This document shows, piece after piece, positions 1 through 64,000 of a stretch of DNA of 64,000 nt. Both the position numbers and the translations under genes were made by a program. Each line of letters begins with the position of its first letter. Within the stretch, counting starts at the first letter, position 1. Below the pieces are notes generated by a model. The model saw only the letters and a program-made list of their open reading frames with translations. It ran no database searches and had not been told where the DNA came from. Origin of the DNA: a bacterium (GTDB lineage: Bacteria > Patescibacteriota > Dojkabacteria > SC72); contig JAJTYH010000003.1 of assembly GCA_021463465.1 (NCBI GenBank), forward strand, positions 147,549 to 211,548, in the 5' to 3' direction.

Positions 1-801
1 ATATTTAACAAGGCCATTCGTCAAACGTTATTCTTTATTCTTCCTGTGATTGCAATTCTTTTGGTTCTTAGACTCCCGATTGTAAGGTTAGTTTATGGAC
101 TAGAGAGTTGGTGGGGTACAGTTACTACTTCATGGTGCTTGGCGCTTTTAACTTTGGCAATTTTGGCACAATCTGTAGTTCTTATTACATTGAGAGCTTT
201 TTATGCATTGCATGAAACTAAATTGCCTCTGATTGCTACAGGCGTTGCTATCATTGTTAATATTGCTGCGAGTTATTACCTGACGAATTTCTTTAGCCAT
301 TACTTTGACTGGCGACCTATCCTTACCCAGATTTGGACACAGTTAAGTACCTTTAATGATGTAGGGCTTTGGGATGTTATTAAGTCTTTTGGTAGTGATG
401 TAATCAAATGGTCTATGTCTCGAAATAATTCCCCAGCCGCTGTTGGTGGATTAGCCTTAGCTACGAGTTTGGCCTGTCTGACCGAGATGATTATCTCACT
501 GTTTTTGATAAATAAGAAAGTGAAGATATTCACCTACTCTAAAAGTATTAAGCCAGTGCTTCCAATTATTTGGAATACCTGTTTTATGATTTTTGGAATG
601 TATTTTATCTTCAAACTTTCAGATTTCAATCTTGATACTAGTCGGACTGTCTATATAATTGCTTTGGTAATAATCACAACTTTTTACGGTCTAGTCTCGT
701 TTGCGTTGGGTTGTAAGGTATTTAGAATCGGCGAATTTGATATACTCCTTGGTAGGATTAAAGAATATGCTGCCCCTTTTATTAAAAAACTGTTGGGCTA
801 A
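1..801 (+). CDS. murJ: Lipid II flippase MurJ/MviN, C-terminal portion. The reading frame is open from position 1, so the gene starts upstream of the window.
   Basis: Multi-TM protein. The C-terminal motif 'RAFYALHETKLPLIATGVAIIVNIAASYYL' resembles the conserved MurJ C-terminal region. No stop codon occurs in the frame from nt 1. Confidence 0.55.
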   Translation: MFNKAIRQTLFFILPVIAILLVLRLPIVRLVYGLESWWGTVTTSWCLALLTLAILAQSVVLITLRAFYALHETKLPLIATGVAIIVNIAASYYLTNFFSHYFDWRPILTQIWTQLSTFNDVGLWDVIKSFGSDVIKWSMSRNNSPAAVGGLALATSLACLTEMIISLFLINKKVKIFTYSKSIKPVLPIIWNTCFMIFGMYFIFKLSDFNLDTSRTVYIIALVIITTFYGLVSFALGCKVFRIGEFDILLGRIKEYAAPFIKKLLG

Positions 802-1442
802 TGAAAAGCAGAATGCGTTACAAGAAAAAACCTCCTCTTTTAATACTTTCAATCCTTTCGTTACTAATTGTTATTATCCTTTCATGTTTACTGGTTTGGT
901 TAGTATTGTTGCGGGAGTATAAGGCGTGGGAAAAAGATTTTGAAGAAGGCAAAGACGAGGGTAGTTACATAGTGCTCTCCGATACGAGCTTAAGAGATAA
1001 CGCAGAGAAGAAACTTCTGATATTTTCTAAGAGTAACACTAAGGTTGATTTTGTTGAGCTTTCGGATCGTGAATTTCTCTTTCTTATTGGTGAAAGCTTA
1101 AATACATCTTTGCCACTCGGAATTCAGTACAAAAAGGGTTATGTGGAATCAAATAAAGGTTTCTGGGATGTTTATGTACAAACCAACCTTAAGAGTTTTG
1201 AGCTTCCATGGTTGGTATTTAGGCTTCAGAAAGATCAAACTGAGACACCTCAAATTTATGTCGATAGGATGTCGGTGGGAAATTTTGACTTCACTGATTA
1301 TGGAGCAGGGTTGGTGATTAATAAGATTAATAAGGGTATTAATGAGGCAATATTACTCGTGAATGAATCGGACTTTACAGGTAGGGTTTTTCAAAATATT
1401 GAATTGGAAAAGGGAAAAGTTATTATTAAAGGCGAGAAGTAG
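801..1442 (+). CDS. Hypothetical membrane-anchored protein with one N-terminal TM helix
   Basis: 213-aa ORF. Basic N-terminus followed by a hydrophobic segment (LLILSILSLLIVIILSCLLVWLVLL). No recognisable catalytic motif. Confidence 0.4.
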   Translation: MKSRMRYKKKPPLLILSILSLLIVIILSCLLVWLVLLREYKAWEKDFEEGKDEGSYIVLSDTSLRDNAEKKLLIFSKSNTKVDFVELSDREFLFLIGESLNTSLPLGIQYKKGYVESNKGFWDVYVQTNLKSFELPWLVFRLQKDQTETPQIYVDRMSVGNFDFTDYGAGLVINKINKGINEAILLVNESDFTGRVFQNIELEKGKVIIKGEK

Positions 1443-1508
1443 GTCCTGTATAGATTTTATATCGGTTTGGGTGTAAAATTTCTCCACTAAAATTTTAATT
1501 TAGCTTTT

Positions 1509-2051
1509 ATGTCTTTTACTGATACTGACAAAACACCAACTTTGGCATTGGAAACACCTGAGTTGCATACTGCTCTATATTATTTCCCTAACCTAGAACA
1601 GGATCTAAAAACATTACATCAAAGAAAGCTACAGTTAGAGAAGGCTGTTCCTGATATGGACTTAAATGTCTTGATTGATGAATATGCCAAACTATTAGAA
1701 AATAAACCTACTTTGGCGATAAGCAACGTTGGTGAAAAAGAAATCCACATGATATGCTTTTTCCGTATGTTAGACACAGAAATGGGAGTGAAAGCTCAAT
1801 ACCATTCCAGAGTCGGTGGTGAAAGAGGTTTCTATACTGATGCGCCAGGCTCAAAAGAGAAAGCAGTTTCGCTTTTACATTGTAACAAGAGGTTAGGTTA
1901 TACACAAAAGGCTAGAGAGGTCCTAGTCGCCGCAATGGCTTTAACTTTAGGGTTAGGAATGGAAAGTATGTCGCCAGAACAATTTCAAGAAATGCTTGAA
2001 TGTATCCCCCAATTGGAAAATTGTGTTGAAAGCATTGTACCCGAAAAGTAG
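1509..2051 (+). CDS. Hypothetical protein
   Basis: 180-aa ORF. No recognisable motif. Confidence 0.35.
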   Translation: MSFTDTDKTPTLALETPELHTALYYFPNLEQDLKTLHQRKLQLEKAVPDMDLNVLIDEYAKLLENKPTLAISNVGEKEIHMICFFRMLDTEMGVKAQYHSRVGGERGFYTDAPGSKEKAVSLLHCNKRLGYTQKAREVLVAAMALTLGLGMESMSPEQFQEMLECIPQLENCVESIVPEK

Positions 2052-2104
2052 TTTTAATCTTTATCTCGGATCAAGCCTTTTGACACTCGCATTACTTGTG
2101 TCGC

Positions 2105-2133
2105 TTGACAGTTAGCTTTTACACTATTAGAAT
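2105..2133 (+). promoter_or_regulatory. Sigma-70-type promoter for groES-groEL: -35 TTGACA (2105-2110), 17-bp spacer, -10 TAGAAT (2128-2133)
   Basis: Read directly from the sequence. The promoter lies about 50 nt upstream of the groES start. Confidence 0.45.
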
Positions 2134-2159
2134 TGGCAGTTAGTATATTTCTTTGCTAA
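2133..2159. promoter_or_regulatory. CIRCE-like inverted repeat (TTGGCAGTT-N9-CTTTGCTAA) with the 9-9-9 geometry of the HrcA operator
   Basis: Each arm matches the CIRCE consensus (TTAGCACTC-N9-GAGTGCTAA) at 6 of 9 positions, and the spacing is exact. The repeat sits between the -10 element and groES, as canonical CIRCE elements do. Confidence 0.35.
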
Positions 2160-2180
2160 TTAATTTTTGAGCTAATCAAT

Positions 2181-2465
2181 ATGGCTGAAGTAAAATTACA
2201 ACCTTTAGGCAAGCGAATTCTCGTTCAACCCGAAGAAGTCGAAGAGAAGACAGCTGCTGGATTATACATCCCCGCTAATGCAAATGAAGATAAGAAGCCT
2301 GCAAGTGGAAAAGTGCTTAAACTTGGAACTGCAGATAAATCTAAATTCCCTATGAAAGTTGGAGACAGAGTATTTTTTAAGAAGTATTCCCCAGAAGAGA
2401 TGATCGTTGATGGTAATAAGTATCTTATCATCGAGTGCGATGATGTAATTGCCGTAATCGGCTAA
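2181..2465 (+). CDS. groES: Co-chaperonin GroES
   Basis: 'MAEVKLQPLGKRILVQPEEVEEKTAAGLYIP', 94 aa, immediately upstream of groEL. Confidence 0.9.
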   Translation: MAEVKLQPLGKRILVQPEEVEEKTAAGLYIPANANEDKKPASGKVLKLGTADKSKFPMKVGDRVFFKKYSPEEMIVDGNKYLIIECDDVIAVIG

Positions 2466-2470
2466 TTTAA

Positions 2471-4111
<1,641 letters not shown>

Positions 4112-4117
4112 TCATTC

Positions 4118-4612
4118 TTATCCGAAGATGAAGGCGCGTAGGCGACCGTAGCCTGCGCGCTTTGCTATATGTTTCCAATTAGTTTCGAGCCAGAGATTCG
4201 AAGCCGCATACATTTTCCCAAGACCTCTTTTTTCTAACTCTTTTTCCACGACCCTTCCTTTGTGAGGATGTTCGACGGAACGCTGAAGTGGAGAGTGAAA
4301 ACCGTGAGTGTAATGAACAAGCTCATGAGCAATTGTCGCGTCAATAAGCATCTCAGGCACATCTTCACTTTTAAAAAGAGAAGTTATAGTAATTATTGAG
4401 ATTCTTTTATCATCTACAATTCTATATTCATCAAGCTTCTTTAACATCAAAGTCTTGATTTTGGCTCTAGGTGAAGCCCATTTGATTGATCCTAACTGTC
4501 TGGATGAACCTTTACCGAATTTGATTAGAACGAGGTTATGTCTAGGGACGTCGGTAAAGAAGTTTTCCCATATGAAATAGAGTCTTTGTTCGAGGTATAC
4601 GTTATCTCTCAT
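4118..4612 (-). CDS. DUF45/YgjP-like zinc metallohydrolase
   Basis: HEXXH-containing motif 'AHELVHYTHGFHSP', typical of the YgjP/DUF45 (SprT-like) family. 164 aa. Confidence 0.6.
   Translation of the reverse strand: MRDNVYLEQRLYFIWENFFTDVPRHNLVLIKFGKGSSRQLGSIKWASPRAKIKTLMLKKLDEYRIVDDKRISIITITSLFKSEDVPEMLIDATIAHELVHYTHGFHSPLQRSVEHPHKGRVVEKELEKRGLGKMYAASNLWLETNWKHIAKRAGYGRLRAFIFG
4133..4163. terminator. GC-rich hairpin (GGCGCGTAGGC / GCCTGCGCGC, one G-U wobble) followed by TTT, directly after the groEL stop
   Basis: Seen in the sequence. It overlaps the last codons of the convergent minus-strand DUF45 gene, so it could be a bidirectional terminator sitting in the 3' end of that CDS. Confidence 0.3.
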
Positions 4613-6361
4613 ATGATATTATATATCCAATATATGATACTGCCTAAACTTCGTGTTCTCACAAGAACTTTAAAATTTGTATACGATGGTAGAAAATGGT
4701 CAGTTTTGTCGAGAGAATTACTGTTAATCGTTGGTGTGTTTATAGATCTGTACAGCATTACTTTGTGGGGTAAATTCATTGATACTACTGGAGAATTTTT
4801 TCTAACTGGAACCAAGTTTATCCTTAAAGATTACTTTATATCTGATTCTTTTTTCTATTTAGCGTTGGCAACTGGATGTTGGTTGCTTTCTTTCTCAATA
4901 ATAAGACTGAGGAACTTTTTGGCAGAGGATATTCATCAGCACTTAAACTTTGCTGCCAGAACAGTCTTCTTTGAGAAGATTGCTAAATCTAATCTCGAAG
5001 ATATTGAATCCAAGGATTTTCGGGACCTTATGACGTTCACTGACTATTTTGGTCCTGCTAATCTGTGGAGTACTTACTCCACATTTACCTTAATTGTTAA
5101 AAATTTGGTGACAGGTATATCGGCATTAGCCATTCTGTCAAGCAATGTTGGACTTTGGTCACTTGCCATTGTTGTCATGGTTCTTCCTGAGACAGTTTTT
5201 GGCTATTTAGGGAGAAAGAAGATCAAGCATTATCACGATAAAAAAGTTGAGAGAATGAAGTGGACAAACTATGTAGAGAATCTGATGACACGAATTAATA
5301 CATTCCAGGAGATGAAAGTTGACGGAACTTTCACAAGTATTAAAAAAGAATACGGAGAAAAAACCTTTAGCTCTATGAGTGACGTTTTAGATTTAAATAA
5401 ACACCTGTATATCGATACGACATTCTTTTCTGTAATAGGAAAAGTATTGTTTACAATCTTTACTATCCTTATGCTCGCAGTGGCTATGGCTAAAAGTTTC
5501 ACCATTGGTTCTTTTAAAGCCATGTACGATTATTCATTAACCATCTACATGTCTTTTTATGATGTGTTTGATATGTCTTTTAACATCTTTAATTTTCTTG
5601 AATACAACGATAAGTTTTTTAAATTCAATGACTTCCAAGGTTTTGGAGATGCTGTTCATGGAGAGAAGACCTTGGGTACGAATGTACCTTCCCTGGAATT
5701 TAAGGGCATGGATTTTGAATATCCGGATGGTACTGATAAGGTGTTGGAGAATCTTAACATGAGAATTGAGCCAGGTGAAAAGGTTATGATTATAGGGGAT
5801 GATGGCAGTGGTAAATCAACCCTTATTAAAATCCTGTGTGGATTGTACAGAGTTATCGTAGGAGATTTCGAGGTTGGCGGTTACTCTATTCGAGAATTGG
5901 GCAGGGGACAACTGAAACATAAAGTATCGGTAGTTTTTCAAGATTTCGTGAACTACAACACGTCACTCAAAAAAAATATAACGATGTCCTCAGAGGGTAG
6001 TAGAATTAATCACGCCGTTTATGAGCAGGTACTTAAAATTTCTGGAGTTGATAAATTAATGAAGCATTTTGATATCTCTGAAAATCAAATTTTGGGGAAA
6101 TATACCGCAAGAGGAAAAGATGTATCTCCGGGTTTCTGGCAGCGTTTGGCTATTGCTCGTATGCTGTACCGTAATCGCCAAATCTTTATTCTTGACGAGC
6201 CTTTTACCTACATTGACGATGGGGAAGAAGATAGGATTCTTAAAGAGCTAATGGATTTTGTTGGTGACAAAACTGTTATATACATTACTAGGGATAGTCG
6301 TCATAAAAAATACTTTGATAAAATATATCACTTGAAAAAAGGTAAACTTTTTAAAATCTAA
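4613..6361 (+). CDS. ABC transporter, fused permease-ATPase half-transporter (type I exporter) with degenerate signature and H-loop. The start is uncertain.
   Basis: Walker A 'GDDGSGKST'. Signature degenerated to 'VSPGFWQ'. Walker B 'IFILDEP'. The H-loop position is 'ITRDS', with no His. An N-terminal multi-TM domain is present. The longest ORF begins at 4538 but would overlap the divergent DUF45 gene. In-frame ATGs at 4613 and 4634 are more plausible starts. Confidence 0.7.
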   Translation: MILYIQYMILPKLRVLTRTLKFVYDGRKWSVLSRELLLIVGVFIDLYSITLWGKFIDTTGEFFLTGTKFILKDYFISDSFFYLALATGCWLLSFSIIRLRNFLAEDIHQHLNFAARTVFFEKIAKSNLEDIESKDFRDLMTFTDYFGPANLWSTYSTFTLIVKNLVTGISALAILSSNVGLWSLAIVVMVLPETVFGYLGRKKIKHYHDKKVERMKWTNYVENLMTRINTFQEMKVDGTFTSIKKEYGEKTFSSMSDVLDLNKHLYIDTTFFSVIGKVLFTIFTILMLAVAMAKSFTIGSFKAMYDYSLTIYMSFYDVFDMSFNIFNFLEYNDKFFKFNDFQGFGDAVHGEKTLGTNVPSLEFKGMDFEYPDGTDKVLENLNMRIEPGEKVMIIGDDGSGKSTLIKILCGLYRVIVGDFEVGGYSIRELGRGQLKHKVSVVFQDFVNYNTSLKKNITMSSEGSRINHAVYEQVLKISGVDKLMKHFDISENQILGKYTARGKDVSPGFWQRLAIARMLYRNRQIFILDEPFTYIDDGEEDRILKELMDFVGDKTVIYITRDSRHKKYFDKIYHLKKGKLFKI

Positions 6362-7006
6362 ATGGTTGAACTTCTGCTTTGGGGAATAGTTATAGCGGGG
6401 TATCTGTTAGCCCTTTATCTTGTCTACCGTACAATTGTTTTTGGACTTTCACTTTCGCGCGAGGCACCTTTTGTGCCTTCAAACCTCAAACTTGCAACTG
6501 AAGCACTTAGACTACTAGGTATTAAGAAGGGTGATCAATTTATTGATATAGGGTCAGGTGTTGGAATGGTGGTTTTTCTTGCTTCGAAATTGAGCAAAGG
6601 AGTTGCCACATACTCTGGCATTGAGCAGAGTAAGGCTTTAACTCTTCAGTCTAAAATTAAGCAGGTTTTTTCTCGCTATAATAAGCAAATCTCCTTTGTA
6701 AATGGTGATGCTCTGGTATATAATTACACAGGTTTTAACGAAGTGTATCTGTATATGACTACTCATATGACAGACATGTTGATGCATAACCTATCCAAAC
6801 AACTTCCCGCAAACGCCAAGGTTGTTTCAGTGGCATTTGGTATGGGTTCTTTTATGAAATCTCATAAAGTAGAGGTTCATAAGGTTGTTATGGGAGACAA
6901 GGAGCATAACTTGTATTTATGGAAAAATGGAAATTCTGTACGGAAAACCGGTAGCAGACAGAATACTAAGCCGTATAAGTCAAGAAATAAAAAGTCTAGA
7001 AATTAA
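6362..7006 (+). CDS. Membrane-anchored class I SAM-dependent methyltransferase-like protein
   Basis: N-terminal TM helix, then the motif 'IDIGSGVGMVVFLA' (the GxGxG motif I of Rossmann-fold methyltransferases). Confidence 0.45.
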   Translation: MVELLLWGIVIAGYLLALYLVYRTIVFGLSLSREAPFVPSNLKLATEALRLLGIKKGDQFIDIGSGVGMVVFLASKLSKGVATYSGIEQSKALTLQSKIKQVFSRYNKQISFVNGDALVYNYTGFNEVYLYMTTHMTDMLMHNLSKQLPANAKVVSVAFGMGSFMKSHKVEVHKVVMGDKEHNLYLWKNGNSVRKTGSRQNTKPYKSRNKKSRN

Positions 7007-7766
7007 ACCTCAGTTAGACATTGTTCTTGTAGGTTCAAATCTTCCTAGCGAGAAATATGTGAAAATGAAGATGGAAAAAGCTGCCTTTATAGGTATTGAA
7101 ACTGTACTTCATCGTTTTGAAGAGGATGTCACTGAAGAAGTCTTAATAGATGAAGTGCTCCGGCTAAATGAAGCTCCTGAAGTTAATGGAATCATGGTCC
7201 AGATGCCTCTACCAAAAGGAATAGAAGTTTCAAGAGTGTTGGAAATAATTCGTCCAGTTAAGGATGTTGACGGTTTGAATATCCCATCCTTAAAAGAAAG
7301 CTTAACTGTTCCGGCGGAGAGGCACTTTCCTGCAACTGCAAAAGCTGTGATGGAGATTCTCACTTATTACAATGTGCCATTGAAAGGTAAGGTAGTTGTG
7401 GTTTTGGGATCAAGTTTGTATGTTGGTCGTCCAGTTGCAGCGGGTTTGTTATACGAGGGAGCGGAAGTAAATCTATGTGACATAAATACTGGTAATAACG
7501 ACTCTAAAATCCGTAGCGCAGATGTAGTGGTAAGTTGTACGGGAGTGTATGGAATCGTATCTGAAAAGAATGCTAAACCAGGAAGCGTGATTATTGATGT
7601 GGGAATAAACTTTATAGAGGGTAAGATGGTTGGTGATGTTGACTACACTTCGGTGACAGGTCTTTGTGCTGCGATAAGCCCTGTTCCTGGAGGAGTTGGT
7701 CCTGTAACAATCGCTTGCCTACTCTCTAATACTTTAAAGGCATATAAACAGCAGAATGAGCTTTGA
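6927..7766 (+). CDS. folD: Bifunctional methylenetetrahydrofolate dehydrogenase/cyclohydrolase FolD
   Basis: 'MEILYGKPVADRI...KMKMEKAAFIGIETVLHRFEEDVTEEVLIDEVLRLNEAPEVNGIMVQMPLP' and a C-terminal 'PVPGGVGPVT'. I chose the start at the internal Met at 6927. The ORF track begins at 6885. Confidence 0.85.
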   Translation: MEILYGKPVADRILSRISQEIKSLEIKPQLDIVLVGSNLPSEKYVKMKMEKAAFIGIETVLHRFEEDVTEEVLIDEVLRLNEAPEVNGIMVQMPLPKGIEVSRVLEIIRPVKDVDGLNIPSLKESLTVPAERHFPATAKAVMEILTYYNVPLKGKVVVVLGSSLYVGRPVAAGLLYEGAEVNLCDINTGNNDSKIRSADVVVSCTGVYGIVSEKNAKPGSVIIDVGINFIEGKMVGDVDYTSVTGLCAAISPVPGGVGPVTIACLLSNTLKAYKQQNEL

Positions 7767-8955
7767 TATAAATCAAATAAAAAATCAGTTCCCTTTATTA
7801 AAAGGCAATCCCGACCTAGTCTATTTGGATAGCGCCTCAACTACGCACAAACCCAAAGTGGTACTCAATGCTATGAACGATTTTTATATCAGTTCAAATG
7901 CGAATGTTCACAGAGGATTGTACGACTTATCTCATAAAGCCGATACATCCTGGATTGATGCACACAGAAAAGTAGCTCAGTTTATTAATGCCTTGCCTGA
8001 GGAAGTTTTCTTCGTAAAGAATGCAACTGAAGGTATAAACTGGTTTGCTCAAACTGCCAGAGATCAAATATTAAAAGAAGGTGATGTAGTTGTAATTACG
8101 CAGATGGAACACCACAGCAATATCCTTCCATGGTCAGCTATTCAACAGAGATTAGATATTCAACTAGAAAGACTAATGCTAAATAAAGATAGTAGAGTGG
8201 ATCTGGATCATCTAACTGAACTGTTTGGAAAGTATGGAGAAAGAATTAAGATTATATCGTTAGCCCATATGTCCAATGTGTTAGGTGTAACTAACGATGT
8301 TAAGTCTATTACTAAACTTGCTCGTAAGTATGGAGCAATGGTTCTGGTGGATGGGACTCAGAGTGTTGCACACCTGTCAGTAGATGTTAAAGAGTTAGAT
8401 TGTGATATTTTTGTATTTTCAGGTCACAAGATGTATGGACCTACAGGTATAGGAGTAGTATATGGGAAAAGAAATATATTAGAAAATTTAGATCCTGTAT
8501 GGCAGGGTGGTGAGATGGTAGATAATGTTTCGGAAAATGTAGTGTTCAAAAATTTACCATGGAAGTTTGAGGCAGGTACTCCGAATATTGCTGGTGGTAT
8601 CGGATTGGCTAAAGCTGCAGAGTGGTTAAATTCAATTGAAGGACGCTTTGAATATGAGAAAGAACTCTCAAACTATCTTTACTTAGCAATATCAAAGCAT
8701 CCTTCTTCAGTGAAAGTGTTATCACAACCTTCTTCAATTTTATCTTTTGTTATGGATGGTGTTCATGCTCACGATATTGCAAGTGAGTTTAACGAATTAG
8801 GAATTTGCATACGATCTGGATACCACTGCGCTCAACCTCTTCATGAAAAGTTGAAAATTAAAGGTAGTGCCCGAGTTAGCTTAGGGATATACAACACCAA
8901 AGGCGATGTCGACAAGTTTATTCAAGGCTTAGATCAGTTAAAGAGATATGAATAA
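7756..8955 (+). CDS. sufS: Cysteine desulfurase SufS (class V aminotransferase)
   Basis: 'LVYLDSASTTHKP', 'NANVHRGLYDLSHKA', PLP-lysine region 'FSGHKMYGPTGIGVVYG', active-site Cys in 'RSGYHCAQPL'. Confidence 0.85.
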   Translation: MSFDINQIKNQFPLLKGNPDLVYLDSASTTHKPKVVLNAMNDFYISSNANVHRGLYDLSHKADTSWIDAHRKVAQFINALPEEVFFVKNATEGINWFAQTARDQILKEGDVVVITQMEHHSNILPWSAIQQRLDIQLERLMLNKDSRVDLDHLTELFGKYGERIKIISLAHMSNVLGVTNDVKSITKLARKYGAMVLVDGTQSVAHLSVDVKELDCDIFVFSGHKMYGPTGIGVVYGKRNILENLDPVWQGGEMVDNVSENVVFKNLPWKFEAGTPNIAGGIGLAKAAEWLNSIEGRFEYEKELSNYLYLAISKHPSSVKVLSQPSSILSFVMDGVHAHDIASEFNELGICIRSGYHCAQPLHEKLKIKGSARVSLGIYNTKGDVDKFIQGLDQLKRYE

Positions 8956-9304
8956 AGATTTGGTAATAAGCAGGTATAAAAATCCTAAAAATTTCGGCGT
9001 AATTAAGGACTCTTTAGTGGGCGAATCGGTTAACTACTCTTGTGGAGACGAGATTAAGGTTTCAATTAAACAGACAGATGGTGAAGTAAAAGAGTGCAAA
9101 TTCAATGGAACGGGTTGTTCAATATGTATTGCTTCTACTGATTTGCTACTTGATTCTATTAAAAATAAAAAAACTAATGAGGTCCTTAACCTTCCAAATT
9201 CTTATATATTCAACCTGATTGGGATGGAATCCGAGAGTGCTCGCTGGCGCTGCGCAACTCTGGGACTGGAAGCTGTTAAGAGCGCTCTTCATAGTGTAAA
9301 ATAA
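8948..9304 (+). CDS. sufU: Fe-S cluster scaffold SufU/IscU-like (NifU N-terminal domain)
   Basis: Conserved Cys and Asp ligands: 'CGDEIKVSI', 'GTGCSICIAS', 'RWRCATLGLEA'. It overlaps the sufS stop. Confidence 0.7.
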   Translation: MNKDLVISRYKNPKNFGVIKDSLVGESVNYSCGDEIKVSIKQTDGEVKECKFNGTGCSICIASTDLLLDSIKNKKTNEVLNLPNSYIFNLIGMESESARWRCATLGLEAVKSALHSVK

Positions 9305-9312
9305 GCGTTGTT

Positions 9313-9879
9313 ATGATATTTTTAGATATTGAAACTAAAGCTGTAGAGAACTTTGACTTCAGTAAACTGAATGAGTTTCAAATTTCATATACTGGAGTTA
9401 TTGATGATAATGGTAATGAGGTTGATTTTTGGGAAGAGGACATACCTAAACTCAAACCTATTTTAGAGGCAACTGATTGGATTGTTGGTTACAACAGCAT
9501 CAGTTTCGATTTGCCTGTTATTGCCAATTACCTCGGGACGGAAGTAAACGAGTTGCCACAGATTGATTTGATGGTGGCAGTTCATAAACAGATTGGATTT
9601 CGACCTAAGTTAGACGATCTGGTGTCGGCTACTTTGGGTAGGAGCAAAATCGGAAAAGGGCTTGATGCAACTATTTATTGGGCTAATGGGGAACTTGATA
9701 AACTAAGGGAGTACTGTATGGAAGATGTCCGACTGACTCGAGATTTGTATGAATTTGGGAAGAAAAACGGTTATGTGAATTACTATGATAAGCAGGGCTT
9801 CGTTAGGCAAACCAAAGTTGACTGGGAATTAGGTAAGAAAGTGAAAAAACCAGTTGAACAAAACCTCTCACTCTTCTAA
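9313..9879 (+). CDS. Stand-alone DEDDy 3'-5' exonuclease (RNase H-like fold, PolB-exonuclease-related / YprB-like)
   Basis: Exo I 'FLDIET', Exo II 'GYNSISFDLPVI', Exo III 'YCMEDVRLTRDLY'. Confidence 0.6.
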   Translation: MIFLDIETKAVENFDFSKLNEFQISYTGVIDDNGNEVDFWEEDIPKLKPILEATDWIVGYNSISFDLPVIANYLGTEVNELPQIDLMVAVHKQIGFRPKLDDLVSATLGRSKIGKGLDATIYWANGELDKLREYCMEDVRLTRDLYEFGKKNGYVNYYDKQGFVRQTKVDWELGKKVKKPVEQNLSLF

Positions 9880-9888
9880 TATACTTAT

Positions 9889-11022
9889 ATGAATCCAACT
9901 GCCCCTCAAAACTCAACTGCAGATTTCAATTCAGATATTGCATTGATTGAAAATAAGCTTAATGCCGTTAAGCTACCTCAAGAACTTCTAGAATCTACTA
10001 CCAGAACCATTGGAAGACTTAGGCGTATGGCTTCACACGGTAACTTTTCCGCTGAATATGAATCTGTAGATAAGTATGTAGATTGGATCACCCAAGTCCC
10101 ATGGGGCAAACTTACTCAGGATAATTTGGATATTGCGAATGCCAAAAAATTGATGGATAGCTCTCATTACGGTATTGATGTAGTGAAAGACGTAATCCTT
10201 GATTATCTCTCTGTTATGAAATTGCAGATAGATAGCGGGTTTAAAAAACAAGAGATTTCCGGCGATGCAGCTATATTAAGAGGTAACTCTGCTAATGCCC
10301 CTGTAATGCTTTTTGTAGGACTTCAGGGTGTTGGTAAAACCTCTATTGCTAAATCAATCGCTCAAGCAATGGGTCGTAAATTTGTGCGTGTTTCTCTTGG
10401 TGCAATTGGGAGTGTTCAGATTTTGCGAGGACAGTCCAAAGTATTTGCCGACGCTGAACCCGGACAGATTGTGAAAGCACTTATTCGCTCTGGAACTATG
10501 AACCCACTAATTCTACTTGATGAAATCGATAAGGTAAGTGGTAGCGGGGGATTACTTTCGGATGTGATGGCTGCGTTACTTGAGATTCTTGACCCTGAGC
10601 AAAACAGTCACTTCCTTGATCATTATGTAGATTATCCGGTCGATTTGTCACAGGTATTCTTTATTTGTACTGCTAACAACCTTGGAGGACTTTCCGCAGC
10701 ACTCCTTGATCGTATGGAGATCATTAGATTTACCAGTTACACCGATGAGGAAAAGACGATCATTGCTAAGACATACTCCATGCCAAAAGTTTTGAAAAAT
10801 ACTGGACTAAGACCAGACCAGATTGTGATAGAAGAGAGTGTATGGCCAATTCTAGTTAGACCAGTGGGTTTTGATGCTGGTTTGCGTCAGCTGGAACGAA
10901 ATATTGCAACCATGATCAGAAGTGCTGCACGAATGATTGTCGAAGGAACACCTACACCCATTACTATTACTCCTGAGAATGTAAGGAAATTTGTATTGCC
11001 TGATCAGGGCCCTCTTAGTTAG
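9889..11022 (+). CDS. Lon-derived AAA+ ATPase module, lacking the N-terminal LAN domain and the C-terminal Ser-Lys protease domain
   Basis: 'YVDWITQVPW', 'SHYGIDVVKDVILDYLSV', Walker A 'GLQGVGKTSIAKSIAQAMGRKFVRVSLG', 'LLDEIDK', 'ALLEILDPEQNSHFLDHYVDYPVDLSQVFFICTANN', 'LLDRMEII'. All are collinear with the Lon A ATPase core. The ORF stops after the alpha-helical lid (377 aa). Confidence 0.7.
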   Translation: MNPTAPQNSTADFNSDIALIENKLNAVKLPQELLESTTRTIGRLRRMASHGNFSAEYESVDKYVDWITQVPWGKLTQDNLDIANAKKLMDSSHYGIDVVKDVILDYLSVMKLQIDSGFKKQEISGDAAILRGNSANAPVMLFVGLQGVGKTSIAKSIAQAMGRKFVRVSLGAIGSVQILRGQSKVFADAEPGQIVKALIRSGTMNPLILLDEIDKVSGSGGLLSDVMAALLEILDPEQNSHFLDHYVDYPVDLSQVFFICTANNLGGLSAALLDRMEIIRFTSYTDEEKTIIAKTYSMPKVLKNTGLRPDQIVIEESVWPILVRPVGFDAGLRQLERNIATMIRSAARMIVEGTPTPITITPENVRKFVLPDQGPLS

Positions 11023-12860
11023 TTTTGCTTTGTATATCCTTCAGCTTGCTTATGGAATGCCTCAGCATATAGTCCGTCGTGCTTCAAAAGTTCAGCATGA
11101 GATCCTTCCTCTATAATACTACCTTTTTCGAAAACGTATATTTTTTGTGCATTTCTCACAGTAGAGAAACGGTGGGATATAATTATGACACTTTTGTTAT
11201 TAACAAACTCATAAATTCTTTTGAAAATTTTGTACTCTGCCAGAGGGTCAATAGATGCAGTCGGTTCATCAAGAATGAGAATCGGAGAGTCTCGATAGAA
11301 CATCCTAGCTAAGGCTAGCTTCTGCTCCTGCCCACCGGAGAGGTTTACACCGCCCTCGAAGCTCTTTCCCAAAGTGGTATTGTAACCCTCGGGTAAGCTC
11401 ATTATGAATTTATCTGCTTCTCCCAGTTTAGCTGAAGCTTTTACTTGCTGAAGGTTAAATTTCTTGTCGACGCCTAAAGCTATATTTTCAGCAATAGTCA
11501 GTGAATCAAAAACTTTATAGTCTTGGAAAAGTACGCCTATTGCCGTGTAATAACTCTCAAGATTCACCTCTTTGAGGTTTATCCCATTTACCAATATCTC
11601 ACCTTCTGTGGGATCGAACACTCTGAGTAATAATTTAATGAATGTAGTTTTCCCAGCTCCGTTCTCTCCGACAATTGCAATCTCTTCAGTTGGGTTGATT
11701 GTTATACTTAAATTCTTCAAAGCATACGGTTTTGAATTAATATATTTGAAACTTACATCTTTGAATTCAATCTTTGGTGGGAATAATGTGTCGATTCTAA
11801 TATTGCCAGAGATAATCTCATTCTTAATTTCAAAGGCGGCTTTAACTTGTTCTACACCGATGGCTAAATCGAAGAGGTTCGCTACATCATTGGTCAATGA
11901 ATCAAGTTCCTGCATAAATCTATAGGCGGTTGAGGTGAAGAAACCAAATGAACCTACAGTGATTACTCCTTTAAAGAGATCGGTTAAAAAGACAACAGGT
12001 ACAACTATTTGATTAAAACCGTAAAAGAAGGATAAGAATATGTTTGATTTGGCAACATCTTTGTTGATTTTCATTTCATCTCTAACTAAAGGGGTGTTAA
12101 GTCTCTTGAAAATATTTACCAGTGTGGTGTTAGCGAGCATCACTCTGTTCTGGGTCACACTTCGGTGACTGACCAAGTAGTACTTTGCCTCGTTTCTTTT
12201 CATAATATTGTTCAAACTAGCGTTATAGAAATTGTAGAAAATGGAGACGAACCGTATCGACTGAATTGAACTGGGTATACAAGATATCAAAAGATAGATG
12301 GTGAAGATCCAGTTGTGATTGAAGAGTATGGAAAAAGATGTAATCAGCGAAACAAATCCAGTTAATATCTCAAAGAGACTCATTACATAATTACGAATCC
12401 TCCAAATATTCTCTTGTGCCTTTATTATTGCCTTGGAAGATGCAGGGTCTTCAAACCTCGCAATGTCCATCTCTGAGATTTTTATGTGCAATTCCAGCTC
12501 GTAGTTTTTTAGGTATATGACCCGAAACTTCTCGTTTAGATACCTTAACACTTCCGTAAGCACTTTCTGTACAAGCACTAGAAGGGTAATGAAGATTAAG
12601 AGTTGCATATATGGGCGTTGCAAGGAAATTGCTTCGCTGAATGTGGCGCCGCTATTAACCAGTTCAATCAAAAGGTCTAAACCTTTTGCGGAGTAAAAGG
12701 CTAATACTGTTGGAATAACGGCGGAGATAATTGTCAAAACAATAGTCAGAGCGGTATTGCCTACCGAAAGCCTGAAGGTCTCTTTTATCGTCCAGACTGA
12801 AAGTTGAAAGAACTTCTTAATATTTTCTTTGGTGTATTTTGGAGAGTTATTCTTGCTCAT
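11019..12860 (-). CDS. ABC exporter, fused permease-ATPase (MsbA/ABCB-like half-transporter) with canonical motifs
   Basis: Walker A 'GENGAGKTT', signature 'LSGGQEQK', Walker B 'ILILDEPT', H-loop 'IIISHRFS'. N-terminal six-TM domain. Confidence 0.8.
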   Translation of the reverse strand: MSKNNSPKYTKENIKKFFQLSVWTIKETFRLSVGNTALTIVLTIISAVIPTVLAFYSAKGLDLLIELVNSGATFSEAISLQRPYMQLLIFITLLVLVQKVLTEVLRYLNEKFRVIYLKNYELELHIKISEMDIARFEDPASSKAIIKAQENIWRIRNYVMSLFEILTGFVSLITSFSILFNHNWIFTIYLLISCIPSSIQSIRFVSIFYNFYNASLNNIMKRNEAKYYLVSHRSVTQNRVMLANTTLVNIFKRLNTPLVRDEMKINKDVAKSNIFLSFFYGFNQIVVPVVFLTDLFKGVITVGSFGFFTSTAYRFMQELDSLTNDVANLFDLAIGVEQVKAAFEIKNEIISGNIRIDTLFPPKIEFKDVSFKYINSKPYALKNLSITINPTEEIAIVGENGAGKTTFIKLLLRVFDPTEGEILVNGINLKEVNLESYYTAIGVLFQDYKVFDSLTIAENIALGVDKKFNLQQVKASAKLGEADKFIMSLPEGYNTTLGKSFEGGVNLSGGQEQKLALARMFYRDSPILILDEPTASIDPLAEYKIFKRIYEFVNNKSVIIISHRFSTVRNAQKIYVFEKGSIIEEGSHAELLKHDGLYAEAFHKQAEGYTKQN

Positions 12861-13089
12861 GTATTCAGACTATATTCCTTTAAAAGGGTTTTTCAGCTGA
12901 AGAGCTTGGAGCTCTTGTGGGATATTGGGATCTAGCTTTGGTTTAGGTCGCGCTTTGGGCGGTGCATTTAATGTCTGATTAGAACTTTTATCTTGCATAC
13001 TCGTTTCTGCTGCCTTAATTGCATCCAAATCACTGCTTACCAGATCAGCTGGTAGGGTACTTGGATTGACCTGGGTAGTAACCAGATAA

Positions 13090-15489
13090 TCATTCGTTAT
13101 TGGGTTGTTTGCCTGTGGTGGCGTTTGGGTCGTTGGATTCATTCTCTTGATTAAATGTAACTTCACCTTGTGGTGTGATATGCATTTTGCCTTCGTTCAT
13201 TTGGTTGCGTTGATGTACGACCTGATCGGTTACACTTTTTGGTGCGTCTTGCAAGAAAGGACTCGCGCCAACTCCGTAGGTTTGACCTTTTTCTTCAGCT
13301 TTTTGTTTCTCTTCCAGATACTGTTGATAACTTATTTTGTCTTGCACAAGTTTTTTGATATCGGTTTTTCTTTGCTCAATTGCTTGTTGAACTACGTCTC
13401 GTTGATTGACGTTAACACCTGACTTGATTGGGCGTTGGACTGCTGGAGGGTCGTAGATTTGTGCTATCTCTTCAATGGTTCGATTAGCGTTCACGCCTTC
13501 TTTGGCCATTCTTTCAAGTTCGACAGGGTTAGTAGTGATGAGCTCGTTCTCGGCAATACTTGATACCACTTGGATTGCCACATGGTTGGAACCTGCAAAA
13601 AATAATCCTTGTCCTAAATCACAAGTAAGTAGGAAGGACTTCTCTCCTTCGGAAAGGTTGAATATTTTCTGAAGTCTTTCAACTGAAGAAGGACTCTGCT
13701 TCATCAACATTTGAATAGTGGAGTTGGAGATGATGGCTCGCCCCATGTCGTTTTTCACGAAGTCATCAACATCTTGAGTGATGGTGGTAAGACCTAAGTA
13801 GTATTTTCGAGCGCGCTTAGCAATCGAATACATAAACTTAGCGGATTCAGGATATTGCATCATGTACCAAGCCTCATCAACTACTAAAATTCTGCGCTTC
13901 TTATCTTTTCGAATACGAGTCCAGATGTAATCCAACATTAGGTACATAGCCATAGGTCGGAGTTCTTCCTGAAGGTCGCGTACTGAGAATACGGTGAAGG
14001 CGTTATTTAGTTCTACGGTGCTTCTCTCGTTAAAGATACCAGCACCACTCCCCATGATGAATCGCTCTAAACGTCTCGACATATCGTGTGCTTCATTTTC
14101 TGCCATTCCTTTGAGTACTTTGTAAAGATCTTCCAATAAAGGATAGTTAGCATTACGTTGTGTAGTTGGATCAAGATTAATACCTTTCTCTCGGTATGTG
14201 AGCAGAAGAGCGCGGTCAAGGATTGACATCTCAATGTTATTTAGTCCATCAAAAAGGATTCGGAAGAACCCTTGAAGTGAGAGTAGCTTCATTCGAAGCT
14301 CATCATCTTCTGGGTCTCCTAAGCCTGAAAGTTCGAAAGGATTCATCTTGTCGCCTTTGTCTTGCGAGAACGAGATGTAGGCACCTTGTACGGCTTCACA
14401 TAGGTCTTTGTATTCATGCTCAGGGTCAATGATGATAAGTTCCGCGCCAAGCATTAGACTACGGATAGCTTCAAGCTTCACAAAATAGCTCTTACCAGCA
14501 CCAGCTTTTGCGAAGACTACTGTATTAGCATTTTCCAATGAGAAGCGGTCAAAGATAACCAAACTGCGGTTATGTTGGTTGATGCCATACATGATTCCAT
14601 GGTCCATAGTTAGCTCGGAAGTCACAAACGGGAAGGTGGTAGCAAGGGATGTAGTGTCCATGTTTCGAGTGATATATAAACGGTCCAGTCCAAGTGGTTG
14701 TGTACTTATTAAACCTTGCTCTTGCTGAAGCATGGCGGGGTTAGCAGTTACATTAATAGAAGCCAGGGGGGAGATTGCATTCTTAGCGATCTTTTCGAGC
14801 ATCTCCTGGTCTTTAGAAGATATGGTGATGTACATACCGAAGTGGAAGAATTTTTCAGTACCCTCAGCAATAGAATCTTGTAGCTGTTGAGCATCTGACA
14901 GTGCGACCTTAAGTGATGGATCGACTACTTTTCGCCCTTCCATTTGCTGATAGATGGTTGCCTCCATTTCACCAATCTTTCTCTTTAGCTTTTCTAAGAT
15001 AACCTTGGAATCTACTGGGTAATAAAAGGAGGAGATTCTAAGTGAATATTCAAAGTTGATTATAGGGGAGAGCCAGTTGGGTCCTACGAATCTGGGATAT
15101 CCGCTGACAAATAGGGTACGGTAGTATGTGTCGCCGATATGAACATCATTGAAATCTACTTCAAGGTCAATAGGGGCAATAATATCCTGAATGGTTAATC
15201 CTTCGTATGCCTTTGGAGGTTCAAGTCGTCCTGAAGGTTTATCATCTTTTTTCTTTTGAGGCTTGAACAAATCAAGCAGGAACTGCAGGGGGTTCTTCTT
15301 GTCAGTTTGCGTATCTTCGAATTTCTCCTTCTGTTGAATCAGAGTTCTTTTATCTCTATCTGCTGCGACTTCCTCATGAATTGCACGAATCTTCTCTTGA
15401 GGGTTCTCAAGCTTCTTCGCACGATCTTTCATAAGCCCTTGGGTTTTTGAGTCGTAGGTTTTAGTGAAGTTTAGTTTCTCCTCAGGCAT
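13090..15489 (-). CDS. VirB4/TrbE/CagE-family type IV secretion ATPase
   Basis: 799 aa. Walker A 'VVFAKAGAGKSYFVK', Walker B 'RRILVVDEAWYMM'. The N-terminal domain pattern 'YYRTLFVSGYPRFVGPNWLSPI' is typical of VirB4/TraE proteins. The C-terminal tail is low-complexity and Q/N-rich. Confidence 0.75.
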   Translation of the reverse strand: MPEEKLNFTKTYDSKTQGLMKDRAKKLENPQEKIRAIHEEVAADRDKRTLIQQKEKFEDTQTDKKNPLQFLLDLFKPQKKKDDKPSGRLEPPKAYEGLTIQDIIAPIDLEVDFNDVHIGDTYYRTLFVSGYPRFVGPNWLSPIINFEYSLRISSFYYPVDSKVILEKLKRKIGEMEATIYQQMEGRKVVDPSLKVALSDAQQLQDSIAEGTEKFFHFGMYITISSKDQEMLEKIAKNAISPLASINVTANPAMLQQEQGLISTQPLGLDRLYITRNMDTTSLATTFPFVTSELTMDHGIMYGINQHNRSLVIFDRFSLENANTVVFAKAGAGKSYFVKLEAIRSLMLGAELIIIDPEHEYKDLCEAVQGAYISFSQDKGDKMNPFELSGLGDPEDDELRMKLLSLQGFFRILFDGLNNIEMSILDRALLLTYREKGINLDPTTQRNANYPLLEDLYKVLKGMAENEAHDMSRRLERFIMGSGAGIFNERSTVELNNAFTVFSVRDLQEELRPMAMYLMLDYIWTRIRKDKKRRILVVDEAWYMMQYPESAKFMYSIAKRARKYYLGLTTITQDVDDFVKNDMGRAIISNSTIQMLMKQSPSSVERLQKIFNLSEGEKSFLLTCDLGQGLFFAGSNHVAIQVVSSIAENELITTNPVELERMAKEGVNANRTIEEIAQIYDPPAVQRPIKSGVNVNQRDVVQQAIEQRKTDIKKLVQDKISYQQYLEEKQKAEEKGQTYGVGASPFLQDAPKSVTDQVVHQRNQMNEGKMHITPQGEVTFNQENESNDPNATTGKQPNNE

Positions 15490-16108
15490 TTTCAGAAGGG
15501 TTATAAATATTATAGAAAAGTTCCATTAATTCTGGGTTTGTTAACTGATGCCCTGCAAGGCCCATACGTCCGAGTTGTTTTAGAATGTGGTCGCGTTTAG
15601 GATAGAGGAAAATCTTGCTTCGCTCAACCAGCTTGTCGATTTCAAGAGCAACTTTTTGGTCACTTCGCTCCTGTTTGAGAATACCTGCACTTGTAATTGA
15701 AGCAACCGGATTGTAGAAAATTACGATATAAAACTTCTTATCCAATACATCATTTTGTACGATGAGGTTTTGGATGAAGGTAGTGTAGATTTGAAGCTGT
15801 TTTTTAAGCCCCTCGCTCATGTTCGCCTGATTCTGGGCTTTGAGATAGTTAACGTAATTAGAGATGTCGATTCGGTTGGTTTTGATTAGAATTTGGATTG
15901 GAAAATTGAGGGAGTTAAGTAGTCCTGCAAAAGCATAGATTTTATTATCCTGCTCATATTCAGATAGCAAGTCAAAGTTCACCGCTGTAGTTTGTATCAA
16001 CAGAGCTGCACTACCAGAAGTCGTTACGACCAAATCATCAACGATGTCTTTCATTTCTAAGTGCTCTTGTGTTGATGCTGTGGCTCTCGCCCTAGCTTTT
16101 GGATCCAA
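15482..16108 (-). CDS. Hypothetical protein between the PrgI-like gene and the VirB4 gene (T4SS-associated by context)
   Basis: 208 aa, no TM helix. It overlaps both neighbours by a few nt, which suggests translational coupling within a three-gene operon. Confidence 0.35.
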   Translation of the reverse strand: MDPKARARATASTQEHLEMKDIVDDLVVTTSGSAALLIQTTAVNFDLLSEYEQDNKIYAFAGLLNSLNFPIQILIKTNRIDISNYVNYLKAQNQANMSEGLKKQLQIYTTFIQNLIVQNDVLDKKFYIVIFYNPVASITSAGILKQERSDQKVALEIDKLVERSKIFLYPKRDHILKQLGRMGLAGHQLTNPELMELFYNIYNPSENA

Positions 16109-16109
16109 G

Positions 16110-17075
16110 TTAGTTAGCTAATATTTTAATAGGTGGGATTTCTGGTTTATCCATTATCAATTGTATTGGCGAAAAGGTGTATCCTGATGCTTGAATTTCA
16201 ATATTATACGCGGCTGGAGTAAAAGGTTTATTGGAAAGTACATCTCCATTCGCATCTGATTGAAGCGCTGAAATTACCCTGTTTTGTTCATCCTTTATTA
16301 CTAGTACTGCCTGAGAGATTGGCTGATTTTCTTTATTTAACAGTTTGAAGTTGAGATTTCCTGCATATGGGCCTGGGTTAGTTAGGGTAGTGGTGAAGTT
16401 AGCAAGATTATCTGGGGTAAGTCGAAGTCTTTGATTAGAAACAGGAGTATTGGGTGGTTGAGAAGGTGTTGTGATTGGTGCCGTTGCTTGTGCCTGGGTT
16501 TGTACCGGTACCTGAGAGGAGGGTGTGAAAGTAGGTGAAGGGGTAGGTGTGGGAGTAGTTGCGCCAGCACCTTGCAGAACTTGATCGATTCTAGCTAGTT
16601 CAGCTTGCTCTTGTTGGTCAAACTCATCGAGTTTGCTTTGTTCGATAAACTGGGTAGTTGGTGTGTCGGCTGTTCCACCAATAATTTCGCCATTCCCTCG
16701 AGTGGCGTTTTCTCTATTCATGGTGCCTTGGGTCATATTGAATTCAGGTTTGATCTTTTGGATTTTTTCATCAATTATCTCGTTTTTCCATACTCTTTGG
16801 GTAGGGTGGGTAATGGCCCAGATGTAGTTTTTGGCAAATACGTCAGCTTTCTGGTCGTTGATGTTTATCAAACCTAAGAAAAGACCAATGCCTGAGGAAA
16901 GTAGGAAGACGGGAAAGGATACTATGCCTGGAAGCTGGCCTAGAGTATAATAGTAAAGGAAAATTCCTCCAAAACCGATGCCGGTAGCCATATAAACAAA
17001 CTCCCTTACCGTAAATTTGGTGAAGAGCTTGAACTCGATATCTAAGATATTTTGAGGAATTGCGTGCTGTCTCAT
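16110..17075 (-). CDS. VirB3/PrgI-like two-TM membrane protein, extended by a Thr/Pro-rich linker and a C-terminal transthyretin-like/CarbopepD_reg-like beta domain
   Basis: N-terminal hairpin of two TM helices (FVYMATGIGFGGIFLYYYTLGQ / IVSFPVFLLSSGIGLFLGLINI). The gene is immediately upstream of the VirB4 gene, as in Gram-positive T4SS loci. Linker 'TTPTPTPSPTFTPSS...TTPSQPPNTP'. C-terminal domain 'ANGDVLSNKPFTPAAYNIEIQASGYTF'. Confidence 0.45.
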   Translation of the reverse strand: MRQHAIPQNILDIEFKLFTKFTVREFVYMATGIGFGGIFLYYYTLGQLPGIVSFPVFLLSSGIGLFLGLININDQKADVFAKNYIWAITHPTQRVWKNEIIDEKIQKIKPEFNMTQGTMNRENATRGNGEIIGGTADTPTTQFIEQSKLDEFDQQEQAELARIDQVLQGAGATTPTPTPSPTFTPSSQVPVQTQAQATAPITTPSQPPNTPVSNQRLRLTPDNLANFTTTLTNPGPYAGNLNFKLLNKENQPISQAVLVIKDEQNRVISALQSDANGDVLSNKPFTPAAYNIEIQASGYTFSPIQLIMDKPEIPPIKILAN

Positions 17076-17121
17076 ATAACCTAAATTAGTTTACCAAATA
17101 TCCTATGTTCTTCAATGTTTT

Positions 17122-17874
17122 TTGCTATCATTAATGTATATGGGTTACAAAAGAGAGACCGTAGAAATTCTACGAAAATTTAGACAGAATATGGGTAGCG
17201 ATTTCTATCAGGAAGATGCCAGAAGGATTTTCAGGGCAAAGCTCACTGAGCTCCCTCAATCTGAAGCCTGGCCTGTAAGCGAAAAGAAACTTCAGTATGC
17301 CAGAGCTTTCTGTCAACATATGCTGGTCGGGAACTTTGTGAAGTATATCGGAGTGAGTGGGTCTGTGGCTGCGGGAATTGCAAAAGAAGAAGATGATATT
17401 GACTTATTTATTGTTGTCAAAAACAACACATTGTGGATTTATCGTGGTTTAATGCTGCTCAAAAATCTATTCAATAAAAAGCTACGACGAGCGGATTCTA
17501 CTGAGGTCAAAGATATCCTTTGCCCTAACCACATAGTAGAGGAAAGGGGTTTGAAATTTGAAGATGATGTTTTCAATTTGCATGAAATCTATTATTTAAA
17601 ACATGTTTATAATCCTGATTATTTTGACAAAATCTTAGCCTCAAACCAGTGGATCCGCAGTTGGGGAGGAGTTGTACCGGTTTCAGATATAACGCTCAAA
17701 AGGATGAGTATTTTCAGAGAAGCTATGAATCTCTACTTTTTCCTACCTCAATTGCTTTTCATGTTTCTCTCAAGGCATAAGCCTGACGTAAAACGTATTT
17801 TTCAGAACTACTTGAGTGGTAAAATTGAATTCTTTCCTGCAAATTTCAAGTCGAAAGTTTTGAAATTGCTTTAG
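17122..17874 (+). CDS. Pol-beta-superfamily nucleotidyltransferase domain protein
   Basis: 'GVSGSVAAGIAKEEDDIDLFIV' matches the GS-x(n)-DxD minimal NTase signature. Confidence 0.45.
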   Translation: MLSLMYMGYKRETVEILRKFRQNMGSDFYQEDARRIFRAKLTELPQSEAWPVSEKKLQYARAFCQHMLVGNFVKYIGVSGSVAAGIAKEEDDIDLFIVVKNNTLWIYRGLMLLKNLFNKKLRRADSTEVKDILCPNHIVEERGLKFEDDVFNLHEIYYLKHVYNPDYFDKILASNQWIRSWGGVVPVSDITLKRMSIFREAMNLYFFLPQLLFMFLSRHKPDVKRIFQNYLSGKIEFFPANFKSKVLKLL

Positions 17875-18947
17875 TTCAAATCAATTACTTGTGCTTTTTT
17901 TAATATTTCTTTAGGGATATGAGACAGTTCTATTGTTGTGATAAAGGTTTGTTGTTGGTCGAAGATCTTATCTGAAAGAATCTTTCGTGTGTTTATTGTG
18001 TCTAGTTCTGAGGGGATATCATCTAGTAGCAGAATAGGTCGAACTCCCTTTTTATCTGCAATCAACTCAAGTGTCAGGAAAATCAACTTCCCTATGGCCA
18101 TACGCTTCTCTCCTCTTGAACCGAATCGTTTTATCTCTTTCCCTTGCATAATCGTCCAATCATCTCGGTGTGCCCCAATATTAGTGAACCCAGTTGCTAT
18201 ATCCCTCTTTACTTTCTCATCTAACAATTCTCGTATAATTCGCTGTAATGATTGGGTGTCAGCTATATCCTCAAATAGATTGAGCGTGACAGAGGGATTG
18301 TAAATAACTTCCAGCTCTTTGTTCTTTAATTGCGCAATGACTTGAGATCGTTTGGTCATGATTTTTGCACTGTACTTAGCTATCTGATCACTCCAATACC
18401 CAAGCTGACTATCTTCCTTTGGCAACTCTCCTGTATCATAGAATTTCTTGGATAGACGTTTGAGATATGCATTGCGTTGCTTCAAGCTCTTGTGAAATTT
18501 GGAAATTATATCGTCATACTCGATGTCTATTTTGGAGAGGATTTGGTCGATAAACTCGCGACGTTTTGAACTAGAGATCATTAAGAGATCAATTTGTTCA
18601 GGGCTAAACATAACTGACGAGATATTCTCAAAAAACTTCTTAGAAGTAGTATTAGCCCCGTTGAGTTTGAGTTGTCTTTTTAATGAGTCACGGAAATATG
18701 CATATGCCCTTTCTTGGTTATTCTGAATCTCTATTCGAAAGTGTTTATTCTCGTCCGACTGGTCAGTGTTGAATTCGTCTTCGAAGTCAGCCCAAGGGGA
18801 TTGTCCGTTGGTGATGAGGTAAATGGCTTCTAAAATAGTGCTCTTACCCTTGGTATTATTGCCATGAATCACTATAATATTTTTCTTAAAGTCAAAACTT
18901 GTATCGGTAAACTGACGGAAGTTTGTGAGCTTAAGTTGTTTAATCAT
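17871..18947 (-). CDS. recF: DNA replication and repair protein RecF
   Basis: 'MIKQLKLTNFRQF', Walker A 'GNNTKGKSTILEAIYL', Walker B/D-loop 'ILLLDDIPSELD'. 358 aa. Confidence 0.8.
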   Translation of the reverse strand: MIKQLKLTNFRQFTDTSFDFKKNIIVIHGNNTKGKSTILEAIYLITNGQSPWADFEDEFNTDQSDENKHFRIEIQNNQERAYAYFRDSLKRQLKLNGANTTSKKFFENISSVMFSPEQIDLLMISSSKRREFIDQILSKIDIEYDDIISKFHKSLKQRNAYLKRLSKKFYDTGELPKEDSQLGYWSDQIAKYSAKIMTKRSQVIAQLKNKELEVIYNPSVTLNLFEDIADTQSLQRIIRELLDEKVKRDIATGFTNIGAHRDDWTIMQGKEIKRFGSRGEKRMAIGKLIFLTLELIADKKGVRPILLLDDIPSELDTINTRKILSDKIFDQQQTFITTIELSHIPKEILKKAQVIDLN

Positions 18948-20764
18948 GTCTTAAGAATAGCCAAAAAAGCCTCCTGCGGAATATTGACTCTTCCAATCTG
19001 TTTAAGTCGCTTCTTACCCTTCTTCTGCTTATCCCAAAGCTTCATTCGGCGAGTGATGTCGCCTCCGTATAGCTTAGCTGTAACATCTTTTCGAAAAGCT
19101 TTGATATCTTCTCGGGCAATAATTTTTCCTCCAATCGCACCTTGTAGCGGGATTTGAAACTGTTGTTTAGGTATTACATCTTTCATGATTTCAAGTAACT
19201 TAGCCGCTCGAATTCTAGCTTGTTCTCGGGTTTCTAAGAAGCTTAAGGCATTTACTTCTTCATGGTTAACAATGATACTCACTTTGACCAAATCGACAGG
19301 GAAAAAATCTATGAACTCATACTCCATCGATGCGTATCCGCTGGAAATATTTTTCAATGTGTCGAAAAAGTCGGAAATAAGGGAGGCGAGGGGCATGTCG
19401 TATTGAAGATTAACATAGATATCTCCCATAATTTTCTCGTTGGAAGTGTTCAGGTATTTGGTATTAACATATTGTCCTCTTTTTTTCTGCATTAAATCCA
19501 TTATATGACCCATGTACTTTTCAGGAGTTAAAATTTCAGTTCGTACCCATGGTTCGGAAATTTCTGTCACAGTGGAACTGTCAGGCATTTCACTTGGGGT
19601 TTGTACAATCAATTTCTCTCCATCACTTTTGGTTATGTGATACTCCACTGTTGGTGCGGTGATTACCAAATCTACCCCATATTCTCGTTCCAATCTTTCT
19701 TGCACAATTTCCATGTGCAATAGCCCTAGGAAACCACATCTGAATCCTGATCCCAGCATTGTAGAACGTTGGTCAGTGTAGGTAAGGGCTGCATCATTTA
19801 AGGCGAGTTTGCTAAGTCCTATTTTGAGCATCTCATATCCTTCTGGGTCAGATGGGAAGAAGGTCGCAAAGACGTTTGGTTGAGGGGTTTGGTATCCGGG
19901 AAGCGGAGCTACCTTGTTGTCGGTGGTAATTGTATCACCGACCGTGAAATATTTGATATCTTTAAGCCCAGTTGCCATGTATCCGACCTCTCCCGCCTTC
20001 ATGTTTCGTGTCTCTTTAAGTTCAGGAGAAAAAATTCCCACCTCGGTAGGGAAGAAGGTCTCAGATTTTTGAAGTATGTAAAGTGGTTGGTCTTTCTTAT
20101 GCGAGTAGTTGTATTGGCCATCAAAAGCACGAAGTGCTACCACGACCCCTAGGTGTTCATCGTAGAATGAGTCGAAGATTAAAGCTTTGAAGGGTGCGTC
20201 TAAATCCCCAGTAGGTACTGGAGCTTTTTCCACTATGGCATCTAGTAACTGATCGACGTTTTGTCCGGTCTTGCCTGAGACCCTTATGATTTCTTCTCGC
20301 TCGAAGTTAAGAAGACCTGCAATTTCTTGTTCACGCTCTTCTAATTTAACACCATCCATATCAATCTTATTGATTACAGGAATGATCTTAAGCCCCAGGT
20401 CGAGTGCCTTGCGAGTATTTGAAATAGTTTGAGCCTGGATGCCTTGGGTTGCATCAATCAAAAGTATGGCGCAGTCACATGCTGCAAGTGAGCGGGAGAC
20501 TTCGTAAGAGAAATCTACATGGCCTGGGGTATCGATAAGATTTAGCTCATACCCTTTCCAATTCATTCTGACAGCCTGTAGTTTTATGGTAATACCTTTC
20601 TCTTGTTCGAGATCTAATCGATCAAGGATTCTCTCGGATCGTTTCTCTCTTTCAAGTACAGAGTGGGTGAGTTCCAACATTCGGTCAGCTAAAGTGGATT
20701 TACCATGATCGATATGGGCGATGATGGAAAAGTTACGAATTTTAGACATATCAAATGAAGGCAT
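18944..20764 (-). CDS. lepA: Elongation factor 4 (LepA)
   Basis: 'IRNFSIIAHIDHGKSTLADRMLE', 'DTPGHVDF', 'NKIDM'. C-terminal LepA-specific region ending 'VNIPQEAFLAILK'. Confidence 0.92.
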   Translation of the reverse strand: MPSFDMSKIRNFSIIAHIDHGKSTLADRMLELTHSVLEREKRSERILDRLDLEQEKGITIKLQAVRMNWKGYELNLIDTPGHVDFSYEVSRSLAACDCAILLIDATQGIQAQTISNTRKALDLGLKIIPVINKIDMDGVKLEEREQEIAGLLNFEREEIIRVSGKTGQNVDQLLDAIVEKAPVPTGDLDAPFKALIFDSFYDEHLGVVVALRAFDGQYNYSHKKDQPLYILQKSETFFPTEVGIFSPELKETRNMKAGEVGYMATGLKDIKYFTVGDTITTDNKVAPLPGYQTPQPNVFATFFPSDPEGYEMLKIGLSKLALNDAALTYTDQRSTMLGSGFRCGFLGLLHMEIVQERLEREYGVDLVITAPTVEYHITKSDGEKLIVQTPSEMPDSSTVTEISEPWVRTEILTPEKYMGHIMDLMQKKRGQYVNTKYLNTSNEKIMGDIYVNLQYDMPLASLISDFFDTLKNISSGYASMEYEFIDFFPVDLVKVSIIVNHEEVNALSFLETREQARIRAAKLLEIMKDVIPKQQFQIPLQGAIGGKIIAREDIKAFRKDVTAKLYGGDITRRMKLWDKQKKGKKRLKQIGRVNIPQEAFLAILKT

Positions 20765-20803
20765 ACCTGGTAATTATATGCTATTTAGGCTAAAAATGTA
20801 TAT

Positions 20804-21361
20804 TTACTTACATAGATAATTCAATGTTTGTGCTGAATCCAAAACAGCTGATTTGGTTTTAGTGATGGTTTCAAAATCTCCAATTAGTTCCATTGCTTGG
20901 GTAGGGTGATCATATTCAAATAAGTCTAATGTAAGCGTGTGATTATCTGGACGAAATATTGCCACTGACAGTTTGTCATCTGCTAGGTTACCAGGTGCAA
21001 TTATTGCCAAGAAATATGGATTACCTTCTTCGTAACAGATTGCTAACCCTCTTACTTTATCGCCTTCGACTAAACTTTGAAGTCTCTTGTTTCGTGTTGA
21101 AGTTTGATTTAAAGCGTCAAGAACAAAATTCATAAAGTATGTTTTTAATGGCTTCATCGAAACAGGCATTAAATCTACTCTGGGGCAGACAAAGATGGTC
21201 TTTTTCTCTTCGCTTACTTTTAATTTAATGGAATTACCCAACCCTAACTCCACATACATAATTATTGACTCGGCAATTTCTTGAATTGGGGTGTTTTTGA
21301 ATACTCTTAAAACTTCAGACTTCTTTGGATGTTCTTTTACAAGAGTTACTCCTGATGTCAT
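20804..21361 (-). CDS. Hypothetical protein
   Basis: 185-aa ORF, overlapping the upstream gene by 4 nt. Confidence 0.4.
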   Translation of the reverse strand: MTSGVTLVKEHPKKSEVLRVFKNTPIQEIAESIIMYVELGLGNSIKLKVSEEKKTIFVCPRVDLMPVSMKPLKTYFMNFVLDALNQTSTRNKRLQSLVEGDKVRGLAICYEEGNPYFLAIIAPGNLADDKLSVAIFRPDNHTLTLDLFEYDHPTQAMELIGDFETITKTKSAVLDSAQTLNYLCK

Positions 21362-21801
21362 AATTCAAGTCCTGGATATTCATCAGCTCTGCAAATCTCG
21401 ACTAAATTATCCCGTGTTCCTTGAATTATTCTTGGATCTGATGTGAACGTGAAGTAGACTGCCTTTAAAGTTCCTTTGTCATTTTGTTCTGGTACTTCGG
21501 AGATAACTGGAGGAATAACATAAAACTCTTCTCTATTAAGAAATTTCGTCAAAATCAATCCTAACGTTTCCTCAACAAATTTTACCTTATCATTAAAGTT
21601 TTCGTCGTTTTGTATTGTTACAGTTATGGATATACTCTTATTCTCATCAAATCTGGTTTCTGTTGTATTTGTAAAGGCTTCTTCACTGACAGTAAGTACA
21701 CCTTCTGAAATTAAATCCTTTAATGTAGTCTCTATTTCGCTTTTGGCTTGAGTGTATCTTTGTTCTAGTGAGTGATTAGGCTCCACATGGTCAGCTACCA
21801 T
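21358..21801 (-). CDS. Hypothetical protein
   Basis: 147-aa acidic ORF, with an ATGA overlap to the downstream gene. Confidence 0.4.
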   Translation of the reverse strand: MVADHVEPNHSLEQRYTQAKSEIETTLKDLISEGVLTVSEEAFTNTTETRFDENKSISITVTIQNDENFNDKVKFVEETLGLILTKFLNREEFYVIPPVISEVPEQNDKGTLKAVYFTFTSDPRIIQGTRDNLVEICRADEYPGLEL

Positions 21802-21857
21802 ATAATAAGGGTGAATATATTATAGGGTGTTATTTTACTACTTTAAGTGGCAAAAAT

Positions 21858-22415
21858 CTATTTTTGCACTATAGTAACCTCAACATTTTCGTTGAAGCGT
21901 AAGGGGGTAGAAGTATCGAACTTCAAATACATAATATCTTTAGTTCTGTCGGGGATCCTTATATTGGCGACGTTTGTTATCCCATTCTCATCCTGTATGA
22001 GATACTCTTTCTCACGGTAAATAAGGTAAAGAGGAATATTAGTTCGGTTTGAACTACCGCCAGTGACTTCAAGGTTCATTGCGCTTTCGTAATTATTGGA
22101 AAGTTGAAGTATTGGTTTGGAGTAGCTTCCGATGTCGTGTTTAATCATCTGTGCTTCATACTTGCTAACACCTTCACTTGGGAAGCTGATTCGTTCGTCT
22201 TTGAGGAAATCATGGACTCCGCCAACCATTACGACTGAAACATCTTTCTTACTTTCAACTCCGAGTACATTGTTTACCTGATTGGAACGAGGGGAAAGGT
22301 TTACAACCGTGAGAGCAGGGAGTACGAAGACAGCAAGGAGTAAAAAAAGGCCCACAGGGTCAAGGAATTTACCGAGTTTGTTGTATACCCTTTTGAATTC
22401 TCTACTAGCCATCAT
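21858..22415 (-). CDS. Hypothetical membrane-anchored extracytoplasmic protein
   Basis: N-terminal TM helix (LFLLLAVFVLPALTVV) followed by a soluble domain. Confidence 0.4.
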   Translation of the reverse strand: MMASREFKRVYNKLGKFLDPVGLFLLLAVFVLPALTVVNLSPRSNQVNNVLGVESKKDVSVVMVGGVHDFLKDERISFPSEGVSKYEAQMIKHDIGSYSKPILQLSNNYESAMNLEVTGGSSNRTNIPLYLIYREKEYLIQDENGITNVANIRIPDRTKDIMYLKFDTSTPLRFNENVEVTIVQK

Positions 22416-22963
22416 AGATATCTGTTGCTCTCCTCTGGGTATATTCTATCAGTTTCTGACTCAAATGTCTTAAGCAAACCCCAGGTTGAAAGTAGTGCGA
22501 GTGCTCCTCCTAGGATACCCACCCAGGAATAAGTCTGCATATTAACGCTGCTTGCGATTGTTACACCGGCAATTATCCAAAGAAAAACTGTCCAAATTAG
22601 CATATTTACCAAGTTGCTTTCTTGGCTTGTGACCCATTTCAAGATGTTTAGTCTGGTCAATTTGACGACAATTCTTGGATTGCTTTGTGCGCTTTTGAAA
22701 AGTGTAAGACGAATGAGCATGTAAAAGGTCGGTAGTGCTATCACAAGCAAAGTGATAAGGTTGGAAAATGAATTTACAAAAAGAGCTGATTGAATGTCAG
22801 TTAAATAAAGTTGAATAGTGAAGATGGAAGTAACATCATTAGTTACAAAGAAATTATTCCCGAGATAGGAAATGAGGAAAAAGACCGAAAGAAACTTACC
22901 AGTCACAAGCAGTGAAGCTGGCAAGATTGCACTTTTAAGCGCTTTTCTTAGCAGTTTCGACAT
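22412..22963 (-). CDS. Hypothetical polytopic membrane protein
   Basis: At least four hydrophobic helices. Its start overlaps the rpsT stop. Confidence 0.4.
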   Translation of the reverse strand: MSKLLRKALKSAILPASLLVTGKFLSVFFLISYLGNNFFVTNDVTSIFTIQLYLTDIQSALFVNSFSNLITLLVIALPTFYMLIRLTLFKSAQSNPRIVVKLTRLNILKWVTSQESNLVNMLIWTVFLWIIAGVTIASSVNMQTYSWVGILGGALALLSTWGLLKTFESETDRIYPEESNRYL

Positions 22964-23234
22964 TGGCGGCAGTAATTAGTTTGTTTAACTTTTTAGTTAA
23001 TCTCGAAATAGTTCGACCCGTGGATTTCTTGTTGAGTATATTTCGCTGAGAAGCTTTGCCAAGTACTTTGGCGACCTTAGGAAGAGCTTCTTTAGCCTTC
23101 TCAACATTGTTAGCCACAATGTACGTGTTGAAAGATTTAACAGATTTCTTCACTCGGTTTCGAACTCTATCGTTGAAAAGAGTGCGTCGCTGCGTTCGTC
23201 TTATATCTTTTTTAGAAGATGCGAGATTTGCCAT
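22935..23234 (-). CDS. rpsT: 30S ribosomal protein S20
   Basis: 'MANLASSKKDIRRTQRRTLFNDRVRNRVKKSVK' has S20-like start and composition. I chose the Met at 23234 rather than the ORF-track start at 23246. Confidence 0.8.
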   Translation of the reverse strand: MANLASSKKDIRRTQRRTLFNDRVRNRVKKSVKSFNTYIVANNVEKAKEALPKVAKVLGKASQRNILNKKSTGRTISRLTKKLNKLITAANVETAKKSA

Positions 23235-23325
23235 TTTTACAAACAAAATTTAAGAATGATTCTGAGCCGATTATATAGTTAAATTAATGGTTTGTAAACC
23301 AGTTGCTATGTGTTAAACTGAAAAT

Positions 23326-23751
23326 ATGAGGTTTGAAACCAAAGTCGCTATCCTTTTCGCAGTTTTATCTTTTTCCCTAATCTCTGTAGCCGTCTGGTTG
23401 AGGATGCAAAATGCCCAACAAGAGCTACGTAAAAGCGATTCTCAGGTGCAAGGGACTGCAGATTACTCACTTTATCCTTCAATCACCAACATTGCTCCCA
23501 ATATTGCGGTTGTGGATCAATTATACCGTTATGACATGGTTATTGTAGACGCAGACAGTGCACCGATAAATATAAGGGTGAAGATGTTGGAAGGACCAGC
23601 CTGGCTTAATATTGATAAATTTACCTTGAGTGGCGTACCTTCCTTTCCTCAAAGTGAGGCAAGTAAGGTTGTACTTGAAGTTAGCGACGGGGAGCATGTA
23701 ATATATTCCACATTCTATATCGTAATAATGCTTCCTGATGAAAACGAATAA
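23326..23751 (+). CDS. Small secreted protein with a putative Ig-like (cadherin-like) domain
   Basis: Signal/TM at the N-terminus. 'PAWLNIDKFTLSGVPS' resembles the 'putative Ig' domain signature (L..GL.LD..TG.ISGTP). Confidence 0.35.
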   Translation: MRFETKVAILFAVLSFSLISVAVWLRMQNAQQELRKSDSQVQGTADYSLYPSITNIAPNIAVVDQLYRYDMVIVDADSAPINIRVKMLEGPAWLNIDKFTLSGVPSFPQSEASKVVLEVSDGEHVIYSTFYIVIMLPDENE

Positions 23752-24127
23752 ACTGTTGTTTATAGGTATCCTTGTAACTGCGGTTATTACATCTGGACTC
23801 TTTGCTTACTATTTCGTTTATTTACCGAATAAAACTACTAGTAATGTAGGGGGGTGTAGTCCTACTAAATTCCGCCAGGAAAAGAATGGAGAAGAGTACT
23901 TTCTCTTTTGGACAACTCTTGATGAATGCACAGGATATGTCAAATATGGCAATACAGCGGAAGCCTTTCCTTATCTGGCAGTCGATCAGCAGGGAGTGGT
24001 CAAAGTCAGGGAGCATGAAGTAAAACTCTCAGGAATAACCAAAGGCAGCACGTACTATTTTGTAATCTTTTCGAACGAGAAAAGTTTTGGGAATGAAGGC
24101 AGACCTCTAATCCTTAGTTTCGAATAG
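23738..24127 (+). CDS. Small TM-anchored protein with an FN3/purple-acid-phosphatase-N-like domain
   Basis: TM anchor, then 'YFLFWTTLDECTGYVKYG...HEVKLSGITKGSTYYFVIFS'. The same W-T-[DT] / H-x-V / Y-x-F pattern occurs at the N-termini of the 1150-aa and 612-aa proteins further downstream. Confidence 0.4.
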   Translation: MKTNKLLFIGILVTAVITSGLFAYYFVYLPNKTTSNVGGCSPTKFRQEKNGEEYFLFWTTLDECTGYVKYGNTAEAFPYLAVDQQGVVKVREHEVKLSGITKGSTYYFVIFSNEKSFGNEGRPLILSFE

Positions 24128-25970
24128 TTTTATTCTTTTCTAGTTTCTCTATAAACTTCTCTTCGAAGTATCTCTGTGGATCATTTGATTTGAGACCAAT
24201 ATTTCTTACAGTCTTTCCAAGAGTTGAATTGATTAGCTTATTGCTCACATTTAATCCGCTTTGTGAGAAGTAGAAGAAGAGTCCAAGTAATATGGTGAAT
24301 ACCGCGAGTGCTACTCGTGAAATAGTACTGTCAAATAATGCTGTCTCAGGTGAAGTACAGTTTTGAGACACTGAAACAGAGACACTACTTCTTAGGCTAT
24401 CATCATCTTTTGGTGTATTTACTGGGATTGCAATAGCCTCATTTAGGTTACTGCCTGATAGAGCCGAGGAACTAACATTAGCGCTGAAACGTATTGTAAG
24501 GCTATCTCCCGAATCTATTGTCCAACCTCCATTAGTTGAAAAGGTAATTTGCTGAGTACTTCCAACAGTTTCTACATCAATAAAATCGCTATCATCGACC
24601 AATGAACCGTTAATATAAGTAGAATTGGTCTTGTAAGTAAATCCTAACGGCAGTTTATCTTCTATACGTGTAACTCCTTCATCATCTGAATCGGTATTTT
24701 GAATTGAGATTGTGTAAGTGAGTGAGTTACTACGTTCAACACAAGCGACCGAAGCGGTTTTATCTAGTGTGAAATCAGAAGTTTCTGTTTCTTCGTTTGG
24801 TTTTTCCTCTTGAGGGTTAGTTGGCTCCTCTTCTTCTGGTTCTTCTTCGTTAGGCTCCTCAGGTGTCTCTTCTACAGGATTCTTTGGCCCTTCTTGTATA
24901 GCTGGAATCTCAAATTCTCCAATACAGTTATCTGAATTAATCAAACTACCATCGACATATACTTGCGAAGAAATATTGAGGGTACCCATTTCATCATCGA
25001 TGACTGAGAACGATTTTCCGTCAATGAAATTGGAAGCAGAGTATAGGAAGGATTTGGTAAGGACTAGAGATGAACCCGACATTTGAGACTTAATGTTCTT
25101 AGTAGTTAAAGTCTCGCCAGTTTTACCCACCGTAAACTTCACAGAGAGTGTATTAGTAGGGGTTACTGATGCCATACTTAGGTTGATTTCGTTAACTTTT
25201 GGTTTCTGATTAGTATCGTTGACAACTTCAGCTCTTAATTCAGTGCAAGTTGGAGCGTTAGGCTTGTTTACTGTCAATACGCGGTTACAAGCTTCTGAGG
25301 TAATCTGTGCACCAGTCGTTGATTGACCGAAGGCTTGAATGCTCAGGGTATCAGAAGTTGAATAATCTGGGATTGTTGTAGTGACAAGATATTCTTTGTC
25401 GACTCCGGTTCCACTAGATGTAGCTTGGTCCTTTTGCATTTCTGTCTTAGCGCCGTTAACTACAAATGAGAATCCAGAATAGAAGTCCTGGTCAGGGGTT
25501 GTAATGTTTTTTGGAGTAGTGAATTTGGCTTTGATTGTAAGTTTTTGTCCTGGTTCGACCTTATTGGCATATCGCTTCTGTGCGGTGTCTTCGATAGAAA
25601 TATCGACACATCCTGGGTTGATTGCAAAATCATCAACACGGCAGGCAAGGGTGGTTTGGTTCTCCTCCTTAAGGCTTGAGGCTGTTCTTAGGTCACAGCT
25701 TGCCGAACAATTGTTGTTGCCTTGTATTGTACCTGTCTGGAATTCATAGGCCATCTTAGGATTAGCATCAGCACAGCTTTTGACTGTGTCAGTAGCTGCT
25801 ACAAAATAACAACCACAACCTTGCGATGCATTGGTATTTTGAGGTGAAATATCGTTGATTTTAAGATAGAAATATCCGGTTATCAAACTGGCTACCGCAA
25901 GTACTGCTGTAAATACCAATATAAGCGTTACTGTTTTTTTTGTACGTTTAGCTGCTGCTAAAGGATCCAT
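24114..25970 (-). CDS. Surface protein with a DUF11 ('conserved repeat') domain, an acidic linker and a C-terminal SPETAL-TM-basic tail
   Basis: N-terminal signal anchor. Acidic linker 'EETPEEPNEEEPEEEEPTNPQEEKPNEE'. The DUF11-like segment 'DKLPLGFTY' matches the D.LP.GL.FV signature. C-terminus 'SPETALFDSTISRVALAVFTILLGLFFYF' followed by Lys-rich residues. Confidence 0.5.
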   Translation of the reverse strand: MDPLAAAKRTKKTVTLILVFTAVLAVASLITGYFYLKINDISPQNTNASQGCGCYFVAATDTVKSCADANPKMAYEFQTGTIQGNNNCSASCDLRTASSLKEENQTTLACRVDDFAINPGCVDISIEDTAQKRYANKVEPGQKLTIKAKFTTPKNITTPDQDFYSGFSFVVNGAKTEMQKDQATSSGTGVDKEYLVTTTIPDYSTSDTLSIQAFGQSTTGAQITSEACNRVLTVNKPNAPTCTELRAEVVNDTNQKPKVNEINLSMASVTPTNTLSVKFTVGKTGETLTTKNIKSQMSGSSLVLTKSFLYSASNFIDGKSFSVIDDEMGTLNISSQVYVDGSLINSDNCIGEFEIPAIQEGPKNPVEETPEEPNEEEPEEEEPTNPQEEKPNEETETSDFTLDKTASVACVERSNSLTYTISIQNTDSDDEGVTRIEDKLPLGFTYKTNSTYINGSLVDDSDFIDVETVGSTQQITFSTNGGWTIDSGDSLTIRFSANVSSSALSGSNLNEAIAIPVNTPKDDDSLRSSVSVSVSQNCTSPETALFDSTISRVALAVFTILLGLFFYFSQSGLNVSNKLINSTLGKTVRNIGLKSNDPQRYFEEKFIEKLEKNKTIRN

Positions 25971-26047
25971 GAGCAGTTAAAAGGCGTAATATTACTACAA
26001 GTTTCAGTTTAATTAATATCATTTGCACTGTCAATGAATATACGCAT

Positions 26048-26977
26048 TTAGATGCGATTTAGAAGGAGGGTTAATCCTGTTTGAGGCTCAATATTTCCGC
26101 GTTTTATTTCGAAATCGAGACTGGCCATTTTCTCGTATAAGTACTTCATTTTGCCCCACTCACTTTTTTTGGCACTCAAAGAGAGTTGCGGAAGGGTAAA
26201 TGGAGGAATCCGTAGGACTGAACTTATGGTTTTAAAATCGGTATTCTTGTCTAACAAAGTTTTGACTTGAGTCAATAGCCGCAGGTTGCGTGCCATCATA
26301 GCAATTATGAAGTTGGGATCAACCTGTTGGTTATATAACCTTTCCAAGGTGGAGAATACCTCAACTTTATTATCTTGATTGATAGCATCTGTTAAATCCC
26401 AAATATCTTGCTCGTATGTATCCGTGGTGTTTTCAGTAATAATCTCCTTGGTTAACGTTTTGATTTCTAAGATTTCATATTTGTCTACCTCGTTAATTAA
26501 TCGTTCGGGGGAGTAGTTGACGCGCTGACATAGTAGCATTAAAGTGGCACGATCGCTTTTAATCCCAGCTTTTTCCAATTGTTCGGCCGCCCATTTGTAG
26601 AAATTAGGTTTGTTCATTAGTACTGATTCTTGTATGTTTTTCTTGAAAGCCTTGAAAAACTTCGTGTTTGAAGCAATTTTATGATCCTCCCAGAATACAA
26701 AGTGGTAACTATTTTCTAAAGTATCAAAAGATGAGATTAAGAATGATACTAGATCCTCCTTCCGCTTATTGCTAAAAAGTCTTTTGAGAAAGATAATTTT
26801 TGAAGTAGAGAAGAGAGGGTTAGTAGTGACTATGCTAATGATGCTTTCCGGACTTTTATCATGAGCCTCAACCACAACGATTTCAAATTCGGGGTTTTCC
26901 TGGCGTAATTGTTCTAGAAAGCCTTTTGCTTCCCTGAGGGATAAGAATTGCTCTTTGCCATGAAAGAGTTTTTTCAT
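26048..26977 (-). CDS. holA: Probable DNA polymerase III delta subunit (HolA-like)
   Basis: 309 aa. The size and the N-terminal Rossmann-like segment are compatible with HolA. The assignment is weak and rests on resemblance only. Confidence 0.4.
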   Translation of the reverse strand: MKKLFHGKEQFLSLREAKGFLEQLRQENPEFEIVVVEAHDKSPESIISIVTTNPLFSTSKIIFLKRLFSNKRKEDLVSFLISSFDTLENSYHFVFWEDHKIASNTKFFKAFKKNIQESVLMNKPNFYKWAAEQLEKAGIKSDRATLMLLCQRVNYSPERLINEVDKYEILEIKTLTKEIITENTTDTYEQDIWDLTDAINQDNKVEVFSTLERLYNQQVDPNFIIAMMARNLRLLTQVKTLLDKNTDFKTISSVLRIPPFTLPQLSLSAKKSEWGKMKYLYEKMASLDFEIKRGNIEPQTGLTLLLNRI

Positions 26978-26978
26978 C

Positions 26979-28415
26979 TTACTCTGTGTTAGCTTGATCT
27001 ACAACTAAGGGCTTGCCTAACAAGATGCTTACATCCTCTCCATTTAGATTAGTCTTTATATAGTCAGGTTGTGTTATATTCTCAGTTTTTAGGTAAGTCG
27101 CGAATTCGTTGGCAATTATTGAGAATTTGTTTTGGTGGGAGTAAACAACATCGCCCTTTTTGTTGGGAAAAAGCGTACCCATAAAGGTAATATCCAAGTA
27201 AGGGTACTTTTTCTTCATTCGAGTTACTTTCTTTACGGCTTCATTGTAGCCAATACCTGTATCATAAACCCTTATCTTAGCTGTGAGAGAGTAGATTTCA
27301 GGTTTGGTAAGGCACAACTGCACAAGCTCTTTGACTTGGGTGTAGTTATCAATACCCGCGAGAGGGGCAATTGCGTATGCGTTAGTGTAGGGGACGTTAG
27401 TTGTAAGTAATTGGTAGCCTCCGAATGAAGGCTCTAGTACGAAAGAATAAACCTTGCCAGGTTTTTCTTGATACTTTTTGGCCATATTGATTCCTGCTTG
27501 AATATCATTGTTGGTAACTTCTGATAACTTCACGTTGTCTTGAATTGCCTGCATTATGCTCAAAATCTTTTGAGGGTTAAGTAGGGTGTCGGTTGACACA
27601 ATCTTATCCTTAAGTGCTGAAATGACCTTCTGCTGTCTTTTGGCACGAGCGAAATCAGTACCCTCATTGTTATCTGAACTGTGTCGAGATCTAGCGTATT
27701 TAAGGGCCGTTTCTCCGTCCATTTTCTGTGGTCCCTTCTTGAATGTCACTGTCTCGTAGACAGGTTTGCGCTTGGATTCAGCTGGATATTGGTAGTCTGT
27801 GAAAGAATTTTCCACATTAACTGTAACTCCTCCCACTGCGTCAACAATTTTTTTGAAGCCCTGTAGATCAACTAAAGCGTGATATTGAATCTCGATTCCT
27901 GTAAGTGAAGTAAGCACATTTCTCAAATAGTTAAGTCCGTTACCCTTCTTAAGGCTTTCTCCGTGGGCATAAAAAGAATTTATCTTACTGTACCAGCCTT
28001 CATTTGGAATCTTAACGTACAAATCTCTTGGAACAGAAATCATTGTGATGTTGCCATTCTCATGGTTATAAGTCGCAATAATCATGGAGTCGGTGTTTTG
28101 TAAATCACTTTTTGCACTTCTGGTGTCGATTCCTACGATTAAGGCGGTTGTATATTTACCAGTACTATCTCTAGTCAGCTCAGGGTCCTTTTTGATTGGG
28201 TTTAATATGTCATCAGGTTGGAATTTAATCCCCACGTTATTTGAGAACTCGATGGCTCTGTAAGCCATAAAACCACCGCCAATGAGTAGTATCAGAAAAA
28301 TCCAGAATAACCACTTTTTCAATTTAGGTTTGGGTTTTACAGGAACTTGAACGCCATTAACAGTTGTAGTAACGGGTAAAGTTTTTTTAGCGTCCATATT
28401 CAGACTCAAAGCCAT
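26979..28415 (-). CDS. LytR-CpsA-Psr (LCP) family cell-wall glycopolymer phosphotransferase
   Basis: N-terminal TM, then an LCP core: 'ALIVGIDTRSAKSDLQNTDSMIIATYNHENGNITMISVPRDLYVKIP...SKINSFYAHGE'. Confidence 0.8.
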   Translation of the reverse strand: MALSLNMDAKKTLPVTTTVNGVQVPVKPKPKLKKWLFWIFLILLIGGGFMAYRAIEFSNNVGIKFQPDDILNPIKKDPELTRDSTGKYTTALIVGIDTRSAKSDLQNTDSMIIATYNHENGNITMISVPRDLYVKIPNEGWYSKINSFYAHGESLKKGNGLNYLRNVLTSLTGIEIQYHALVDLQGFKKIVDAVGGVTVNVENSFTDYQYPAESKRKPVYETVTFKKGPQKMDGETALKYARSRHSSDNNEGTDFARAKRQQKVISALKDKIVSTDTLLNPQKILSIMQAIQDNVKLSEVTNNDIQAGINMAKKYQEKPGKVYSFVLEPSFGGYQLLTTNVPYTNAYAIAPLAGIDNYTQVKELVQLCLTKPEIYSLTAKIRVYDTGIGYNEAVKKVTRMKKKYPYLDITFMGTLFPNKKGDVVYSHQNKFSIIANEFATYLKTENITQPDYIKTNLNGEDVSILLGKPLVVDQANTE

Positions 28416-28430
28416 TTTCTTTACGGATTA

Positions 28431-29423
28431 TTATCTTAGATGGTTTGCAATATTGGTCTCGTGTTCTGCGAGAGTTTTAGCGAAATACACTTTACCATCA
28501 TTATCATGAATATAGTAGTAGTATGGATTTTTTTTCGGGTTTTTAGCTGCCGCAATAGCAGAAAGCCCTGGATTACAAATAGGGGTAGGAGGGAGGCCTA
28601 CTCGGAAATAGGTATTGTATGGTTGATCTTGTTTCTTGTCAGCTTCAGTAATTACGTGCTTCCAATCTTTGAAGTGATAAAGGATTGTGGCGTCGATTTG
28701 GAGTAACCAACCTTCATTAAGTCTTTTCTCAATTACATCAGCAATCATAGGGCGGTCAGAATTACTCAAGCCTTCTCGCTCAAGCATACTTGCAATGATA
28801 ATCTCCTTATAAGTAGCGCCGTTGGTTTTGGTTTTGAAGTTGTCCAGCATTGCTGTGATTACATACTCTGTAGTTGCTTGTGCGGGCATCAGATATTTAT
28901 CAGGAAAAAGGTAGCCTTCTAAGTCTTTTACTCCTTCAAACCCTTGAGCTTTAATAAACTGGGTATCTTTTGTGAAAGAGAGAAACTCTTTAGAAGAAAA
29001 GACTGCTCCCATAATTCCTTCGTATTCGTTTGCAATAATTTTGGCTATCTCGTCTTTACGAAGCCCTTCTGGGATAGTTACCCAAATATCTGTAATCTCT
29101 GGATTTTCAAGTAGCGTCATCATATCTTTTGGAGAGGTATTTGCAGGAACTTTGTAAGCGCCTACTTTGAAGTTAGGCTGTTTTTCTGTACGGATATAAA
29201 GCTTGAGTGCAAGTTCTTGTTGTTGATTGATGAAATTTTCAATTCGAAGTTTCGCAAGTACATTATCAGCAGTTTCTCCTTCAGTGATTTTGAAAGTCTT
29301 TACTGACGTATCATTGGAAGAAGTCGCCGTTAAAATAGCGTTGTATTTGCTGTATAGAAAGATTCCCATACACGCAAGCACAAGCAAAAATATGAAGAAT
29401 ATTCTCATGAAAAATTTAATCAC
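28431..29423 (-). CDS. mltG: Endolytic murein transglycosylase MltG (YceG-like)
   Basis: N-terminal TM. Conserved 'GLPPTPICNPG' and 'YNTYFRVGLPPTPI' (YceG signature). Confidence 0.8.
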   Translation of the reverse strand: MIKFFMRIFFIFLLVLACMGIFLYSKYNAILTATSSNDTSVKTFKITEGETADNVLAKLRIENFINQQQELALKLYIRTEKQPNFKVGAYKVPANTSPKDMMTLLENPEITDIWVTIPEGLRKDEIAKIIANEYEGIMGAVFSSKEFLSFTKDTQFIKAQGFEGVKDLEGYLFPDKYLMPAQATTEYVITAMLDNFKTKTNGATYKEIIIASMLEREGLSNSDRPMIADVIEKRLNEGWLLQIDATILYHFKDWKHVITEADKKQDQPYNTYFRVGLPPTPICNPGLSAIAAAKNPKKNPYYYYIHDNDGKVYFAKTLAEHETNIANHLR

Positions 29424-29850
29424 GAAGGCTATTTTTTGAATTTAAGTACTCTTGTAAAAAAACACTGGCTGCAAGGCTATCTATTTTACTCTTGTTAGCT
29501 TTAAAATGTTGGCCCTGTGATATTAACATATCTTTAGCGGTTGAAGTAGAAAAGCTTTCATCCCCGAAAGTTACTGGTAATGAGATTCTTTTCTTTACAG
29601 CATTTGAAAACTCTTCTATTCTTCTATTGTTTACATTTTGTCCTTCGTTGAAACTTTGTGGCTGACCAATGAGGATTGAAGCTACTTTGTATTCCTCACA
29701 TATACTTTTGATTTCACTAAGTAGTACAGATAGGTCTCGATTCTTGGTAATTGAAAGGGTAGGGAGAGGAGAAGCAATTAAGCCTTTACTATCTGAGATT
29801 GAAAGTCCAATATGTTTTCGACCGAAGTCTAATGCTAAAACTGGGAACAT
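29416..29850 (-). CDS. ruvX: Putative pre-16S rRNA nuclease / Holliday junction resolvase-like RuvX (YqgF)
   Basis: 'VLALDFGRKHIGLSISD', 144 aa, overlapping the mltG start. Confidence 0.8.
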   Translation of the reverse strand: MFPVLALDFGRKHIGLSISDSKGLIASPLPTLSITKNRDLSVLLSEIKSICEEYKVASILIGQPQSFNEGQNVNNRRIEEFSNAVKKRISLPVTFGDESFSTSTAKDMLISQGQHFKANKSKIDSLAASVFLQEYLNSKNSLRD

Positions 29851-29855
29851 ACCCT

Positions 29856-31664
29856 TTATTCAAACACAGCTTTAATTCTGCGAATTCCACTGGCTACAGC
29901 CTCCTCTTTTACGATTTTGAATTTGCCCAGTGTAGAAGTGTTTTCGACATGTGGCCCTCCGCAGATTTCAACCGAAAAAGGAGTGACTTTATTGCCAATC
30001 GTGTAAACTTTGACCACATCAGCATACTTTTCTACAAATGAAGCGTATTTGACGAGCTTTAGAGCCTCTGTTTTGCTCATCTGCTCCCATGTGACTGGTA
30101 ATGCTTCAGAGATTTTCTGATTCACTAGATCTTCGATCTGTTTAATCTGCTCTGGTGTCAATTTAGTATCGTTAGGGAAGTCCAATCTCAGCCGTTCTGG
30201 TGTTATATTACTTCCTTTTTGGAATATATGTGAGCCTAATACCTCATAAAGCGCCGCTAACAATAAGTGGTTTGCAGTGTGATACTTGGTAGACATCTCT
30301 GATGTGTCTGCAAGGCCACCTTTGAACATGCCTTTGGTCGCTTGTCGAGATTTGTCTTGGTGTTTCTCGTAGGCTTCCTGATGCTTCTGTTTAGCAGCTT
30401 GGTCGTCAAACTTAACCCCTCGATTATTCAGCTCCTCCAATGTCATTTCTAATGGAAATCCATAGGTTTCGTAAAGGGTAAAAGTTTCTCCGTTCTCATT
30501 GGTGAAGCTCTGATCTTTTAAGTCTCCGAAAATCTTTTCAAACTCTCGTAAACCTTTATCCAGCGTCTGGTTGAATTTAAGCTCTTCCTCTTCCAAGATT
30601 CTTAAGATCTCATCTTTTTTTTGATTAAGTAGGGGATGAACAGGAGCGAATTGCTTGATTGCTATTTCTCCTATCTGTCGGGTAAATACACCTTCAATGC
30701 CTAGTAATCGGGCATGTCTAACACTTCTTCTTATGAGTCTGCGAAGAATATAGCCTTGTGCGGTTCTACCAGGTACTACTCCATCGGTAATTATCCATGT
30801 AGCTGCCTTAATGTGGTCGGTGATGATTCTTTGAGATTTGACCAAATCGTTTTTGGAAAGAGATTTAACCTTCTCGTAAATTGGCGAGTAGATGTCGGTA
30901 TCAAAAATACTTTCCACCTCTTGTGAGATGAGTGCCCATCGGTCAAGACCTCCTCCGAAATCTACGTTATGCCTACCAAGAGGAGTATATTTACCGTCCT
31001 TTTTCAGGTATTCCATGAACACGTTGTTGCCTAGTTCTATATACTTACCGCAGTCGCAATTAACATTGCAATCTTTTCCGCAGGCTTCTTTTCCTGTGTC
31101 GTAGAAGATTTCCGAGCATGGACCGCAAGGACCTCCTGCTTCAAGTTCCCACCAACATTTCTTTTTTCCATATTCTTGAATTCGTTCGCCTTTACCTACC
31201 TTGGCATCAATCCCTCTCTCTTTGAAGAGCCTTTGCCATACTTTAATTGACTTACTGTCTTGCGGGGCATCGTCATTACCTTCGAAAACTGAGCCGTAGA
31301 TATTGTTGATGTCAAAGCCGAAAACATCTACGAGTAAACCAACGGTTATTCCAATAGCTTCGTCTTTGAAGTAATCATTAAGTGACCAGTTCCCAAGCAT
31401 TTCAAAAGTAGTGCAGTGACTCACATCTCCAACCTCTTCGAGGTCTTCGGTGCGAAGACATCTTTGGGAATCTGTTAGTCTGGTTCCACTAGGATGAACC
31501 TGACCAAGAAGGTATGGGACTAGTGGAAACATCCCTGAGTTCACGAAAAGTAGAGTTGGATCGTTCTCGGGTACAAGTGGAGCGCTGGGAATTTCGAAGT
31601 GTCCTTTTGAAACTAGATATTCAAGGTATTGTTTTCGTATTTGAGCGTATGAAAGCTTTTGCAT
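29856..31664 (-). CDS. alaS: Alanyl-tRNA synthetase, short form (catalytic, tRNA-binding and editing domains; no C-Ala domain)
   Basis: 'HNDPTLLFVNSGM'. Editing-site motifs 'HTANHLLLAAL' and 'CGGPHVENTSTLG'. The protein ends at 602 aa right after the editing domain. Confidence 0.85.
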   Translation of the reverse strand: MQKLSYAQIRKQYLEYLVSKGHFEIPSAPLVPENDPTLLFVNSGMFPLVPYLLGQVHPSGTRLTDSQRCLRTEDLEEVGDVSHCTTFEMLGNWSLNDYFKDEAIGITVGLLVDVFGFDINNIYGSVFEGNDDAPQDSKSIKVWQRLFKERGIDAKVGKGERIQEYGKKKCWWELEAGGPCGPCSEIFYDTGKEACGKDCNVNCDCGKYIELGNNVFMEYLKKDGKYTPLGRHNVDFGGGLDRWALISQEVESIFDTDIYSPIYEKVKSLSKNDLVKSQRIITDHIKAATWIITDGVVPGRTAQGYILRRLIRRSVRHARLLGIEGVFTRQIGEIAIKQFAPVHPLLNQKKDEILRILEEEELKFNQTLDKGLREFEKIFGDLKDQSFTNENGETFTLYETYGFPLEMTLEELNNRGVKFDDQAAKQKHQEAYEKHQDKSRQATKGMFKGGLADTSEMSTKYHTANHLLLAALYEVLGSHIFQKGSNITPERLRLDFPNDTKLTPEQIKQIEDLVNQKISEALPVTWEQMSKTEALKLVKYASFVEKYADVVKVYTIGNKVTPFSVEICGGPHVENTSTLGKFKIVKEEAVASGIRRIKAVFE

Positions 31665-31684
31665 ACCGCTGATTATATCAGATA

Positions 31685-33796
31685 TTAGGAAGGTTTTTGC
31701 GGTGTTTCTGGTGCAGGCACAACGTCAGGTGTATTTGTTGGTTCCGGCTCTTGTAGCGTCTCAGGTGTACTAGAGGTTGGTTCAGGTGAAGAGGAGGGGG
31801 CAGTTTCGTTAGGAGTTGGCAGGAACTCGCTAAACTTCTCCTCTTGAGCCTGGAGTTTTTCAGCTAAGGCTTCAAGTTCTTTATTAGTTGTATCTTCAAT
31901 ATCTACCTGTGCTTCTCCTGCAGTTATAGGGACTTCAGGTAGTGGATCTGCTACAGGAGGTCGTGGTTCTACGGATATTGGTTCTATTACAACTTTCTCC
32001 ACTTCTACCGGCTGCTCAACGGGGGTAATGGGTACTGGTGCCACTATGTTAAATTGAGGACCGATTGGTTTAACCGGTTCTTGCACTTCTGGCATTGACT
32101 CAGGCTTTGGAAGCTCTTCTGCCTGTGATGTTTGAGGTAGGTTGCTTTCTTGCCTGGGAGGGATTGTGGATTGATAAACAGTCTGATATGTAGCATCATC
32201 ATCCTCATCTTTTGACCCCCTCCATGCGAGATAGAGTAGCCAAGGTACTATCAAAGCAAGGAGCAGTATTGCTAAGCCGGCAGCTACTATTATTGCTAAT
32301 CGCTTAGGGATTTCGAACCCGATGATATTGTAGGTATCGTTACTGCCTGAATCTACAGGAAGGATAGTGAATATCCAAGACTTTTCAGTCTTATTACCCT
32401 TATCATCTTCAAAAGATACGCTCACTTTGTGTATCCCGTCACTAAATTCTTGTTCCGAAGTGTAAAGAACTGTATAAGTGTTGTCAGATCCCTCATTAAT
32501 TCTAGTTTTGCCACTTACATCATTGTCATCAAGTATAATTTTGATACTCTCTTTTTTGATTAAAGCTTGGTTTCCTGGTACTAAGGTTGCGCTGATAATG
32601 GCGTTTCGGTTCTTAATACTACTCTCATTACTTGGAGAAAGATTTATAATTTGAGCTTCTTTTATAACTACTCCGTCATCTGGTCCTGGAGTAGGTGTCT
32701 CACCGCCTTTTCCTGTGATTGTAACCTTGGAGGAGAAGCCCGAGCCAGTAGCTGGAGGATCAAAATTGTCTATAGCTCGAATTACAAATTGGTAGGTACC
32801 CTCCGCAAGATTATTGGTATCATAGACATAAGTACCTATCTTAGGGCTTAAATTCTTAGAAACAGCTACCCAGGTATTGGCATTTCCTGGGTTTGTGGCT
32901 ACATAAAGCTCGTATCTAACTATCTGGTTTAGGTCCGCACCTTCCCAGCTCACTGTGACACTTTCTCCCTTTTTGACGGTTAAATCGGTTGAAGGTTTGA
33001 TTACTGAGACTTTTGGAATGTCATTCTGACCTTGGTCTACATTTATAACCCAGGTTTGAGCTCTTAAGTGGGCATTGTAGCCGTCATGAATGAATATATT
33101 TGCCAGATAACTGCCTGGTTTATCAGGGATTCCCGTGAATTTGATGCTAAGTTTTCCTGATGTACCATTTTCGACTACAGTTGCTTTTAGCCAGTTAGCA
33201 TCAGGTGTAAAAGAAAAAGCAAAATTGATAGTATCTTTTTCCTCGTCAGTTGCTTCAAAAAGGTATTGGTAACTCTCTTTTACTTTAATAATATTTGAAG
33301 GTTGTGCTGAAGTTGGAATAGTTTTGAATTCAGGCGCATTGTTATTACTCACAACCATTACAGTTCTGTTATTCTCGACTACACAAGGTCGTGTACCCTT
33401 ATCAGTTGTAAGTGTACCTAAAACTCCGAAATCGCCAACTTCTTTAGGATTAAGTGTAAACATTTCGTAAATCTGATCCTTGCCAGTGTCATACTCTTTC
33501 TTTAAGACTTCTGTGCCGGTTCGATCCATGATTGAGACTTTGGTTATTGCTTCACCTGGTGTTTGAGCTGATACAGTGGCTTGGATGGTCTTATTGACCT
33601 CTATGCTTTGAGGGGTAACGTAAGGAAAGCTAATCTGACAACTTTCCACATCAAGAGTCACATTTGCTGCTTTGTCGCGTGTGTCAAAACTTCCTAGATT
33701 GATAATGGAATATATTGCTAAAGGAATACTTATAGCCAAAAAAAGAAGCGCTAGAAGGGAAAATTTTTTGGTTGCATGTTTTCTCATTCTTACCAA
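31685..33796 (-). CDS. Large surface protein (703 aa) with beta-rich Ig/FN3-like domains, one C-terminal TM and a Pro/Glu-rich cytoplasmic tail
   Basis: Signal anchor at the N-terminus. TM 'LAIIVAAGLAILLLALIVPWLLYLAW'. The tail is rich in P/E/V ('EPVKPIGPQ...PEPTSSTPETLQEPEPTNTPDVVPAPETPQKPS'). Confidence 0.5.
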   Translation of the reverse strand: MVRMRKHATKKFSLLALLFLAISIPLAIYSIINLGSFDTRDKAANVTLDVESCQISFPYVTPQSIEVNKTIQATVSAQTPGEAITKVSIMDRTGTEVLKKEYDTGKDQIYEMFTLNPKEVGDFGVLGTLTTDKGTRPCVVENNRTVMVVSNNNAPEFKTIPTSAQPSNIIKVKESYQYLFEATDEEKDTINFAFSFTPDANWLKATVVENGTSGKLSIKFTGIPDKPGSYLANIFIHDGYNAHLRAQTWVINVDQGQNDIPKVSVIKPSTDLTVKKGESVTVSWEGADLNQIVRYELYVATNPGNANTWVAVSKNLSPKIGTYVYDTNNLAEGTYQFVIRAIDNFDPPATGSGFSSKVTITGKGGETPTPGPDDGVVIKEAQIINLSPSNESSIKNRNAIISATLVPGNQALIKKESIKIILDDNDVSGKTRINEGSDNTYTVLYTSEQEFSDGIHKVSVSFEDDKGNKTEKSWIFTILPVDSGSNDTYNIIGFEIPKRLAIIVAAGLAILLLALIVPWLLYLAWRGSKDEDDDATYQTVYQSTIPPRQESNLPQTSQAEELPKPESMPEVQEPVKPIGPQFNIVAPVPITPVEQPVEVEKVVIEPISVEPRPPVADPLPEVPITAGEAQVDIEDTTNKELEALAEKLQAQEEKFSEFLPTPNETAPSSSPEPTSSTPETLQEPEPTNTPDVVPAPETPQKPS

Positions 33797-33865
33797 TATA
33801 CAACAGGAAAATGAGCAGGTGCAAATAAATTTGGGGCTATCGAGGCCTGTAGTGTAAAGGTTGCT

Positions 33866-35185
33866 CTACTTTACGACTTCACTGAGTCGTTGATTAATTC
33901 TATCTTGAGCATCTTTTAATGCGTCAGGAATTCTTACCCCTCGCCCTACCACATCATTTATTGCAGTTCTTAAAGACTCTTCAATGAATACTTGGTCGCC
34001 CATCTTCCAAGCTGTGAATGTAGGGGCCATTTGCATGAAGGCACCTGCATACGGGTCACTTTCTAATTCGAAACTCATGCTCTTTCGAGAATATGGCTCA
34101 CCGAAGGCACGTATTTTGGCTGAATTGGAATAAAACTCTTTCATTTGGGATTGCTCAGATAGCCACTTAACTAGTTTCCATGCCTCCAATTGGTTAGGGC
34201 TGCTTCTTGTAACTGCTTCACCCCAATACATTGCGTAGTTTACAGGGTCATTACTTGGTAGTTGTGGCACAGGTGAAATTCCGAATTCTATTGTCGCGTT
34301 GGCATTTATTATATCAAAAGCTCTCCAGCTTGGACCAAACATCATTGCTAGCTTACCTGAATAGAACATCTCTAAATCCGAAGCGAGTTCATCTCCCCAC
34401 ACTTTGTGAACTTTGGTAAAACTGGTGTAAAAGTCTAGTGCTGATTCCGACCTTGTAGAGGTAATGTTTACTTCGTCATTAGTGCTGTTAATGATTGGGA
34501 CGTTGTTTTGAAGTAGGAGCAAGGAGAAAATGTCGGCTGAGTGTTTGATATTTTTGGCACTACCCAGGGCAACTCCACCCTGTGTTATTTTGCCAGCATT
34601 ATTCTTTTTGGTGAGTTTTTTTGCAGCTTCAATAAAGGTATCCCAATCAGTTGGTGGTACGTCCATACTTGCAGCTTTTAGAAGTTTCTTATTGTAAAAG
34701 ACCGCTAAACCATCTATTTCAAGAGGGATAGCGTAAATTTCGCCGTCAGTGCCAGTAAAGTCTCTTACTGCCGTTGGATAAAAATCCTGAGAGTAGTCGG
34801 ATGCGGTCATTATTGAAGCAGGAAGAGGTGAAAGAGAGGGTTGAAATTTTGATAACCAGGCATTATTTATACGAATTACATCAGGTGCAGGTGTGTCATC
34901 AACTATGTTCTGTTGTATACGTGTAAATACGGTTGATTCATATTGTGTAAATGGCTTTTGTACATACTGGATATCAATATTAGGGTGGTCTACCTCATAT
35001 CTTTCAAAAAGCGATTGCATTGCAGATTCAGGTTCCCATAATCCCCAGTATGTCAGCACAATTTTATCAGTATTTGTGGCAGATTTAGGAGCTTTATTCC
35101 GGTTAAGGATAAAAAGCACAACTCCCACGACTAAAATTAAAAACAGCGCAGCTCCTATTAGTATTAACCTAGTTCTGTCATTCAT
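33866..35185 (-). CDS. ABC transporter substrate-binding protein (family 1, sugar-type), membrane-anchored, orphan
   Basis: N-terminal TM anchor, then 'KIVLTYWGLWEPESAMQSLFERYEVDHPNIDIQYVQ' (SBP_bac_1-like). No permease or ATPase genes are adjacent. Confidence 0.65.
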   Translation of the reverse strand: MNDRTRLILIGAALFLILVVGVVLFILNRNKAPKSATNTDKIVLTYWGLWEPESAMQSLFERYEVDHPNIDIQYVQKPFTQYESTVFTRIQQNIVDDTPAPDVIRINNAWLSKFQPSLSPLPASIMTASDYSQDFYPTAVRDFTGTDGEIYAIPLEIDGLAVFYNKKLLKAASMDVPPTDWDTFIEAAKKLTKKNNAGKITQGGVALGSAKNIKHSADIFSLLLLQNNVPIINSTNDEVNITSTRSESALDFYTSFTKVHKVWGDELASDLEMFYSGKLAMMFGPSWRAFDIINANATIEFGISPVPQLPSNDPVNYAMYWGEAVTRSSPNQLEAWKLVKWLSEQSQMKEFYSNSAKIRAFGEPYSRKSMSFELESDPYAGAFMQMAPTFTAWKMGDQVFIEESLRTAINDVVGRGVRIPDALKDAQDRINQRLSEVVK

Positions 35186-35984
35186 ATCTTTCTCCTAATA
35201 CAATTAAGCGTTTGGATGGCACACCGATCGGCCAACAGGTCATTAGTGTAATAGTCTCTTTATCACCCTGTGTTTTTAGCACTGAGAAGTCTGATGATTC
35301 AACTATTTTTTTCTTTCGAACGATGTATTTTAATTCTTTTCCGTCTTTAAATACAGATATCTCGGCACCGATATCAACTTTTTCAAGTCGGGAGAAAATT
35401 GTTTCGGGTAGATCTTTGTGTCGATTAAAGAAACTAGGTACTGCGCTGTGGCCGTAAATAAAAGAATTTCCGCCATCTCCAGGCAAGGGAGTACCTTCGA
35501 AATGGGCGAGGCCAGATTTGAGGGCAAGGTTGTAAACTTTCTCATCAAAACTCTCTACGTTTGCTGAAATGTTTACTTTGTTTATTCCTATGATAGGTAC
35601 ACTTAACATCATATCCTTCTTGTAGTTTTTATCAATTACAATTTGTTTGCTCTGTTTGGTTACTGGGTCGTAATACACTTGTTGGCCTTGGGAGAGCTCT
35701 CCTACTTGTTTGGAAAGGTTTTGGAAGTAACTAAGACCAGGGTTGTAGTATGCGAAAGAGCCAAAGAGTAGCTCTTTGTAGCTATCTGGCACGGGTCTCG
35801 CTAGGTTTGTAGCTCTCATTTCATCGACTTTGCCTTGAATAAAGGATGAAGCAAGTGGTAGTAGTTGAGAAAAAAGGAGTAGAAAGCCAAAAAAAGAAAC
35901 ACTTATTGCAATTACTGCCCGAAGTATTTTGACATTTTTGGGAACTATCTGCTGTTGTTTATCTGTATTCCAAGTGTCATCCAT
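35178..35984 (-). CDS. Sortase (transpeptidase)
   Basis: N-terminal TM. Catalytic His in 'IYGHSAVPS'. The TLXTC motif appears as 'TLMTCWP'. Conserved Arg in 'KRLIVLG'. Confidence 0.75.
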   Translation of the reverse strand: MDDTWNTDKQQQIVPKNVKILRAVIAISVSFFGFLLLFSQLLPLASSFIQGKVDEMRATNLARPVPDSYKELLFGSFAYYNPGLSYFQNLSKQVGELSQGQQVYYDPVTKQSKQIVIDKNYKKDMMLSVPIIGINKVNISANVESFDEKVYNLALKSGLAHFEGTPLPGDGGNSFIYGHSAVPSFFNRHKDLPETIFSRLEKVDIGAEISVFKDGKELKYIVRKKKIVESSDFSVLKTQGDKETITLMTCWPIGVPSKRLIVLGERYE

Positions 35985-36073
35985 TATTTCTTTATATCAA
36001 ATGAAGGGAAAATGTACTAGAAAATAGAGTAAGTTTGGGATATAATGGCCTATAATAGTTAATTGCTTTAAAT

Positions 36074-36751
36074 ATGACCACAAGAACTTATTTTAAAGGA
36101 CAAGAAAATCTTCCGTATTTATTTCAAGGTGAACCATTCAAATTCACAGATCAAATATCGGCAGAGTTTAACGAGTTCATGAATGAAGGATTTAGTAAGG
36201 TATACGATAACTTGGTAAAGGTTGGAGGAAAAGGTACAGAGGATGACAGTTACATTCGTGTTATTACGTTCAAACAGAAACTACTTGAAGGAAAAACCGA
36301 TTTAAGCCCTACTGGATCATTGATGCAGGAAGCATTTCTTTTTCAGGAGTATTTAAAAAATTTAGATGAAAATAAAAGGATTAGTGGTAGTTCTGAAGTT
36401 ATATTAAGGCATGTGAACGACCCGTTTTATGCAAGAAGAGAGCTTTTAAATAGCGCTCTAACTGCAGAGCTTTTATCAATACAGGGAGGGGCAAGAAAAG
36501 GAGCAAGCAAGCATTTCGGTCGCCTAAAAGTAGGTCTAAGCTTGGTTTTATACGAGTGTATTAGTGTAGTTAATTCCAATACAAATATAACTAAAGATGA
36601 CTTAGCTCGGATTGCAGTTGTAATGTCCGTAGTAAACTTCCTTCAACTTAGAGAAGAAGGCTTCGATAAGTCCAATGTCGCTTCAACTTTACAGTATAGA
36701 AATCTTGGTATTTGGATTAACATTGCTAAAGAGTGTTTAAAGAAAGAGTAA
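36074..36751 (+). CDS. Hypothetical protein
   Basis: 225-aa ORF with tandem TATAAT boxes upstream. No recognisable motif. Confidence 0.4.
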   Translation: MTTRTYFKGQENLPYLFQGEPFKFTDQISAEFNEFMNEGFSKVYDNLVKVGGKGTEDDSYIRVITFKQKLLEGKTDLSPTGSLMQEAFLFQEYLKNLDENKRISGSSEVILRHVNDPFYARRELLNSALTAELLSIQGGARKGASKHFGRLKVGLSLVLYECISVVNSNTNITKDDLARIAVVMSVVNFLQLREEGFDKSNVASTLQYRNLGIWINIAKECLKKE

Positions 36752-36768
36752 TATAGCCTTATCAATAT

Positions 36769-37557
36769 ATGCCACCGATTACGAATAAGAGTGAAATACA
36801 AGGTATTTATAGAGGTGTAATAGATGTCAAAGGAAATACTCCTGCAATAGCAAGATTTGCTGATATTGATATGGGTACAATCAATCAACTTGAAGCAGAC
36901 TACGAACCATTTTTAGGTGACGATTTGGACGAGTTCTCCAGTGCTGCGCGTAGGCTAGAGGAATTATCCAATAACCAGCTGCATCAAATATATGGTACAG
37001 AGTTGTTGAATTATACTGCTTTTCTTGATTTCTTGGAGCTCGTTAAAGGATATAGTCGTAACAATGAGGAGGAGAATAGACTTTGCTCAGTAGCCTATCA
37101 GCGGGGGTTGGAGCTTATAAATAATCTATTCGGATTTGTCGCTATTAACGCCATAAACACAGTCGGATATTATCGCAATGTTGCATACTCTGATAGTATA
37201 GAGCTTGCCCATAGGTATCAGGATTGCCTTAAAGAGGAAATTATACTTTACGACCAAATATTAAAAGTTTTGCTTGCAAGAGTAGAAAAAGAAGAAAAAC
37301 TTACAGTCACTGAGCTAACTTTAATTCTCAGGGCGCTTGGTAACTTTTATCACTACAAAGGTAAGGTTTTTGATATCTTGTTCACAAAAGCTACAAGTAT
37401 GAATGCCTCAACGATTGATGAGAGGATTGCAGATGTGATTGGAAGTGAACATTGGTCTAGTCTGTACACAATTTCGGCAAAACTTCGGACTGCTGCAGAT
37501 AAGTTGGAGGGGAGATATGGTCTCCCTGAATCAGTAACAATCTCAGTTGAACGCTAA
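36769..37557 (+). CDS. Hypothetical protein
   Basis: 262-aa ORF, probably helical. No recognisable motif. Confidence 0.4.
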   Translation: MPPITNKSEIQGIYRGVIDVKGNTPAIARFADIDMGTINQLEADYEPFLGDDLDEFSSAARRLEELSNNQLHQIYGTELLNYTAFLDFLELVKGYSRNNEEENRLCSVAYQRGLELINNLFGFVAINAINTVGYYRNVAYSDSIELAHRYQDCLKEEIILYDQILKVLLARVEKEEKLTVTELTLILRALGNFYHYKGKVFDILFTKATSMNASTIDERIADVIGSEHWSSLYTISAKLRTAADKLEGRYGLPESVTISVER

Positions 37558-37596
37558 CTAGCACTTCAACGCATTCTTTGCTAAAATCATGTCGGT

Positions 37597-38676
37597 ATGG
37601 AAAAACGCGATTATTATGAAGTTTTAGGTGTATCGAAAACTGCTTCTGAAAAAGAGGTTAAAAAAGCGTATCGTAAGCTGGCTAAACAGTACCACCCAGA
37701 TGTAAATAAGGAGCCAGATGCTGAGAGTAAGTTCAAAGAGGTGCAAGAGGCCTATGAAGTACTTTCAGACCAATCTAAACGCTCTGCTTACGATCAGTAT
37801 GGTCATGCAGGGACCGAGGGTTTTGCGGGTGGAAGTGGCGGTTTTGGTGGGTTTGATCCTAATAATTCTCCTTTTGATATGGGTGATATATTCTCTACAT
37901 TTTTTGGAGGTGGTTTTTCCGATTTTGGATTTGAAGGTGGAAATAAAAGGGCAAATAGTTCGAGGGGAAGGGATTTGAGGTATCGAATAAAGATGACTTT
38001 CTTGGATGCGATGAAGGGCGAAGAGGTTGAAATAAAGGTGGATAAAGAGGTGGTATGTAAGCATTGCGAAGGGACAGGTAGTGATAATATGAAGGTCAAA
38101 ACCTGTGAGACATGTAAGGGTAGTGGTAGGGTTCAGAGGGTTCAACAGAGCATTTTAGGTCGTATGGCTTTTGTTACTGAGTGTGAGACTTGTGGCGGGA
38201 GAGGAAAAGTCCCTGATAAAGAGTGTAGAGTTTGCGGTGGTGAAGGAATTAAAGTTGAAAGTGAGAAGGTTAAGATTAAGATTCCCGCAGGTGCATACGA
38301 CGGTATGATTTTGAGATTTAGAGGTAGCGGAAGTTTAAATAAGTCTGGGGTTCCTGGTGATTTGTTTATTGAAGTTGAGGTTGAACCTCATGAAAATTTT
38401 GAAAGAAGGGAAAATGATATATATTCTACTCAAGATATTCCTGTACATACCGCTGTCTTGGGAGGTGACGTAAGTGTCGATACTATAGATGGAAAAGTTA
38501 AGCTAAAAATCCCATCTGGAACGCAGTCAAGTACCATATTTAGGATAAAGGAGAAAGGTTCGCCTATACTTGGGAGGGCCAGCGAGAGAGGGAATCATTT
38601 TGTAAAGATTGTAGTAAATATTCCTAAGAAGCTCACTAGAGAAGAGAGAAAATTATGGGAAGGTTTGGCTAAGTAG
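37597..38676 (+). CDS. dnaJ: Chaperone DnaJ
   Basis: J-domain '[33 protein letters not shown]', a Gly/Phe-rich region, and four CxxCxGxG zinc-finger repeats. Confidence 0.9.
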
Positions 38677-39348
38677 TTATATCGCTTTCACACCAGTGCC
38701 AAGTACCATCAATTCTCTTGAGAAACGGTAAAATTTATTTGAATGAATTTTTCTTACTGGTCCCAATATCCTTAGTAGGTATGCAAATTGTTTAAGTGCA
38801 GGATATTTCCAATATAGTGGGTGTTGAAAAAAAAGTTCAGTTGTTACATCCTTGAAACCATATACGTTAAGTGCGTAGTTTAAACTAGTGCTATTAAAAG
38901 GTCTTTTGTGGGTAAAATCGTTGTAGAATAGTTTCATCTGTGAATACCAATCGGGTGTTAGGGTAATAATCCTCCCTCCTGGTTTTAAAATCCTAAACTG
39001 TTCTTTTAAAAAATGTTCAGGTTCGTATAAATGTTCAATCACGGATTTAGAAAAAACGATGTCGAAGGGGTTATCGTCAAAAGGGTATTTATCTTTAGAA
39101 AAGTCGAATATTTTTACATCATTCTTTGTTAATGTTGAGCCAGTTAGATACTCAATATCTCCTCCAGACATATTCATACCTAATCGTTTGAACGCGAGGA
39201 ACATATCGCCCCTCCCGCATCCAAGATCTAGTACTTTAGCTTCGTTAGGTATTGAAAACCTTTCGACCAAATGCTTGGCTAGTGCGTCTGGATAGTTAGT
39301 TACAGGTCTAACTTTTTCACTGTACAGAACTTTAAGGTACGAATTCAT
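38677..39348 (-). CDS. Class I SAM-dependent methyltransferase
   Basis: Motif I 'VLDLGCGRGDMF' and motif II-like 'FDIVFSKSVIEHL'. Confidence 0.6.
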   Translation of the reverse strand: MNSYLKVLYSEKVRPVTNYPDALAKHLVERFSIPNEAKVLDLGCGRGDMFLAFKRLGMNMSGGDIEYLTGSTLTKNDVKIFDFSKDKYPFDDNPFDIVFSKSVIEHLYEPEHFLKEQFRILKPGGRIITLTPDWYSQMKLFYNDFTHKRPFNSTSLNYALNVYGFKDVTTELFFQHPLYWKYPALKQFAYLLRILGPVRKIHSNKFYRFSRELMVLGTGVKAI

Positions 39349-39441
39349 AATGTGTCATTTTGATTTTGTGACGTAATTTTATTCCCAGGTGATTCTAATT
39401 TCAAGCAGGAGTGGTAAAAGATGGTATTTTATGGAGGTTTT

Positions 39442-39450
39442 TGGTATAAT
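39442..39450 (+). promoter_or_regulatory. Extended -10 promoter element TGGTATAAT
   Basis: TGnTATAAT read directly at 39442-39450, about 140 nt upstream of the lipoprotein gene. No good -35 element, which extended -10 promoters often lack. Confidence 0.3.
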
Positions 39451-39588
39451 CCTTCACTCTCAAAAACACTTATGTGTAGGGAGTGATCATTAAAAAGAGA
39501 GAGTAATTAGATTTGTTTTTGGGACATTAACTGTCGCTAATTTTTTGGCGGTAGCTATTGTTCCAAAAATTAAATCCAAGGAGATAGA

Positions 39589-39879
39589 ATGATGAAAAGA
39601 ATGTTGAAGTTAGTGCTCGTCCTTATGTTCGCGGTGGTGTTATGTGGTTGTGGTCCTAAGCCATCGGCTGTTTCTGGCATTGCTGTCTTGAATGGAGAAG
39701 AAACTCCATTCGTATTGCCTGTATGGCAAGTTAACAGCGGCATCCAAAATCAGTTGGTATTCAAACCTGGGGAAGTACCGACAGTCACGTGGGTAAACAC
39801 ATCATGTATGTACGATATTTTCTTGCTTGAATCTGAAAATATGTATGTGCTTAATGTGCAGTGTGACGTGAAAGAGTGA
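39589..39879 (+). CDS. Small lipoprotein
   Basis: Signal peptide with a lipobox: 'MMKRMLKLVLVLMFAVVLCGCGP'. Confidence 0.5.
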   Translation: MMKRMLKLVLVLMFAVVLCGCGPKPSAVSGIAVLNGEETPFVLPVWQVNSGIQNQLVFKPGEVPTVTWVNTSCMYDIFLLESENMYVLNVQCDVKE

Positions 39880-39886
39880 CGAATGA

Positions 39887-39912
39887 GTCAGCCCAAGCCC
39901 TCTTGGGCTGAC
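39887..39912 (+). terminator. Perfect 11-bp hairpin (GTCAGCCCAAG-CCCT-CTTGGGCTGAC) directly after the lipoprotein stop. It has no U-tract.
   Basis: Inverted repeat read directly from the sequence. Confidence 0.3.
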
Positions 39913-40006
39913 ATCATCACTTCTCTGGTTACTCTCTCTTTAAAACCTTCCTGTATTTACTACATCACTTTTTTCTGATATATTTGACATCGAAAGTTAT
40001 ATTGTG

Positions 40007-40035
40007 GAGGTGAGTATAAAAACTCACCTTTTTTT
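40007..40035 (+). terminator. Rho-independent terminator: stem AGGTGAGT / ACTCACCT, loop ATAAAA, followed by TTTTTTT, 35 nt upstream of the nusA ATG
   Basis: Hairpin plus a 7-U tract on the plus strand, read directly from the sequence. Confidence 0.55.
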
Positions 40036-40070
40036 GTATATTATTCCAAATAAGTTATTAGTTTTTAGTT

Positions 40071-41234
40071 ATGGCTATAGTTACAGATTTCCTTGCTGCA
40101 ATAAATCAAATCGCTTCAGAGCGAGGCATTGATCCTCAAAAAATTTACGATGCACTTAAAGAGGCTATATTGGTTGCATATAAGAAAGAATTCATGAAAG
40201 ATGAACCTGTTCTTGCTGAGGGAGAAGTAGGACCTGAAGAGAATCTTTCAGTAGAAATTGATAAAGAAAACGGTTCATTTAGGGTTATTGCCCGTAAAAC
40301 AATTGTTAAGAAAGTTACCGACTCTATTCGTGAGATCTCCCTTAAAGAAGGGAAGCTTATTGCAAAAGATCTTAAAGAAGGAGATGTGGTTGAAATAGAA
40401 CTTCCAAGCGCAAGTGAAGACTTTGGAAGAATTGCAGCTCAAACAGCTAAACAAGTAGTTTTACAAAAAATTCGTGAATCTGAGAAAGAAGCTATTCTTA
40501 CTGAATTCAGCGGTAAGACAGGTCAGGTATTCAATGCGCTTATGCAGAGGATGCAAAGAGGTAATGCTGTCTTTGAGATTGGTAAAGCAGTTGCAATCAT
40601 GCCACCTGAAGAGCAGATTCCTAACGAATTTTACCGAGTTGGTGAGCGATATAAGGTATTGCTTAAAGACATAGTTGATTCCCCTCAAGGGAAGGAATTA
40701 GTTGTTTCAAGAGCATCAAGTGATTTTTTGGTCGAACTTTTCAAAATGGAAGTCCCTGAAATCGAATCAGGCGTAGTTGAGGTGAAAGGTGTGGCTCGAG
40801 AAGGCGGTTCACGTAGCAAGATGGCTGTAATGTCCAATCAGGATGGAATTGACCCAATCGGTTCATGCGTAGGGCAAAGAGGAATGCGTATTGCGAACGT
40901 GATGAGTGAACTAGGTGAAGAGAAGATTGATATTATTGAATGGGATGAAGAGAGAGAAAAATTTATTGCTAATGCACTTAGTCCTGCCAAGGTAGAAAAA
41001 GTTGAAATTAAGAGTGATACAGCGGTTGTCACAGTTGCTGAGGATCAGCTTTCACTTGCAATCGGTCGTGAAGGTCAGAATGTGAGATTAGCTTGGAAGC
41101 TTACCAACATCAAGATTGATATTGTGGGCCCAGATGGTAAATCAGGTAAATCAGAATCCAAAACTGAAACCGATAAGTCAGAGGTAGTAGCTGAAGAAAA
41201 AGTTGAAGTAAAAGAGGAGGTTGCCAGTGAGTAA
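40071..41234 (+). CDS. nusA: Transcription termination/antitermination factor NusA
   Basis: 'MAIVTDFLAAINQIASERGIDPQKIYDALKEAILVAYKK', the S1 domain and two KH domains ('GSRSKMAVMSNQDGIDPIGSCVGQRGMRI', 'AIGREGQNVRLAWKLT'). Confidence 0.9.
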   Translation: MAIVTDFLAAINQIASERGIDPQKIYDALKEAILVAYKKEFMKDEPVLAEGEVGPEENLSVEIDKENGSFRVIARKTIVKKVTDSIREISLKEGKLIAKDLKEGDVVEIELPSASEDFGRIAAQTAKQVVLQKIRESEKEAILTEFSGKTGQVFNALMQRMQRGNAVFEIGKAVAIMPPEEQIPNEFYRVGERYKVLLKDIVDSPQGKELVVSRASSDFLVELFKMEVPEIESGVVEVKGVAREGGSRSKMAVMSNQDGIDPIGSCVGQRGMRIANVMSELGEEKIDIIEWDEEREKFIANALSPAKVEKVEIKSDTAVVTVAEDQLSLAIGREGQNVRLAWKLTNIKIDIVGPDGKSGKSESKTETDKSEVVAEEKVEVKEEVASE

Positions 41235-41574
41235 TGCGCTTCATGTTCCAATACGAATGTGTGCGGTTACCAGGGAGAAATTACCTAAGAGAGAACTTTT
41301 GAGGTTTGTCTGGGTTAAAGAGAGTAAACAGGTAGTATTGGATCAAGGGGAAAGAGTTAGAGGAAGGGGATTGAATATGAAACCTGATTTGGAAGTTTTT
41401 GATAAAGCTATAAAAATCAAACTTTTCGAACGTAGCTTTAAGATAACTTTTTCGCCAGAAGAACTTGCAAAATTACGCTCGCAGGTAGATGATTACATCG
41501 GTGCGAAATTTAGAGAGAAGAAAGTAGTCAGAATATCGAATGAACAGTTAGTTAACCTTAAGAAATCGAAATGA
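41221..41574 (+). CDS. ylxR: YlxR (DUF448) family RNA-binding protein
   Basis: 'RMCAVTREKLPKRELLRFV'. Sits in the canonical position between nusA and infB. Confidence 0.7.
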   Translation: MPVSNALHVPIRMCAVTREKLPKRELLRFVWVKESKQVVLDQGERVRGRGLNMKPDLEVFDKAIKIKLFERSFKITFSPEELAKLRSQVDDYIGAKFREKKVVRISNEQLVNLKKSK

Positions 41575-43091
41575 AACCTACGCGCATACCAATTGTTACA
41601 ATCTTGGGTCATGTGGATCACGGAAAGACAACTTTGTTGGATTATATTCGCGGCGCTAATGTCGTAGATTCCGAAGCTGGTGGCATAACACAACGGGTTT
41701 CAGTTTTTACCGTAGATGTCAAAGATGGTCACAAGGTTACATTTATTGATACCCCAGGCCACGAAGCCTTTGATTTGATGCGCTCCCGCGGAGGAAGTAT
41801 TGCAGATATAGTTCTCCTTATTGTGGCTGCAGATGATGGCGTTATGCCTCAGACTGAAGAATCGATTGAGATTATTAAAAACTCCAACGCCAAGCCTATT
41901 GTTGTAATAAACAAGGTAGATTTGCCAGGTATTGATATTGAAAAGATTAAAAGAGATGTGACTAACAAAGGTATTTTTGTAGAAGGTATGGGCGGGCAAG
42001 TGCCGGTGGTACAGATTTCAGCTAAGACCGGACAGAATGTTGATATGCTCCTTGAGACAATTTCGTTGGTAGCGCAGGTTGAAGGCTTAATAGAGCGACC
42101 AGATCTTCCAAATGGGTTAGTCGGGAAAGCTTTTGTACTTGAGTCAGTAAAAGATAAAAATAAAGGAAAAGTGTCTACTGTGATTATGACTCATGGCGAA
42201 CTATCACGGGGTATGTGGTTAGGATATGTATCTAAAGGTAAAACATACTCTGAGAAAGTAAAAGGTTTAATTAGCGAAAATGATGAAAACCTTGAGTTAC
42301 TAGCGGAAGGTATGGGTGGAAAGATTTTAGGACTCTCTGAGTTAATGGAGTTGGGAAGTGAAATTTTTGTGACGACAGAGAAGAAAGAGCGAAAAATAGA
42401 AGCCGTTATTGCTCAGGAAAATCTTGAAAATATTGAAGAGTCCAATGCCGTGGATCTTGCTGCGTTATTTGGACAGGCTGTAAAGGAAGAGGAAAAGACA
42501 CTTAAGGTTGTAGTCAAAGCCTCGTCAGAAGGATCTCTTGAGGCTTTGCGTAAAACTTTAAGTAAAGTTGATGAGGATGGGTATAAGGTGGAGATTGTGC
42601 AGGATGGTTTGGGGGATATTACGCAGAAGGACTTAGAGATGGCAGAAGTGACGAAATCAATCATTTTGGGTTTTGAGGTTAAAATTGAGAAGGGCGTTGC
42701 AGATCTAGCAATAAAGAAGCGAATACTGATTAAGACTTACGATTTGGTTTACAAGCTTGTTGAGGAGATTTCTGATGCGATCGTTGCCTTATCTTCACCT
42801 CAAGAGAGTGAAGAAGAGATTGGAAGCGCTACTGTGAAAGCAATTTTTACTCTTTCAAACGGTACAACTGTGATTGGCTGTCAGGTTGCATCTGGAGTAG
42901 TAAAGAAAGGCGGTAAAGCGTATATAGTCAGGGGGGATGATATCATCGGTGAAGGGAAAATAGAGTCGTTAAGGCATGAGAAGGAAACTATTAACGAGGC
43001 AAAGAAGGGAGTTGAGTGTGGGGTGATTGTATCCAACAAAATCGAGGCGATTGTAGGTGATACACTTTACTGTTACAAGGTAATCAAGTAA
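41571..43091 (+). CDS. infB: Translation initiation factor IF-2, short form lacking the N-terminal extension
   Basis: G-domain '[18 protein letters not shown]', 'DTPGHEAF', 'NKVD'. C-terminal beta-barrel '[36 protein letters not shown]'. 506 aa. Confidence 0.9.
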
Positions 43092-43121
43092 GATATACCT
43101 AAATACTTTTTCTACAGGTTT

Positions 43122-44285
43122 ATGTCGGAGGTTAATAACCTTTTTCAATTAGTTAAACCTGCCCAAAATCTTCTGCTAGTTTTAGGCGACTTGACATTTA
43201 CCCGAGATATTGATGCTCTTAGTGCTTTGCTAGCTTATCTCAAATCCGAAAATAAAAGTTTCGAACTACTTACTTTTTCCGAATTTTCTCATGAGATTGA
43301 TGATAAACTTAAGTCTCGGAATATTGTTATTAAAAATGAGATTAAGCCAACTGAATACACTGTCACAATTGATTACGGCAGTTCAGGAGTAGAAAAGGTG
43401 GTTTATGATACTGACAAGGAGGCTGGGAAATTAGTTTTTAAAATCTTACCTTCAAAGTCAGGATTTAGTTTTGACAAAATAGAATTCACGGAAGGAGGGG
43501 GCAAGTTTGACGCTACTATCTTGATTGGTATAACTAATCCTAAAACTCTTCAACCTTTTTATGATGAGAATGAGTACCTTTTCAAGGAAAACCCTTTTTT
43601 TTCTATTGCTACATACGAAGATATTTTCAGCTTGTTCATGGATTCTGAAATCGAGTGGCAGCCTCAAGCCTTAGATACTTTACTGCAAAACTATCTCAAT
43701 GGTGTCAACTTAATTGAGGGTCAACCCGATTCTCAAGCAATTAAGAATGTTATGACGCTTGTTGATAGAGGCGGGAGTATATCTGATGCTCTCAAAGCCA
43801 AGTACTACTCACATAGTCCTGAATATATCGATTTGGTTAGACAGATATTTGCAAATGTAAGAATCAGTGGCTATGTAATTTACTCCGTTCTGGAAAAAGA
43901 AAATCTTATTGGTTTGGATTTAGATGAAATATCAGGTTACGGTAGGATTCCTTTCAATCTTGCAAGTAGTTATAAATTAGCCTTTCTGTTTTACGAATTA
44001 CAGGATGGTATTAGGGTTATTGTTGAATCCAATGACCCAAAAAGTTACAGTGCATCAACAATTGCAGGGGTATTTAGTGGTAGTGGTGATGCAGGACATA
44101 GCGTGTGTGATCTTAATGATGTGAAATTGGAAGAGCTTAATAAGCGATTTTGGCCGATACTAAAGGACTTGTATAGCATTGAAGTAGACGTAGTGGCCGA
44201 TAGTAAGAATGTGGATAACTCGGCTAGGGTGTTGACAAAAGCCCGTAGAAATAGTAAAAATAAAGGCTTGAAAGATAGTAAGTAA
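43122..44285 (+). CDS. DHH/DHHA1-like protein, apparently lacking the catalytic DHH motif
   Basis: An N-terminal 'DIDALSA' segment that could correspond to DHH motif I (DxD...GS) and a C-terminal 'GSGDAGHS' (GGGH-like DHHA1 motif), but no DHH triad. It occupies the rbfA/nrnA-like slot of the infB operon. Confidence 0.3.
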   Translation: MSEVNNLFQLVKPAQNLLLVLGDLTFTRDIDALSALLAYLKSENKSFELLTFSEFSHEIDDKLKSRNIVIKNEIKPTEYTVTIDYGSSGVEKVVYDTDKEAGKLVFKILPSKSGFSFDKIEFTEGGGKFDATILIGITNPKTLQPFYDENEYLFKENPFFSIATYEDIFSLFMDSEIEWQPQALDTLLQNYLNGVNLIEGQPDSQAIKNVMTLVDRGGSISDALKAKYYSHSPEYIDLVRQIFANVRISGYVIYSVLEKENLIGLDLDEISGYGRIPFNLASSYKLAFLFYELQDGIRVIVESNDPKSYSASTIAGVFSGSGDAGHSVCDLNDVKLEELNKRFWPILKDLYSIEVDVVADSKNVDNSARVLTKARRNSKNKGLKDSK

Positions 44286-44351
44286 CTACTATAGTCTAGT
44301 GTGATTTCCTATTGTAAAAGCAAATAATTGTATGCTACTCTGATTGTATAT

Positions 44352-44615
44352 ATGTCATTAACTAAAGATAGAAAAGCCGAAATTATCAAAAAGTATGCCG
44401 CCAAAGAAGGCGATACTGGTTCTCCTGCCGTTCAGATTGCTTTGTTAACTGAGCAGATTAATGCTTTGACTGAGCACTTAAAAGGGCACAAGAAAGATAA
44501 TCACTCAAGACGAGGTCTGCTCCAAATGGTAGGACGAAGACGCCGACTTGTTGAATATTTGAAGAATTCTGATGAAACGTCCTACAAGAAGATAGTTAAG
44601 GATTTAGGGCTTTAA
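44352..44615 (+). CDS. rpsO: 30S ribosomal protein S15
   Basis: '[70 protein letters not shown]'. Confidence 0.9.
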
Positions 44616-44709
44616 ATCTTAAAACCTTTACATCTCCTCAATATACTTTCACAAAACAAAATGCTATGCTCTGTGCTGGGCATTTGATTTAATTTTTTAT
44701 GTTTAATTT

Positions 44710-46833
44710 ATGTTGTTTAACGAAAAAGTACACGAGTTTGAGATCGAAGGAAGAAAAGTTTCTTTCTCAAGTGGCAAATATGCCAGAAGATCTTCCGGCT
44801 CAGTGTTTGCACGTATGGGTGAGACTGCTGTTTTAGTCAATGTTGACTCCCAAGCACCTAAAGGCGAAGGTGATTTCTTTCCAATGACAGTAGAGTATGT
44901 AGAAAAACTCTTTGCTGCAGGTAAGATATCTTCTTCTAAATTTGTAAAACGGGAGAGATTTCCAACCGATGCCGCAATATTACGAGCTAGAATGATCGAT
45001 CGTTCATTCAGATCGCGATTTCCAGCTGATTATCGAAATGAAGTAACCATAACAATTACAGTTCTCTCTTACGATTCACAGAACGACCCATTGATTCTGG
45101 CTATTAACGCAGCTTCTGCGGCTATTATGCTTTCAAAGGTTCCTTTTGATGGACCTATTGCTGGTGTCCGAATCGGACTTAAAGATGGCAATCCAGTAGC
45201 TAAGTATGAAGTCATTGATGAGACTTCGGAAGAAGATCAGATGAACTATGTCGCTTCTGGTGACGGAAAACTTTTCACTATGGTCGATGCTGGTTGTCAT
45301 GAAGTACCTGAAAATCAGGTAGTTGAAGGTATGAAATACGGATTGGAACTCATGAATCCATGGATGGAGGCTCAACAGAAGTTTATTGATATGTTCGAAG
45401 TTCAAAAAGAAGAATATACATCTCATGCTGTTCCAGAAGAACTTTTGGCTCAGATGAAAACTTTCTTGGGTGATGAGGTGAAGCGCAATGCAACTTCTGA
45501 TAAACCAGAGCTGACAACCGAGTCGTTGGAAAAGGTTTACAAAGAGTACGAGGGAAAGTACAGCAAAGTCACAATTAGTGAAGCCTATTACAAGCTTCTT
45601 AAGAAAGAAGTACGCGCTATGATTTTGGATCGAAAAGAGCGAATTGATGGCCGCAAAGTAGATGAGATCAGAGAATTGGATATGGAAGTTGGTGTATTGC
45701 CGAGGGTACACGGTAGTTCTTTATTTACTCGTGGTATGACTCAGTCGTTAACAGTTGCAACTTTGGGCAATACTCGTGATCAACGATTGGTTGAAGATAT
45801 TGCTGGAGAGGAACTTAAATCCTATATGCATTTTTACGATGCAATGCCTTTCTCTTTAGGTGAGGCTGGGAGAATTAAGTGGATTCCAGGTCGAAGAGAG
45901 ACCGGCCATAGCGCTTTAGCTGAAAAAGCTTTAGCACCAGTAGTTCCATCTTTAGATGAGTTTCCTTACACAGTGTTGTTGGTAAGCGAAGTCTTATCTC
46001 AGAACGGTTCAAGCTCAATGGCTGCAACTTGTGCATCAACGCTTGCTCTTATGGATGCAGGTGTGCCTATCAAGCGACCCGTTGCAGGAATTGCGATGGG
46101 AGTTATTACGGACGATGAAGGCGAGAAGTTCCAAATCCTAACAGATATAAGAGATGTAGAAGATTTCTATGGAGACATGGACTTCAAGGTTACAGGAACT
46201 ACTAAAGGTATTACTGCTGTACAGATGGATAACAAGGCTGCGGGTCTTCCTATTGAAGTGTTTGAACAAGCAATTGCTCAGGCTAGACAAGCTCGAGAAT
46301 TTATCTTGGAAAAAATTGAGAAGGTAATTGCATCTCCACGAGCTGAAGTTTCTAAATATGCACCTAAAGTATTAGTAGTTAAGATTCCAGTTGAAAAGAT
46401 AGGGGAATTGATTGGTCCGGGTGGAAAGAATATAAAAGAACTCAGTGAGGGTACCGGTTGCCAGATTAATGTTGAAGATGATGGTACTGTTCAGATCTTT
46501 GGAGACGATATGGAGTCGATTGAGAAAGCTAATAAGTATGTTTCAGGCTTAGCATTTGTTCCTGAAGTAGGCGGTGTTTACAAAGGAGTTGTTGATGGAG
46601 TGATGGAATATGGTGCATTCGTTGAGATTGCTCCTAACGTGTCAGGTCTAGTTCATGTCTCTGAAATGTCTAACGAATTTGTTAAAGATGTTCGTGATTT
46701 TGTGACTGAAGGACAAGAAGTTGAAGTTAAGATCTTGGATATTGGTAGAGATGGTAAGATCAAGATGAGTATGAAAGCTGTAAAAGGCGAAGCTACTGAT
46801 AGTGGAGAAGATAGACCTCGAAGGAGAGATTAA
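44710..46833 (+). CDS. pnp: Polyribonucleotide nucleotidyltransferase (PNPase)
   Basis: Two RNase PH domains, then a KH domain ('VKIPVEKIGELIGPGGKNIKEL') and an S1 domain ('GVYKGVVDGVMEYGAFVEI'). 707 aa. Confidence 0.92.
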   Translation: MLFNEKVHEFEIEGRKVSFSSGKYARRSSGSVFARMGETAVLVNVDSQAPKGEGDFFPMTVEYVEKLFAAGKISSSKFVKRERFPTDAAILRARMIDRSFRSRFPADYRNEVTITITVLSYDSQNDPLILAINAASAAIMLSKVPFDGPIAGVRIGLKDGNPVAKYEVIDETSEEDQMNYVASGDGKLFTMVDAGCHEVPENQVVEGMKYGLELMNPWMEAQQKFIDMFEVQKEEYTSHAVPEELLAQMKTFLGDEVKRNATSDKPELTTESLEKVYKEYEGKYSKVTISEAYYKLLKKEVRAMILDRKERIDGRKVDEIRELDMEVGVLPRVHGSSLFTRGMTQSLTVATLGNTRDQRLVEDIAGEELKSYMHFYDAMPFSLGEAGRIKWIPGRRETGHSALAEKALAPVVPSLDEFPYTVLLVSEVLSQNGSSSMAATCASTLALMDAGVPIKRPVAGIAMGVITDDEGEKFQILTDIRDVEDFYGDMDFKVTGTTKGITAVQMDNKAAGLPIEVFEQAIAQARQAREFILEKIEKVIASPRAEVSKYAPKVLVVKIPVEKIGELIGPGGKNIKELSEGTGCQINVEDDGTVQIFGDDMESIEKANKYVSGLAFVPEVGGVYKGVVDGVMEYGAFVEIAPNVSGLVHVSEMSNEFVKDVRDFVTEGQEVEVKILDIGRDGKIKMSMKAVKGEATDSGEDRPRRRD

Positions 46834-47834
46834 GCTTTTTGGATGATGGCGATATAGAAAGCCATCATCCTGCTACTTGGTAAAATGCGATACGTGTCGG
46901 ACATAGACTTGTGATATGTCCGACTATTCCATTTCAATAGTCCTCTTTTAACATTGTTCTTGTAGTTGGCGAACTCAGTTGAGTTAAATAGTGGTACAGG
47001 TACGACTTTAGCCCGTGAGTACTTGTCTAAGAGATAACTCACAATCCCTTCGTTTTCATCTGGTTCAAGGGTGCAGGTAGAGTAGACCATAGTGCCACCT
47101 CTTTTAAGCGCGTTGAAACCTGATTCGATTAAATTTTGTTGGACTTTGGTTAAAGCCTTAACTTTTTTCACGTTCCAAAAGCGTAGAGCCATTGGTGCTG
47201 AAAGATAAATCATACCCTCTCCTGAACAAGGAGCATCTAAGAGCACTTTGTCGAAACTTTCCCGTTCTAACCTACCAAATAAGTTGGCATCTTCATTAGT
47301 AACTTCAGCATTTTGTACATTAAAAAGATTTAACACATCCCTCAATTTTTTTACTCTCCATGGGTCAACATCATTGGCTATCAGCACTCCTTGATTACTC
47401 ATGTAATCAGAAAGTTGCGTAGTTTTGCTCCCAGGTGCAGCACACATATCCAGTACTCTGTCAGATGGATTTGGATTAAGGAGTAGTGGAGGAACCATGC
47501 TAGAGAGATTTTGAATGTAGAAGAGACCTTCGAAATATTCCGGCAGTTTACCTACATCTGACTTATCTAAATTCACAACGATATAGGTATGGTCAATCCA
47601 CGGCACTTTCTCTAGTTGTAGGCCTAACTTCACAAGTTTGGCCTTAGTCACTTCTGGTGATTGTATAAGAGAGTTCAGTCTTATGACTGTAACAGTTCTT
47701 TCGTTAAAGAGATTATGTGCTACACCGTTTGGTACTTTTAGAATACTTGCCATCCGAGTTAGGAAGATGTCAGTCTTTGTGTAGTACTTCTTCTTATCCT
47801 TGTATCGTTGTTTGTAGCTCTTTTTTCGTCTCAA
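46830..47834 (-). CDS. rRNA cytosine-C5 methyltransferase, RsmB/RsmF (NOL1/NOP2/Sun) family
   Basis: 'VLDMCAAPGSKTTQL', 'DAPCSGEGMI', 'VYSTCT'. Confidence 0.75.
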   Translation of the reverse strand: MRRKKSYKQRYKDKKKYYTKTDIFLTRMASILKVPNGVAHNLFNERTVTVIRLNSLIQSPEVTKAKLVKLGLQLEKVPWIDHTYIVVNLDKSDVGKLPEYFEGLFYIQNLSSMVPPLLLNPNPSDRVLDMCAAPGSKTTQLSDYMSNQGVLIANDVDPWRVKKLRDVLNLFNVQNAEVTNEDANLFGRLERESFDKVLLDAPCSGEGMIYLSAPMALRFWNVKKVKALTKVQQNLIESGFNALKRGGTMVYSTCTLEPDENEGIVSYLLDKYSRAKVVPVPLFNSTEFANYKNNVKRGLLKWNSRTYHKSMSDTYRILPSSRMMAFYIAIIQKA

Positions 47835-48556
47835 AGTTGGTTATGCAGAAACTTAATAATTGATGTAGCAACAAGCGGTGTTGTTTCTGTTCTTAGTATA
47901 TTGCCAGATAATCTAACAAATTGAAAATCCATTTGTTTGAAAAGATTAAGTTCGTCAAAACTCCATCCGGACTCAGGGCCGAAAGCCATCTCGATTGATG
48001 AGTATTGTGCAATGGGAAGGGTTTTTAGATTTACAGTCGCAATATTTTCAGTAGCGAAGCAAAGCTTTAATGTCTTTTCTGAGGTAGTAGTTTTTAGGTC
48101 TTTGATTGTAATCAGTTGATTGATTACAGGTGGATTTGGGTTTCGAGACTGTTCGGTGGCATCTTTTACAATTTTACTCCATAGCTTGGACTCTTTCGTC
48201 GCTTGGTTGGGTTTAATTATTGAGTATTCGCATTGTAATGGAATTATTTCATTTACACCTATCTCTGTAATTTTTTCTAAAAATACTCCAAATTTGGAAA
48301 TGTGGCTGACTCCTTGGATTATGGTTATTTGTAAATCTAACTCTTTGACTGTGTCATTAATTTGTTTGAGTATTTCTACTTCAACTGAGTTTTTCTCTAA
48401 AAAGGTTACTTGAGCATGAAAAGTTCCGCTAGGGGACGTTACTCGAAGCAAATCCTCTTCTTTGATTCCCAACTCAATGGCAAAACGGCTGTCATTGTCT
48501 GCTAAGTGGGTGATGTCGCCTATGCTGAGCTTGTGTGGGATATAGTAATTTTGCAT
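47831..48556 (-). CDS. rsmE: 16S rRNA (uracil1498-N3)-methyltransferase RsmE-like
   Basis: 241 aa. The C-terminal 'RLSGNILRTETTPLVATSII' matches the RsmE SPOUT knot region. It overlaps the downstream methyltransferase gene by 4 nt. Confidence 0.65.
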   Translation of the reverse strand: MQNYYIPHKLSIGDITHLADNDSRFAIELGIKEEDLLRVTSPSGTFHAQVTFLEKNSVEVEILKQINDTVKELDLQITIIQGVSHISKFGVFLEKITEIGVNEIIPLQCEYSIIKPNQATKESKLWSKIVKDATEQSRNPNPPVINQLITIKDLKTTTSEKTLKLCFATENIATVNLKTLPIAQYSSIEMAFGPESGWSFDELNLFKQMDFQFVRLSGNILRTETTPLVATSIIKFLHNQL

Positions 48557-48648
48557 TGTCTGATTATATCATCAATATGAATGAAAATTGACAATTATTA
48601 TGCTAAATGGTTGTATATATACAGGCAATAATTTTGCTTTGACTGCCG

Positions 48649-51600
48649 ATGTTTAAAGTACAAGTTGGATGGGAAAACGTCAGAATTGTAGGGAGGTACT
48701 TTTTAGCCTTGCTATTACTCATTTCAATTGGTCTTATTGGTTACAAGGCGTATTATATGCTAACCAATGTCCCAAAAGAAGTTAGAGTTACGAATTTGAC
48801 AGGTACTTCTGCTACTGTTTCCTGGTATACAGACAAACCCGATAAGGGGATGGTACTTGTCAAAGAGAAAGACTCTTTTATCCCTTTGCTAAAGAAGTTC
48901 GGAGCTGTAATCGGTTATGATGACAGAGATTTGGCTTTCGCTAGAGCTTCCTTGGCGGATGAGATTACTAGGAAAGCTGCAGAGGGTTTGGATTCTAATG
49001 ATGATGCAACACTTCCCGATGGTTTCCTTGAATCGGTAAAGGTAACCAAAAAGGGTAAATACTATGTACATCATGTAACCGTGTCAGGACTAAAAGAAGA
49101 TACGAACTATTCGTTCAGAGTTGGTAATGGCCTTATCTTTTGGAATTTAAATCAGAAGAGACAGGAAACGCAAGAGTTTGAGGTTAGAGCTGTTGATAAG
49201 TTCTCTTTTAAAACGTTGCTAGAGCTAGAAGAGGTACCCACCCCGAATCCTGCTTATGGGAAATTGTACTCCTTGGCGAGGGATAAAGATGGCTACTTGA
49301 TGTCAAATCCTTCCACAGATGCAATACTGTTTTCGCTTGCAATTAAAAAAAACTCAGACGAGACGTCACTACCACTCTCAAGCGTTACAAATAAAGATGG
49401 TGGATGGTTAATTGAGAAGACTGCTTTCAGAGATAGTAGTGGCAACGTTTTAGAGGGTATGAAAGACGGCGAGGATACGTTACGCATAGTGGGGCAGTTT
49501 GAGAACCTCTCTCCAAGTGAAGCGAAGGATTTAACATGGGGAGTAAATGACTCTCCTGCAGATGCAATTTATGGAAATAGCGATGAAGAAGCTAAAGTTA
49601 GAGGTAGCTTATTGGATAAAGTTAAATTTAGCTTAAGTGATTCGTTTAAAAGCCGTACTAATAACCTAACCCTGAACGCTTTTAAGGTAAATGCAGGAGT
49701 TGATAAGCCAAGTGATTGTGATCCCAATAAAGAAGTGTGGAATTCAACGAAAAAAAGGTGTGACCCTAAATCGGCTGTGACTGGGGGCACTGATTCTAAT
49801 GGTTGTGATTTGGATTCTGAGTATTGGAACGAAGAGAAAGAAACATGTTTAGCTAAACCTGTAACTCCACCAATAGTAGTTCCACCCGTTGGTGGCATTG
49901 ATAAGCCAAGTGATTGTGATCCCAAAGAAGAAGTATGGAATAAAAATAAAAAAGTGTGCGACCCTATTGAAGATGATTCAGGGTCTACCCCACCAGCAGT
50001 TACGCCCCCGACAGTGAACCCTCAAAATGCGGATGGACCAGAAGATTGCGCTGCTATTGCTGGATCAGAATGGAATGCTCAGCAACAAGCTTGTATTAAA
50101 ACAGACAAAAAGGATAAGTATGATAAATGTACTGGCAGATTCGCCAGGACTTGTGATGAGGAACCTCTTGGGGGTAATTCAACAAACTGTTATTGTTCAA
50201 TTGGTGGAGGAGAATACCTCCCTCTTCGAGGTGTTGATTGTAGACCAGCCGCTTGTGCAAATAAAAGGAATAATGATGTGGTATGCTCTGATGGTAAATG
50301 TGAATCAAGGGTTAAAATTGACGCAAAAGGAAACGAAGTCCTGTGTGGTAGTGATTATACAACCCCTGGTTGTGGTTTTCCTGGAGATGGGAAGTGTCCT
50401 GAAGCTACGCCATATTACAATAGCGCGACAAATGCTTGCCAAACTAGCGCTCCTTCTTCTCAGCCTGAGATAACGGTAGGGGGCGAGCCTTCGGATTTGA
50501 TTCTTTGTGTATACAAAATTAATGGTAGTAGTGTAAAAGCTAGGAAAACTAAAGCTGAATGTGATGCTTTGAATGGGAGTAATGGTAGTGGTACTGTTCG
50601 ATGTGGTTTCGGTCAAAGACCTGATGGTAAAGGTGGATGTGAATGTCACCCTGCCTTCGTAGGAAATGCAAATAGTCCTGGAGGTTGTCAGATGCCTGGT
50701 AGAACTGATCAAGAGCTTAAAGATAAGAGATGTGTAGATATGGAAGGTAGGGCGCTATCGTGCGGTAGTGTAAGATATTTTGATGAACAAACTGGCCGTT
50801 ACGAAACTGTGAATTGTGGGAAGAATGGAAGTGTATCTTGTAATAGTTCGAATGAAGAGTGTATTCAAACGTTTAGGGAAAGTGCTCAGGCAGTTGCAGG
50901 TGTGTGTTCTCCCAAAGGTATTGCTGTAGGTATTTTATCGAATTACGATGGGAATAATAAAGGTCTGGTGGAGTTTGGAAATGACTGTTATCTTAAAATT
51001 GATTCAAAAGGTCAAGTCATTGATAGAACAGTTCTCACCACTCATTATAATATTGAATATCAACGGAAGATTGAACAATCAAAAGATTGGGTACAAGTAC
51101 CAATGAAATACTGTACTTCAGGACCAGTAAAGGAAGACTATCCTGGTGATATCGGAAGTAGCCTCAATAATGATGGGAAAAACAACTTTACATTACTAGG
51201 TGAGGTTAGTGCTGCTGACGAAATTGCAGTAACAAATAATACAAATTACATGATTGTTTTCCCTGAAAGTGGTAAATACAACGTTAATATAGGTGGAAGT
51301 AAATTTGAAAACATAACTGTAAATGCTGACAATGATTACTTCTTCTTTGATGACCGTAATGGAGTGAAAGGGTATCAAAGTCCTTCTGATTTGAACAATC
51401 CAAAACCAAATGAAGACTTAATGCTCTCTGTGCTAGGTGCTAAGGTTACCTTAAGTACAACTACAAAAAATCAGTCTCTGAAACTAAGTAAAGGAATGAA
51501 TATGATTTCATTTAACTACCTACCGTCTTCAAGTGAGAAAGAGTCTTTGAAGGCTTCTGAGTTTTTAGATATATCTAATAGCTCAGGACTTAAAGTTAGC

Positions 51601-52101
51601 AAGATAACATATTTTGAAGGTGGAAAATGGGTTGGCGGTATGTCAGCTATTTCTGGGGATAAAAAAGTTAAGGCTGGAAACGATTTTGCTCTAGTCCCCG
51701 GCAAAGGCTACTTGATTATTTCTTTGAAGGATACAACCGTCCAAGTTCCTGGATTTAGTATTAAAAACTCTGTACCAGTAGCACTTTCTTCTGGTTGGAA
51801 TTTAATAGGTATAAACGGATATCAAAAAACCTTCACCGCTAACTCTTTAATTGATTCAGTAAATGGTCTGTCGGGGCTAAAAGCTGATAACGTAACTTGG
51901 TGGCCTACATCTAAAGGTCGTTACGAATCTTTCCAGAAATCTGAAGGGGTTGAATATGGTTTCGATTTCCCAATTCTTAAAAATATGGGATACTTTGTTA
52001 GGTTGAGTGACTTTGAGCCGAAGGATTCATCTGCCAAGTCTGTTCTCTGGAATCCAGGAAGTTCGTCGCACGGCAAAGCTGGTTCGACCAAGGCCAATTA
52101 A
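48649..52101 (+). CDS. Giant (1150 aa) Cys-rich surface protein: N-terminal TM anchor, FN3-like domain, repeated CDP-containing modules, C-terminal beta-rich region
   Basis: TM 'YFLALLLLISIGLIGY'. FN3-like 'VRVTNLTGTSATVSWYTDKP...YYVHHVTVSGLKEDTNYSFRVG'. Two copies of 'IDKPSDCDPxxEVWNxxKKxCDP'. About 50 Cys residues in total. Confidence 0.55.
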   Translation: MFKVQVGWENVRIVGRYFLALLLLISIGLIGYKAYYMLTNVPKEVRVTNLTGTSATVSWYTDKPDKGMVLVKEKDSFIPLLKKFGAVIGYDDRDLAFARASLADEITRKAAEGLDSNDDATLPDGFLESVKVTKKGKYYVHHVTVSGLKEDTNYSFRVGNGLIFWNLNQKRQETQEFEVRAVDKFSFKTLLELEEVPTPNPAYGKLYSLARDKDGYLMSNPSTDAILFSLAIKKNSDETSLPLSSVTNKDGGWLIEKTAFRDSSGNVLEGMKDGEDTLRIVGQFENLSPSEAKDLTWGVNDSPADAIYGNSDEEAKVRGSLLDKVKFSLSDSFKSRTNNLTLNAFKVNAGVDKPSDCDPNKEVWNSTKKRCDPKSAVTGGTDSNGCDLDSEYWNEEKETCLAKPVTPPIVVPPVGGIDKPSDCDPKEEVWNKNKKVCDPIEDDSGSTPPAVTPPTVNPQNADGPEDCAAIAGSEWNAQQQACIKTDKKDKYDKCTGRFARTCDEEPLGGNSTNCYCSIGGGEYLPLRGVDCRPAACANKRNNDVVCSDGKCESRVKIDAKGNEVLCGSDYTTPGCGFPGDGKCPEATPYYNSATNACQTSAPSSQPEITVGGEPSDLILCVYKINGSSVKARKTKAECDALNGSNGSGTVRCGFGQRPDGKGGCECHPAFVGNANSPGGCQMPGRTDQELKDKRCVDMEGRALSCGSVRYFDEQTGRYETVNCGKNGSVSCNSSNEECIQTFRESAQAVAGVCSPKGIAVGILSNYDGNNKGLVEFGNDCYLKIDSKGQVIDRTVLTTHYNIEYQRKIEQSKDWVQVPMKYCTSGPVKEDYPGDIGSSLNNDGKNNFTLLGEVSAADEIAVTNNTNYMIVFPESGKYNVNIGGSKFENITVNADNDYFFFDDRNGVKGYQSPSDLNNPKPNEDLMLSVLGAKVTLSTTTKNQSLKLSKGMNMISFNYLPSSSEKESLKASEFLDISNSSGLKVSKITYFEGGKWVGGMSAISGDKKVKAGNDFALVPGKGYLIISLKDTTVQVPGFSIKNSVPVALSSGWNLIGINGYQKTFTANSLIDSVNGLSGLKADNVTWWPTSKGRYESFQKSEGVEYGFDFPILKNMGYFVRLSDFEPKDSSAKSVLWNPGSSSHGKAGSTKAN
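49691..49958 (+). repeat. Intragenic direct repeat, two copies of about 70 nt spaced 198 nt apart. The 27-nt core TTGATAAGCCAAGTGATTGTGATCCCA is identical at 49700-49726 and 49898-49924.
   Basis: Read directly from the sequence. The repeat encodes the duplicated 'DKPSDCDP' module. Confidence 0.6.
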
Positions 52102-52117
52102 TTTGAGGTAAAAAAAT

Positions 52118-52420
52118 ATGAGTGAAATACCAACATGGTACTGGATGACAATAATCGGTTTCTTAAGCGTGCTTTTGGGCATGATTTTGTACTACGTAGC
52201 AATGCTGGTTAAAGAGACAACTGCTACAATGTCTGAAGTGAGAGCAACTCTAGTTGATTCCAGAAAACTTGTTCAAAATGCCAATCAAATCGTGGAGGAT
52301 GTTCAAGAAACTGTGAGTAATGTTAAACACACGATTAATCAAGTGAATGAAGCTGTCCTCGAACCTGTCAAACAGGTGGGTGATACAGTCCGCTCACTTC
52401 TTGGTATGTTCAAAGGTTGA
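52118..52420 (+). CDS. Small membrane protein, DUF948-like (TM followed by a coiled-coil)
   Basis: 'WYWMTIIGFLSVLLGMILYYVAMLV', then a heptad-like polar region. This architecture resembles the DUF948/YtxG family. Confidence 0.35.
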   Translation: MSEIPTWYWMTIIGFLSVLLGMILYYVAMLVKETTATMSEVRATLVDSRKLVQNANQIVEDVQETVSNVKHTINQVNEAVLEPVKQVGDTVRSLLGMFKG

Positions 52421-52424
52421 AGCT

Positions 52425-52562
52425 CTATTTAAGCTGATTTCCGAAGTAGATTAGTAGTATGGATATTGCTGTTGCTGCGATAAGGATTGCAAGTGGTTCT
52501 AGGTAGTATCTCATCCGAACTGGAACATTAAACACTAATTCTTTTTCAGCTGGTTTTTCCAT
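52425..52562 (-). CDS. Possible unannotated 45-aa single-TM protein (MEKPAEKELVFNVPVRMRYYLEPLAILIAATAISILLIYFGNQLK)
   Basis: An ORF found by hand in the 196-nt gap. 'AGGAT' lies 8 nt upstream of the ATG. It is below the size cutoff of the ORF track. Confidence 0.2.
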   Translation of the reverse strand: MEKPAEKELVFNVPVRMRYYLEPLAILIAATAISILLIYFGNQLK

Positions 52563-52616
52563 CTTAATATCCTACAAATGTTTGTATAACTAATCAAGAT
52601 TAGTTATATTATTACC

Positions 52617-54455
52617 ATGTATGTGACTCCCCGACAAAGAAGAAGATACTTCTGGACCAGTATAATTTTGATACTTGGGTTACCTATAACTGCATTTGCA
52701 ACTGTAATGGCAATAAGGTACTTCACAGGAGCCTCAGGGAGCGATACACCACAAAACGTAGTAATTTCCAATCTTACTTCAAATTCAGTTTCCATCTCAT
52801 GGAGTACAGACTCAAAAGCTACAGGGGCGATAACAACGAATGCTGGAAAAGGAGATAGCACCCCCTTTGTTGATATTAGAGGCACGGATCGCCGCAAAAC
52901 TCATCATGTTGATATTGTAGACTTAGATCCATCAAAAGATTATAACTTCGTTATTCTTTCAAATAATCAAAGATACTCAGATGAAGAGGGTAAAACCTTT
53001 AAATTTCGCACTTCTCCCGTGACATCTCAAACCCCTGTTCCTTCACCTGTATATGGATTGATAGAAGGGGATAACAAGGAGGATGTATTAGTTTATGTAA
53101 CCCTGAATGGAAGGTCTAGTGTATATCCTGCTTCATCTGCAGCTACTGGCTCTGGAAAGTGGATTATTGATTTATCAGCGCTCCGTGACCCAAGCTCAAA
53201 TGAACTTATCAAGGTTGATGACAATACTGAAATCACTGTTACGGCAAAGGGAACCGATACTTTAGGGGGAACACTTTCAGGTACATATGGTGAGCTTGTT
53301 GATGACGAGGGGCAAATGTTTACCCCTCTACAATTAAGTGATGTGCCTCTTGATTCGCTTTTTGCTGCAATTCCAAGGTCGGCTCAGATTGCGTTGGTAG
53401 CCCAGTCTTCTAACCCTCCGCCTAAAGATAATCCTCCTGCCAACGAAGAACCTGAAGAAGAGGAGCCCGAGGAGGAAGAGCAACTTCCAGGGGGAGAGAT
53501 AGCATGGGGTGTTATCCCAGGTACCAATACTTCAAGTGGTGGTAGCAGTGCAGTTACTGGTGCTGATTCGGTACAAATAACTAATATAACTGATTCTGGA
53601 TTTACCGTTGTATGGTTAAGTGGAACTGCTTCTGAGGGTTCCGTAAATTACGGGACAACAGTGTCTGATCTTGGAGAGAATGCTCTTGATGAAAGAGATA
53701 GTGCTGTTAGTAAAGGTGCATACACAGCGCATAGTGTGAAGCTGTTAAGACTTTCACCTGAAACTAAATATTTCTTTGAGATAAAGGATGGGAACTCAAT
53801 TATTAATGATGGAGGAAAAGCCTTCACAGCAACAACTTTTAAAACCTTGGAAACCCCCCCTGAATTCAAAACGGTTGCGGGCAAGTTTACGGGTCCATCT
53901 GATCCTTCAGATGCGGTGGTTGTTGTCGGGGTAAGCGATGAAGATGATTCAGGAAGTAGTGGAAGCTCTAGTTTGAGTTCAACAATTCCTGATGATGGCG
54001 GTAGTTGGGTCATCACCTTGGGAGATTTGCGAGACAGCTCAGGCGCAGAGTACTTCACTTTCAGTGATGATGATACTGTTGAAGCTAATGTTCTTTCAAT
54101 TTCTAGAGGAGAAACAGAAAGCGCGAAAGTCAAGGATGTTATAGATGCTGGAATTAATTTGACTGCTTCCGCAGGAGCAAAGCGTCGGATAGTTAAAGTG
54201 TCAGCTTTGGCTAGTTACGGTATTACTATTGGCAACTTAGCTTCTGTAAACTTGGGTGCAGGTGGAGGTGGGGGAAGTAGTGAGTTAAATGTTACTGGAT
54301 CAACTACCCCCGAAACAGCCTTATCTACGCCTTTAATAGTTACACTTGTAATTGGAATGATTACCTTTTTAGTTGGAGTTTTTACATATATCAAGTCACA
54401 AGCTCGGTATAGGGTAAAAGAGAGTAAAAGTCATATGGTTTCTAGTGTTATTTAG
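52617..54455 (+). CDS. Surface protein (612 aa): N-terminal TM, FN3/PAP-N-like domain, acidic linker, C-terminal TPETAL-TM-basic tail
   Basis: 'VVISNLTSNSVSISWSTDSKATG...HHVDIVDLDPSKDYNFVI'. Linker 'PANEEPEEEEPEEEEQLPG'. C-terminus 'TTPETALSTPLIVTLVIGMITFLVGVFTYIKSQARYRVKESK'. Confidence 0.5.
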   Translation: MYVTPRQRRRYFWTSIILILGLPITAFATVMAIRYFTGASGSDTPQNVVISNLTSNSVSISWSTDSKATGAITTNAGKGDSTPFVDIRGTDRRKTHHVDIVDLDPSKDYNFVILSNNQRYSDEEGKTFKFRTSPVTSQTPVPSPVYGLIEGDNKEDVLVYVTLNGRSSVYPASSAATGSGKWIIDLSALRDPSSNELIKVDDNTEITVTAKGTDTLGGTLSGTYGELVDDEGQMFTPLQLSDVPLDSLFAAIPRSAQIALVAQSSNPPPKDNPPANEEPEEEEPEEEEQLPGGEIAWGVIPGTNTSSGGSSAVTGADSVQITNITDSGFTVVWLSGTASEGSVNYGTTVSDLGENALDERDSAVSKGAYTAHSVKLLRLSPETKYFFEIKDGNSIINDGGKAFTATTFKTLETPPEFKTVAGKFTGPSDPSDAVVVVGVSDEDDSGSSGSSSLSSTIPDDGGSWVITLGDLRDSSGAEYFTFSDDDTVEANVLSISRGETESAKVKDVIDAGINLTASAGAKRRIVKVSALASYGITIGNLASVNLGAGGGGGSSELNVTGSTTPETALSTPLIVTLVIGMITFLVGVFTYIKSQARYRVKESKSHMVSSVI

Positions 54456-54479
54456 TAGTATTTTGTTGTACAATCCAAA

Positions 54480-55847
54480 ATGAATATGGATCGTAATGAC
54501 AAATACAAGCGCTATTCAGGATTGATGCTGTTTTTATTGCTTATTGTCGGAATTTCATCCGCTATAATTGTTCCGCATTTTAACTTTGTTTCTAAGGCTC
54601 AGGGATTGTCGCAGGATTTAGCTCAAACTCCTCCGGTTACATCTGTTGAAAGCATTGAGACAGGAGAGGTGCAAGCGGCAACAACTGAAGAACAAAAAGC
54701 AAGTAAAGGGTTTGGTAAATGTATGAATGGGAGTGTATGTGATTATGTTCAAGAATTAACTTATCAACCTGTCTGTTCAATTAACGATGCAGGTGGAAGT
54801 ATGACTGGTGGAGATGCTAATGAAGGTAAGAAGTTTGTCTCAGTAAGAATGAATGCTAAGGTCGAGCCTTTTATAATAACGGTTCCTCAGGTACTACTGC
54901 AAGGGAGTAAATATGTAGAAGATGATCGTAAATTAATAAGTAAAGATTATCCTGTATATCGCGACTCACAGCACGTAATTCTCGATGATGAAGCTAGGAG
55001 AACATGTGCACCAGGTGTTGATTGCGCGGATTATGATGAGCTTTCAAAGCGTCCTGATGTACCTTTTTCGCTTCACGCTTTTATGGAGGTTAAGAATGCT
55101 GATGAAGGGGGATTTGGAGGTGATGGGAAAGCAGTAATTTACTCTTTAGATTCATTGAGATCTGCTTGTCCGAAAGTCCAAAAGGCAAAGGCCAACCCTA
55201 AAAAAGCAGGCTTTTATGCTGCTAAATTGGATGTTAAGCATCAGGCACCAGGGGTGCATGAAACCTGGAGAGATTTTGGAGGAGTGGAATGTTACAGAAC
55301 TAACCCAAATGGAATGCATTTACAGGAAGCAAAGAACTTTGTGAGCTGCGTTACAGAGGTTAAGCCGACAGATTTTGTTGTCAGCGCTGTATATAATATT
55401 GCCCAGTGGCTTGAGTGCTTAGATGGTGGGGCGGAATGCGAAGAGTATAGAGTTTTTGCAATTAGGTTAGACGCAATGTTTGGAGGCGTATTTAAATGCG
55501 CTGGTGTTGATTGCGAGATTCGTTTCTTTGATTTTGAGAAACTAAAGACCACCGCACCTGGTGATGCTCAGGAGATGATTCCTGATTATATAGATAAGTC
55601 TTTAGTTAATCCGATTCGTCCAGTTACTGAGCCTTATTACCTTACAACTCCATGTAAAATTAGGATTAATAAATGGGGGATTCATAATGTACCTTGTCTT
55701 TGGGATATCTCTCCATATCAGAGGCATTATGAAGTACAAAGATCTGCGTTAATGCCTTTAGAGCCTACGATGCCATTGACATTTGATGACTATTGGAATA
55801 ATGGGGTTGCTCCAGAGCTTAAAAAAAGATCACTATCATGTGTATAA
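54480..55847 (+). CDS. Secreted or TM-anchored Cys-rich protein (455 aa)
   Basis: TM 'LMLFLLLIVGISSAIIV', then a domain with more than 20 Cys residues. Confidence 0.45.
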   Translation: MNMDRNDKYKRYSGLMLFLLLIVGISSAIIVPHFNFVSKAQGLSQDLAQTPPVTSVESIETGEVQAATTEEQKASKGFGKCMNGSVCDYVQELTYQPVCSINDAGGSMTGGDANEGKKFVSVRMNAKVEPFIITVPQVLLQGSKYVEDDRKLISKDYPVYRDSQHVILDDEARRTCAPGVDCADYDELSKRPDVPFSLHAFMEVKNADEGGFGGDGKAVIYSLDSLRSACPKVQKAKANPKKAGFYAAKLDVKHQAPGVHETWRDFGGVECYRTNPNGMHLQEAKNFVSCVTEVKPTDFVVSAVYNIAQWLECLDGGAECEEYRVFAIRLDAMFGGVFKCAGVDCEIRFFDFEKLKTTAPGDAQEMIPDYIDKSLVNPIRPVTEPYYLTTPCKIRINKWGIHNVPCLWDISPYQRHYEVQRSALMPLEPTMPLTFDDYWNNGVAPELKKRSLSCV

Positions 55848-55875
55848 TACATAACTTAAATTTTATTTAACCGGT

Positions 55876-57306
55876 ATGTTAGTAGAAATTGCAAAATTTA
55901 TTAAAAAGGTAAGTAGCGAGCGAAAATGGGTAAACTATTTAGCTGGAATCCTTACAGTATTCATGTTCTTTAGTGTAATGAATATCTATGCTCAAGAAGC
56001 GGGTGCAACTATTAAGCTCGACCCAGTGGAAGGGTATAGAGCTGAAACGGCACTTACTAAAAATGGTACAGGTGATACGTCGTATAACAGTCAGACAACT
56101 ACAATGAACGTTATATTAGGAGCTCTAAATGGAGCACTGCAGAATATGGCTCCACAGTTGCTTAGTAACTTTGCAGCAATAGAGTCTGATCCGGCTGTTC
56201 CTGCATATGCAAAGATGGGTGCATTAGGTTTAGCTGGCGAAGGGGTTAATGCAATGATGAATAACTATAACGGCGTAAACATAGTTAATTATATGGCAAG
56301 CGAATGGGTACCCGGGTATGATAAATCTACAAGTGTTTATGCCGCTACAGATGGTTATAGTTATTTAGATGAGAGCAATGTTGATGTGTTGTGGGATAGA
56401 ATAAGGCTCATCACTTACGTGCTTTTCGTTGTTGTTTTAATAGTTGCTGGCTTTATGATTATGTTTCGACAGAAAATCGGTGGGCAACTTGCTGTTAGTA
56501 TCTTTAATACTCTTCCAAATGTAATCGTTGCACTAATACTAGTTACCTTCAGTTTCGCTATTGTAGGGCTAATGCTTAATGTGGGCGTTATGATAATCAA
56601 CGTGATGACATCGGTATTAGGTGTTGCTGACCCACTCACCATTGAGAATCCATTTAGTCTGTTTGGAACTGCTATGAATGGAGAGCTGTTGGGTGGTGGG
56701 ACGACAGCTGCTTTAGTTATTGGGCCGGCAATAATTGCAGGGTTAATTGCTGCAGTTACAGCTACAGGTGGTGCGGCTCTTCCTGCGGTTGTTGCTGCGA
56801 CTGTAACCGTAATAGTAATTGCAGTTATTCTTACGGCAATAGTTATTTATGCTTCAATTCGTGTTTACATAACCCTATTGATTGCATATTTAGGGATTAT
56901 AATAAATACAGTTATGGCGCCTATATTTTTAGCCATCTCTGCCTTCCCTGGTCAAAGTGGTATGGCATCAGATTGGTTCAGAAGAGTTTTAAAAGCCGTT
57001 CTAACTTTTCCAATTGTCTATTTTTTCTTAAACCTTGGTATGTTTATAATCAATGGAGATATTAATCTTGGTTTCCCGTCAGGAATAATGAGTGGGGATT
57101 TCACCCAGGTTGACACTAATGGAAGCCCAGTTGGAGGATTTATAAAAGCAGTATTAGTATTGTTACTCTTTTTCTTTGCTGCTGATGCACCTAAGATTTT
57201 GGATGACTTCTTACCATCTAATGAAGGTAAGGGTGTTGGTAGTGCAATTGAAGGTGCGAAGAAAGGTCTGTCCAAGATTCCTGTTGTTGGTTCCCTATTG
57301 GGTTAA
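55876..57306 (+). CDS. Polytopic membrane protein, VirB6/TrbL-like: signal peptide, extracytoplasmic domain of about 150 aa, then 5-6 TM helices
   Basis: 'LAGILTVFMFFSVMNIYAQEAGA' signal. The later TM helices are rich in Gly/Ala/Ile/Val ('TAALVIGPAIIAGLIAAVTATGGAALPAVVAATVTVIVIAVILTAIVIYA'). Confidence 0.45.
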   Translation: MLVEIAKFIKKVSSERKWVNYLAGILTVFMFFSVMNIYAQEAGATIKLDPVEGYRAETALTKNGTGDTSYNSQTTTMNVILGALNGALQNMAPQLLSNFAAIESDPAVPAYAKMGALGLAGEGVNAMMNNYNGVNIVNYMASEWVPGYDKSTSVYAATDGYSYLDESNVDVLWDRIRLITYVLFVVVLIVAGFMIMFRQKIGGQLAVSIFNTLPNVIVALILVTFSFAIVGLMLNVGVMIINVMTSVLGVADPLTIENPFSLFGTAMNGELLGGGTTAALVIGPAIIAGLIAAVTATGGAALPAVVAATVTVIVIAVILTAIVIYASIRVYITLLIAYLGIIINTVMAPIFLAISAFPGQSGMASDWFRRVLKAVLTFPIVYFFLNLGMFIINGDINLGFPSGIMSGDFTQVDTNGSPVGGFIKAVLVLLLFFFAADAPKILDDFLPSNEGKGVGSAIEGAKKGLSKIPVVGSLLG

Positions 57307-57321
57307 TGGAGCAATAATTAA

Positions 57322-60303
57322 ATGGCGAAGTCAAGAAAACCAAAAGGATTTTCAGATCCACTTGATTCCATATTTGGCTTTATTTTTACTGGCGCTAAAT
57401 CTAAACCAGTAAAGACAAGGCCAACAAGATTTACAGGGGTTAATGCAACCGAGATGTTAAGCCAAGGACTTGCTGAAATTGCAAGTAAACCTGCTAACTA
57501 TGTTAGTTCTGCTCTCATGGAACCCGTTAACCAGTTGGCAAATGGGGTGAAGATTTCAGAGTTTCATCTAGATCGATTTGATGACTCGTTGCTAAAGAAT
57601 CTTGATAACTCAGCAGGTCGTTTTAGAATCCGAGGTGGGGATTTAGCTAAGTTCATGAAGGACCCAAATAAATTTGTTGACTCGGTTTTTCAAGGTGCGG
57701 CTGAGGAACGTAAATGGGCTAGGTATCTTAATATTGGACGAGGGATGGATACCGCGCTGCTCACGGCCTGGGCGAAGAAACAAGGTTTTAGCTCTAAAGA
57801 TGCATTGCAAATAGGTTTGGCAACAAGTAATTTTTTGGGTCCTGACCAAACGCTTGAAGCTAAAAAGAAACAAGCTCAGAACTCAGTTCTAAGATATCTT
57901 GATAGTAGGAGTGGTACATCTAAAGTATCTAAAACGATTTCCAGTCAGACACTTGAAGCATTAGAAAAATATAAAGGAGCTGGGTTTAGGAGTGAGGCAG
58001 AGCTTGAAAAAGTTTTACGTACTGTCCCTGGACTTGCCACTAGAAGTGATTTCTCAACGATAGTTACTGAGATTTTTGATGGCTATGCTGACGAAGCTTA
58101 TGGTAAGAAGGATGCAACTACGGGAGAGAGAAAAGGCGGTAAATGGAATAGTATAGGTGGTGGCTGGTTAACGGATGGCAAATTAAACCGCAATGGTTAC
58201 ATCTCAGTTTTGAATGATAACTATTTACAAAGAGCGAGCCTACTTGATGCGACTGATCCACATCAAGCTCTAGAACAAAGACGGTTGTTGGCGGCAAGGC
58301 AGTCATTATCAACGCTTTTAAGGCTTAAGGGCCCCAGTTTTAATCCGATTGAGGCAAGTGCAACTTTTGGTAGCCAAATCGATAGTATTAATAAAGAAAT
58401 TGAAAAAATGAAAGCTAGGGCTGGAACAGCGGGATTAAACGCCAGACAAAAGATTTACGCATCAAATTTAGAAGGCATTGCAAAACAGATTGAAGCAGCA
58501 ATTGCTGAAGGAGATAAGGCTGCGCAAAGAAAAATGCAACGTAGATGGTTTGGTTTTCAACCTGTTGGTGATTTTTCTGCCTATAGGAAAGCTATGGTTG
58601 CGGATGTTGATTTAGAGATCGAGAGGGCTGGTTGGCAGGCGATATCCCCAGGTCTTTCAGCGTCCAAAAAGGAATACTACAAGAATCTTATAGCATCTTT
58701 AATGCAAAGAAAGAAAGAGTTGAGATCTGCTCCTCTCAGAGATTGGCGAATAATAATTGCTGATACTGTTGGGGCATATAGGTCTATAGATGGAAATATT
58801 AGACAGGGAGGATTAGCTGGTGGAATAATTTCTGGATCGATTTTTACAAATGATTACTTTAGTCCAGCACAAGGTCAAAAGTTTATTGTCAAAAGATTTG
58901 AGAAATCAACATTTGGAAAAGTATGGGAAAACGAAGTTCCAGTAATGAGGGGTGATATTAATCAGAATTATGCATCAATGACAAGCTTGTATTATTTTAC
59001 ACCTGGATCACTTGCCAAAACATTCTTTTTTAATGGTGAAGGTTTTTCTAGATTGCTATTAAGGCAAAGAGTTAATAATCTTAACTCTATTTTGACTCCT
59101 TCTGCATTAAGTAGTCTTAATGGCTTTTTAAACGCATCACCTTCACTCCTAGCTTCGTTAACAAGTGCTGGTTGGGCAAAAGGAGGGAAAGTCAATTTAG
59201 ATGTAGGCTCACTTGTTTACGATTTACCTGGCTTTATGAGCGCCGTTGAGAAAGGTGGAGGTGCTAAAGCACTAGGTCCATTATGGGGGCAACTTACTAA
59301 GGTCTATAATACTGATCAAAACGGTCCAGTGGCTCAAGCACTTCGATTTTTTGGGACACCTCAGAGGAACTTAGTTAAAGTTGCTACATGGTATGAGGCA
59401 ACATTTCGAAAACCTTTCGGCCAATTTTTACATACAAAGGTATACCCTAAAATTTTAGGTAGGAAGTTTGCGGAAAAGATTGCCCTTACAGGGAGTATTA
59501 AAGCCGCTATTTCAGCCATTGTTACTGATGCCTTGGTTGCGTTGGGTGTATCAATTGGTGGACCAATTGGTGCTGTAGCTGCATTTATAGTGACTTTTGT
59601 AGTTGAGGATGTTTTATTAAAAATAGCTAAACCATTAGTTAAACTTTTTTTCCTCGTTTTATGGTCTACGGTATTAGTTATAGTAGCCTTTATAGGTTTT
59701 GTTCTTATAATTTGGCCATCGACTTACCCACTCCCTCAGCAGCATAAACCACCCCTTGATGCGATGGCATGTGGTGGTGGAAACCCTTTTAGTGGTCTTT
59801 ATAATTTCCAAACCGTCCAAGCAAGCAATATCCCAGATGCGCCACCAGGTTCAACATGCCCTATTCTTAGCCCATCAATGTTATGTTCTCAAGGCTCGGG
59901 CCCAGGTTCTTCAAGCTATCACTCTGCAAGGCAAAGTTTGGATATAAGTGCCAGAGGTTTAGCTGATACTGTTTGGTATGCGCCTACCAACGGTACTGTA
60001 GTATCATTTTCTGCGAGAAATATATGTAATGACGGCGCTGACTATGGAGGAGCACTAGTATTTAGAGATAGTGCCGGCACCACATATACTCTTTTACATG
60101 TAAAGGCACTTGCTTCGGGTCCTGTAAGTAAAGGTAAACCAGTAGCAATAATTCAAACGGATTTAATACCTAGTGATTGTTGGACGGGTCCGCACTTCCA
60201 CCTTGACGTACAGACTGGAGGAGGGTTTGTAAATACAGAGACTTGGTATAGGGAGAAGTTAAAATGTAATATCACTAAGGCTGCACCGAGCTGTAATGGA
60301 TAA
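57322..60303 (+). CDS. Giant (993 aa) protein: hydrophilic N-terminal region of about 700 aa, 2-3 TM helices, C-terminal M23/LytM metallopeptidase domain
   Basis: TM segments 'AAISAIVTDALVALGVSIGGPIGAVAAFIVTFVV' and 'FFLVLWSTVLVIVAFIGFVLIIW'. The C-terminal domain carries 'HSARQSLD' (HxxxD), 'GGALVFRDSAGTTYTLLHVKAL' and 'GPHFHLDVQ' (HxH), the M23 zinc-ligand pattern. Confidence 0.6.
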   Translation: MAKSRKPKGFSDPLDSIFGFIFTGAKSKPVKTRPTRFTGVNATEMLSQGLAEIASKPANYVSSALMEPVNQLANGVKISEFHLDRFDDSLLKNLDNSAGRFRIRGGDLAKFMKDPNKFVDSVFQGAAEERKWARYLNIGRGMDTALLTAWAKKQGFSSKDALQIGLATSNFLGPDQTLEAKKKQAQNSVLRYLDSRSGTSKVSKTISSQTLEALEKYKGAGFRSEAELEKVLRTVPGLATRSDFSTIVTEIFDGYADEAYGKKDATTGERKGGKWNSIGGGWLTDGKLNRNGYISVLNDNYLQRASLLDATDPHQALEQRRLLAARQSLSTLLRLKGPSFNPIEASATFGSQIDSINKEIEKMKARAGTAGLNARQKIYASNLEGIAKQIEAAIAEGDKAAQRKMQRRWFGFQPVGDFSAYRKAMVADVDLEIERAGWQAISPGLSASKKEYYKNLIASLMQRKKELRSAPLRDWRIIIADTVGAYRSIDGNIRQGGLAGGIISGSIFTNDYFSPAQGQKFIVKRFEKSTFGKVWENEVPVMRGDINQNYASMTSLYYFTPGSLAKTFFFNGEGFSRLLLRQRVNNLNSILTPSALSSLNGFLNASPSLLASLTSAGWAKGGKVNLDVGSLVYDLPGFMSAVEKGGGAKALGPLWGQLTKVYNTDQNGPVAQALRFFGTPQRNLVKVATWYEATFRKPFGQFLHTKVYPKILGRKFAEKIALTGSIKAAISAIVTDALVALGVSIGGPIGAVAAFIVTFVVEDVLLKIAKPLVKLFFLVLWSTVLVIVAFIGFVLIIWPSTYPLPQQHKPPLDAMACGGGNPFSGLYNFQTVQASNIPDAPPGSTCPILSPSMLCSQGSGPGSSSYHSARQSLDISARGLADTVWYAPTNGTVVSFSARNICNDGADYGGALVFRDSAGTTYTLLHVKALASGPVSKGKPVAIIQTDLIPSDCWTGPHFHLDVQTGGGFVNTETWYREKLKCNITKAAPSCNG

Positions 60304-61345
60304 ACTATTTGAGTTTGTAAAAAACAATAAACAAATTACGATTATTACTGGTGGGATTCTAGTGCTAATTGTACTTGTAATATTTACAATTCTACCTGAA
60401 GGGACTAAAGGTGGTGTTGCGTTAATAGAACAACCACTCTACTTCTATAAATCTAAAAGGATAAGTATACCCGTCAAACTTGCCCAAGATACGAAGGTGA
60501 ACACCAAGCCTTGGAATATTTACCGTATTAAAAATGATAATCAGAATATAAAGGTTGAAGGTATAATAACCAAACTAAATATTGATAATCCTTCTAAAAA
60601 GGTAAGCGGGGGTATCTTGTATGAATGGAGTAATAAGGATGGAGATTTGGTTCAGTACGATGTTAAAACTCAAACAATGAGTTTAGTAATGCAAAATAGG
60701 ATAGAGGTTTTTCCTGAGTTAGGAGTTGCAAGTGATTCTCAGCTAATGGGGCTTTTGACCGATTTTATCCATAAATATGTTGATAACTCGTATGAGTATA
60801 AAGAAGTAAATGTAGTGAAGTTAGGAAATGGATATAAGATTGAAGGTAGAAGATTGGTTAATGGTGTGGCGCTCCAGACTCCTGGTTTAAGCAAGTATCA
60901 TGATTATATTGAGTTAGATAATCAATACAACTTGAAATTAGCGAGGGTTGTGCTAGTTGAACTTGAGAGTGAAATTGCTGATAAAATAAAACTTATTAAA
61001 CCGAATGAACTTGGGAGCGTAGTCTCAAGAGACGCCTATCCAAAGGAATTTAATCAAGACTTCCCGCAAGGATTGGATATTGATAAGGGTAAAAGTGATG
61101 ATTCAAATCAGGACAATCTGGGAGTAGAGATCCCAAAGGTTAGCAATATTACTGTTGAGTCTATGGAAGTTGTATATCTATTTAGTAATGTGGATCAGCA
61201 GTTTCTTGTTCCAGTTTATAGGCTAGAAGGCAAAAGCAGAGTGGTAATTGCTGGGAGGGAGTTTGAACTTAACAGTGTTGTACATGCAAGTGCAATTGAT
61301 CCTGACCATGTATATATACCCTCTAATATACCTTTCGCTCCTTAA
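60296..61345 (+). CDS. TM-anchored extracytoplasmic protein (349 aa), possibly VirB8-like
   Basis: TM 'ITIITGGILVLIVLVIFTIL', then a soluble domain of about 310 aa. It overlaps the upstream gene by 8 nt. Confidence 0.4.
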   Translation: MDKLFEFVKNNKQITIITGGILVLIVLVIFTILPEGTKGGVALIEQPLYFYKSKRISIPVKLAQDTKVNTKPWNIYRIKNDNQNIKVEGIITKLNIDNPSKKVSGGILYEWSNKDGDLVQYDVKTQTMSLVMQNRIEVFPELGVASDSQLMGLLTDFIHKYVDNSYEYKEVNVVKLGNGYKIEGRRLVNGVALQTPGLSKYHDYIELDNQYNLKLARVVLVELESEIADKIKLIKPNELGSVVSRDAYPKEFNQDFPQGLDIDKGKSDDSNQDNLGVEIPKVSNITVESMEVVYLFSNVDQQFLVPVYRLEGKSRVVIAGREFELNSVVHASAIDPDHVYIPSNIPFAP

Positions 61346-61372
61346 GGTATACAAAGTTTTACAAATACTGCT

Positions 61373-62560
61373 ATGATTATCAGTATGAAAAAATTGTTGT
61401 TGGCTATACTATTTTCTTTAATGTTGACTTTAGCTTTTGAGCAGGTGAGTAAGGCGTATACTTTAAGAAGTAGGGAGGAAATGGGGTTTGATGAGAGTAT
61501 TGCAGATCAAAGCCAGACCACAATCGCAGCTCCTTCGAAAATTTTTATTACTCGGGTACTAACTGCCAACGAGGAATATGAGGCTCAAACTGAAATATGG
61601 GTTAAATCATTATATTACTACTCAATTACCCGTTTAGGTTTTCTTGACTTACCATACACCTATTTAGTTGATCGGGATGGTAAGGTTTATGAAGGGAGAG
61701 CTGGTGGTATTTATACTGATCCGGAGACAGTACAAACAGGTGGGCAATTGGTAATAGGTTATCTTTCAAATAGCGAGGATGTAACGGCTTTAGCTAGTCA
61801 ATCCCTACGTCAATTGATTACAGAGATTTCGTATACATACGGTGTGACAAGGTCTGAAGTCCAGATAGGGAAATTAGATATTGCAGAAGGAGGAGAGGTA
61901 GCTAAGACTATTCTCTTAACTGATGGAAGCAGCTTTACTTCAGAGATTGAAACACTGCTTAACAGCTTTACCTATTCCGAAGTAGAGCACATTAAATATC
62001 GTGCTGCGGTTAAATCAGTTACATACGCCAAAACGGTAGAAGCTTCAGAAAAGTTTACTGTTGAAGCTACTCTTATAAATACGAATGATTTCCCCTGGTT
62101 TACTAACAACAATTATATTTATGTTTCTACTCGTAATAAACAAGAATCCCCTTTTGCAGTTAACGGAGTGTGGGATAGCTTTAGTAAACCGGTGGCAATT
62201 ACAGATAAGGTGGTTTTGCCAGGAAAGGAGTTGGTGGTAACCTTTGATATGCAGGCTATGTTACTGCCTGGCAAATACACTGCACGCTTCAATTTGATGA
62301 AGCTTCCTAATGTTCAATTCGCTGGGTCCAACTTTGATGTTGCTTTTGAGATTAAAAAAGGTAGTGCAAAGCTGGTGAGAATCATTGGAATACCATCCTT
62401 GAATGTCCGTGAGTGTATCGGTTCCAATTGTAAGGTTCTTACACAGGTTGCCGAAAATCAGGTGCTTATAATGTTAGAGAAGAATGCGGGTTGGTACAAA
62501 ATTAGATATTCCGAAAAAGCGTCCGGATGGGTGTACGGACAGTACGTTGAGCAGTTATAA
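61373..62560 (+). CDS. Secreted cell-wall-binding protein: amidase_2/PGRP-like domain plus C-terminal SH3b domain
   Basis: Signal peptide. 'PYTYLVDRDGKVYEGRAGGIYTDPE...QLVIGYLSNSED' resembles the N-acetylmuramoyl-L-alanine amidase_2 core. C-terminal 'LNVRECIGSNCKVLTQVAENQVLIMLEKNAGWYKIRYSEKASGWVYGQYV' is an SH3b-type domain. Confidence 0.5.
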   Translation: MIISMKKLLLAILFSLMLTLAFEQVSKAYTLRSREEMGFDESIADQSQTTIAAPSKIFITRVLTANEEYEAQTEIWVKSLYYYSITRLGFLDLPYTYLVDRDGKVYEGRAGGIYTDPETVQTGGQLVIGYLSNSEDVTALASQSLRQLITEISYTYGVTRSEVQIGKLDIAEGGEVAKTILLTDGSSFTSEIETLLNSFTYSEVEHIKYRAAVKSVTYAKTVEASEKFTVEATLINTNDFPWFTNNNYIYVSTRNKQESPFAVNGVWDSFSKPVAITDKVVLPGKELVVTFDMQAMLLPGKYTARFNLMKLPNVQFAGSNFDVAFEIKKGSAKLVRIIGIPSLNVRECIGSNCKVLTQVAENQVLIMLEKNAGWYKIRYSEKASGWVYGQYVEQL

Positions 62561-64000
62561 TGAACTCTGTGTCGACTGATTCAATTCTCCAAAACTTAAA
62601 TCCTCAACAGCAAGAAGCTGTGTTACATACCCAGGGTCCTTTGTTGATTTTTGCTGGTGCTGGCTCGGGAAAAACGAACACCATTACTCGTCGTATTGCA
62701 TACTTAATTGCTCACGAAGGTGTAAGCCCATACGAAATATTAGCAGTTACTTTCACAAAAAAAGCTGCTGGTGAGATGCAAGAAAGAGTGGCCAGAATAT
62801 TGAGGGAGATTGGGTATGAAGGAGATATGAGACCTGTTATGGGAACATTTCATTCTGTTGGAGCACAAATACTCCGAAAAGAAGCGGAATATCTAGGTTT
62901 AGATTCTGGGTTTTCGATTTATGATTCAGATGATTCTGAAGGTATGGTGAAAGAACTTCTGATTAATATGAATTATGACACGAAACAGATAAAGCCAGGA
63001 GTTATATCTGCGTACATAAGTAATGCTAAAAATGAATTAGTAGGTCCGGAGAATTATAAGTATGAATACAGTGGCTATATAGAAGACATTGCTGCTCAGG
63101 TCTATGAGAAGTATCAAGAACAGCTCACCTCTCAAAATGCTGTGGACTTTGGAGATTTGATTTATCTCCCAGTTAAACTTTTTAAGGAGCATCTGGAAAT
63201 TCTCAAGAAGTATCAGGAGAGGTTTAAATATATATTAGTGGATGAGTATCAGGACACTAACAAGGCGCAGTATACTTTTATTAAATTACTTTCCCAAGAG
63301 CATCAGAACATCTGTGTGGTAGGAGATGATGATCAGGGTATATATGCGTGGCGTGGAGCTGATATTAAGAATATTCTTTCATTTGAAAAAGATTTTCCAG
63401 GTGCAAAGATTATTAAATTGGAACAGAATTATCGTTCAAGTGCAACTGTAATACATGCTGCTGTGTCTGTGATTACACAGAATTCCCAACGTGCAGAAAA
63501 AGAATTATGGACCGAACGTGATTTAGGTAACAAGATAATGGTATATCAGGCTAGGGATCCGGAGGATGAAGCAAGATTTGTAGTTGACGAACTGTATTCA
63601 GTTCAGAGAGAAGGTTATACCCTTAATGACTGCGCTATTTTATATCGCACCAATTATCAATCAAGGGCAATTGAAGAGGAGTTATTACGCAGAGGTATTT
63701 CTTATCGTCTTGTCGGAGGTTTTCGCTTTTACGAGCGTAAAGAAATTAAGGACATAATTAGTTATCTCCGCTTTGCTCATAATATTAAAGACGATTTATC
63801 TATCTCACGTATTCTAAATGTTCCGACTCGTAAAGTAGGACCTAAGACTATTCAAGAACTCTTTAAAGTAGCTAGGGGTATAAACGTATCAGTGGGGCAG
63901 TTACTCGTAGCTCTGTATATCAAAGAGGAAGAGAAAAATGACTTTGAGTTTAATGCAGATGTTCTATATAAGGTTGCAAAGTTGGATAGTCTTGATAAGT
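62560..64000 (+). CDS. pcrA: ATP-dependent DNA helicase PcrA/UvrD, 5' portion. The start overlaps the upstream stop (ATAATG). The gene runs off the window.
   Basis: I translated it by hand: 'MNSVSTDSILQNLNPQQQEAVLHTQGPLLIFAGAGSGKTNTITRRIAYLI' (helicase motif I), 'ILVDEYQDTNKAQY' (motif II), 'VVGDDDQGIYAWRGA' (motif III), 'LEQNYRS'. Confidence 0.85.
   Translation, partial: MNSVSTDSILQNLNPQQQEAVLHTQGPLLIFAGAGSGKTNTITRRIAYLIAHEGVSPYEILAVTFTKKAAGEMQERVARILREIGYEGDMRPVMGTFHSVGAQILRKEAEYLGLDSGFSIYDSDDSEGMVKELLINMNYDTKQIKPGVISAYISNAKNELVGPENYKYEYSGYIEDIAAQVYEKYQEQLTSQNAVDFGDLIYLPVKLFKEHLEILKKYQERFKYILVDEYQDTNKAQYTFIKLLSQEHQNICVVGDDDQGIYAWRGADIKNILSFEKDFPGAKIIKLEQNYRSSATVIHAAVSVITQNSQRAEKELWTERDLGNKIMVYQARDPEDEARFVVDELYSVQREGYTLNDCAILYRTNYQSRAIEEELLRRGISYRLVGGFRFYERKEIKDIISYLRFAHNIKDDLSISRILNVPTRKVGPKTIQELFKVARGINVSVGQLLVALYIKEEEKNDFEFNADVLYKVAKLDSLDK

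Follow-up and report, generated by a model that had tools for sequence, protein, structure and literature searches.

The protein of 377 residues encoded at positions 9889–11022 is a LonA-type AAA+ module, comprising a three-helix bundle, the ATPase and the lid, and it is a member of a conserved family rather than a one-off truncation. With a probability of roughly 0.6, these proteins are Lon-derived ATPases of single origin, devoid of N-domain and protease, that act as stand-alone, proteolysis-independent remodellers, with the adjacent exonuclease an unrelated neighbour. The gene lies in a 64-kb window (the whole stretch of DNA that was analysed) in the following setting:

6885–9304, plus strand: folD, sufS and sufU, 5′ of the exonuclease and ATPase genes (Pfam matches)
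9313–9879, plus strand: stand-alone DEDDy 3′-5′ exonuclease (188 aa), a neighbour and not a partner
9889–11022, plus strand: Lon-type AAA+ ATPase of 377 aa that lacks protease and N-domain (Pfam, TIGR00763, PDB and fold matches)
11019–12860, minus strand: convergent ABC transporter gene that overlaps the ATPase stop codon (ORF list, Pfam)
12870–17075, minus strand: genes for a small protein, a VirB4/TraG-type ATPase, a TraC-like and a PrgI-like protein (Pfam, synteny)

The upstream genes are tightly packed: folD ends at 7766, sufS spans 7756–8955 and sufU 8948–9304, such that neighbours overlap or lie 8 nt apart, and the exonuclease and ATPase ORFs are separated by 9 nt. The probable folD start is an ATG at 6927, 14 codons inside the listed ORF. 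A sequence scan placed no terminator-like site between sufU, exonuclease and ATPase, in a search for promoters and terminators whose counts did not exceed the shuffled expectation.

Pfam assigns AAA (1.6e-21) and Lon_lid (1.4e-8) to the ATPase, with no match to LON_substr_bdg (PF02190) or Lon_C (PF05362) at E ≤ 0.01. The alignment to the NCBIfam model TIGR00763 (‘lon’) covers no more than positions 251–567 of 795, and the score of 343 bits falls below the equivalog cutoff of 608 bits. The best PDB sequence match is B. subtilis Lon (3m6a; phmmer, 7e-73), collinear over residues 17–369, and all 50 of the top Foldseek matches listed for the AF2 model (pLDDT 72.8) are Lon structures. Homology to canonical LonA, at ~40–45% identity, is collinear, starting at the three-helix bundle and continuing across the AAA+ α/β and lid subdomains, and the ORF stops directly after the lid. 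The window protein thus has the AAA+ module with its Lon lid, lacks the N-domain and the S16 domain, and scores below the family cutoff. A sequence-only reading of this DNA had proposed a LonA origin with loss of both the N-terminal substrate-binding domain and the Ser-Lys protease, and the Pfam, TIGR00763, PDB and Foldseek results bear this out, including the Lon-family assignment and the absence of PF05362. The motifs it quoted are all present (YVDWITQVPW at residues 63–72, Walker A and B, LLDRMEII at residues 272–279), its ORF positions, 9-nt gap, upstream folD-sufS-sufU string and convergent gene are as it stated, and it was right that no frameshift correction restores a protease, given the lack of a downstream remnant and the convergent gene over the stop codon. 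In a PADLOC screen for defence systems the exonuclease gave no match and the ATPase matched generic AAA models only (DolB 1.8e-12, TRIP13 1e-3).

Short forms were found in Dojkabacteria, Shapirobacteria, Woesebacteria and other Patescibacteria (CPR). The set comprises 60 ORFs including the window (51 Dojkabacteria-type loci and nine other CPR loci), and all 60 are 349–472 aa long, share the same alignment end point and have no C-terminal extension. Complete canonical LonA proteins in the same scan are longer at both ends, by 155–366 aa N-terminally and by 185–206 aa C-terminally. The short forms make up one clan against 47 canonical LonA sequences in 200/200 neighbour-joining bootstraps, and the clan persists when the pore-loop columns are removed. 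With N-terminal and protease segments from 10 canonical Lons as queries, tblastn (E ≤ 1) detected no remnant of the protease or N-domain in the 64-kb window or within 6 kb on either side of any of the 59 related loci; the sole match was an overlap with the end of the lid. Across Dojkabacteria loci the ATPase is 58–72% identical, versus 35–43% for folD and 39–48% for sufS at those loci. Judged by these identities, the short ATPase is shown to be under strong purifying selection. Full-text literature searches on Lon in Patescibacteria, CPR or Dojkabacteria, and on protease-less forms, yielded no description of the family.

The features of the ATPase, all on the plus strand, are:

9916–10095: three-helix bundle before the ATPase (residues ~10–69), homologous to the final portion of the N-region of LonA
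10225–10290: variable insertion before the first ATPase strand (residues 113–134), Dojkabacteria forms only
10318–10344: Walker A, GLQGVGKTS (residues 144–152)
10423–10467: remodelled pore-loop 1, LRGQSKVFADAEPGQ (residues 179–193)
10507–10533: Walker B, LILLDEIDK (residues 207–215), with D211 and E212 invariant
10534–10566: remodelled pore-loop 2 region (residues 216–226)
10666–10725: sensor-1 (N263) and Arg-finger (R275) region, CTANN...LLDRMEII
10795–10950: Lon lid (α) subdomain with sensor-2 R333 (Pfam Lon_lid, residues 303–354)
11002–11019: conserved extreme C-terminal tail, DQGPLS-COOH

The bundle helices in the AF2 model (residues 10–26, 31–49 and 56–69) align to residues 10–60 of BsLon and ~250–310 of LonA. 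The insertion that follows corresponds to a gap in both canonical Lon and the Microgenomates forms, and model confidence is low there (pLDDT <50 over residues 119–137). The catalytic machinery is complete, comprising Walker A (GxxGxGK[ST]), Walker B (hhhhDE), the sensor-1 Asn, the Arg finger and the sensor-2 Arg. G144, G147, G149, K150 and T151 are invariant among the 59 aligned short forms, with L145 in place of the canonical Pro, while T261, N263, D274, R275 and R333 are invariant across both short and canonical forms. Around R333, RP[VL]G[FY]DAG replaces the canonical YTREAG. The alignment shows that the residues needed to bind and hydrolyse ATP are all kept in the short family, the inter-subunit Arg finger included.

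Both substrate-gripping pore loops, in contrast, are shown to have lost their invariant canonical motifs in the short family. Pore-loop 1 in canonical LonA, RGHRRTY[IV]G[AS][ML]PG, is invariant in the 17 + 47 sequences compared; its short-family counterpart is LRGxx[KR]xxxD[AS]EPGQ, in which the Tyr-Ile positions are hypervariable and the newly fixed residues, D188 and E190, are acidic. An aromatic residue occupies the canonical Tyr position in 17/17 and 47/47 canonical LonA sequences, versus 8/50 Dojkabacteria forms and 1/9 from other CPR. The window protein has Phe-Ala in place of Tyr-Ile, and 34 of the 50 Dojkabacteria forms have an aromatic no more than one residue from the Tyr position. 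In pore-loop 2, Dojkabacteria have LL[NS]D[VI] in place of canonical [FYW]RGDP, and Microgenomates lack part of the motif; the aromatic is replaced by Leu or missing. In MtaLonA, W431 of this loop grips substrate (PMC8580320).

The tail is a further fixed feature. DQGPLS is identical or differs by one substitution in all 50 Dojkabacteria-type sequences, with D372, Q373 and G374 invariant, and its position coincides precisely with the start of the linker that leads to the protease domain in LonA. Among the five Microgenomates forms, four terminate in LP[TQ]W.

ORF 9313–9879 is an intact DEDDy 3′-5′ exonuclease with a polymerase-exonuclease fold, in agreement with the sequence-only description of a stand-alone PolB-type enzyme. 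The Exo I (DxE), Exo II (Nx4D) and Exo III (Yx3D) motifs are present on an RNase H-like fold, and D5, E7, N61, D66, Y134 and D138 are invariant among 33 homologues. Sequence searches gave no close solved homologue; the top fold matches of the AF2 model (pLDDT 93) are the exonuclease domains of archaeal family-B polymerase and T7 polymerase, with a Foldseek TM of ~0.6 to the archaeal PolB domains. The same reading had seen in the pairing of exonuclease and ATPase a hint of a nucleic-acid-related function, subject to conservation of the pair in related genomes. Within the subclade of the window the adjacency is kept (for example, at L086), but in the family as a whole the pair is not conserved: the two genes are no more than 6 kb apart at 6/51 Dojkabacteria-type loci, the window included, and at 0/9 other CPR loci, and in three of those six a melibiase-like glycosidase gene intervenes. 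In the complete genome CP129478.1 the exonuclease is found with sufS-sufU at ~0.39–0.40 Mb and the ATPase beside the VirB4 cluster at ~0.54–0.56 Mb, ~150 kb away. The exonuclease has more distant homologues on a phage contig and in other, unrelated settings, and the gene is probably mobile. It is an unrelated, lineage-specific gene travelling with sufS-sufU and a chance neighbour of the ATPase, not its partner; the two adjoin here because two separately conserved gene blocks abut.

No neighbour is common to the whole short-Lon family, which fits a self-contained housekeeping protein. In Dojkabacteria, sufS lies upstream and VirB4 convergently downstream, the VirB4/TraC/PrgI cluster being the most persistent neighbour. 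The Microgenomates arrangement is rpsO-pnp-ATPase-RNase J, with gaps of 5–63 nt around the ATPase at two loci (L055 and L058); a different lineage has pnp 4.5 kb upstream, and at a further locus (L056) the ATPase is divergent from groES-groEL. With up to four mismatches allowed, no CIRCE site was found near any short-lon gene. A peptidase gene does not recur beside the ATPase in any lineage, the one such neighbour, of the M23 type, being confined to one genome.

A stand-alone remodeller would retain the ring and the ATP hydrolysis of Lon. The protease domain strongly promotes hexamer formation in canonical Lon, so that for the short form ring assembly is an assumption based on the conserved Arg finger. 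Such a ring would act without proteolysis, as a protein remodeller or chaperone, and would engage its clients in a manner unlike the Tyr-mediated threading of Lon, although the Phe in the pore loop of the window protein and the nearby aromatics in 34/50 relatives suggest that some threading ability may survive in short forms. The fixed tail at the C-terminus may serve to dock onto a partner, and a purely stand-alone model leaves it unexplained. It is possible to speculate, more tentatively, that this is a CPR-specific, essential-like Lon descendant that dropped proteolysis and Tyr threading, and whose acidic pore (D188/E190) and docking tail serve a new client class or a partner such as a peptidase, PNPase/RNase J or the VirB4 apparatus.

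A split protease, in which the short ATPase supplies the unfoldase to a Lon encoded by two genes or serves as the ClpX-like partner of a peptidase encoded elsewhere, would give the tail a docking role. The HbYX tails of proteasomal ATPases dock onto their peptidase in this way, and both the conserved C-termini (DQGPLS and LP[TQ]W), at the start of the protease linker of LonA, and the intact ATPase motifs are consistent with it. This arrangement is nonetheless unlikely, given that neither a gene for the protease domain nor a trace of one turned up in the window or in the 6 kb flanking each of the 59 related loci, that no peptidase is a recurrent neighbour, and that the invariant aromatic motifs are gone from both pore loops, which to our knowledge thread substrate in every known AAA+ protease. 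A nucleic-acid or nucleoprotein role, with the adjacent exonuclease or with nucleases such as PNPase and RNase J, appears quite unlikely. The 9-nt gap without an intervening terminator, the adjacency within the subclade of the window and the position between pnp and the RNase J gene in Microgenomates all point towards it, as do the disordered N-terminal extensions with Arg/Asn-rich basic patches in some homologues and the DNA binding of the Lon α subdomain in some species. However, information-processing genes are very common in these small genomes, so nuclease neighbours are weak evidence, and the exonuclease pairing is sparse, interrupted and broken in CP129478.1 as described above. The exonuclease family numbers 86 proteins, against 5,528 returned by the ATPase search at E ≤ 1e-5, canonical Lon among them. 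The newly fixed pore residues are acidic, and the ATPase core has a slightly negative net charge, as in canonical Lon; the short forms are not more basic than their canonical counterparts and therefore lend no support to nucleic-acid binding.

The downstream VirB4/TraC/PrgI genes suggest a different association, in which the ATPase is an accessory ATPase or chaperone of a type-IV-secretion-like apparatus. Nearly all Dojkabacteria loci that extend far enough downstream have these genes beside the ATPase, and the adjacency outlasts the rearrangement that parted the ATPase from sufS in CP129478.1. The link is, however, absent from the neighbourhoods of Microgenomates and the other short-form lineages, and the genes are convergent, which precludes co-transcription; an accessory role is very improbable. 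The loss of two of three domains and the variable pore loops might also suggest a decaying, functionless lon remnant, a reading effectively refuted by the intact ORF, the identical end point in 60/60 sequences, the invariant ATPase motifs and an identity of 58–72% versus ~40% for metabolic neighbours.

Lon is the textbook fusion of ATPase and protease, and here a whole bacterial lineage appears to retain the ATPase alone. Strong selection on this ATPase combined with rewritten pore loops amounts to a natural experiment on what the Lon ATPase does beyond feeding a protease, be it chaperone action, remodelling or functions linked to nucleic acids. The family also bears on protein quality control in CPR bacteria with tiny genomes; some databases label the short genes ‘ATP-dependent Lon protease’, which would wrongly credit these genomes with Lon proteolysis. 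Should the acidic pore and docking tail indeed serve new clients or a partner, this would be a new functional type of Lon-derived AAA+ machine.

Compared with canonical LonA (E. coli Lon, B. subtilis LonA 3m6a, M. taiwanensis LonA and human LONP1), the short family shares Walker A and B, the sensors and the Arg finger, lacks the LON N-domain and the S16 Ser-Lys protease, and has replaced pore loops, RP[VL]G[FY]DAG for YTREAG and a new C-terminal tail. ClpX, HslU and ClpB of the HCLR clade are single-gene AAA+ rings related to Lon that function alone or docked on separate peptidases. Unlike the short family, they keep aromatic pore loops and docking elements (IGF loop); the ATPase is only marginally similar to ClpA/ClpB models. 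The exonuclease shares its fold and five catalytic residues with the DnaQ-like DEDDy domains of family-B and family-A polymerases (PF10108, PF13482, PF01612), but is a stand-alone protein of 188 aa without a polymerase domain. According to one review, every Lon carries its ATPase and protease domains on a single chain (PMC9569914). Mitochondrial Lon (LONP1, Pim1) has a proteolysis-independent anti-aggregation activity that a protease-less Lon could, by analogy, retain; for LONP1, one report gives ATPase activity, and not protease activity, as the requirement for chaperone-like action (PMC8368198). That activity belongs to a full-length enzyme with canonical pore loops. Meiothermus taiwanensis LonC, a Lon-like protease without ATP-powered unfolding and with its pore loops missing (PMC3391209; PMC8580320), resembles the short family in being a naturally occurring relative of Lon that has given up one of the two activities. 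The two are mirror images: LonC keeps the protease beside a dead AAA-like domain, and in the CPR family the ATPase has all its motifs and the protease is missing.

Within the window, the tightly packed folD-sufS-sufU string terminates in two + strand ORFs separated by 9 nt, encoding a DEDDy 3'-5' exonuclease and a Lon-type ATPase, with positions, spacing and place in the string exactly as the sequence-only reading had them. A terminator scan found no terminator-like sites within the string. The features are as follows.

6885-7766, + strand: folD ORF as listed, beginning at TTG and overlapping the upstream methyltransferase gene by 122 nt
9313-9879, + strand: exonuclease ORF, 188 aa
9889-11022, + strand: Lon-type ATPase ORF, 377 aa
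11002-11019, + strand: ATPase C-terminal tail DQGPLS, present in all 50 Dojkabacteria forms with at most one substitution
11019-12860, - strand: ABC-transporter gene, overlapping the ATPase stop codon
12870-17075, - strand: type-IV-secretion-like block (small protein, VirB4/TraG-type ATPase, TraC-like, PrgI-like), convergent to the ATPase

The true folD start is likely the ATG at 6927 (MEILYGKP...). A 164-aa ORF (4118-4612, -) without Pfam match overlaps the annotated start of an ABC-transporter ORF (4538-6361, +) by 75 nt, and one of these two starts is probably wrong. Several sizeable ORFs lack an informative Pfam match (24114-25970, -; 48649-52101, +; 20804-24127), among them one of 618 aa and a run of 130-185-aa ORFs; the sole Pfam match of a 1150-aa ORF is purple-acid-phosphatase N-terminal/fn3. 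No tRNA or tmRNA genes were found across positions 1-64000, over which GC skew is positive throughout.

Pfam domains in the 377-aa ATPase are limited to AAA and Lon_lid, with no protease domain (PF05362). Alignment to the NCBIfam Lon equivalog covers 251-567 of its 795 model positions and scores 343 bits, far under the cutoff of 608. The solved structures closest in sequence are exclusively those of Lon proteins; B. subtilis LonA (3m6a) aligns collinearly across residues 17-369 (7e-73), and the top 50 Foldseek matches listed for the AF2 model (pLDDT 72.8) are Lon structures only. Based on these results, the protein consists of the LonA pre-ATPase three-helix bundle, AAA+ α/β subdomain and lid, without LON N-domain or S16 protease, which confirms the earlier assignment. 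No protease domain that might be restored downstream of 11022 was found by tblastn over the window, and searches with the N-terminal and protease parts of 10 canonical Lons gave no protease or N-domain remnants in the CPR (Patescibacteria) loci with ±6 kb flanks or in the 64-kb window. The window ATPase fails three defining features of LonA (N-domain, protease, equivalog cutoff), and the short family as a whole also fails the pore-loop signature. Although clearly Lon-derived, short forms should not be named Lon protease; they are labeled in databases as 'AAA family ATPase' or with the misleading name 'ATP-dependent Lon protease'. PADLOC made no defence-system assignment.

Among the matches listed by a protein search with the ATPase, more than 100 are relatives that share 65-81% identity with it; those with a named source belong to Candidatus Dojkabacteria or WS6, and none of those listed carries a Lon_C domain. 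A scan in which each species was represented by a single genome gave 80 loci. At all 59 CPR-type loci the ORF spans 349-472 aa and ends at the alignment position of the window gene, to which identities are 58-72% (Dojkabacteria-type), 51% (another group), 42-49% (Shapirobacteria and Woesebacteria) and 44% (one 938-kb chromosome). Complete canonical LonA proteins in the same scan have a further 155-366 N-terminal and 185-206 C-terminal residues. Exhaustive searching of 50%-identity representatives added about a dozen short clusters of 343-548 aa. Neighbor-joining analysis against 47 canonical LonA sequences placed the 27 short forms included in one clan in 200/200 bootstraps; the clan persists when the pore-loop columns are removed. 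Since the end of the LonA N-region is retained in short forms, we infer that a full-length Lon gave rise to the family through a single ancient double truncation. Some taxonomic titles look wrong: the 938-kb chromosome OZ246401.1, titled 'uncultured Gammaproteobacteria', carries a CPR-type short Lon, and in many CAZ*/CAY* loci titled 'uncultured Candidatus Saccharibacteria' the genes are ordered as in Dojkabacteria-type loci, the ATPase being 58-70% identical to its window counterpart.

The catalytic apparatus is invariant across short and canonical forms: Walker A (G144, G147, G149, K150, T151), Walker B (D211, E212), sensor-1 N263, Arg finger R275 and sensor-2 R333. Neither substrate-gripping loop of Lon, represented in M. 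taiwanensis LonA by Y397 (pore-loop 1) and W431 (pore-loop 2) (PMC8580320), is conserved in the short family. Canonical pore-loop 1, RGHRRTY[IV]G[AS][ML]PG, is invariant in the 17 and 47 sequences examined; its ungapped short-family counterpart is LRGxx[KR]xxxD[AS]EPGQ, with three hypervariable central positions (VFA in the window; AFL, HEI, YSI, SLP, LRP, VQP and others elsewhere). Among Dojkabacteria sequences, 8/50 have an aromatic residue at the Tyr position and 34/50 have one somewhere in the four-residue stretch; for the other CPR sequences both counts are 1/9. Pore-loop 2, canonically [FY]RGDP, is replaced by LL[NS]D[VI] or partially deleted, and RP[VL]G[FY]DAG takes the place of YTREAG. 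Short forms have gained invariant acidic D188 and E190, at the pore-loop base, and W319. The 20 residues preceding the DQGPLS tail vary across the 50 Dojkabacteria sequences; in four of five Microgenomates forms the C-terminus reads LP[TQ]W. Some Dojkabacteria homologs (P0034, P0052, P0017, P0037, P0047, P0081, P0088) possess disordered, Q/P/S/N-rich N-terminal extensions of 130-250 aa, some containing Arg/Asn-rich basic stretches, e.g. RRRNRNRGRNRNQNHNRN. Judged by identity across Dojkabacteria loci, 58-72% for the ATPase versus 35-43% for folD and 39-48% for sufS, the ATPase is under strong constraint.

The neighboring protein, read earlier as a PolB-type 3'-5' exonuclease, is borne out as such. 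Residues D5, E7, D66, Y134 and D138 are invariant among 33 homologs, the AF2 model (pLDDT 93) matches exonuclease domains of archaeal family-B polymerases and T7 polymerase, and PHROG matches are polymerase exonuclease subunits, making an active DEDDy enzyme credible from sequence and model. The family is small (86 proteins), its named members nearly all Dojkabacteria, and the exonucleases closest to that of the window share contigs with the closest ATPase homologs. Of the distant homologs, one (32% identical; locus L087, 5001-5606) is encoded on a phage-like contig that also has terminase, primase/VapE-like and Dam methylase genes, which suggests that the family is mobile; others adjoin RmuC or have a C-terminal region faintly matching WYL. 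Fe-S assembly genes are the usual company of the exonuclease gene (window 9313-9879; relatives' loci L081, 6001-6576, and L083/L084, 6001-6579), and in Dojkabacteria it follows sufS-sufU, also when 150 kb separate it from the Lon ATPase. A Doudnabacteria homolog adjoins a suf operon (divergent fur-sufB-sufD-sufS-sufU and an FAD/NAD oxidoreductase gene). The exonuclease has a single Cys and is therefore not an obvious Fe-S protein.

Clustering of all ORFs from 60 CPR sequences does not uphold the proposed exonuclease-ATPase pair. The exonuclease is present in 6 of 51 Dojkabacteria-type loci, the window included, and in none of the nine other CPR loci; in three of the six a melibiase-like gene intervenes. 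The complete genome CP129478.1 (1.04 Mb) has the exonuclease behind sufS-sufU at 391-404 kb and the ATPase at 539-557 kb, where it adjoins a VirB4/TraC/PrgI cluster; each of the two genes remained with its own block upon rearrangement. Typical Dojkabacteria order is ABC transporter, folD, glyA, thyX-like, dcd, sufS, sometimes a reverse-strand surface-protein gene, and the ATPase, followed by a convergent small gene, VirB4, two accessory genes and recF. In most Dojkabacteria (L007-L046) glyA, a large thyX-like gene and dcd separate folD from sufS; in the window lineage folD directly abuts sufS (7766-7756 junction), and sufU and the exonuclease are added after sufS. The type-IV-secretion-like block adjoins the ATPase in nearly all Dojkabacteria loci, CP129478.1 included. 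The Microgenomates context is rpsO-pnp-ATPase-RNase J; loci L053, L055, L057 and L058 place the short ATPase within nusA-infB-...-rpsO-pnp-ATPase-RNase J on one strand, the genes of L055 and L058 being separated by small gaps. In a further lineage pnp lies 4.5 kb upstream, and one lineage has the ATPase divergent from groES-groEL. The window pnp (44710-46833) lies 34 kb from the ATPase. No neighbor common to the whole short family was found in the neighborhoods examined.

The short ATPase retains the full set of AAA+ motifs, including a trans Arg finger, and is kept as a single gene without fixed partner. It would assemble into a ring and hydrolyze ATP, and would no longer thread substrates into a degradation chamber, as the protease, the N-terminal substrate-recognition domain and both canonical pore-loop motifs are lost. 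It may instead remodel or hold client proteins without proteolysis, by analogy with LONP1, reported to have a chaperone-like activity that requires its ATPase and not its protease function (PMC8368198). The structural and evolutionary account is very probably correct; the functional proposal is tentative, its chances slightly short of even, and the explanation as a whole has a probability of roughly 0.6.

The C-terminal tail could alternatively dock onto a peptidase encoded elsewhere, giving a split protease; that the tail is fixed speaks for this, but the pore loops have changed and a peptidase gene recurs beside the ATPase in no lineage examined, making this unlikely. A link to nucleic acids or RNA decay, to which nuclease neighbors in two lineages and the basic patches of the N-terminal extensions would point, is a little less likely again, given an acidic pore, unremarkable charge and the unconserved exonuclease adjacency. 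That the ATPase is an accessory of the VirB4 apparatus seems improbable, and a dead remnant, refuted by sequence conservation, is scarcely credible.

Proteolysis-free remodeling or holding of clients remains the best reading of this Lon-derived, protease-free family, of which full-text searches found no earlier description. All Lons are said to carry both domains in one chain (PMC9569914), a generalization that the short family contradicts. LonC, in which the protease is retained and the ATPase-like domain is dead (PMC3391209), is the mirror image of the short form, an ATPase without protease.

Follow-up and report, generated by a model that had tools for sequence, protein, structure and literature searches.

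Related T4SSs

A T4SS of the Patescibacteria clade, derived from the monoderm MPF-FATA type, is found in about 80% of CPR genomes. According to the phylum-wide survey of Quinonero-Coronel et al. (2025, Microb Genom, PMC12102498), the VirB4 clade of these bacteria is nested within MPF-FATA, the commonest neighbours of virB4 are TrsD and VirB3, and relaxases occur in merely 103 of 3,035 genomes; the Dojkabacteria genomes included were scored VirB4-positive. Most CPR genomes are reported in the literature to encode VirD4-like homologues far away from virB4; the T4SSs of these bacteria have also been reviewed (PMC12857230). Southlakia epibionticum cannot grow as an epibiont without its T4SS, in which neither a coupling protein nor a relaxase is recognisable (Wang et al. 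2023, Cell, PMC10633639).

Four other systems served for comparison. The MPF-FATA prototype is Prg/Pcf of the Enterococcus faecalis plasmid pCF10 (PrgH-PrgI-PrgJ-PrgK-PrgL, PcfC, PcfG). The Trs/Tra system of the Staphylococcus plasmids pGO1/pSK41 (TrsC-TrsD-TrsE) represents the only MPF-FATA subclass in which a separate TrsD lies upstream of VirB4 (TrsE); pGO1 has no VirB6 homologue (PMC12102498). Pontibacillus sp. ALD_SL1 has a relaxase-less, T4SS-like cluster on an 898-kb replicon that is non-mobilizable (NZ_CP062975.1, our locus L089). Finally, the archaeal Ced (CedA/A1/A2/B) and Ted systems import DNA by contact-dependent transfer between cells, and are likewise relaxase-less and centred on a VirB4-family ATPase.

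A four-gene module in Candidatus Dojkabacteria

We analysed a 64-kb stretch of DNA (the window) from a member of Candidatus Dojkabacteria (CPR), in which a sequence-only reading had noticed a VirB4-centred module with a PrgI/VirB3-like partner, a kind of module that it rightly took to be widespread in CPR bacteria. The T4SS is real, yet the system is largely known, having been described in 2023-2025, and its composition, which had been thought to need characterising, is covered by the published survey. Very probably the module is the ATPase core, anchored in the membrane, of the Patescibacteria-clade T4SS, and it is arranged as a translationally coupled operon of four genes:

16110..17075, minus strand: prgI/virB3-like gene, 321 aa (Pfam PrgI and two hydrophobic helices)
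15482..16108, minus strand: trsD-like gene, 208 aa (NCBIfam TrsD/TraD, N-terminal part of VirB4_plasma, fold, hhalign)
13090..15489, minus strand: virB4, 799 aa, ATPase of CD1110/MPF-FATA type (NCBIfam, Pfam, PDB, BLASTP)
14488..14511, minus strand: Walker A of VirB4, AKAGAGKS, residues 327-334 (regular-expression search of the translation)
13873..13890, minus strand: Walker B of VirB4, ILVVDE, residues 534-539 (same search)
12870..13166, minus strand: orfD, 90 aa (ATG at 13142) or 98 aa (GTG at 13166), conserved ORF at the virB4 stop

The first three ORFs, all on the minus strand at these positions, had been described as overlapping. This is true of trsD and virB4, which share 8 nt (ATGCCTGA), but not of prgI and trsD, which abut with a 1-nt spacer, the TTG start codon of trsD lying 1 nt past the prgI stop. 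The fourth ORF (13142/13166-12870) had been overlooked. Its first 53-77 nt lie within the 3' end of virB4. The product lacks transmembrane helices; its N-terminus is disordered and rich in Pro and Gln, and its C-terminal tail, ...aL+LxNPF[KR]G-x, is invariant. Of 74 related loci, 73 have an ORF ending in NPF[KRE]G-x-stop where virB4 stops, and phmmer retrieved 11 called proteins of 80-104 aa from public data, while Pfam and NCBIfam returned no match.

The 321-aa protein matches Pfam PrgI over residues 6-95 with E=7.7e-6, its 26.8 bits being 0.2 bits under the gathering score of 27.0. Its residues 1-100 form a membrane domain with two hydrophobic helices (about 25-44 and 51-69), followed by a variable Pro/Thr-rich linker (~100-220) and a conserved, beta-sandwich-like C-terminal domain (221-321) that, when isolated, matches CarboxypepD_reg (E=7e-4). 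This three-part pattern of conservation is common to 68 Dojkabacteria orthologues, and the combination of PrgI with CarboxypepD_reg recurs in a sister-lineage locus (L087). Comparison by hhalign with pCF10 PrgI, PrgH and the PrgJ N-terminus gave nothing significant.

The 799-aa protein scored 382.7 bits against NCBIfam NF045971 ('VirB4-like conjugal transfer ATPase, CD1110 family'), which exceeds the curated threshold of 325, and also matched Pfam P-loop_TraG (E=8e-29) and the C-terminal domain of a VirB4 in PDB 4AG5 (E=1.3e-49). These matches place it in the monoderm CD1110/MPF-FATA family, and both Walker motifs attributed to it are present. Low-complexity, lineage-specific extensions occupy its N-terminus (1-93) and C-terminus (640-799).

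A suggested kinship with the archaeal Ced/Ted modules did not hold up: the CedB model scored 57 bits, as against 383 for the CD1110/MPF-FATA model, and the nearest non-CPR VirB4s, at 27-38% identity, belong to Bacillota and Actinomycetota. The partners PrgI, TrsD and the VirB6-like protein described below are, unlike those of Ced/Ted, parts of a bacterial monoderm T4SS.

One could still imagine an importer of Ced/Ted character, in which VirB4 pulls host DNA or RNA inward to supply the missing nucleotide synthesis and nothing is exported. CPR bacteria do lack nucleotide biosynthesis, and the growth of Southlakia needs the T4SS but not comEC (PMC12857230; PMC12102498); a 2026 preprint ties VirB4 monophyly and T4SS-pilus-like tubes in Minisyncoccota to the acquisition of host RNA. 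Moreover, the relaxase and T4CP that DNA export needs were found neither by Pfam scans nor by tblastn, as detailed below. Against this, VirB4 is not of Ced type (CedB at 57 bits falls far short of its cut-off of 700, and CedD reaches 20 bits), none of the four operon proteins matched a CedA-type NCBIfam model, import has never been demonstrated for a bacterial T4SS of MPF-FATA type, and nothing in the sequence tells the direction of transport. We therefore regard an exclusive importer as unlikely, and prefer the Patescibacteria-clade T4SS.

VirB4 encoded as two proteins

The 208-aa product, previously described just as a soluble protein, is TrsD, a free-standing N-terminal domain of VirB4. While the Pfam copy searched gave no match, NCBIfam TrsD/TraD was matched with E=5.6e-6, at 26 bits far below the curated cut-off of 200; this is the link to pGO1/pSK41, from which the module differs in that pGO1 is a conjugative plasmid with relaxase and T4CP. 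The protein also matched positions 102-237 of VirB4_plasma, a full-length VirB4 model (E=6e-8), and TrsD homologues carry PF26593 ('TraC-like'). The best 14 PDB fold matches of its AF2 model (pLDDT 64) were all TrwK/VirB4 of R388, the best with E=1.5e-3 and probability 1.0, and hhalign aligned it with a 274-aa ORF upstream of the Pontibacillus virB4 (probability 99.6, E=9e-24).

Since the 208-aa protein is the detached N-terminal piece, the 799-aa VirB4 lacks a full N-domain, contrary to the 'typical N-domain' ascribed to it. A single full-length model is shared out between the two proteins, with positions 102-237 falling to TrsD and 254-891 to VirB4. PrgJ of pCF10, in contrast, is one polypeptide: BLASTP aligned VirB4 residues 94-633 with PrgJ 218-772 (E=1e-40, 25% identity in the core), and the first ~217 PrgJ residues, which have no counterpart in VirB4, are replaced by the separate TrsD.

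Conservation of the locus

The module is flanked by ordinary genes, as had been noted, namely those for an ABC exporter and a nucleotidyltransferase, recF and lepA (Pfam). Eighty species-level Dojkabacteria loci share the order lepA-recF-(NTase)-prgI-trsD-virB4-orfD-lon; TrsD is present in 77 of them (in each case adjoining virB4), Lon in 71, PrgI in 69 and RecF in 60. VirB4 is 60-84% identical to its Dojkabacteria homologues, with ORFs and motifs intact across species, a sign of purifying selection. The module is inherited vertically and is not mobile.

These data bear on the idea that the locus is a decayed ICE or plasmid fragment from a monoderm host, either functionless or mobilised by a relaxase and T4CP outside the window. 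The CD1110/MPF-FATA family to which VirB4 belongs is conjugative, the nearest non-CPR relatives of this VirB4 reside on Bacillota and Actinomycetota plasmids, and the inspection covered 64 kb of the genome. Yet a gene order fixed between lepA-recF and lon over 80 species argues that the module is not an ICE fragment, as does a VirB4 conserved at the above level; the plasmid-borne VirB4s, every one from monoderms, are at most 38% identical. The GC content is uniform at ~0.39-0.41, so that no compositional island surrounds the module. Neither the window nor the related loci, up to 10 kb from virB4, yielded an integrase, a tRNA, a relaxase or a T4CP. The fragment reading, highly improbable in our judgement, is already largely refuted by synteny.

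The absence of VirD4 and relaxase, as originally observed, was confirmed within the 64 kb that our search of the source genome covered: Pfam scans of essentially all window ORFs of at least 90 aa detected no T4CP, relaxase, integrase or T4SS pilin. Likewise, tblastn with the T4CP (PcfC) and relaxase (PcfG) of pCF10 gave no match in the window or in 87 related loci. The module, with neither protein alongside, is therefore not a conjugation machine. A T4CP or relaxase may nevertheless be encoded beyond the window, as is reported for the VirD4-like homologues of most CPR bacteria. PrgB adhesin and detectable sequence homologues of PrgL, PrgK and PrgH were also not found, and the system is chromosomal and fixed, whereas pCF10 is plasmid-borne. 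The two nonetheless share the VirB4 core and an adaptation to the monoderm envelope.

A second locus 39 kb away

The module had been called minimal and VirB4-only, with a possible pairing to a distant VirB6-like locus. The pairing was borne out, and the module is instead half of a multi-locus T4SS. The genes of the second locus, 39 kb from virB4, are:

54480..55847, plus strand: 455-aa protein, Cys-rich and anchored in the membrane by its N-terminus (synteny only)
55876..57306, plus strand: virB6-like gene, 476 aa, polytopic membrane protein (fold and hhalign profile)
57322..60303, plus strand: 993-aa protein with a C-terminal M23-like domain, GPHFHLD (sub-threshold Pfam Peptidase_M23 and synteny)
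60296..61345, plus strand: 349-aa bitopic protein with an N-terminal transmembrane helix (synteny only)

The 476-aa protein, for which about 7 hydrophobic segments are predicted, has no sequence match in Pfam, NCBIfam or PDB. The best 5 PDB fold matches of its AF2 model, which is of moderate confidence (pLDDT 73), were all TrwI/VirB6 of R388, albeit weak (E=0.04-0.5, probability 0.72-1.0), and hhalign related it to a 779-aa protein upstream of the Pontibacillus PrgI-TrsD-VirB4 (probability 90.8, E=1.2e-6). It is probably a channel subunit, and this family, having no HMM match, would be missed by profile-based surveys.

Distant homologues of the 476-aa protein adjoin T4SS_pilin arrays or share a cluster with PrgI-TrsD-VirB4. 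In sister lineages (L087, L088), pilins, VirB6-like protein, PrgI, TrsD (TraC-like), VirB4 and an M23 peptidase are contiguous; the two Dojkabacteria loci are thus halves of one machine. The order VirB6-like, VirB3-like, VirB4, wall hydrolase of these contiguous clusters is that of pCF10. The Pontibacillus cluster has the same order (pilin-like genes, polytopic protein, small ORF at the PrgI position, TrsD homologue, short VirB4, M23 peptidase) and contains no relaxase or T4CP within 12 kb; its VirB4 is among the closest non-CPR ones found (36% identity, E=4e-110), and its TrsD and VirB6-like proteins are the hhalign homologues cited above. Unlike the Dojkabacteria system, it is a single cluster, adjoins flagellar genes and belongs to a free-living member of Bacillota.

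In the 993-aa protein, 3-4 transmembrane segments are predicted (residues 728-797) after a soluble N-terminal region of ~720 aa, and the isolated C-terminus matched Pfam Peptidase_M23 below the cut-off (E=0.007). Its gene is syntenic with virB6-like in the Dojkabacteria loci L084 and L085. M23 proteins come after virB4 in L088 and Pontibacillus, although neither is detectably similar in sequence to the 993-aa protein, which is a candidate wall-remodelling (VirB1-analogue) subunit. Synteny in L084 and L085 also extends to the two outer genes, whose membership of the T4SS is uncertain. The 455-aa protein, encoded directly upstream of virB6-like, has no family matches, but the protein at its position in L085 has a weak SLT match. 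The 349-aa protein, whose gene overlaps the 993-aa gene by 8 nt, matched nothing in Pfam, NCBIfam or PDB and is possibly a VirB8-type scaffold.

A VirB2-like pilin gene, which most CPR T4SS loci contain, was not detected in the window; the genome may lack one or encode it at another site.

Place among Patescibacteria T4SSs and possible function

With the Patescibacteria-clade T4SS, the Dojkabacteria system has in common a chromosomal, relaxase-less vicinity, an MPF-FATA-type VirB4 with TrsD and PrgI/VirB3 directly upstream, and a divergent VirB6 and M23-type peptidase as additional parts. It differs in being distributed over at least two loci, as opposed to the single cluster of Southlakia (SEML1_0006-0019) and of L087/L088, and in lacking a VirB2-like pilin array within the window. 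Its VirB6-like family escapes HMMs, virB4 is followed by the conserved orfD with its NPF[KR]G tail, VirB4 bears long low-complexity extensions at both ends, and the VirB3-like protein has a conserved C-terminal Ig-like domain.

The present analysis shows what the genes are, that VirB4 is split, that synteny is conserved and that the two loci are linked; how these parts would assemble we infer from solved VirB3-VirB4 complexes. By this comparison, TrsD and the VirB4 ATPase proper would together reconstitute a full VirB4, docked at the membrane by the VirB3/PrgI-like two-helix anchor. As a hexamer, the ATPase may power channel assembly and transfer through an envelope-spanning channel, in which its partner would be the divergent VirB6-like protein encoded beside the membrane-anchored protein with an M23-like wall-hydrolase domain.

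Substrate and transport direction are likewise matters of inference. By analogy with Southlakia epibionticum, a single Saccharibacterium from which the functional reading is extrapolated, the most likely role of the system is contact-dependent exchange with a host bacterium, which might take the form of effector or pilus export or, possibly, of macromolecule uptake.

A VirB4 Split between Two Genes

Four tightly packed ORFs lie on the minus strand of the window at 12.87–17.08 kb:

17075–16110, minus strand: prgI/virB3-like gene, 321 aa
16108–15482, minus strand: trsD-like gene, 208 aa, with a TTG start 1 base past the prgI stop
15489–13090, minus strand: virB4, 799 aa
13142–12870, minus strand: orfD, overlapping the virB4 stop (ATG start, 90 aa; 98 aa if translated from a GTG at 13166)

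The sequence-only reading had listed the first three genes, all of which we confirmed, and had overlooked the fourth. The trsD and virB4 genes overlap by 8 nt (ATGCCTGA), and prgI, trsD, virB4 and orfD are translationally coupled. A consensus scan of 12.7–17.4 kb for promoters and terminators was uninformative, since sites were no more numerous than in shuffled sequence.

The 799-aa protein scored 382.7 bits (curated cut-off 325) against the NCBIfam model for the VirB4-like conjugal transfer ATPase, CD1110 family (NF045971), and it also matched Pfam P-loop_TraG (E = 8e-29) and the VirB4 C-terminal domain of PDB entry 4AG5 (E = 1.3e-49). Its assignment as an MPF-FATA/CD1110-type VirB4 is solid, with both Walker motifs intact (A, AKAGAGKS, residues 327–334; B, ILVVDE, residues 534–539). 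The named proteins among its 120 best database homologues (62–100% identity) all belonged to Dojkabacteria/WS6 or other CPR bacteria, the nearest beyond an exact copy sharing 62–81% identity over the full length. Plasmid-borne VirB4s, the best of them from Bacillota and Actinomycetota, did not exceed 38% identity. As proxies for a tree, both results agree with a place in the monophyletic Patescibacteria clade. The protein also bears charged low-complexity extensions at residues 1–93 (15211–15489, minus strand) and 640–799 (13090–13570, minus strand). These are kept across Dojkabacteria and missing from the VirB4s of two single T4SS clusters of sister lineages, L087 and L088 (606–641 aa), and from that of a Pontibacillus cluster (621 aa).

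The typical VirB4 N-domain, previously taken to be complete in the 799-aa protein, is only partly there, because model, PrgJ and fold matches assign the remainder to the 208-aa protein. The latter matched positions 102–237 of a full-length mycoplasma VirB4 model (E = 6e-8) and the 799-aa protein spans positions 254–891 of the same model, so that the two together are collinear with one VirB4. When aligned by BLASTP with PrgJ of the conjugative plasmid pCF10, residues 94–633 of the window VirB4 paired with PrgJ 218–772, leaving the first ~217 PrgJ residues without a counterpart in the 799-aa protein. Finally, a search of the whole PDB with an AlphaFold2 model of the 208-aa protein (pLDDT 64, moderate) ranked 14 TrwK/VirB4 chains of the R388 system at the top, the best with E = 1.5e-3 and probability 1.0. 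The 208-aa protein is thus a detached piece of VirB4.

As for its family, the 208-aa protein was recognized by the NCBIfam TrsD/TraD model NF041427 (E = 5.6e-6) with 26.3 bits against a curated cut-off of 200, which makes it a remote homologue (TraC-like, with a VirB4 N-domain fold) outside the staphylococcal subfamily. Its database homologues carry PF26593, labelled 'TraC-like' in gene tables. We scanned one genome per species and collected 80 Dojkabacteria virB4 loci (VirB4 identity 60–84%); TrsD adjoins virB4 in 77 of them, and TrsD is the commonest virB4 neighbour in Patescibacteria at large (PMC12102498).

The PrgI/VirB3-like Protein

The first protein of the operon matched Pfam PrgI over residues 6–95 (E = 7.7e-6) with 26.8 bits, 0.2 below the gathering score of 27.0. 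It has two hydrophobic helices, near residues 25–44 and 51–69, and its gene lies upstream of trsD in 69 of the 80 loci; the L087 and L088 homologues are annotated as PrgI.

A Pro/Thr linker and an Ig-like (CarboxypepD_reg-like) C-terminal domain occupy residues 185–321 (16110–16523, minus strand). The Ig-like domain is conserved in 68 orthologues, and CarboxypepD_reg is likewise flagged on the L087 PrgI. Positive charges flank the helix pair on both sides; given the usual two-helix, N-in/C-in topology of VirB3, the Ig-like domain would be cytoplasmic, an unusual placement for such a domain.

orfD and the Downstream Genes

An ORF overlapping or abutting the virB4 stop was found in 73 of the 74 related loci in which the region is complete, with a median overlap of 32 nt. 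These ORFs encode 61–111 aa, save for one 13-aa case, probably in a locus with masked bases. Their N-terminal part is variable and Pro/Gln-rich, while the C-terminal tail reads ...aL+LxNPF[KR]G-x-stop, with N, P and F each kept in 72 of 73. No transmembrane helix was predicted for orfD, and no Pfam or NCBIfam model matched it; a phmmer search of 1.84 billion representatives returned 11 called proteins of 80–104 aa. No orfD follows virB4 in L087 or L088, hence the gene is apparently specific to Dojkabacteria. Its product might be a substrate or a cytoplasmic partner of the motor, but this is guesswork.

An ABC exporter gene (11019–12860, minus strand) begins 10 nt past the orfD stop, close enough that the two may be co-transcribed here. 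We rejected it as a constant part of the operon, since the five closest relatives alone share this position; elsewhere an ABC homologue lies 6–9 kb off, mostly on the opposite strand. The 377-aa protein encoded at 9889–11022 (plus strand) is a Lon AAA+ module alone (TIGR00763 positions 251–567), without the protease domain. Its gene is convergent with the T4SS operon and stands directly after virB4-orfD in 71 of the 80 loci.

A Fixed Chromosomal Position

In tblastn comparisons of the 80 loci we observed a near-fixed order, u183 – u185b – lepA – recF – (nucleotidyltransferase) – prgI – trsD – virB4 – orfD – convergent lon-like AAA+ gene (TrsD present in 77, Lon in 71, PrgI in 69, RecF in 60 and LepA in 58). 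At 20804–22963 (minus strand) the window encodes four small proteins without a family match (185, 147, 185 and 183 aa); two of the four (a membrane protein of 4–5 helices and a protein with one helix) are retained upstream of lepA in 48–50 of the 80 loci.

A conjugation ATPase could also mark the remnant of an integrative conjugative element. We rejected this reading, as the gene order is fixed in 80 species beside housekeeping genes, the GC content is flat over the window, and the window holds no integrase, tRNA, relaxase or coupling protein. The remaining window genes are housekeeping ones (groEL, folD, alaS, holA, ruvX, nusA, infB, pnp, dnaJ, the gene for S20, and a terminal uvrD). Scans of the window for tRNAs and Rfam families found none, and no integrase, relaxase or coupling-protein Pfam domain occurred in its ORFs of at least 90 aa. 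When 16 pCF10 transfer proteins were used as tblastn queries, PrgJ alone matched; neither the window nor any of the 87 related loci covered gave a match to the coupling protein PcfC or the relaxase PcfG. The earlier remark that no VirD4 or relaxase lies nearby holds for the whole 64 kb. The hallmarks of a mobile island (integrase, tRNA/att flank, atypical composition, patchy distribution) were not found. The synteny, the flat GC, the lack of mobility genes and the low identity of plasmid VirB4s imply that the system is chromosomal, vertically inherited and of monoderm (MPF-FATA) descent.

The Other Half of the System

The module had been described as minimal, with a possible pairing to a distant VirB6-like locus. 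The pairing was substantiated and, with it, the module ceases to be minimal: the distal locus is the other half of the T4SS. Its central gene is

55876–57306, plus strand: virB6-like gene, 476 aa, about seven predicted hydrophobic segments

The 476-aa protein had no sequence match in Pfam, NCBIfam or the PDB; every homologue of it is a Dojkabacteria 'hypothetical protein'. When its AlphaFold2 model (pLDDT 73) was searched against the whole PDB, the five best hits were TrwI/VirB6 chains of R388, with modest scores (E = 0.04–0.5, probability 0.72–1.0, target-normalised TM 0.38–0.50). By hhalign, its profile matched (probability 90.8, E = 1.2e-6) a 779-aa polytopic Pontibacillus protein that is encoded just upstream of a PrgI-position ORF, TrsD and VirB4. 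Distant homologues stand directly after arrays of 5–6 PF18895 T4SS_pilin genes in three further loci (L081–L083), and in L087 and L088 both halves share a single cluster: pilins – ~1000-aa protein – VirB6-like – (one opposite-strand gene) – PrgI – TraC-like – VirB4, with a Peptidase_M23 gene after virB4 in L088. The L087 and L088 proteins are 55–57% (VirB4), 45–47% (TrsD), 22–26% (PrgI) and 31–32% (VirB6-like) identical to those of the window. On these three independent lines, fold, profile and synteny, we assign the 476-aa protein with moderate confidence as a VirB6-like channel protein.

Profile comparisons with pCF10 were not significant for the VirB6-like protein against PrgH (E = 0.12), the PrgI-like protein against PrgI (E = 0.075) or TrsD against the PrgJ N-terminus (E = 0.14), the single pCF10 sequences being too distant.

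None of the distal proteins was encoded within 10 kb of virB4 in the 80 Dojkabacteria loci. The distal locus has a synteny of its own, pnp – rsmB – rsmE – fn3 proteins – X – VirB6-like – ~1000 aa – ~350 aa – SH3 protein – uvrD, and in three other genomes the two halves are 34–46 genes apart (by locus tags), as in the window.

Beside virB6-like, a 993-aa protein has a big soluble N-terminal part followed by 3–4 membrane helices, and ends in an M23-like domain (GPHFHLD), for which the Pfam M23 match (E = 0.007) was below threshold. It is a candidate counterpart of the M23-type VirB1 analogues described from CPR T4SS (PMC12102498); a BLASTP comparison with the Pontibacillus M23 protein gave no match. 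The 455-aa, 349-aa and SH3 proteins are tied to the T4SS by synteny only. Among the distal-locus proteins, NCBIfam matched none except the SH3 protein, and PDB sequence searches with the VirB6-like and TrsD profiles and the 993-aa, 349-aa and 455-aa proteins gave no meaningful matches.

Pilins and Surface Proteins

VirB2-like pilins are common, not universal, in Patescibacteria-clade T4SS. In the 64-kb window we found no small two-helix ORF and no PF18895 match that would denote a VirB2-like pilin, and tblastn with the sister-lineage pilins gave no match there. Among Dojkabacteria-type loci, the same queries matched significantly only in L006, plus one marginal match (E = 0.008) in L065. The L006 matches are at 85–701 (minus strand), ~9 kb upstream of its virB4, meaning that some Dojkabacteria keep pilins near the motor.

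Two big membrane-anchored surface proteins (1150 and 612 aa) with fn3/purple-acid-phosphatase-N domains and a 100-aa DUF948-like protein are encoded at 48649–54455 (plus strand), upstream of the VirB6-like gene, an arrangement conserved in L084, another Dojkabacteria distal locus. Since sister lineages have their VirB2-like pilin array at that place, the fn3 proteins may act as adhesins in functional association with the T4SS. A sortase and large DUF11/bacterial-Ig surface proteins (24114–25970, 31685–33796 and 35178–35984, all minus strand) also belong to the cell-surface equipment that epibionts typically have.

Relation to Known Systems

The module is most likely a 'Patescibacteria clade' T4SS, a kind already known. 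A survey of 3,035 Patescibacteria genomes found VirB4 in 2,417 genomes, TrsD in 2,221 assemblies, 1,649 VirB3 proteins, and relaxases in 103 genomes (PMC12102498); it included Dojkabacteria genomes and scored them VirB4-positive. The T4SS identity and CPR context first proposed were correct. The suggested affinity to the archaeal Ced/Ted systems did not survive: the window VirB4 scored 57 bits against CedB (NF041017, cut-off 700) and 20 bits against CedD (cut-off 600), and its partner proteins matched no Ced models. We rejected membership on these scores.

Unlike the conjugation systems of pCF10 and pGO1, the window system is chromosomal and has neither relaxase nor coupling protein within the 64 kb. 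A closer parallel is found in Pontibacillus sp. ALD_SL1 (NZ_CP062975.1, 351–361 kb of an 898-kb non-mobilizable replicon), where a CPR-like cluster groups pilin-like genes with genes for a VirB6-like protein, TrsD, a short VirB4 and an M23 peptidase, and with a small ORF ahead of TrsD; no relaxase or coupling protein lies within 12 kb. The host is a free-living member of the Bacillota, and flagellar genes directly adjoin the cluster. This suggests that the pilin-bearing, relaxase-less architecture exists in free-living monoderms too, which bears on the origin of the CPR T4SS. To the known picture we add the two-locus layout in Dojkabacteria, a VirB6-like family invisible to HMMs, orfD, and this parallel relaxase-less cluster.

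Possible Mechanism and Role

With the parts identified, VirB4 shown to be split, the chromosomal position found to be fixed and the VirB6-like locus linked to the module, a mechanism can be sketched from solved R388 complexes and T4SS biology. TrsD and VirB4 would jointly form the full ATPase, which would dock on the VirB3-like anchor; as a hexamer, it would power the assembly of, and transfer through, a VirB6-type channel, and the protein bearing the wall-hydrolase domain would open the peptidoglycan.

In the Saccharibacterium Southlakia epibionticum, so far the only such case, Tn-seq showed the T4SS to be needed for epibiotic growth (PMC10633639); its T4SS genes are essential and no recognisable coupling protein or relaxase is present (PMC10633639, PMC12857230). 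We infer that the role of the window system is probably a contact-dependent interaction with a host bacterium, not conjugation. Export of effectors or pilins is our default assumption, and import of host nucleic acid through the T4SS is a live alternative.

A bolder reading, to which we give little credence, is that the CPR T4SS was remodelled in Dojkabacteria: divided between loci, possibly deprived of pilins, and equipped with cytoplasmic adaptors specific to the lineage. The orfD product would be one candidate, its NPF[KR]G tail a possible docking or secretion signal for the VirB4/TrsD motor, and VirB3 with its conserved, predicted cytoplasm-facing Ig-like domain a second. Such adaptors could select a non-DNA substrate or gate the uptake of host macromolecules. 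If this were true, contact would be made by the large fn3 surface proteins in place of pilins.

The kind of system is not new; the window offers a clean example of it from Dojkabacteria. Given the two-locus layout, surveys limited to 20 genes around virB4 will undercount components; moreover, the VirB6-like family is missed by current HMM profiles, which may be why VirB6 has been reported as scarce in some CPR classes. orfD, with its invariant C-terminal motif, is a lead as a VirB4 partner or substrate. Few machines besides the CPR T4SS are known to be essential for epibiotic life in this very large branch of the bacterial tree, most of which is uncultured.

Follow-up and report, generated by a model that had tools for sequence, protein, structure and literature searches.

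Members of the CPR/Patescibacteria are episymbionts, and their surface proteins probably mediate attachment to the host. We analysed a stretch of 64,000 nucleotides (hereafter, the window) from Candidatus Dojkabacteria, in which a sortase gene occurs together with two surface proteins, a DUF11 protein and an FN3 protein, that end in nearly the same motif, SPETAL or TPETAL. The question raised by this locus is whether these termini are sorting signals recognised by the sortase, and what kind of sorting system they would represent. We computed directly the family and catalytic residues of the enzyme, the anatomy and conservation of the signals, whether each signal is kept or missing as a whole, and the order of the genes. 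A literature search for sorting signals in CPR/Patescibacteria found no paper describing them, and only general mentions of the presence of sortases; a sortase gene is present in over half of CPR genomes (PMC6744442).

The sortase and its gene neighbourhood

The genes considered in this work are as follows.

24114..25970, minus strand: DUF11 protein (putative substrate 1), an ORF of 618 aa, with orthologues P0024-P0042
26979..28415, minus strand: LytR-CpsA-Psr (LCP) ligase (Pfam PF03816, 144.5 bits)
28431..29423, minus strand: YceG/MltG (Pfam PF02618, 236.2 bits)
35178..35984, minus strand: sortase gene, an ORF of 268 aa
52617..54455, plus strand: FN3 protein (putative substrate 2), an ORF of 612 aa, with orthologues P0001-P0020

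Sequence profiles and the modelled fold show that 35178..35984 encodes a genuine sortase. The Pfam Sortase model PF04203 matches its product at 75.4 bits (cutoff 26.6) and NCBIfam TIGR01076 at 69.1 bits (cutoff 39.35), and the residues H179, C250 (within TLMTC) and R259 are invariant across 32 aligned homologues, bearing out the canonical His/Cys/Arg triad recognised in the initial annotation, which gave no strand for the gene. The protein consists of an N-terminal membrane helix, a conserved linker of about 60 aa (consensus PxPDSYK...FAYY[D/N]PGxSYFQNL) and the catalytic domain. Its one membrane segment is the N-terminal hydrophobic segment of the hydropathy scan, corresponding to helix 16-60 in the AF2 model (mean pLDDT 70); the same scan gave no C-terminal membrane segment, the chain stopping 9 residues past the catalytic Arg. 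Searching with this model in Foldseek returned 135 PDB matches at E<=0.001, of which the best 50 are all sortases and the very best are class C sortases (E about 4e-12). The sortase is conserved throughout the Dojkabacteria at 50% identity or more, and is apparently near-universal in the lineage, so that finding it together with the substrates says little about a link between them.

The string sortase-SBP-Big protein-alaS-ruvX-yceG-LCP-holA is kept in 51-73 of 80 Dojkabacteria loci, in which the conserved neighbours of the sortase also include dnaJ and nusA. Two cell-wall enzymes, LCP and YceG, lie within the string that joins the sortase to substrate 1 (synteny in 54-56 of the 80 loci, and additionally in L085 and L086), and together with a MurJ fragment they show that wall machinery is present. 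The DUF11 substrate itself closes the string, as seen in loci L085 and L086. The sortase locus is a conserved string of housekeeping and cell-wall genes and not a pilus island, which is ruled out by this synteny and by the absence of a pilin motif.

The class of the enzyme was less easily placed, since none of the NCBIfam class models scored above its cutoff. The nearest was class C (NF033745, 79.6 bits against 160). Both class D models fell well below (NF033746, 53.0 against 165; NF058671, 57.2 against 140), and the likeness to class D and its LPNTA signal that had been proposed for this system thus fails for the enzyme. The models of classes E, F and GN scored 32.9 against 160, 25.9 against 166, and 33.9 against 158, respectively, all below their cutoffs.

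The nearness to class C raises the alternative of a pilus-polymerising sortase, which would join the FN3 and/or DUF11 proteins head-to-tail in a fibre of Thr-Lys isopeptide bonds, instead of or before their anchoring to the wall. All the top PDB matches, in sequence and in fold, are pilus-specific class C sortases, the closest being Actinomyces oris SrtC2 (8t28) and S. agalactiae SrtC1 (3rbi), with E 5e-13 in sequence and a TM-score of about 0.6, normalised to the target, in fold. These enzymes and the Dojkabacteria sortase have in common TLxTC, the catalytic His and Arg, and an N-terminal extension ahead of the barrel. Ahead of the barrel, a conserved YY[D/N]PGxSYF stretch, in a region modelled at pLDDT <50 (residues 58-84), may be lid-like by comparison with the DP[FWY] of the class C lid, and both substrates are made of Ig-like domains. 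However, the class C cutoff is missed by half and, unlike class C sortases, the enzyme is without a C-terminal membrane segment. Its gene belongs to the housekeeping string and does not adjoin pilin genes, and neither substrate contains a pilin motif of the YPK[N] type. We regard the assembly of a pilus by this sortase as improbable.

The C-terminal signals of the two surface proteins

Both substrates carry hydrophobic segments at the N-terminus and at the C-terminus, and end in Lys/Arg-rich tails, as in the layout of LPXTG-anchored proteins. Their C-terminal features are as follows.

24339..24353, minus strand: pentapeptide S540-P-E-T-A544 of substrate 1, from the DNA read and the alignment
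24267..24314, minus strand: hydrophobic membrane segment of substrate 1 (residues 553-568, VALAVFTILLGLFFYF), from the hydropathy scan and the alignment
24117..24266, minus strand: cytoplasmic tail of substrate 1, 50 aa, with a conserved NDPQRYFEEK element, from the C-terminal alignment
54306..54320, plus strand: pentapeptide T564-P-E-T-A568 of substrate 2, from the DNA read
54330..54392, plus strand: hydrophobic membrane segment of substrate 2 (residues 572-592), from the hydropathy scan and the alignment of orthologues
54393..54452, plus strand: basic tail of substrate 2, 20 aa (KSQARYRVKESKSHMVSSVI), from the comparison of orthologues
Native peptides around the two signals: CTSPETALFDS, GSTTPETALSTP, NCTSPETALFDS

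The DNA reads agree with the two termini as first described. In substrate 1, PETAL is encoded at 24350..24336, directly after the Ser codon at 24353..24351, and the pentapeptide is followed by LFDSTISR, the hydrophobic segment and the Lys/Arg-rich tail; in substrate 2, TPETAL lies at 54306..54323, followed by its membrane segment and tail. By analogy with known sorting signals, the sortase is predicted to cut between T543 and A544 of substrate 1, and between T567 and A568 of substrate 2. The DUF11 label of substrate 1 passes the cutoff in NCBIfam (TIGR01451, 31.1 bits against 24) but is weakly matched in Pfam (19.2 against 24.6).

The placement of the motif is unlikely to be fortuitous. Only 2 of the 52 proteins of the window combine an N-terminal hydrophobic segment with a membrane segment near the C-terminus, and these are the two substrates. 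P.T[GA] occurs 7 times in the 19,738 residues of the window, and the chance of finding it within 12 residues upstream of both membrane segments is about 2e-5. Across both families, which are unrelated, P-x-T-[G/A] stands 4-9 residues ahead of the C-terminal membrane segment. The two PETAL signals are written in different synonymous codons, indicating that they are independent and not a copied segment, and ruling out gene conversion between them.

The initial annotation had asked whether the motif is lost from the orthologues of both proteins. We made this comparison, and found that the core of P and T is retained, while the Glu and the Leu that follow in [ST]PETA(L) vary. In the DUF11 family, P541 and T543 are invariant (alignment A2), and 95 of 96 sequences, with identities as low as 28%, contain xPxT[GASN]; all 14 of the signal-bearing FN3 orthologues contain [TI]PxT[AGS]. 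Position 3 is free, with E, D, Q, K, S, N, G and V observed. Position 5 is G in 83, A in 6, S in 5 and N in 1 of 95 DUF11-family sequences, and A in 9, G in 4 and S in 1 of the 14 FN3-family sequences, such that the Ala emphasised in the initial annotation is a majority residue in the FN3 family only, and not the norm for the DUF11 family. Position 1 may be S, T, A, Q, V, N or I, with Leu in 1 of 95 DUF11-family sequences and in none of the 14 of the FN3 family. In these alignments, the conserved unit is x-P-x-T-[G>A>S] and not PETAL, and its pattern, with P and T invariant, position 3 free and G, A or S at position 5, is that of LPXTG signals. The more distinctive departure from LPXTG is that position 1 is almost never Leu, a point not stressed before. 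Beyond the core, the sequence differs between the families (TG[IL]FD in DUF11, TA[IV]SxP in FN3), and only the sortase-like core is common to both.

Six of the 20 FN3 orthologues stop at NYGV[YLI], with the linker, motif, membrane segment and tail all absent together, as expected of a detachable sorting tag. An acidic linker is inserted between domain and motif in distant DUF11 members, such that the motif remains adjacent to the membrane segment. Taken together, the reading of these termini as sorting signals stands as regards the sortase, the tripartite C-terminal layout and the retention of the motif in orthologues; its wording of the motif, its Ala norm and its class D analogy do not.

The available LPXTG models (TIGR01167 and PF00746) match neither signal of the window. 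Orthologues with IPKTG and IPNTG reach 11.7 and 14.0 bits with TIGR01167 (LPXTG_anchor; cutoff 15.9), and an orthologue signal in the same tests gave 12.9 bits against a cutoff of 20.

The P-E within both motifs, which recalls PEP-CTERM, and a TadE-like match on the FN3 signal (20.8 bits, below the cutoff of 22.9) might suggest that the signals are processed not by the sortase but by an enzyme related to exosortases, archaeosortases, rhombosortases or prepilin peptidases. However, the Glu is K, N, Q, D or S in orthologues and the second Pro of PEP-CTERM is absent, and the PEP-CTERM reading was ruled out on this variation. The TadE-like match is carried by the hydrophobic stretch, and was taken to be an artefact of it. 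Of the polytopic proteins encoded in the window, none was recognised as exosortase-like or rhombosortase-like, and we consider this alternative very improbable indeed.

We additionally screened for further substrates, in six frames and in ORFs, over a total of 1.25 Mb, made up of the 64-kb window and the flanking sequence (up to 10 kb) of 80 sortase loci. Apart from the two proteins of the window, this recovered a single FN3 orthologue (locus L060, IPKTG), and all three belong to the two substrate families. Permuted motifs gave 1-4 raw matches, mostly in spurious antisense ORFs, against 5 for the true motif, so that the six-frame count is weak on its own. A search with a C-terminal profile gave 81 cluster representatives. 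Ten of these, sampled by Pfam, were mostly DUF11-type, and the named ones were Dojkabacteria, suggesting one broad family; a promiscuous signal domain carried by many different passengers was rejected.

The conserved cytoplasmic tails

The cytoplasmic tail of substrate 1 is unusual in its length and conservation for a sorting signal, and is the unexpected feature of this system. Tails in the DUF11 family have a median length of 47 aa (n=95 sequences) and share a conserved P-x-K-Y-F-E-E-K motif, in which P71, F75 and E76 are invariant (C-terminal alignment A4). They are as conserved as the sorting motif itself, which is unexpected in a peptide discarded after cleavage, and counts against a sortase signal. 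The tail of the FN3 family, in turn, ends in M-x-S-S-V-x, conserved in the orthologues.

Such tails would fit ordinary bitopic membrane proteins, in which the membrane segment and tail are kept, PxT[G/A] is a conserved juxtamembrane element with another role (for example as a hinge, in glycosylation or in contacts with other proteins), and the sortase acts on other proteins. Conservation of the tail implies a function that is not obvious for a discarded peptide, and the mismatch of the window signals to every LPXTG model, as well as the residue other than Leu at position 1, points in the same direction. Against this, a P-x-T-small core with a free third position, found at the same place relative to the membrane segment in two unrelated families with otherwise differing context, is a sortase signature that is hard to explain in another way. 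The whole module is moreover dispensable in the 6 FN3 orthologues without it, and DUF11-type repeats are typical of wall-anchored proteins. We consider retention of both proteins in the membrane unlikely, if less so than the assembly of a pilus.

A more far-reaching proposal is that the Dojkabacteria, and perhaps other CPR, have their own clade of sortases outside classes A-F, nearest to pilus sortases in structure and acting as a single housekeeping enzyme that reads a minimal and Leu-independent P-x-T-[G/A/S], with the cytoplasmic module of about 47 aa in the DUF11 proteins (P-x-K-Y-F-E-E-K) having a function of its own. We find this full combination doubtful, although slightly less so than the bitopic alternative. 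If the module is functional, it could for example be released as a C-peptide that reports anchoring, or be a docking site that sets the location of anchoring; the conserved tail hints that the part of the signal regarded as disposable may act in these organisms.

A probable housekeeping-type sortase system and its relation to known systems

We conclude that this locus probably represents a housekeeping-type sortase system of Candidatus Dojkabacteria (Patescibacteria/CPR) with xPxT[G/A/S] signals. Both surface proteins would be exported via the N-terminal hydrophobic segment, acting as a signal peptide or an anchor, and the hydrophobic segment and basic tail at the C-terminus would then keep them in the membrane. 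The membrane-anchored sortase, through Cys250, His179 and Arg259, would then recognise the juxtamembrane x-P-x-T-[G/A/S], which is [S/T]PETA in this genome, cut after the Thr and pass the protein to the amine of a peptidoglycan precursor. It would work without Leu at position 1, and with Gly, Ala or Ser following the scissile Thr. Of these steps, we infer the recognition of the signal by the sortase, the site of cleavage and the attachment to the wall.

The system is of an ordinary kind, in a lineage on which little work has been done, and the leucine-less xPxT-G/A is a lineage-typical variant of LPXTG. It leaves the understanding of sortases unchanged; what it adds is the occurrence of a known system in this little-studied group. 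As current LPXTG models miss the window proteins, wall-anchored adhesins are probably under-annotated in this lineage, and a lineage rule of xPxT[GAS] followed by a membrane segment and a basic tail would find such proteins. A sortase that ignores position 1 and takes Gly, Ala or Ser after Thr may also be of some interest for protein ligation.

The canonical LPXTG anchor (TIGR01167, PF00746) has the same tripartite layout and the same invariant Pro and Thr. Across the DUF11 family, position 5 is most often Gly, as in LPXTG, although both window proteins have Ala instead. The differences are the lack of Leu at position 1, the failure of the window signals to match the model, and the tails of 50 aa (substrate 1, with the conserved P.KYFEEK) and 20 aa (substrate 2), where those of LPXTG proteins are typically short.

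Class D sortases of Bacillus resemble the window signals in having Ala after the scissile Thr, LPNTA being cited as a sorting motif of B. anthracis. The differences are that the class D models fail, Ala is just one of G, A and S at position 5 in the lineage, and position 1 is not Leu.

The SrtB system of Clostridioides difficile, with (S/P)PXTG substrates (PMC4155245), offers a further comparison. Cleavage between T and G was demonstrated there, whereas the cut after Thr in Dojkabacteria is a predicted one. SrtB is of class B, and the Dojkabacteria sortase falls under none of the class models, with class C the closest. In Dojkabacteria, position 1 is far more permissive (S/T/A/Q/V/N/I), position 5 can also be Ala or Ser, and the tails are much longer. 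The two systems are nonetheless alike in having a single housekeeping sortase, adhesin-like substrates that end in a membrane segment and a basic tail, and a motif in which position 1 is Ser rather than Leu and is followed by Pro, a free residue and Thr at positions 2 to 4.

The sortase and its genomic setting

The initial annotation had reported a sortase and two proteins ending in PETAL, a transmembrane (TM) segment and a tail, all of which were confirmed by open reading frame, profile matches and reads of the DNA. Their coordinates, with those of two genes beside the sortase, are:

35178..35984, minus strand: sortase open reading frame; 268-aa product with Pfam Sortase and TIGR01076 matches
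33866..35185, minus strand: ABC-type solute-binding protein (SBP), anchored by an N-terminal TM; 8-nt overlap with the stop of the sortase gene
31685..33796, minus strand: 703-aa Big-domain protein, next after the SBP gene
24114..25970, minus strand: DUF11 candidate substrate, 618 aa; C-terminus ...QNC-TSPETA-LFDSTISR, then a hydrophobic segment, then a 50-aa tail
24350..24336, minus strand: PETAL of the DUF11 protein, read from the DNA
52617..54455, plus strand: FN3 candidate substrate, 612 aa; C-terminus ...GST-TPETA-LSTP, then a hydrophobic segment, then KSQARYRVKESKSHMVSSVI
54306..54323, plus strand: TPETAL of the FN3 protein, read from the DNA

The sortase scored 75.4 bits against Pfam Sortase (cutoff 26.6) and 69.1 bits against NCBIfam TIGR01076 (cutoff 39.35). 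It contains the FIYGHS, TLMTC and KRLIV motifs, and the catalytic residues H179, C250 and R259 do not vary across 32 aligned homologues. The single hydrophobic segment is N-terminal, and a C-terminal TM is absent. We detected 442 homologues, of which the best 120 share at least 50% identity over the full length, including the TM-barrel linker of about 60 aa. None of the NCBIfam class models tried exceeded its cutoff, and the nearest solved structures, both by sequence (8t28, E 5e-13) and by the fold of a moderate-quality model (mean pLDDT 70), were class C pilus sortases.

Scores of the sortase against NCBIfam class models
Class C: 79.6 bits (cutoff 160)
Class D: 53.0 bits (cutoff 165)
SrtD LPxTATN: 57.2 bits (cutoff 140)
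Class E: 32.9 bits (cutoff 160)
Class F: 25.9 bits (cutoff 166)
Class GN: 33.9 bits (cutoff 158)

We additionally identified a conserved stretch in the linker (residues about 62-80; 35745..35801, minus strand), FAYY[D/N]PGxSYFQNL, with P64, P66, A78, Y80 and P82 invariant among homologues; this region, modelled at pLDDT below 50, might form a lid-like element. Two assemblies each carried two sortase loci (L014 and L017; L058 and L065), which could mean that the sortase is present twice, that strains are mixed or that binning produced duplicates.

Named homologues belong to Candidatus Dojkabacteria (candidate division WS6, Patescibacteria/CPR). The window has a G+C content of 39% and encodes a MurJ fragment, YceG/MltG and a LytR-CpsA-Psr (LCP) ligase, consistent with a peptidoglycan-containing envelope. 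Across 80 Dojkabacteria loci, one side of the sortase carries genes for the SBP (73), a Big-domain surface protein (64), alaS (60), ruvX (57), yceG (56), LCP (54) and holA (51), and the opposite side dnaJ (66), nusA (56) and infB (48). The SBP and Big-domain genes thus adjoin the sortase in 64-73 of the 80 loci; neither protein in the window has an xPxTG signal ahead of its TM, which in the Big-domain protein lies at residue 494 and is followed by about 180 aa of cytoplasmic tail rich in Pro, Glu and Thr. This neighbourhood led us to reject a pilus island as the setting. Polymerisation of pili by the sortase is accordingly improbable, since the enzyme lacks a C-terminal TM and neither substrate contains a YPK-type pilin motif.

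In the window and two more genomes (L085 and L086), the one-strand sortase string runs straight into the DUF11 gene. The same two genomes repeat the order of monoderm-type type IV secretion genes at 13090..17075 (minus strand), encoding a VirB4-like ATPase, which matches the CD1110 family at 382.7 bits (cutoff 325), together with one TrsD/TraD-like and one PrgI-family protein. Two genes between the sortase and dnaJ (36074..37557, plus strand) encode products of 225 and 262 aa that match no family; both also occur beside an identical sortase on other contigs (L082-L084).

Conservation of the C-terminal signals

Among 52 window proteins, only the DUF11 and FN3 proteins have a hydrophobic segment at both ends. 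P.T[GA] is found 7 times across 19,738 residues, and the chance that it lies no more than 12 residues ahead of the C-terminal TM in both proteins is about 2e-5. The codons differ between the two signals (CCT GAG ACA GCA TTA and CCC GAA ACA GCC TTA), indicating that they are independent.

All 14 FN3-family orthologues with a C-terminal TM contain [T/I]-P-[K/N/E/S]-T-[A/G/S]; six others stop at NYGV[YLI], missing the whole unit of Gly-rich linker, motif, TM and tail. For the DUF11 family, we combined orthologues with a search of the last-89-residue profile against 1.84 billion representatives, and found x-P-x-T-[G/A/S/N] directly ahead of the TM in 95 of 96 distinct sequences, the exception being a 60-aa fragment beginning downstream of the motif.

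Residues of the DUF11-family motif (n=95)
Position 1: S 21, A 20, T 20, Q 12, V 9, N 6, I 6, L 1
Position 3: E/D/Q/K and others
Position 5: G 83, A 6, S 5, N 1

Invariant columns number only 56 in the full-length alignment, whose members go down to 28% identity, and P541 and T543 are two of them. The most distant members have an acidic linker between the last domain and the motif, which thus keeps its place beside the membrane. An extended extracellular motif, PxTG[IL]FD, was also seen in this family.

Judged from these alignments, the fixed Pro and Thr, free position 3, small residue after Thr, constant spacing from the TM and, in some orthologues, absence of the entire unit are the signature of an LPXTG-type sorting signal. 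PETAL is therefore a local spelling, in one genome, of a wider motif, which reads PKTA[VI] (FN3) and PETG[IL] (DUF11) in the closest relatives. The earlier interpretation is thus supported in part, for a sorting signal but not for a PETAL-specific or class D-like one, given x-P-x-T-[G/A/S/N] and the low class D and SrtD scores.

The FN3 gene lies in a conserved seven-gene cluster (48649..62560, plus strand), whose products, in gene order, are a PAP_N/FN3 protein (1150 aa), the FN3 candidate substrate (612 aa), a secreted Cys-rich protein (455 aa), two proteins with about 10 TMs (476 aa) and 4 TMs (993 aa), a further protein of 349 aa and finally an SH3_3 protein (395 aa). Four of the seven lack a Pfam/NCBIfam match. 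The order is identical in another Dojkabacteria contig (L081), and the cluster might constitute a surface or secretion apparatus of an unknown kind.

Probable processing and the conserved tails

From conservation among orthologues, we consider it probable that the sortase processes the xPxT[G/A/S] signals of the DUF11 and FN3 proteins, linking them to a peptidoglycan precursor. The sequences themselves show the family and catalytic residues of the enzyme, how the signals are built and conserved, that they come and go as a module, and the order of the genes; that this enzyme acts on these signals, where it would cut and that the products are joined to the wall is what we infer. The proteins would be exported and then kept in place by their C-terminal TM and tail. 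The sortase, anchored in the membrane, would recognise xPxT[G/A/S], Cys250 would attack the Thr carbonyl, and the amine of the precursor would resolve the acyl-enzyme. When 1.25 Mb of available sequence was screened, only the DUF11 and FN3 families emerged, a result not significant alone. Processing by another sorting enzyme is very improbable.

In the DUF11 family, the cytoplasmic tail (24117..24266, minus strand, in the window; also in proteins P0025-P0042 and P0163-P0239) is long, with a median of 47 aa. Within it, P-x-[K/R]-Y-F-E-E-K is conserved as strongly as the sorting motif, with P71, F75 and E76 invariant. The extreme C-terminus of the FN3 family is likewise conserved as M-[I/V/T]-S-S-V-[I/N/F] (54435..54452, plus strand). 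A peptide simply thrown away should not show such conservation. These long, conserved tails lend some weight to the main rival to sortase processing, that both proteins stay TM-anchored, which we nonetheless regard as unlikely. They also bear on a more novel reading, in which the tail would have a function of its own before or after cleavage.

Comparison with known sorting systems

Over half of CPR genomes are reported to carry sortase genes (PMC6744442), and our literature searches found no paper describing CPR sorting motifs. Clostridioides difficile SrtB cuts SPKTG, PPKTG, SPSTG and SPQTG between T and G and leaves LPETG uncut, an experimentally proven precedent for the Ser at position 1 seen here (PMC4155245), and the LPNTA signals of Bacillus (cited in PMC4155245) are a precedent for Ala after Thr, as in both window signals. 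Current sorting-signal models call neither signal. Together with these precedents, this indicates a lineage-specific version of a known system, whose own features are an unclassed sortase clade, little restriction at position 1, a choice of G, A or S at position 5, and tails that are both long and conserved.
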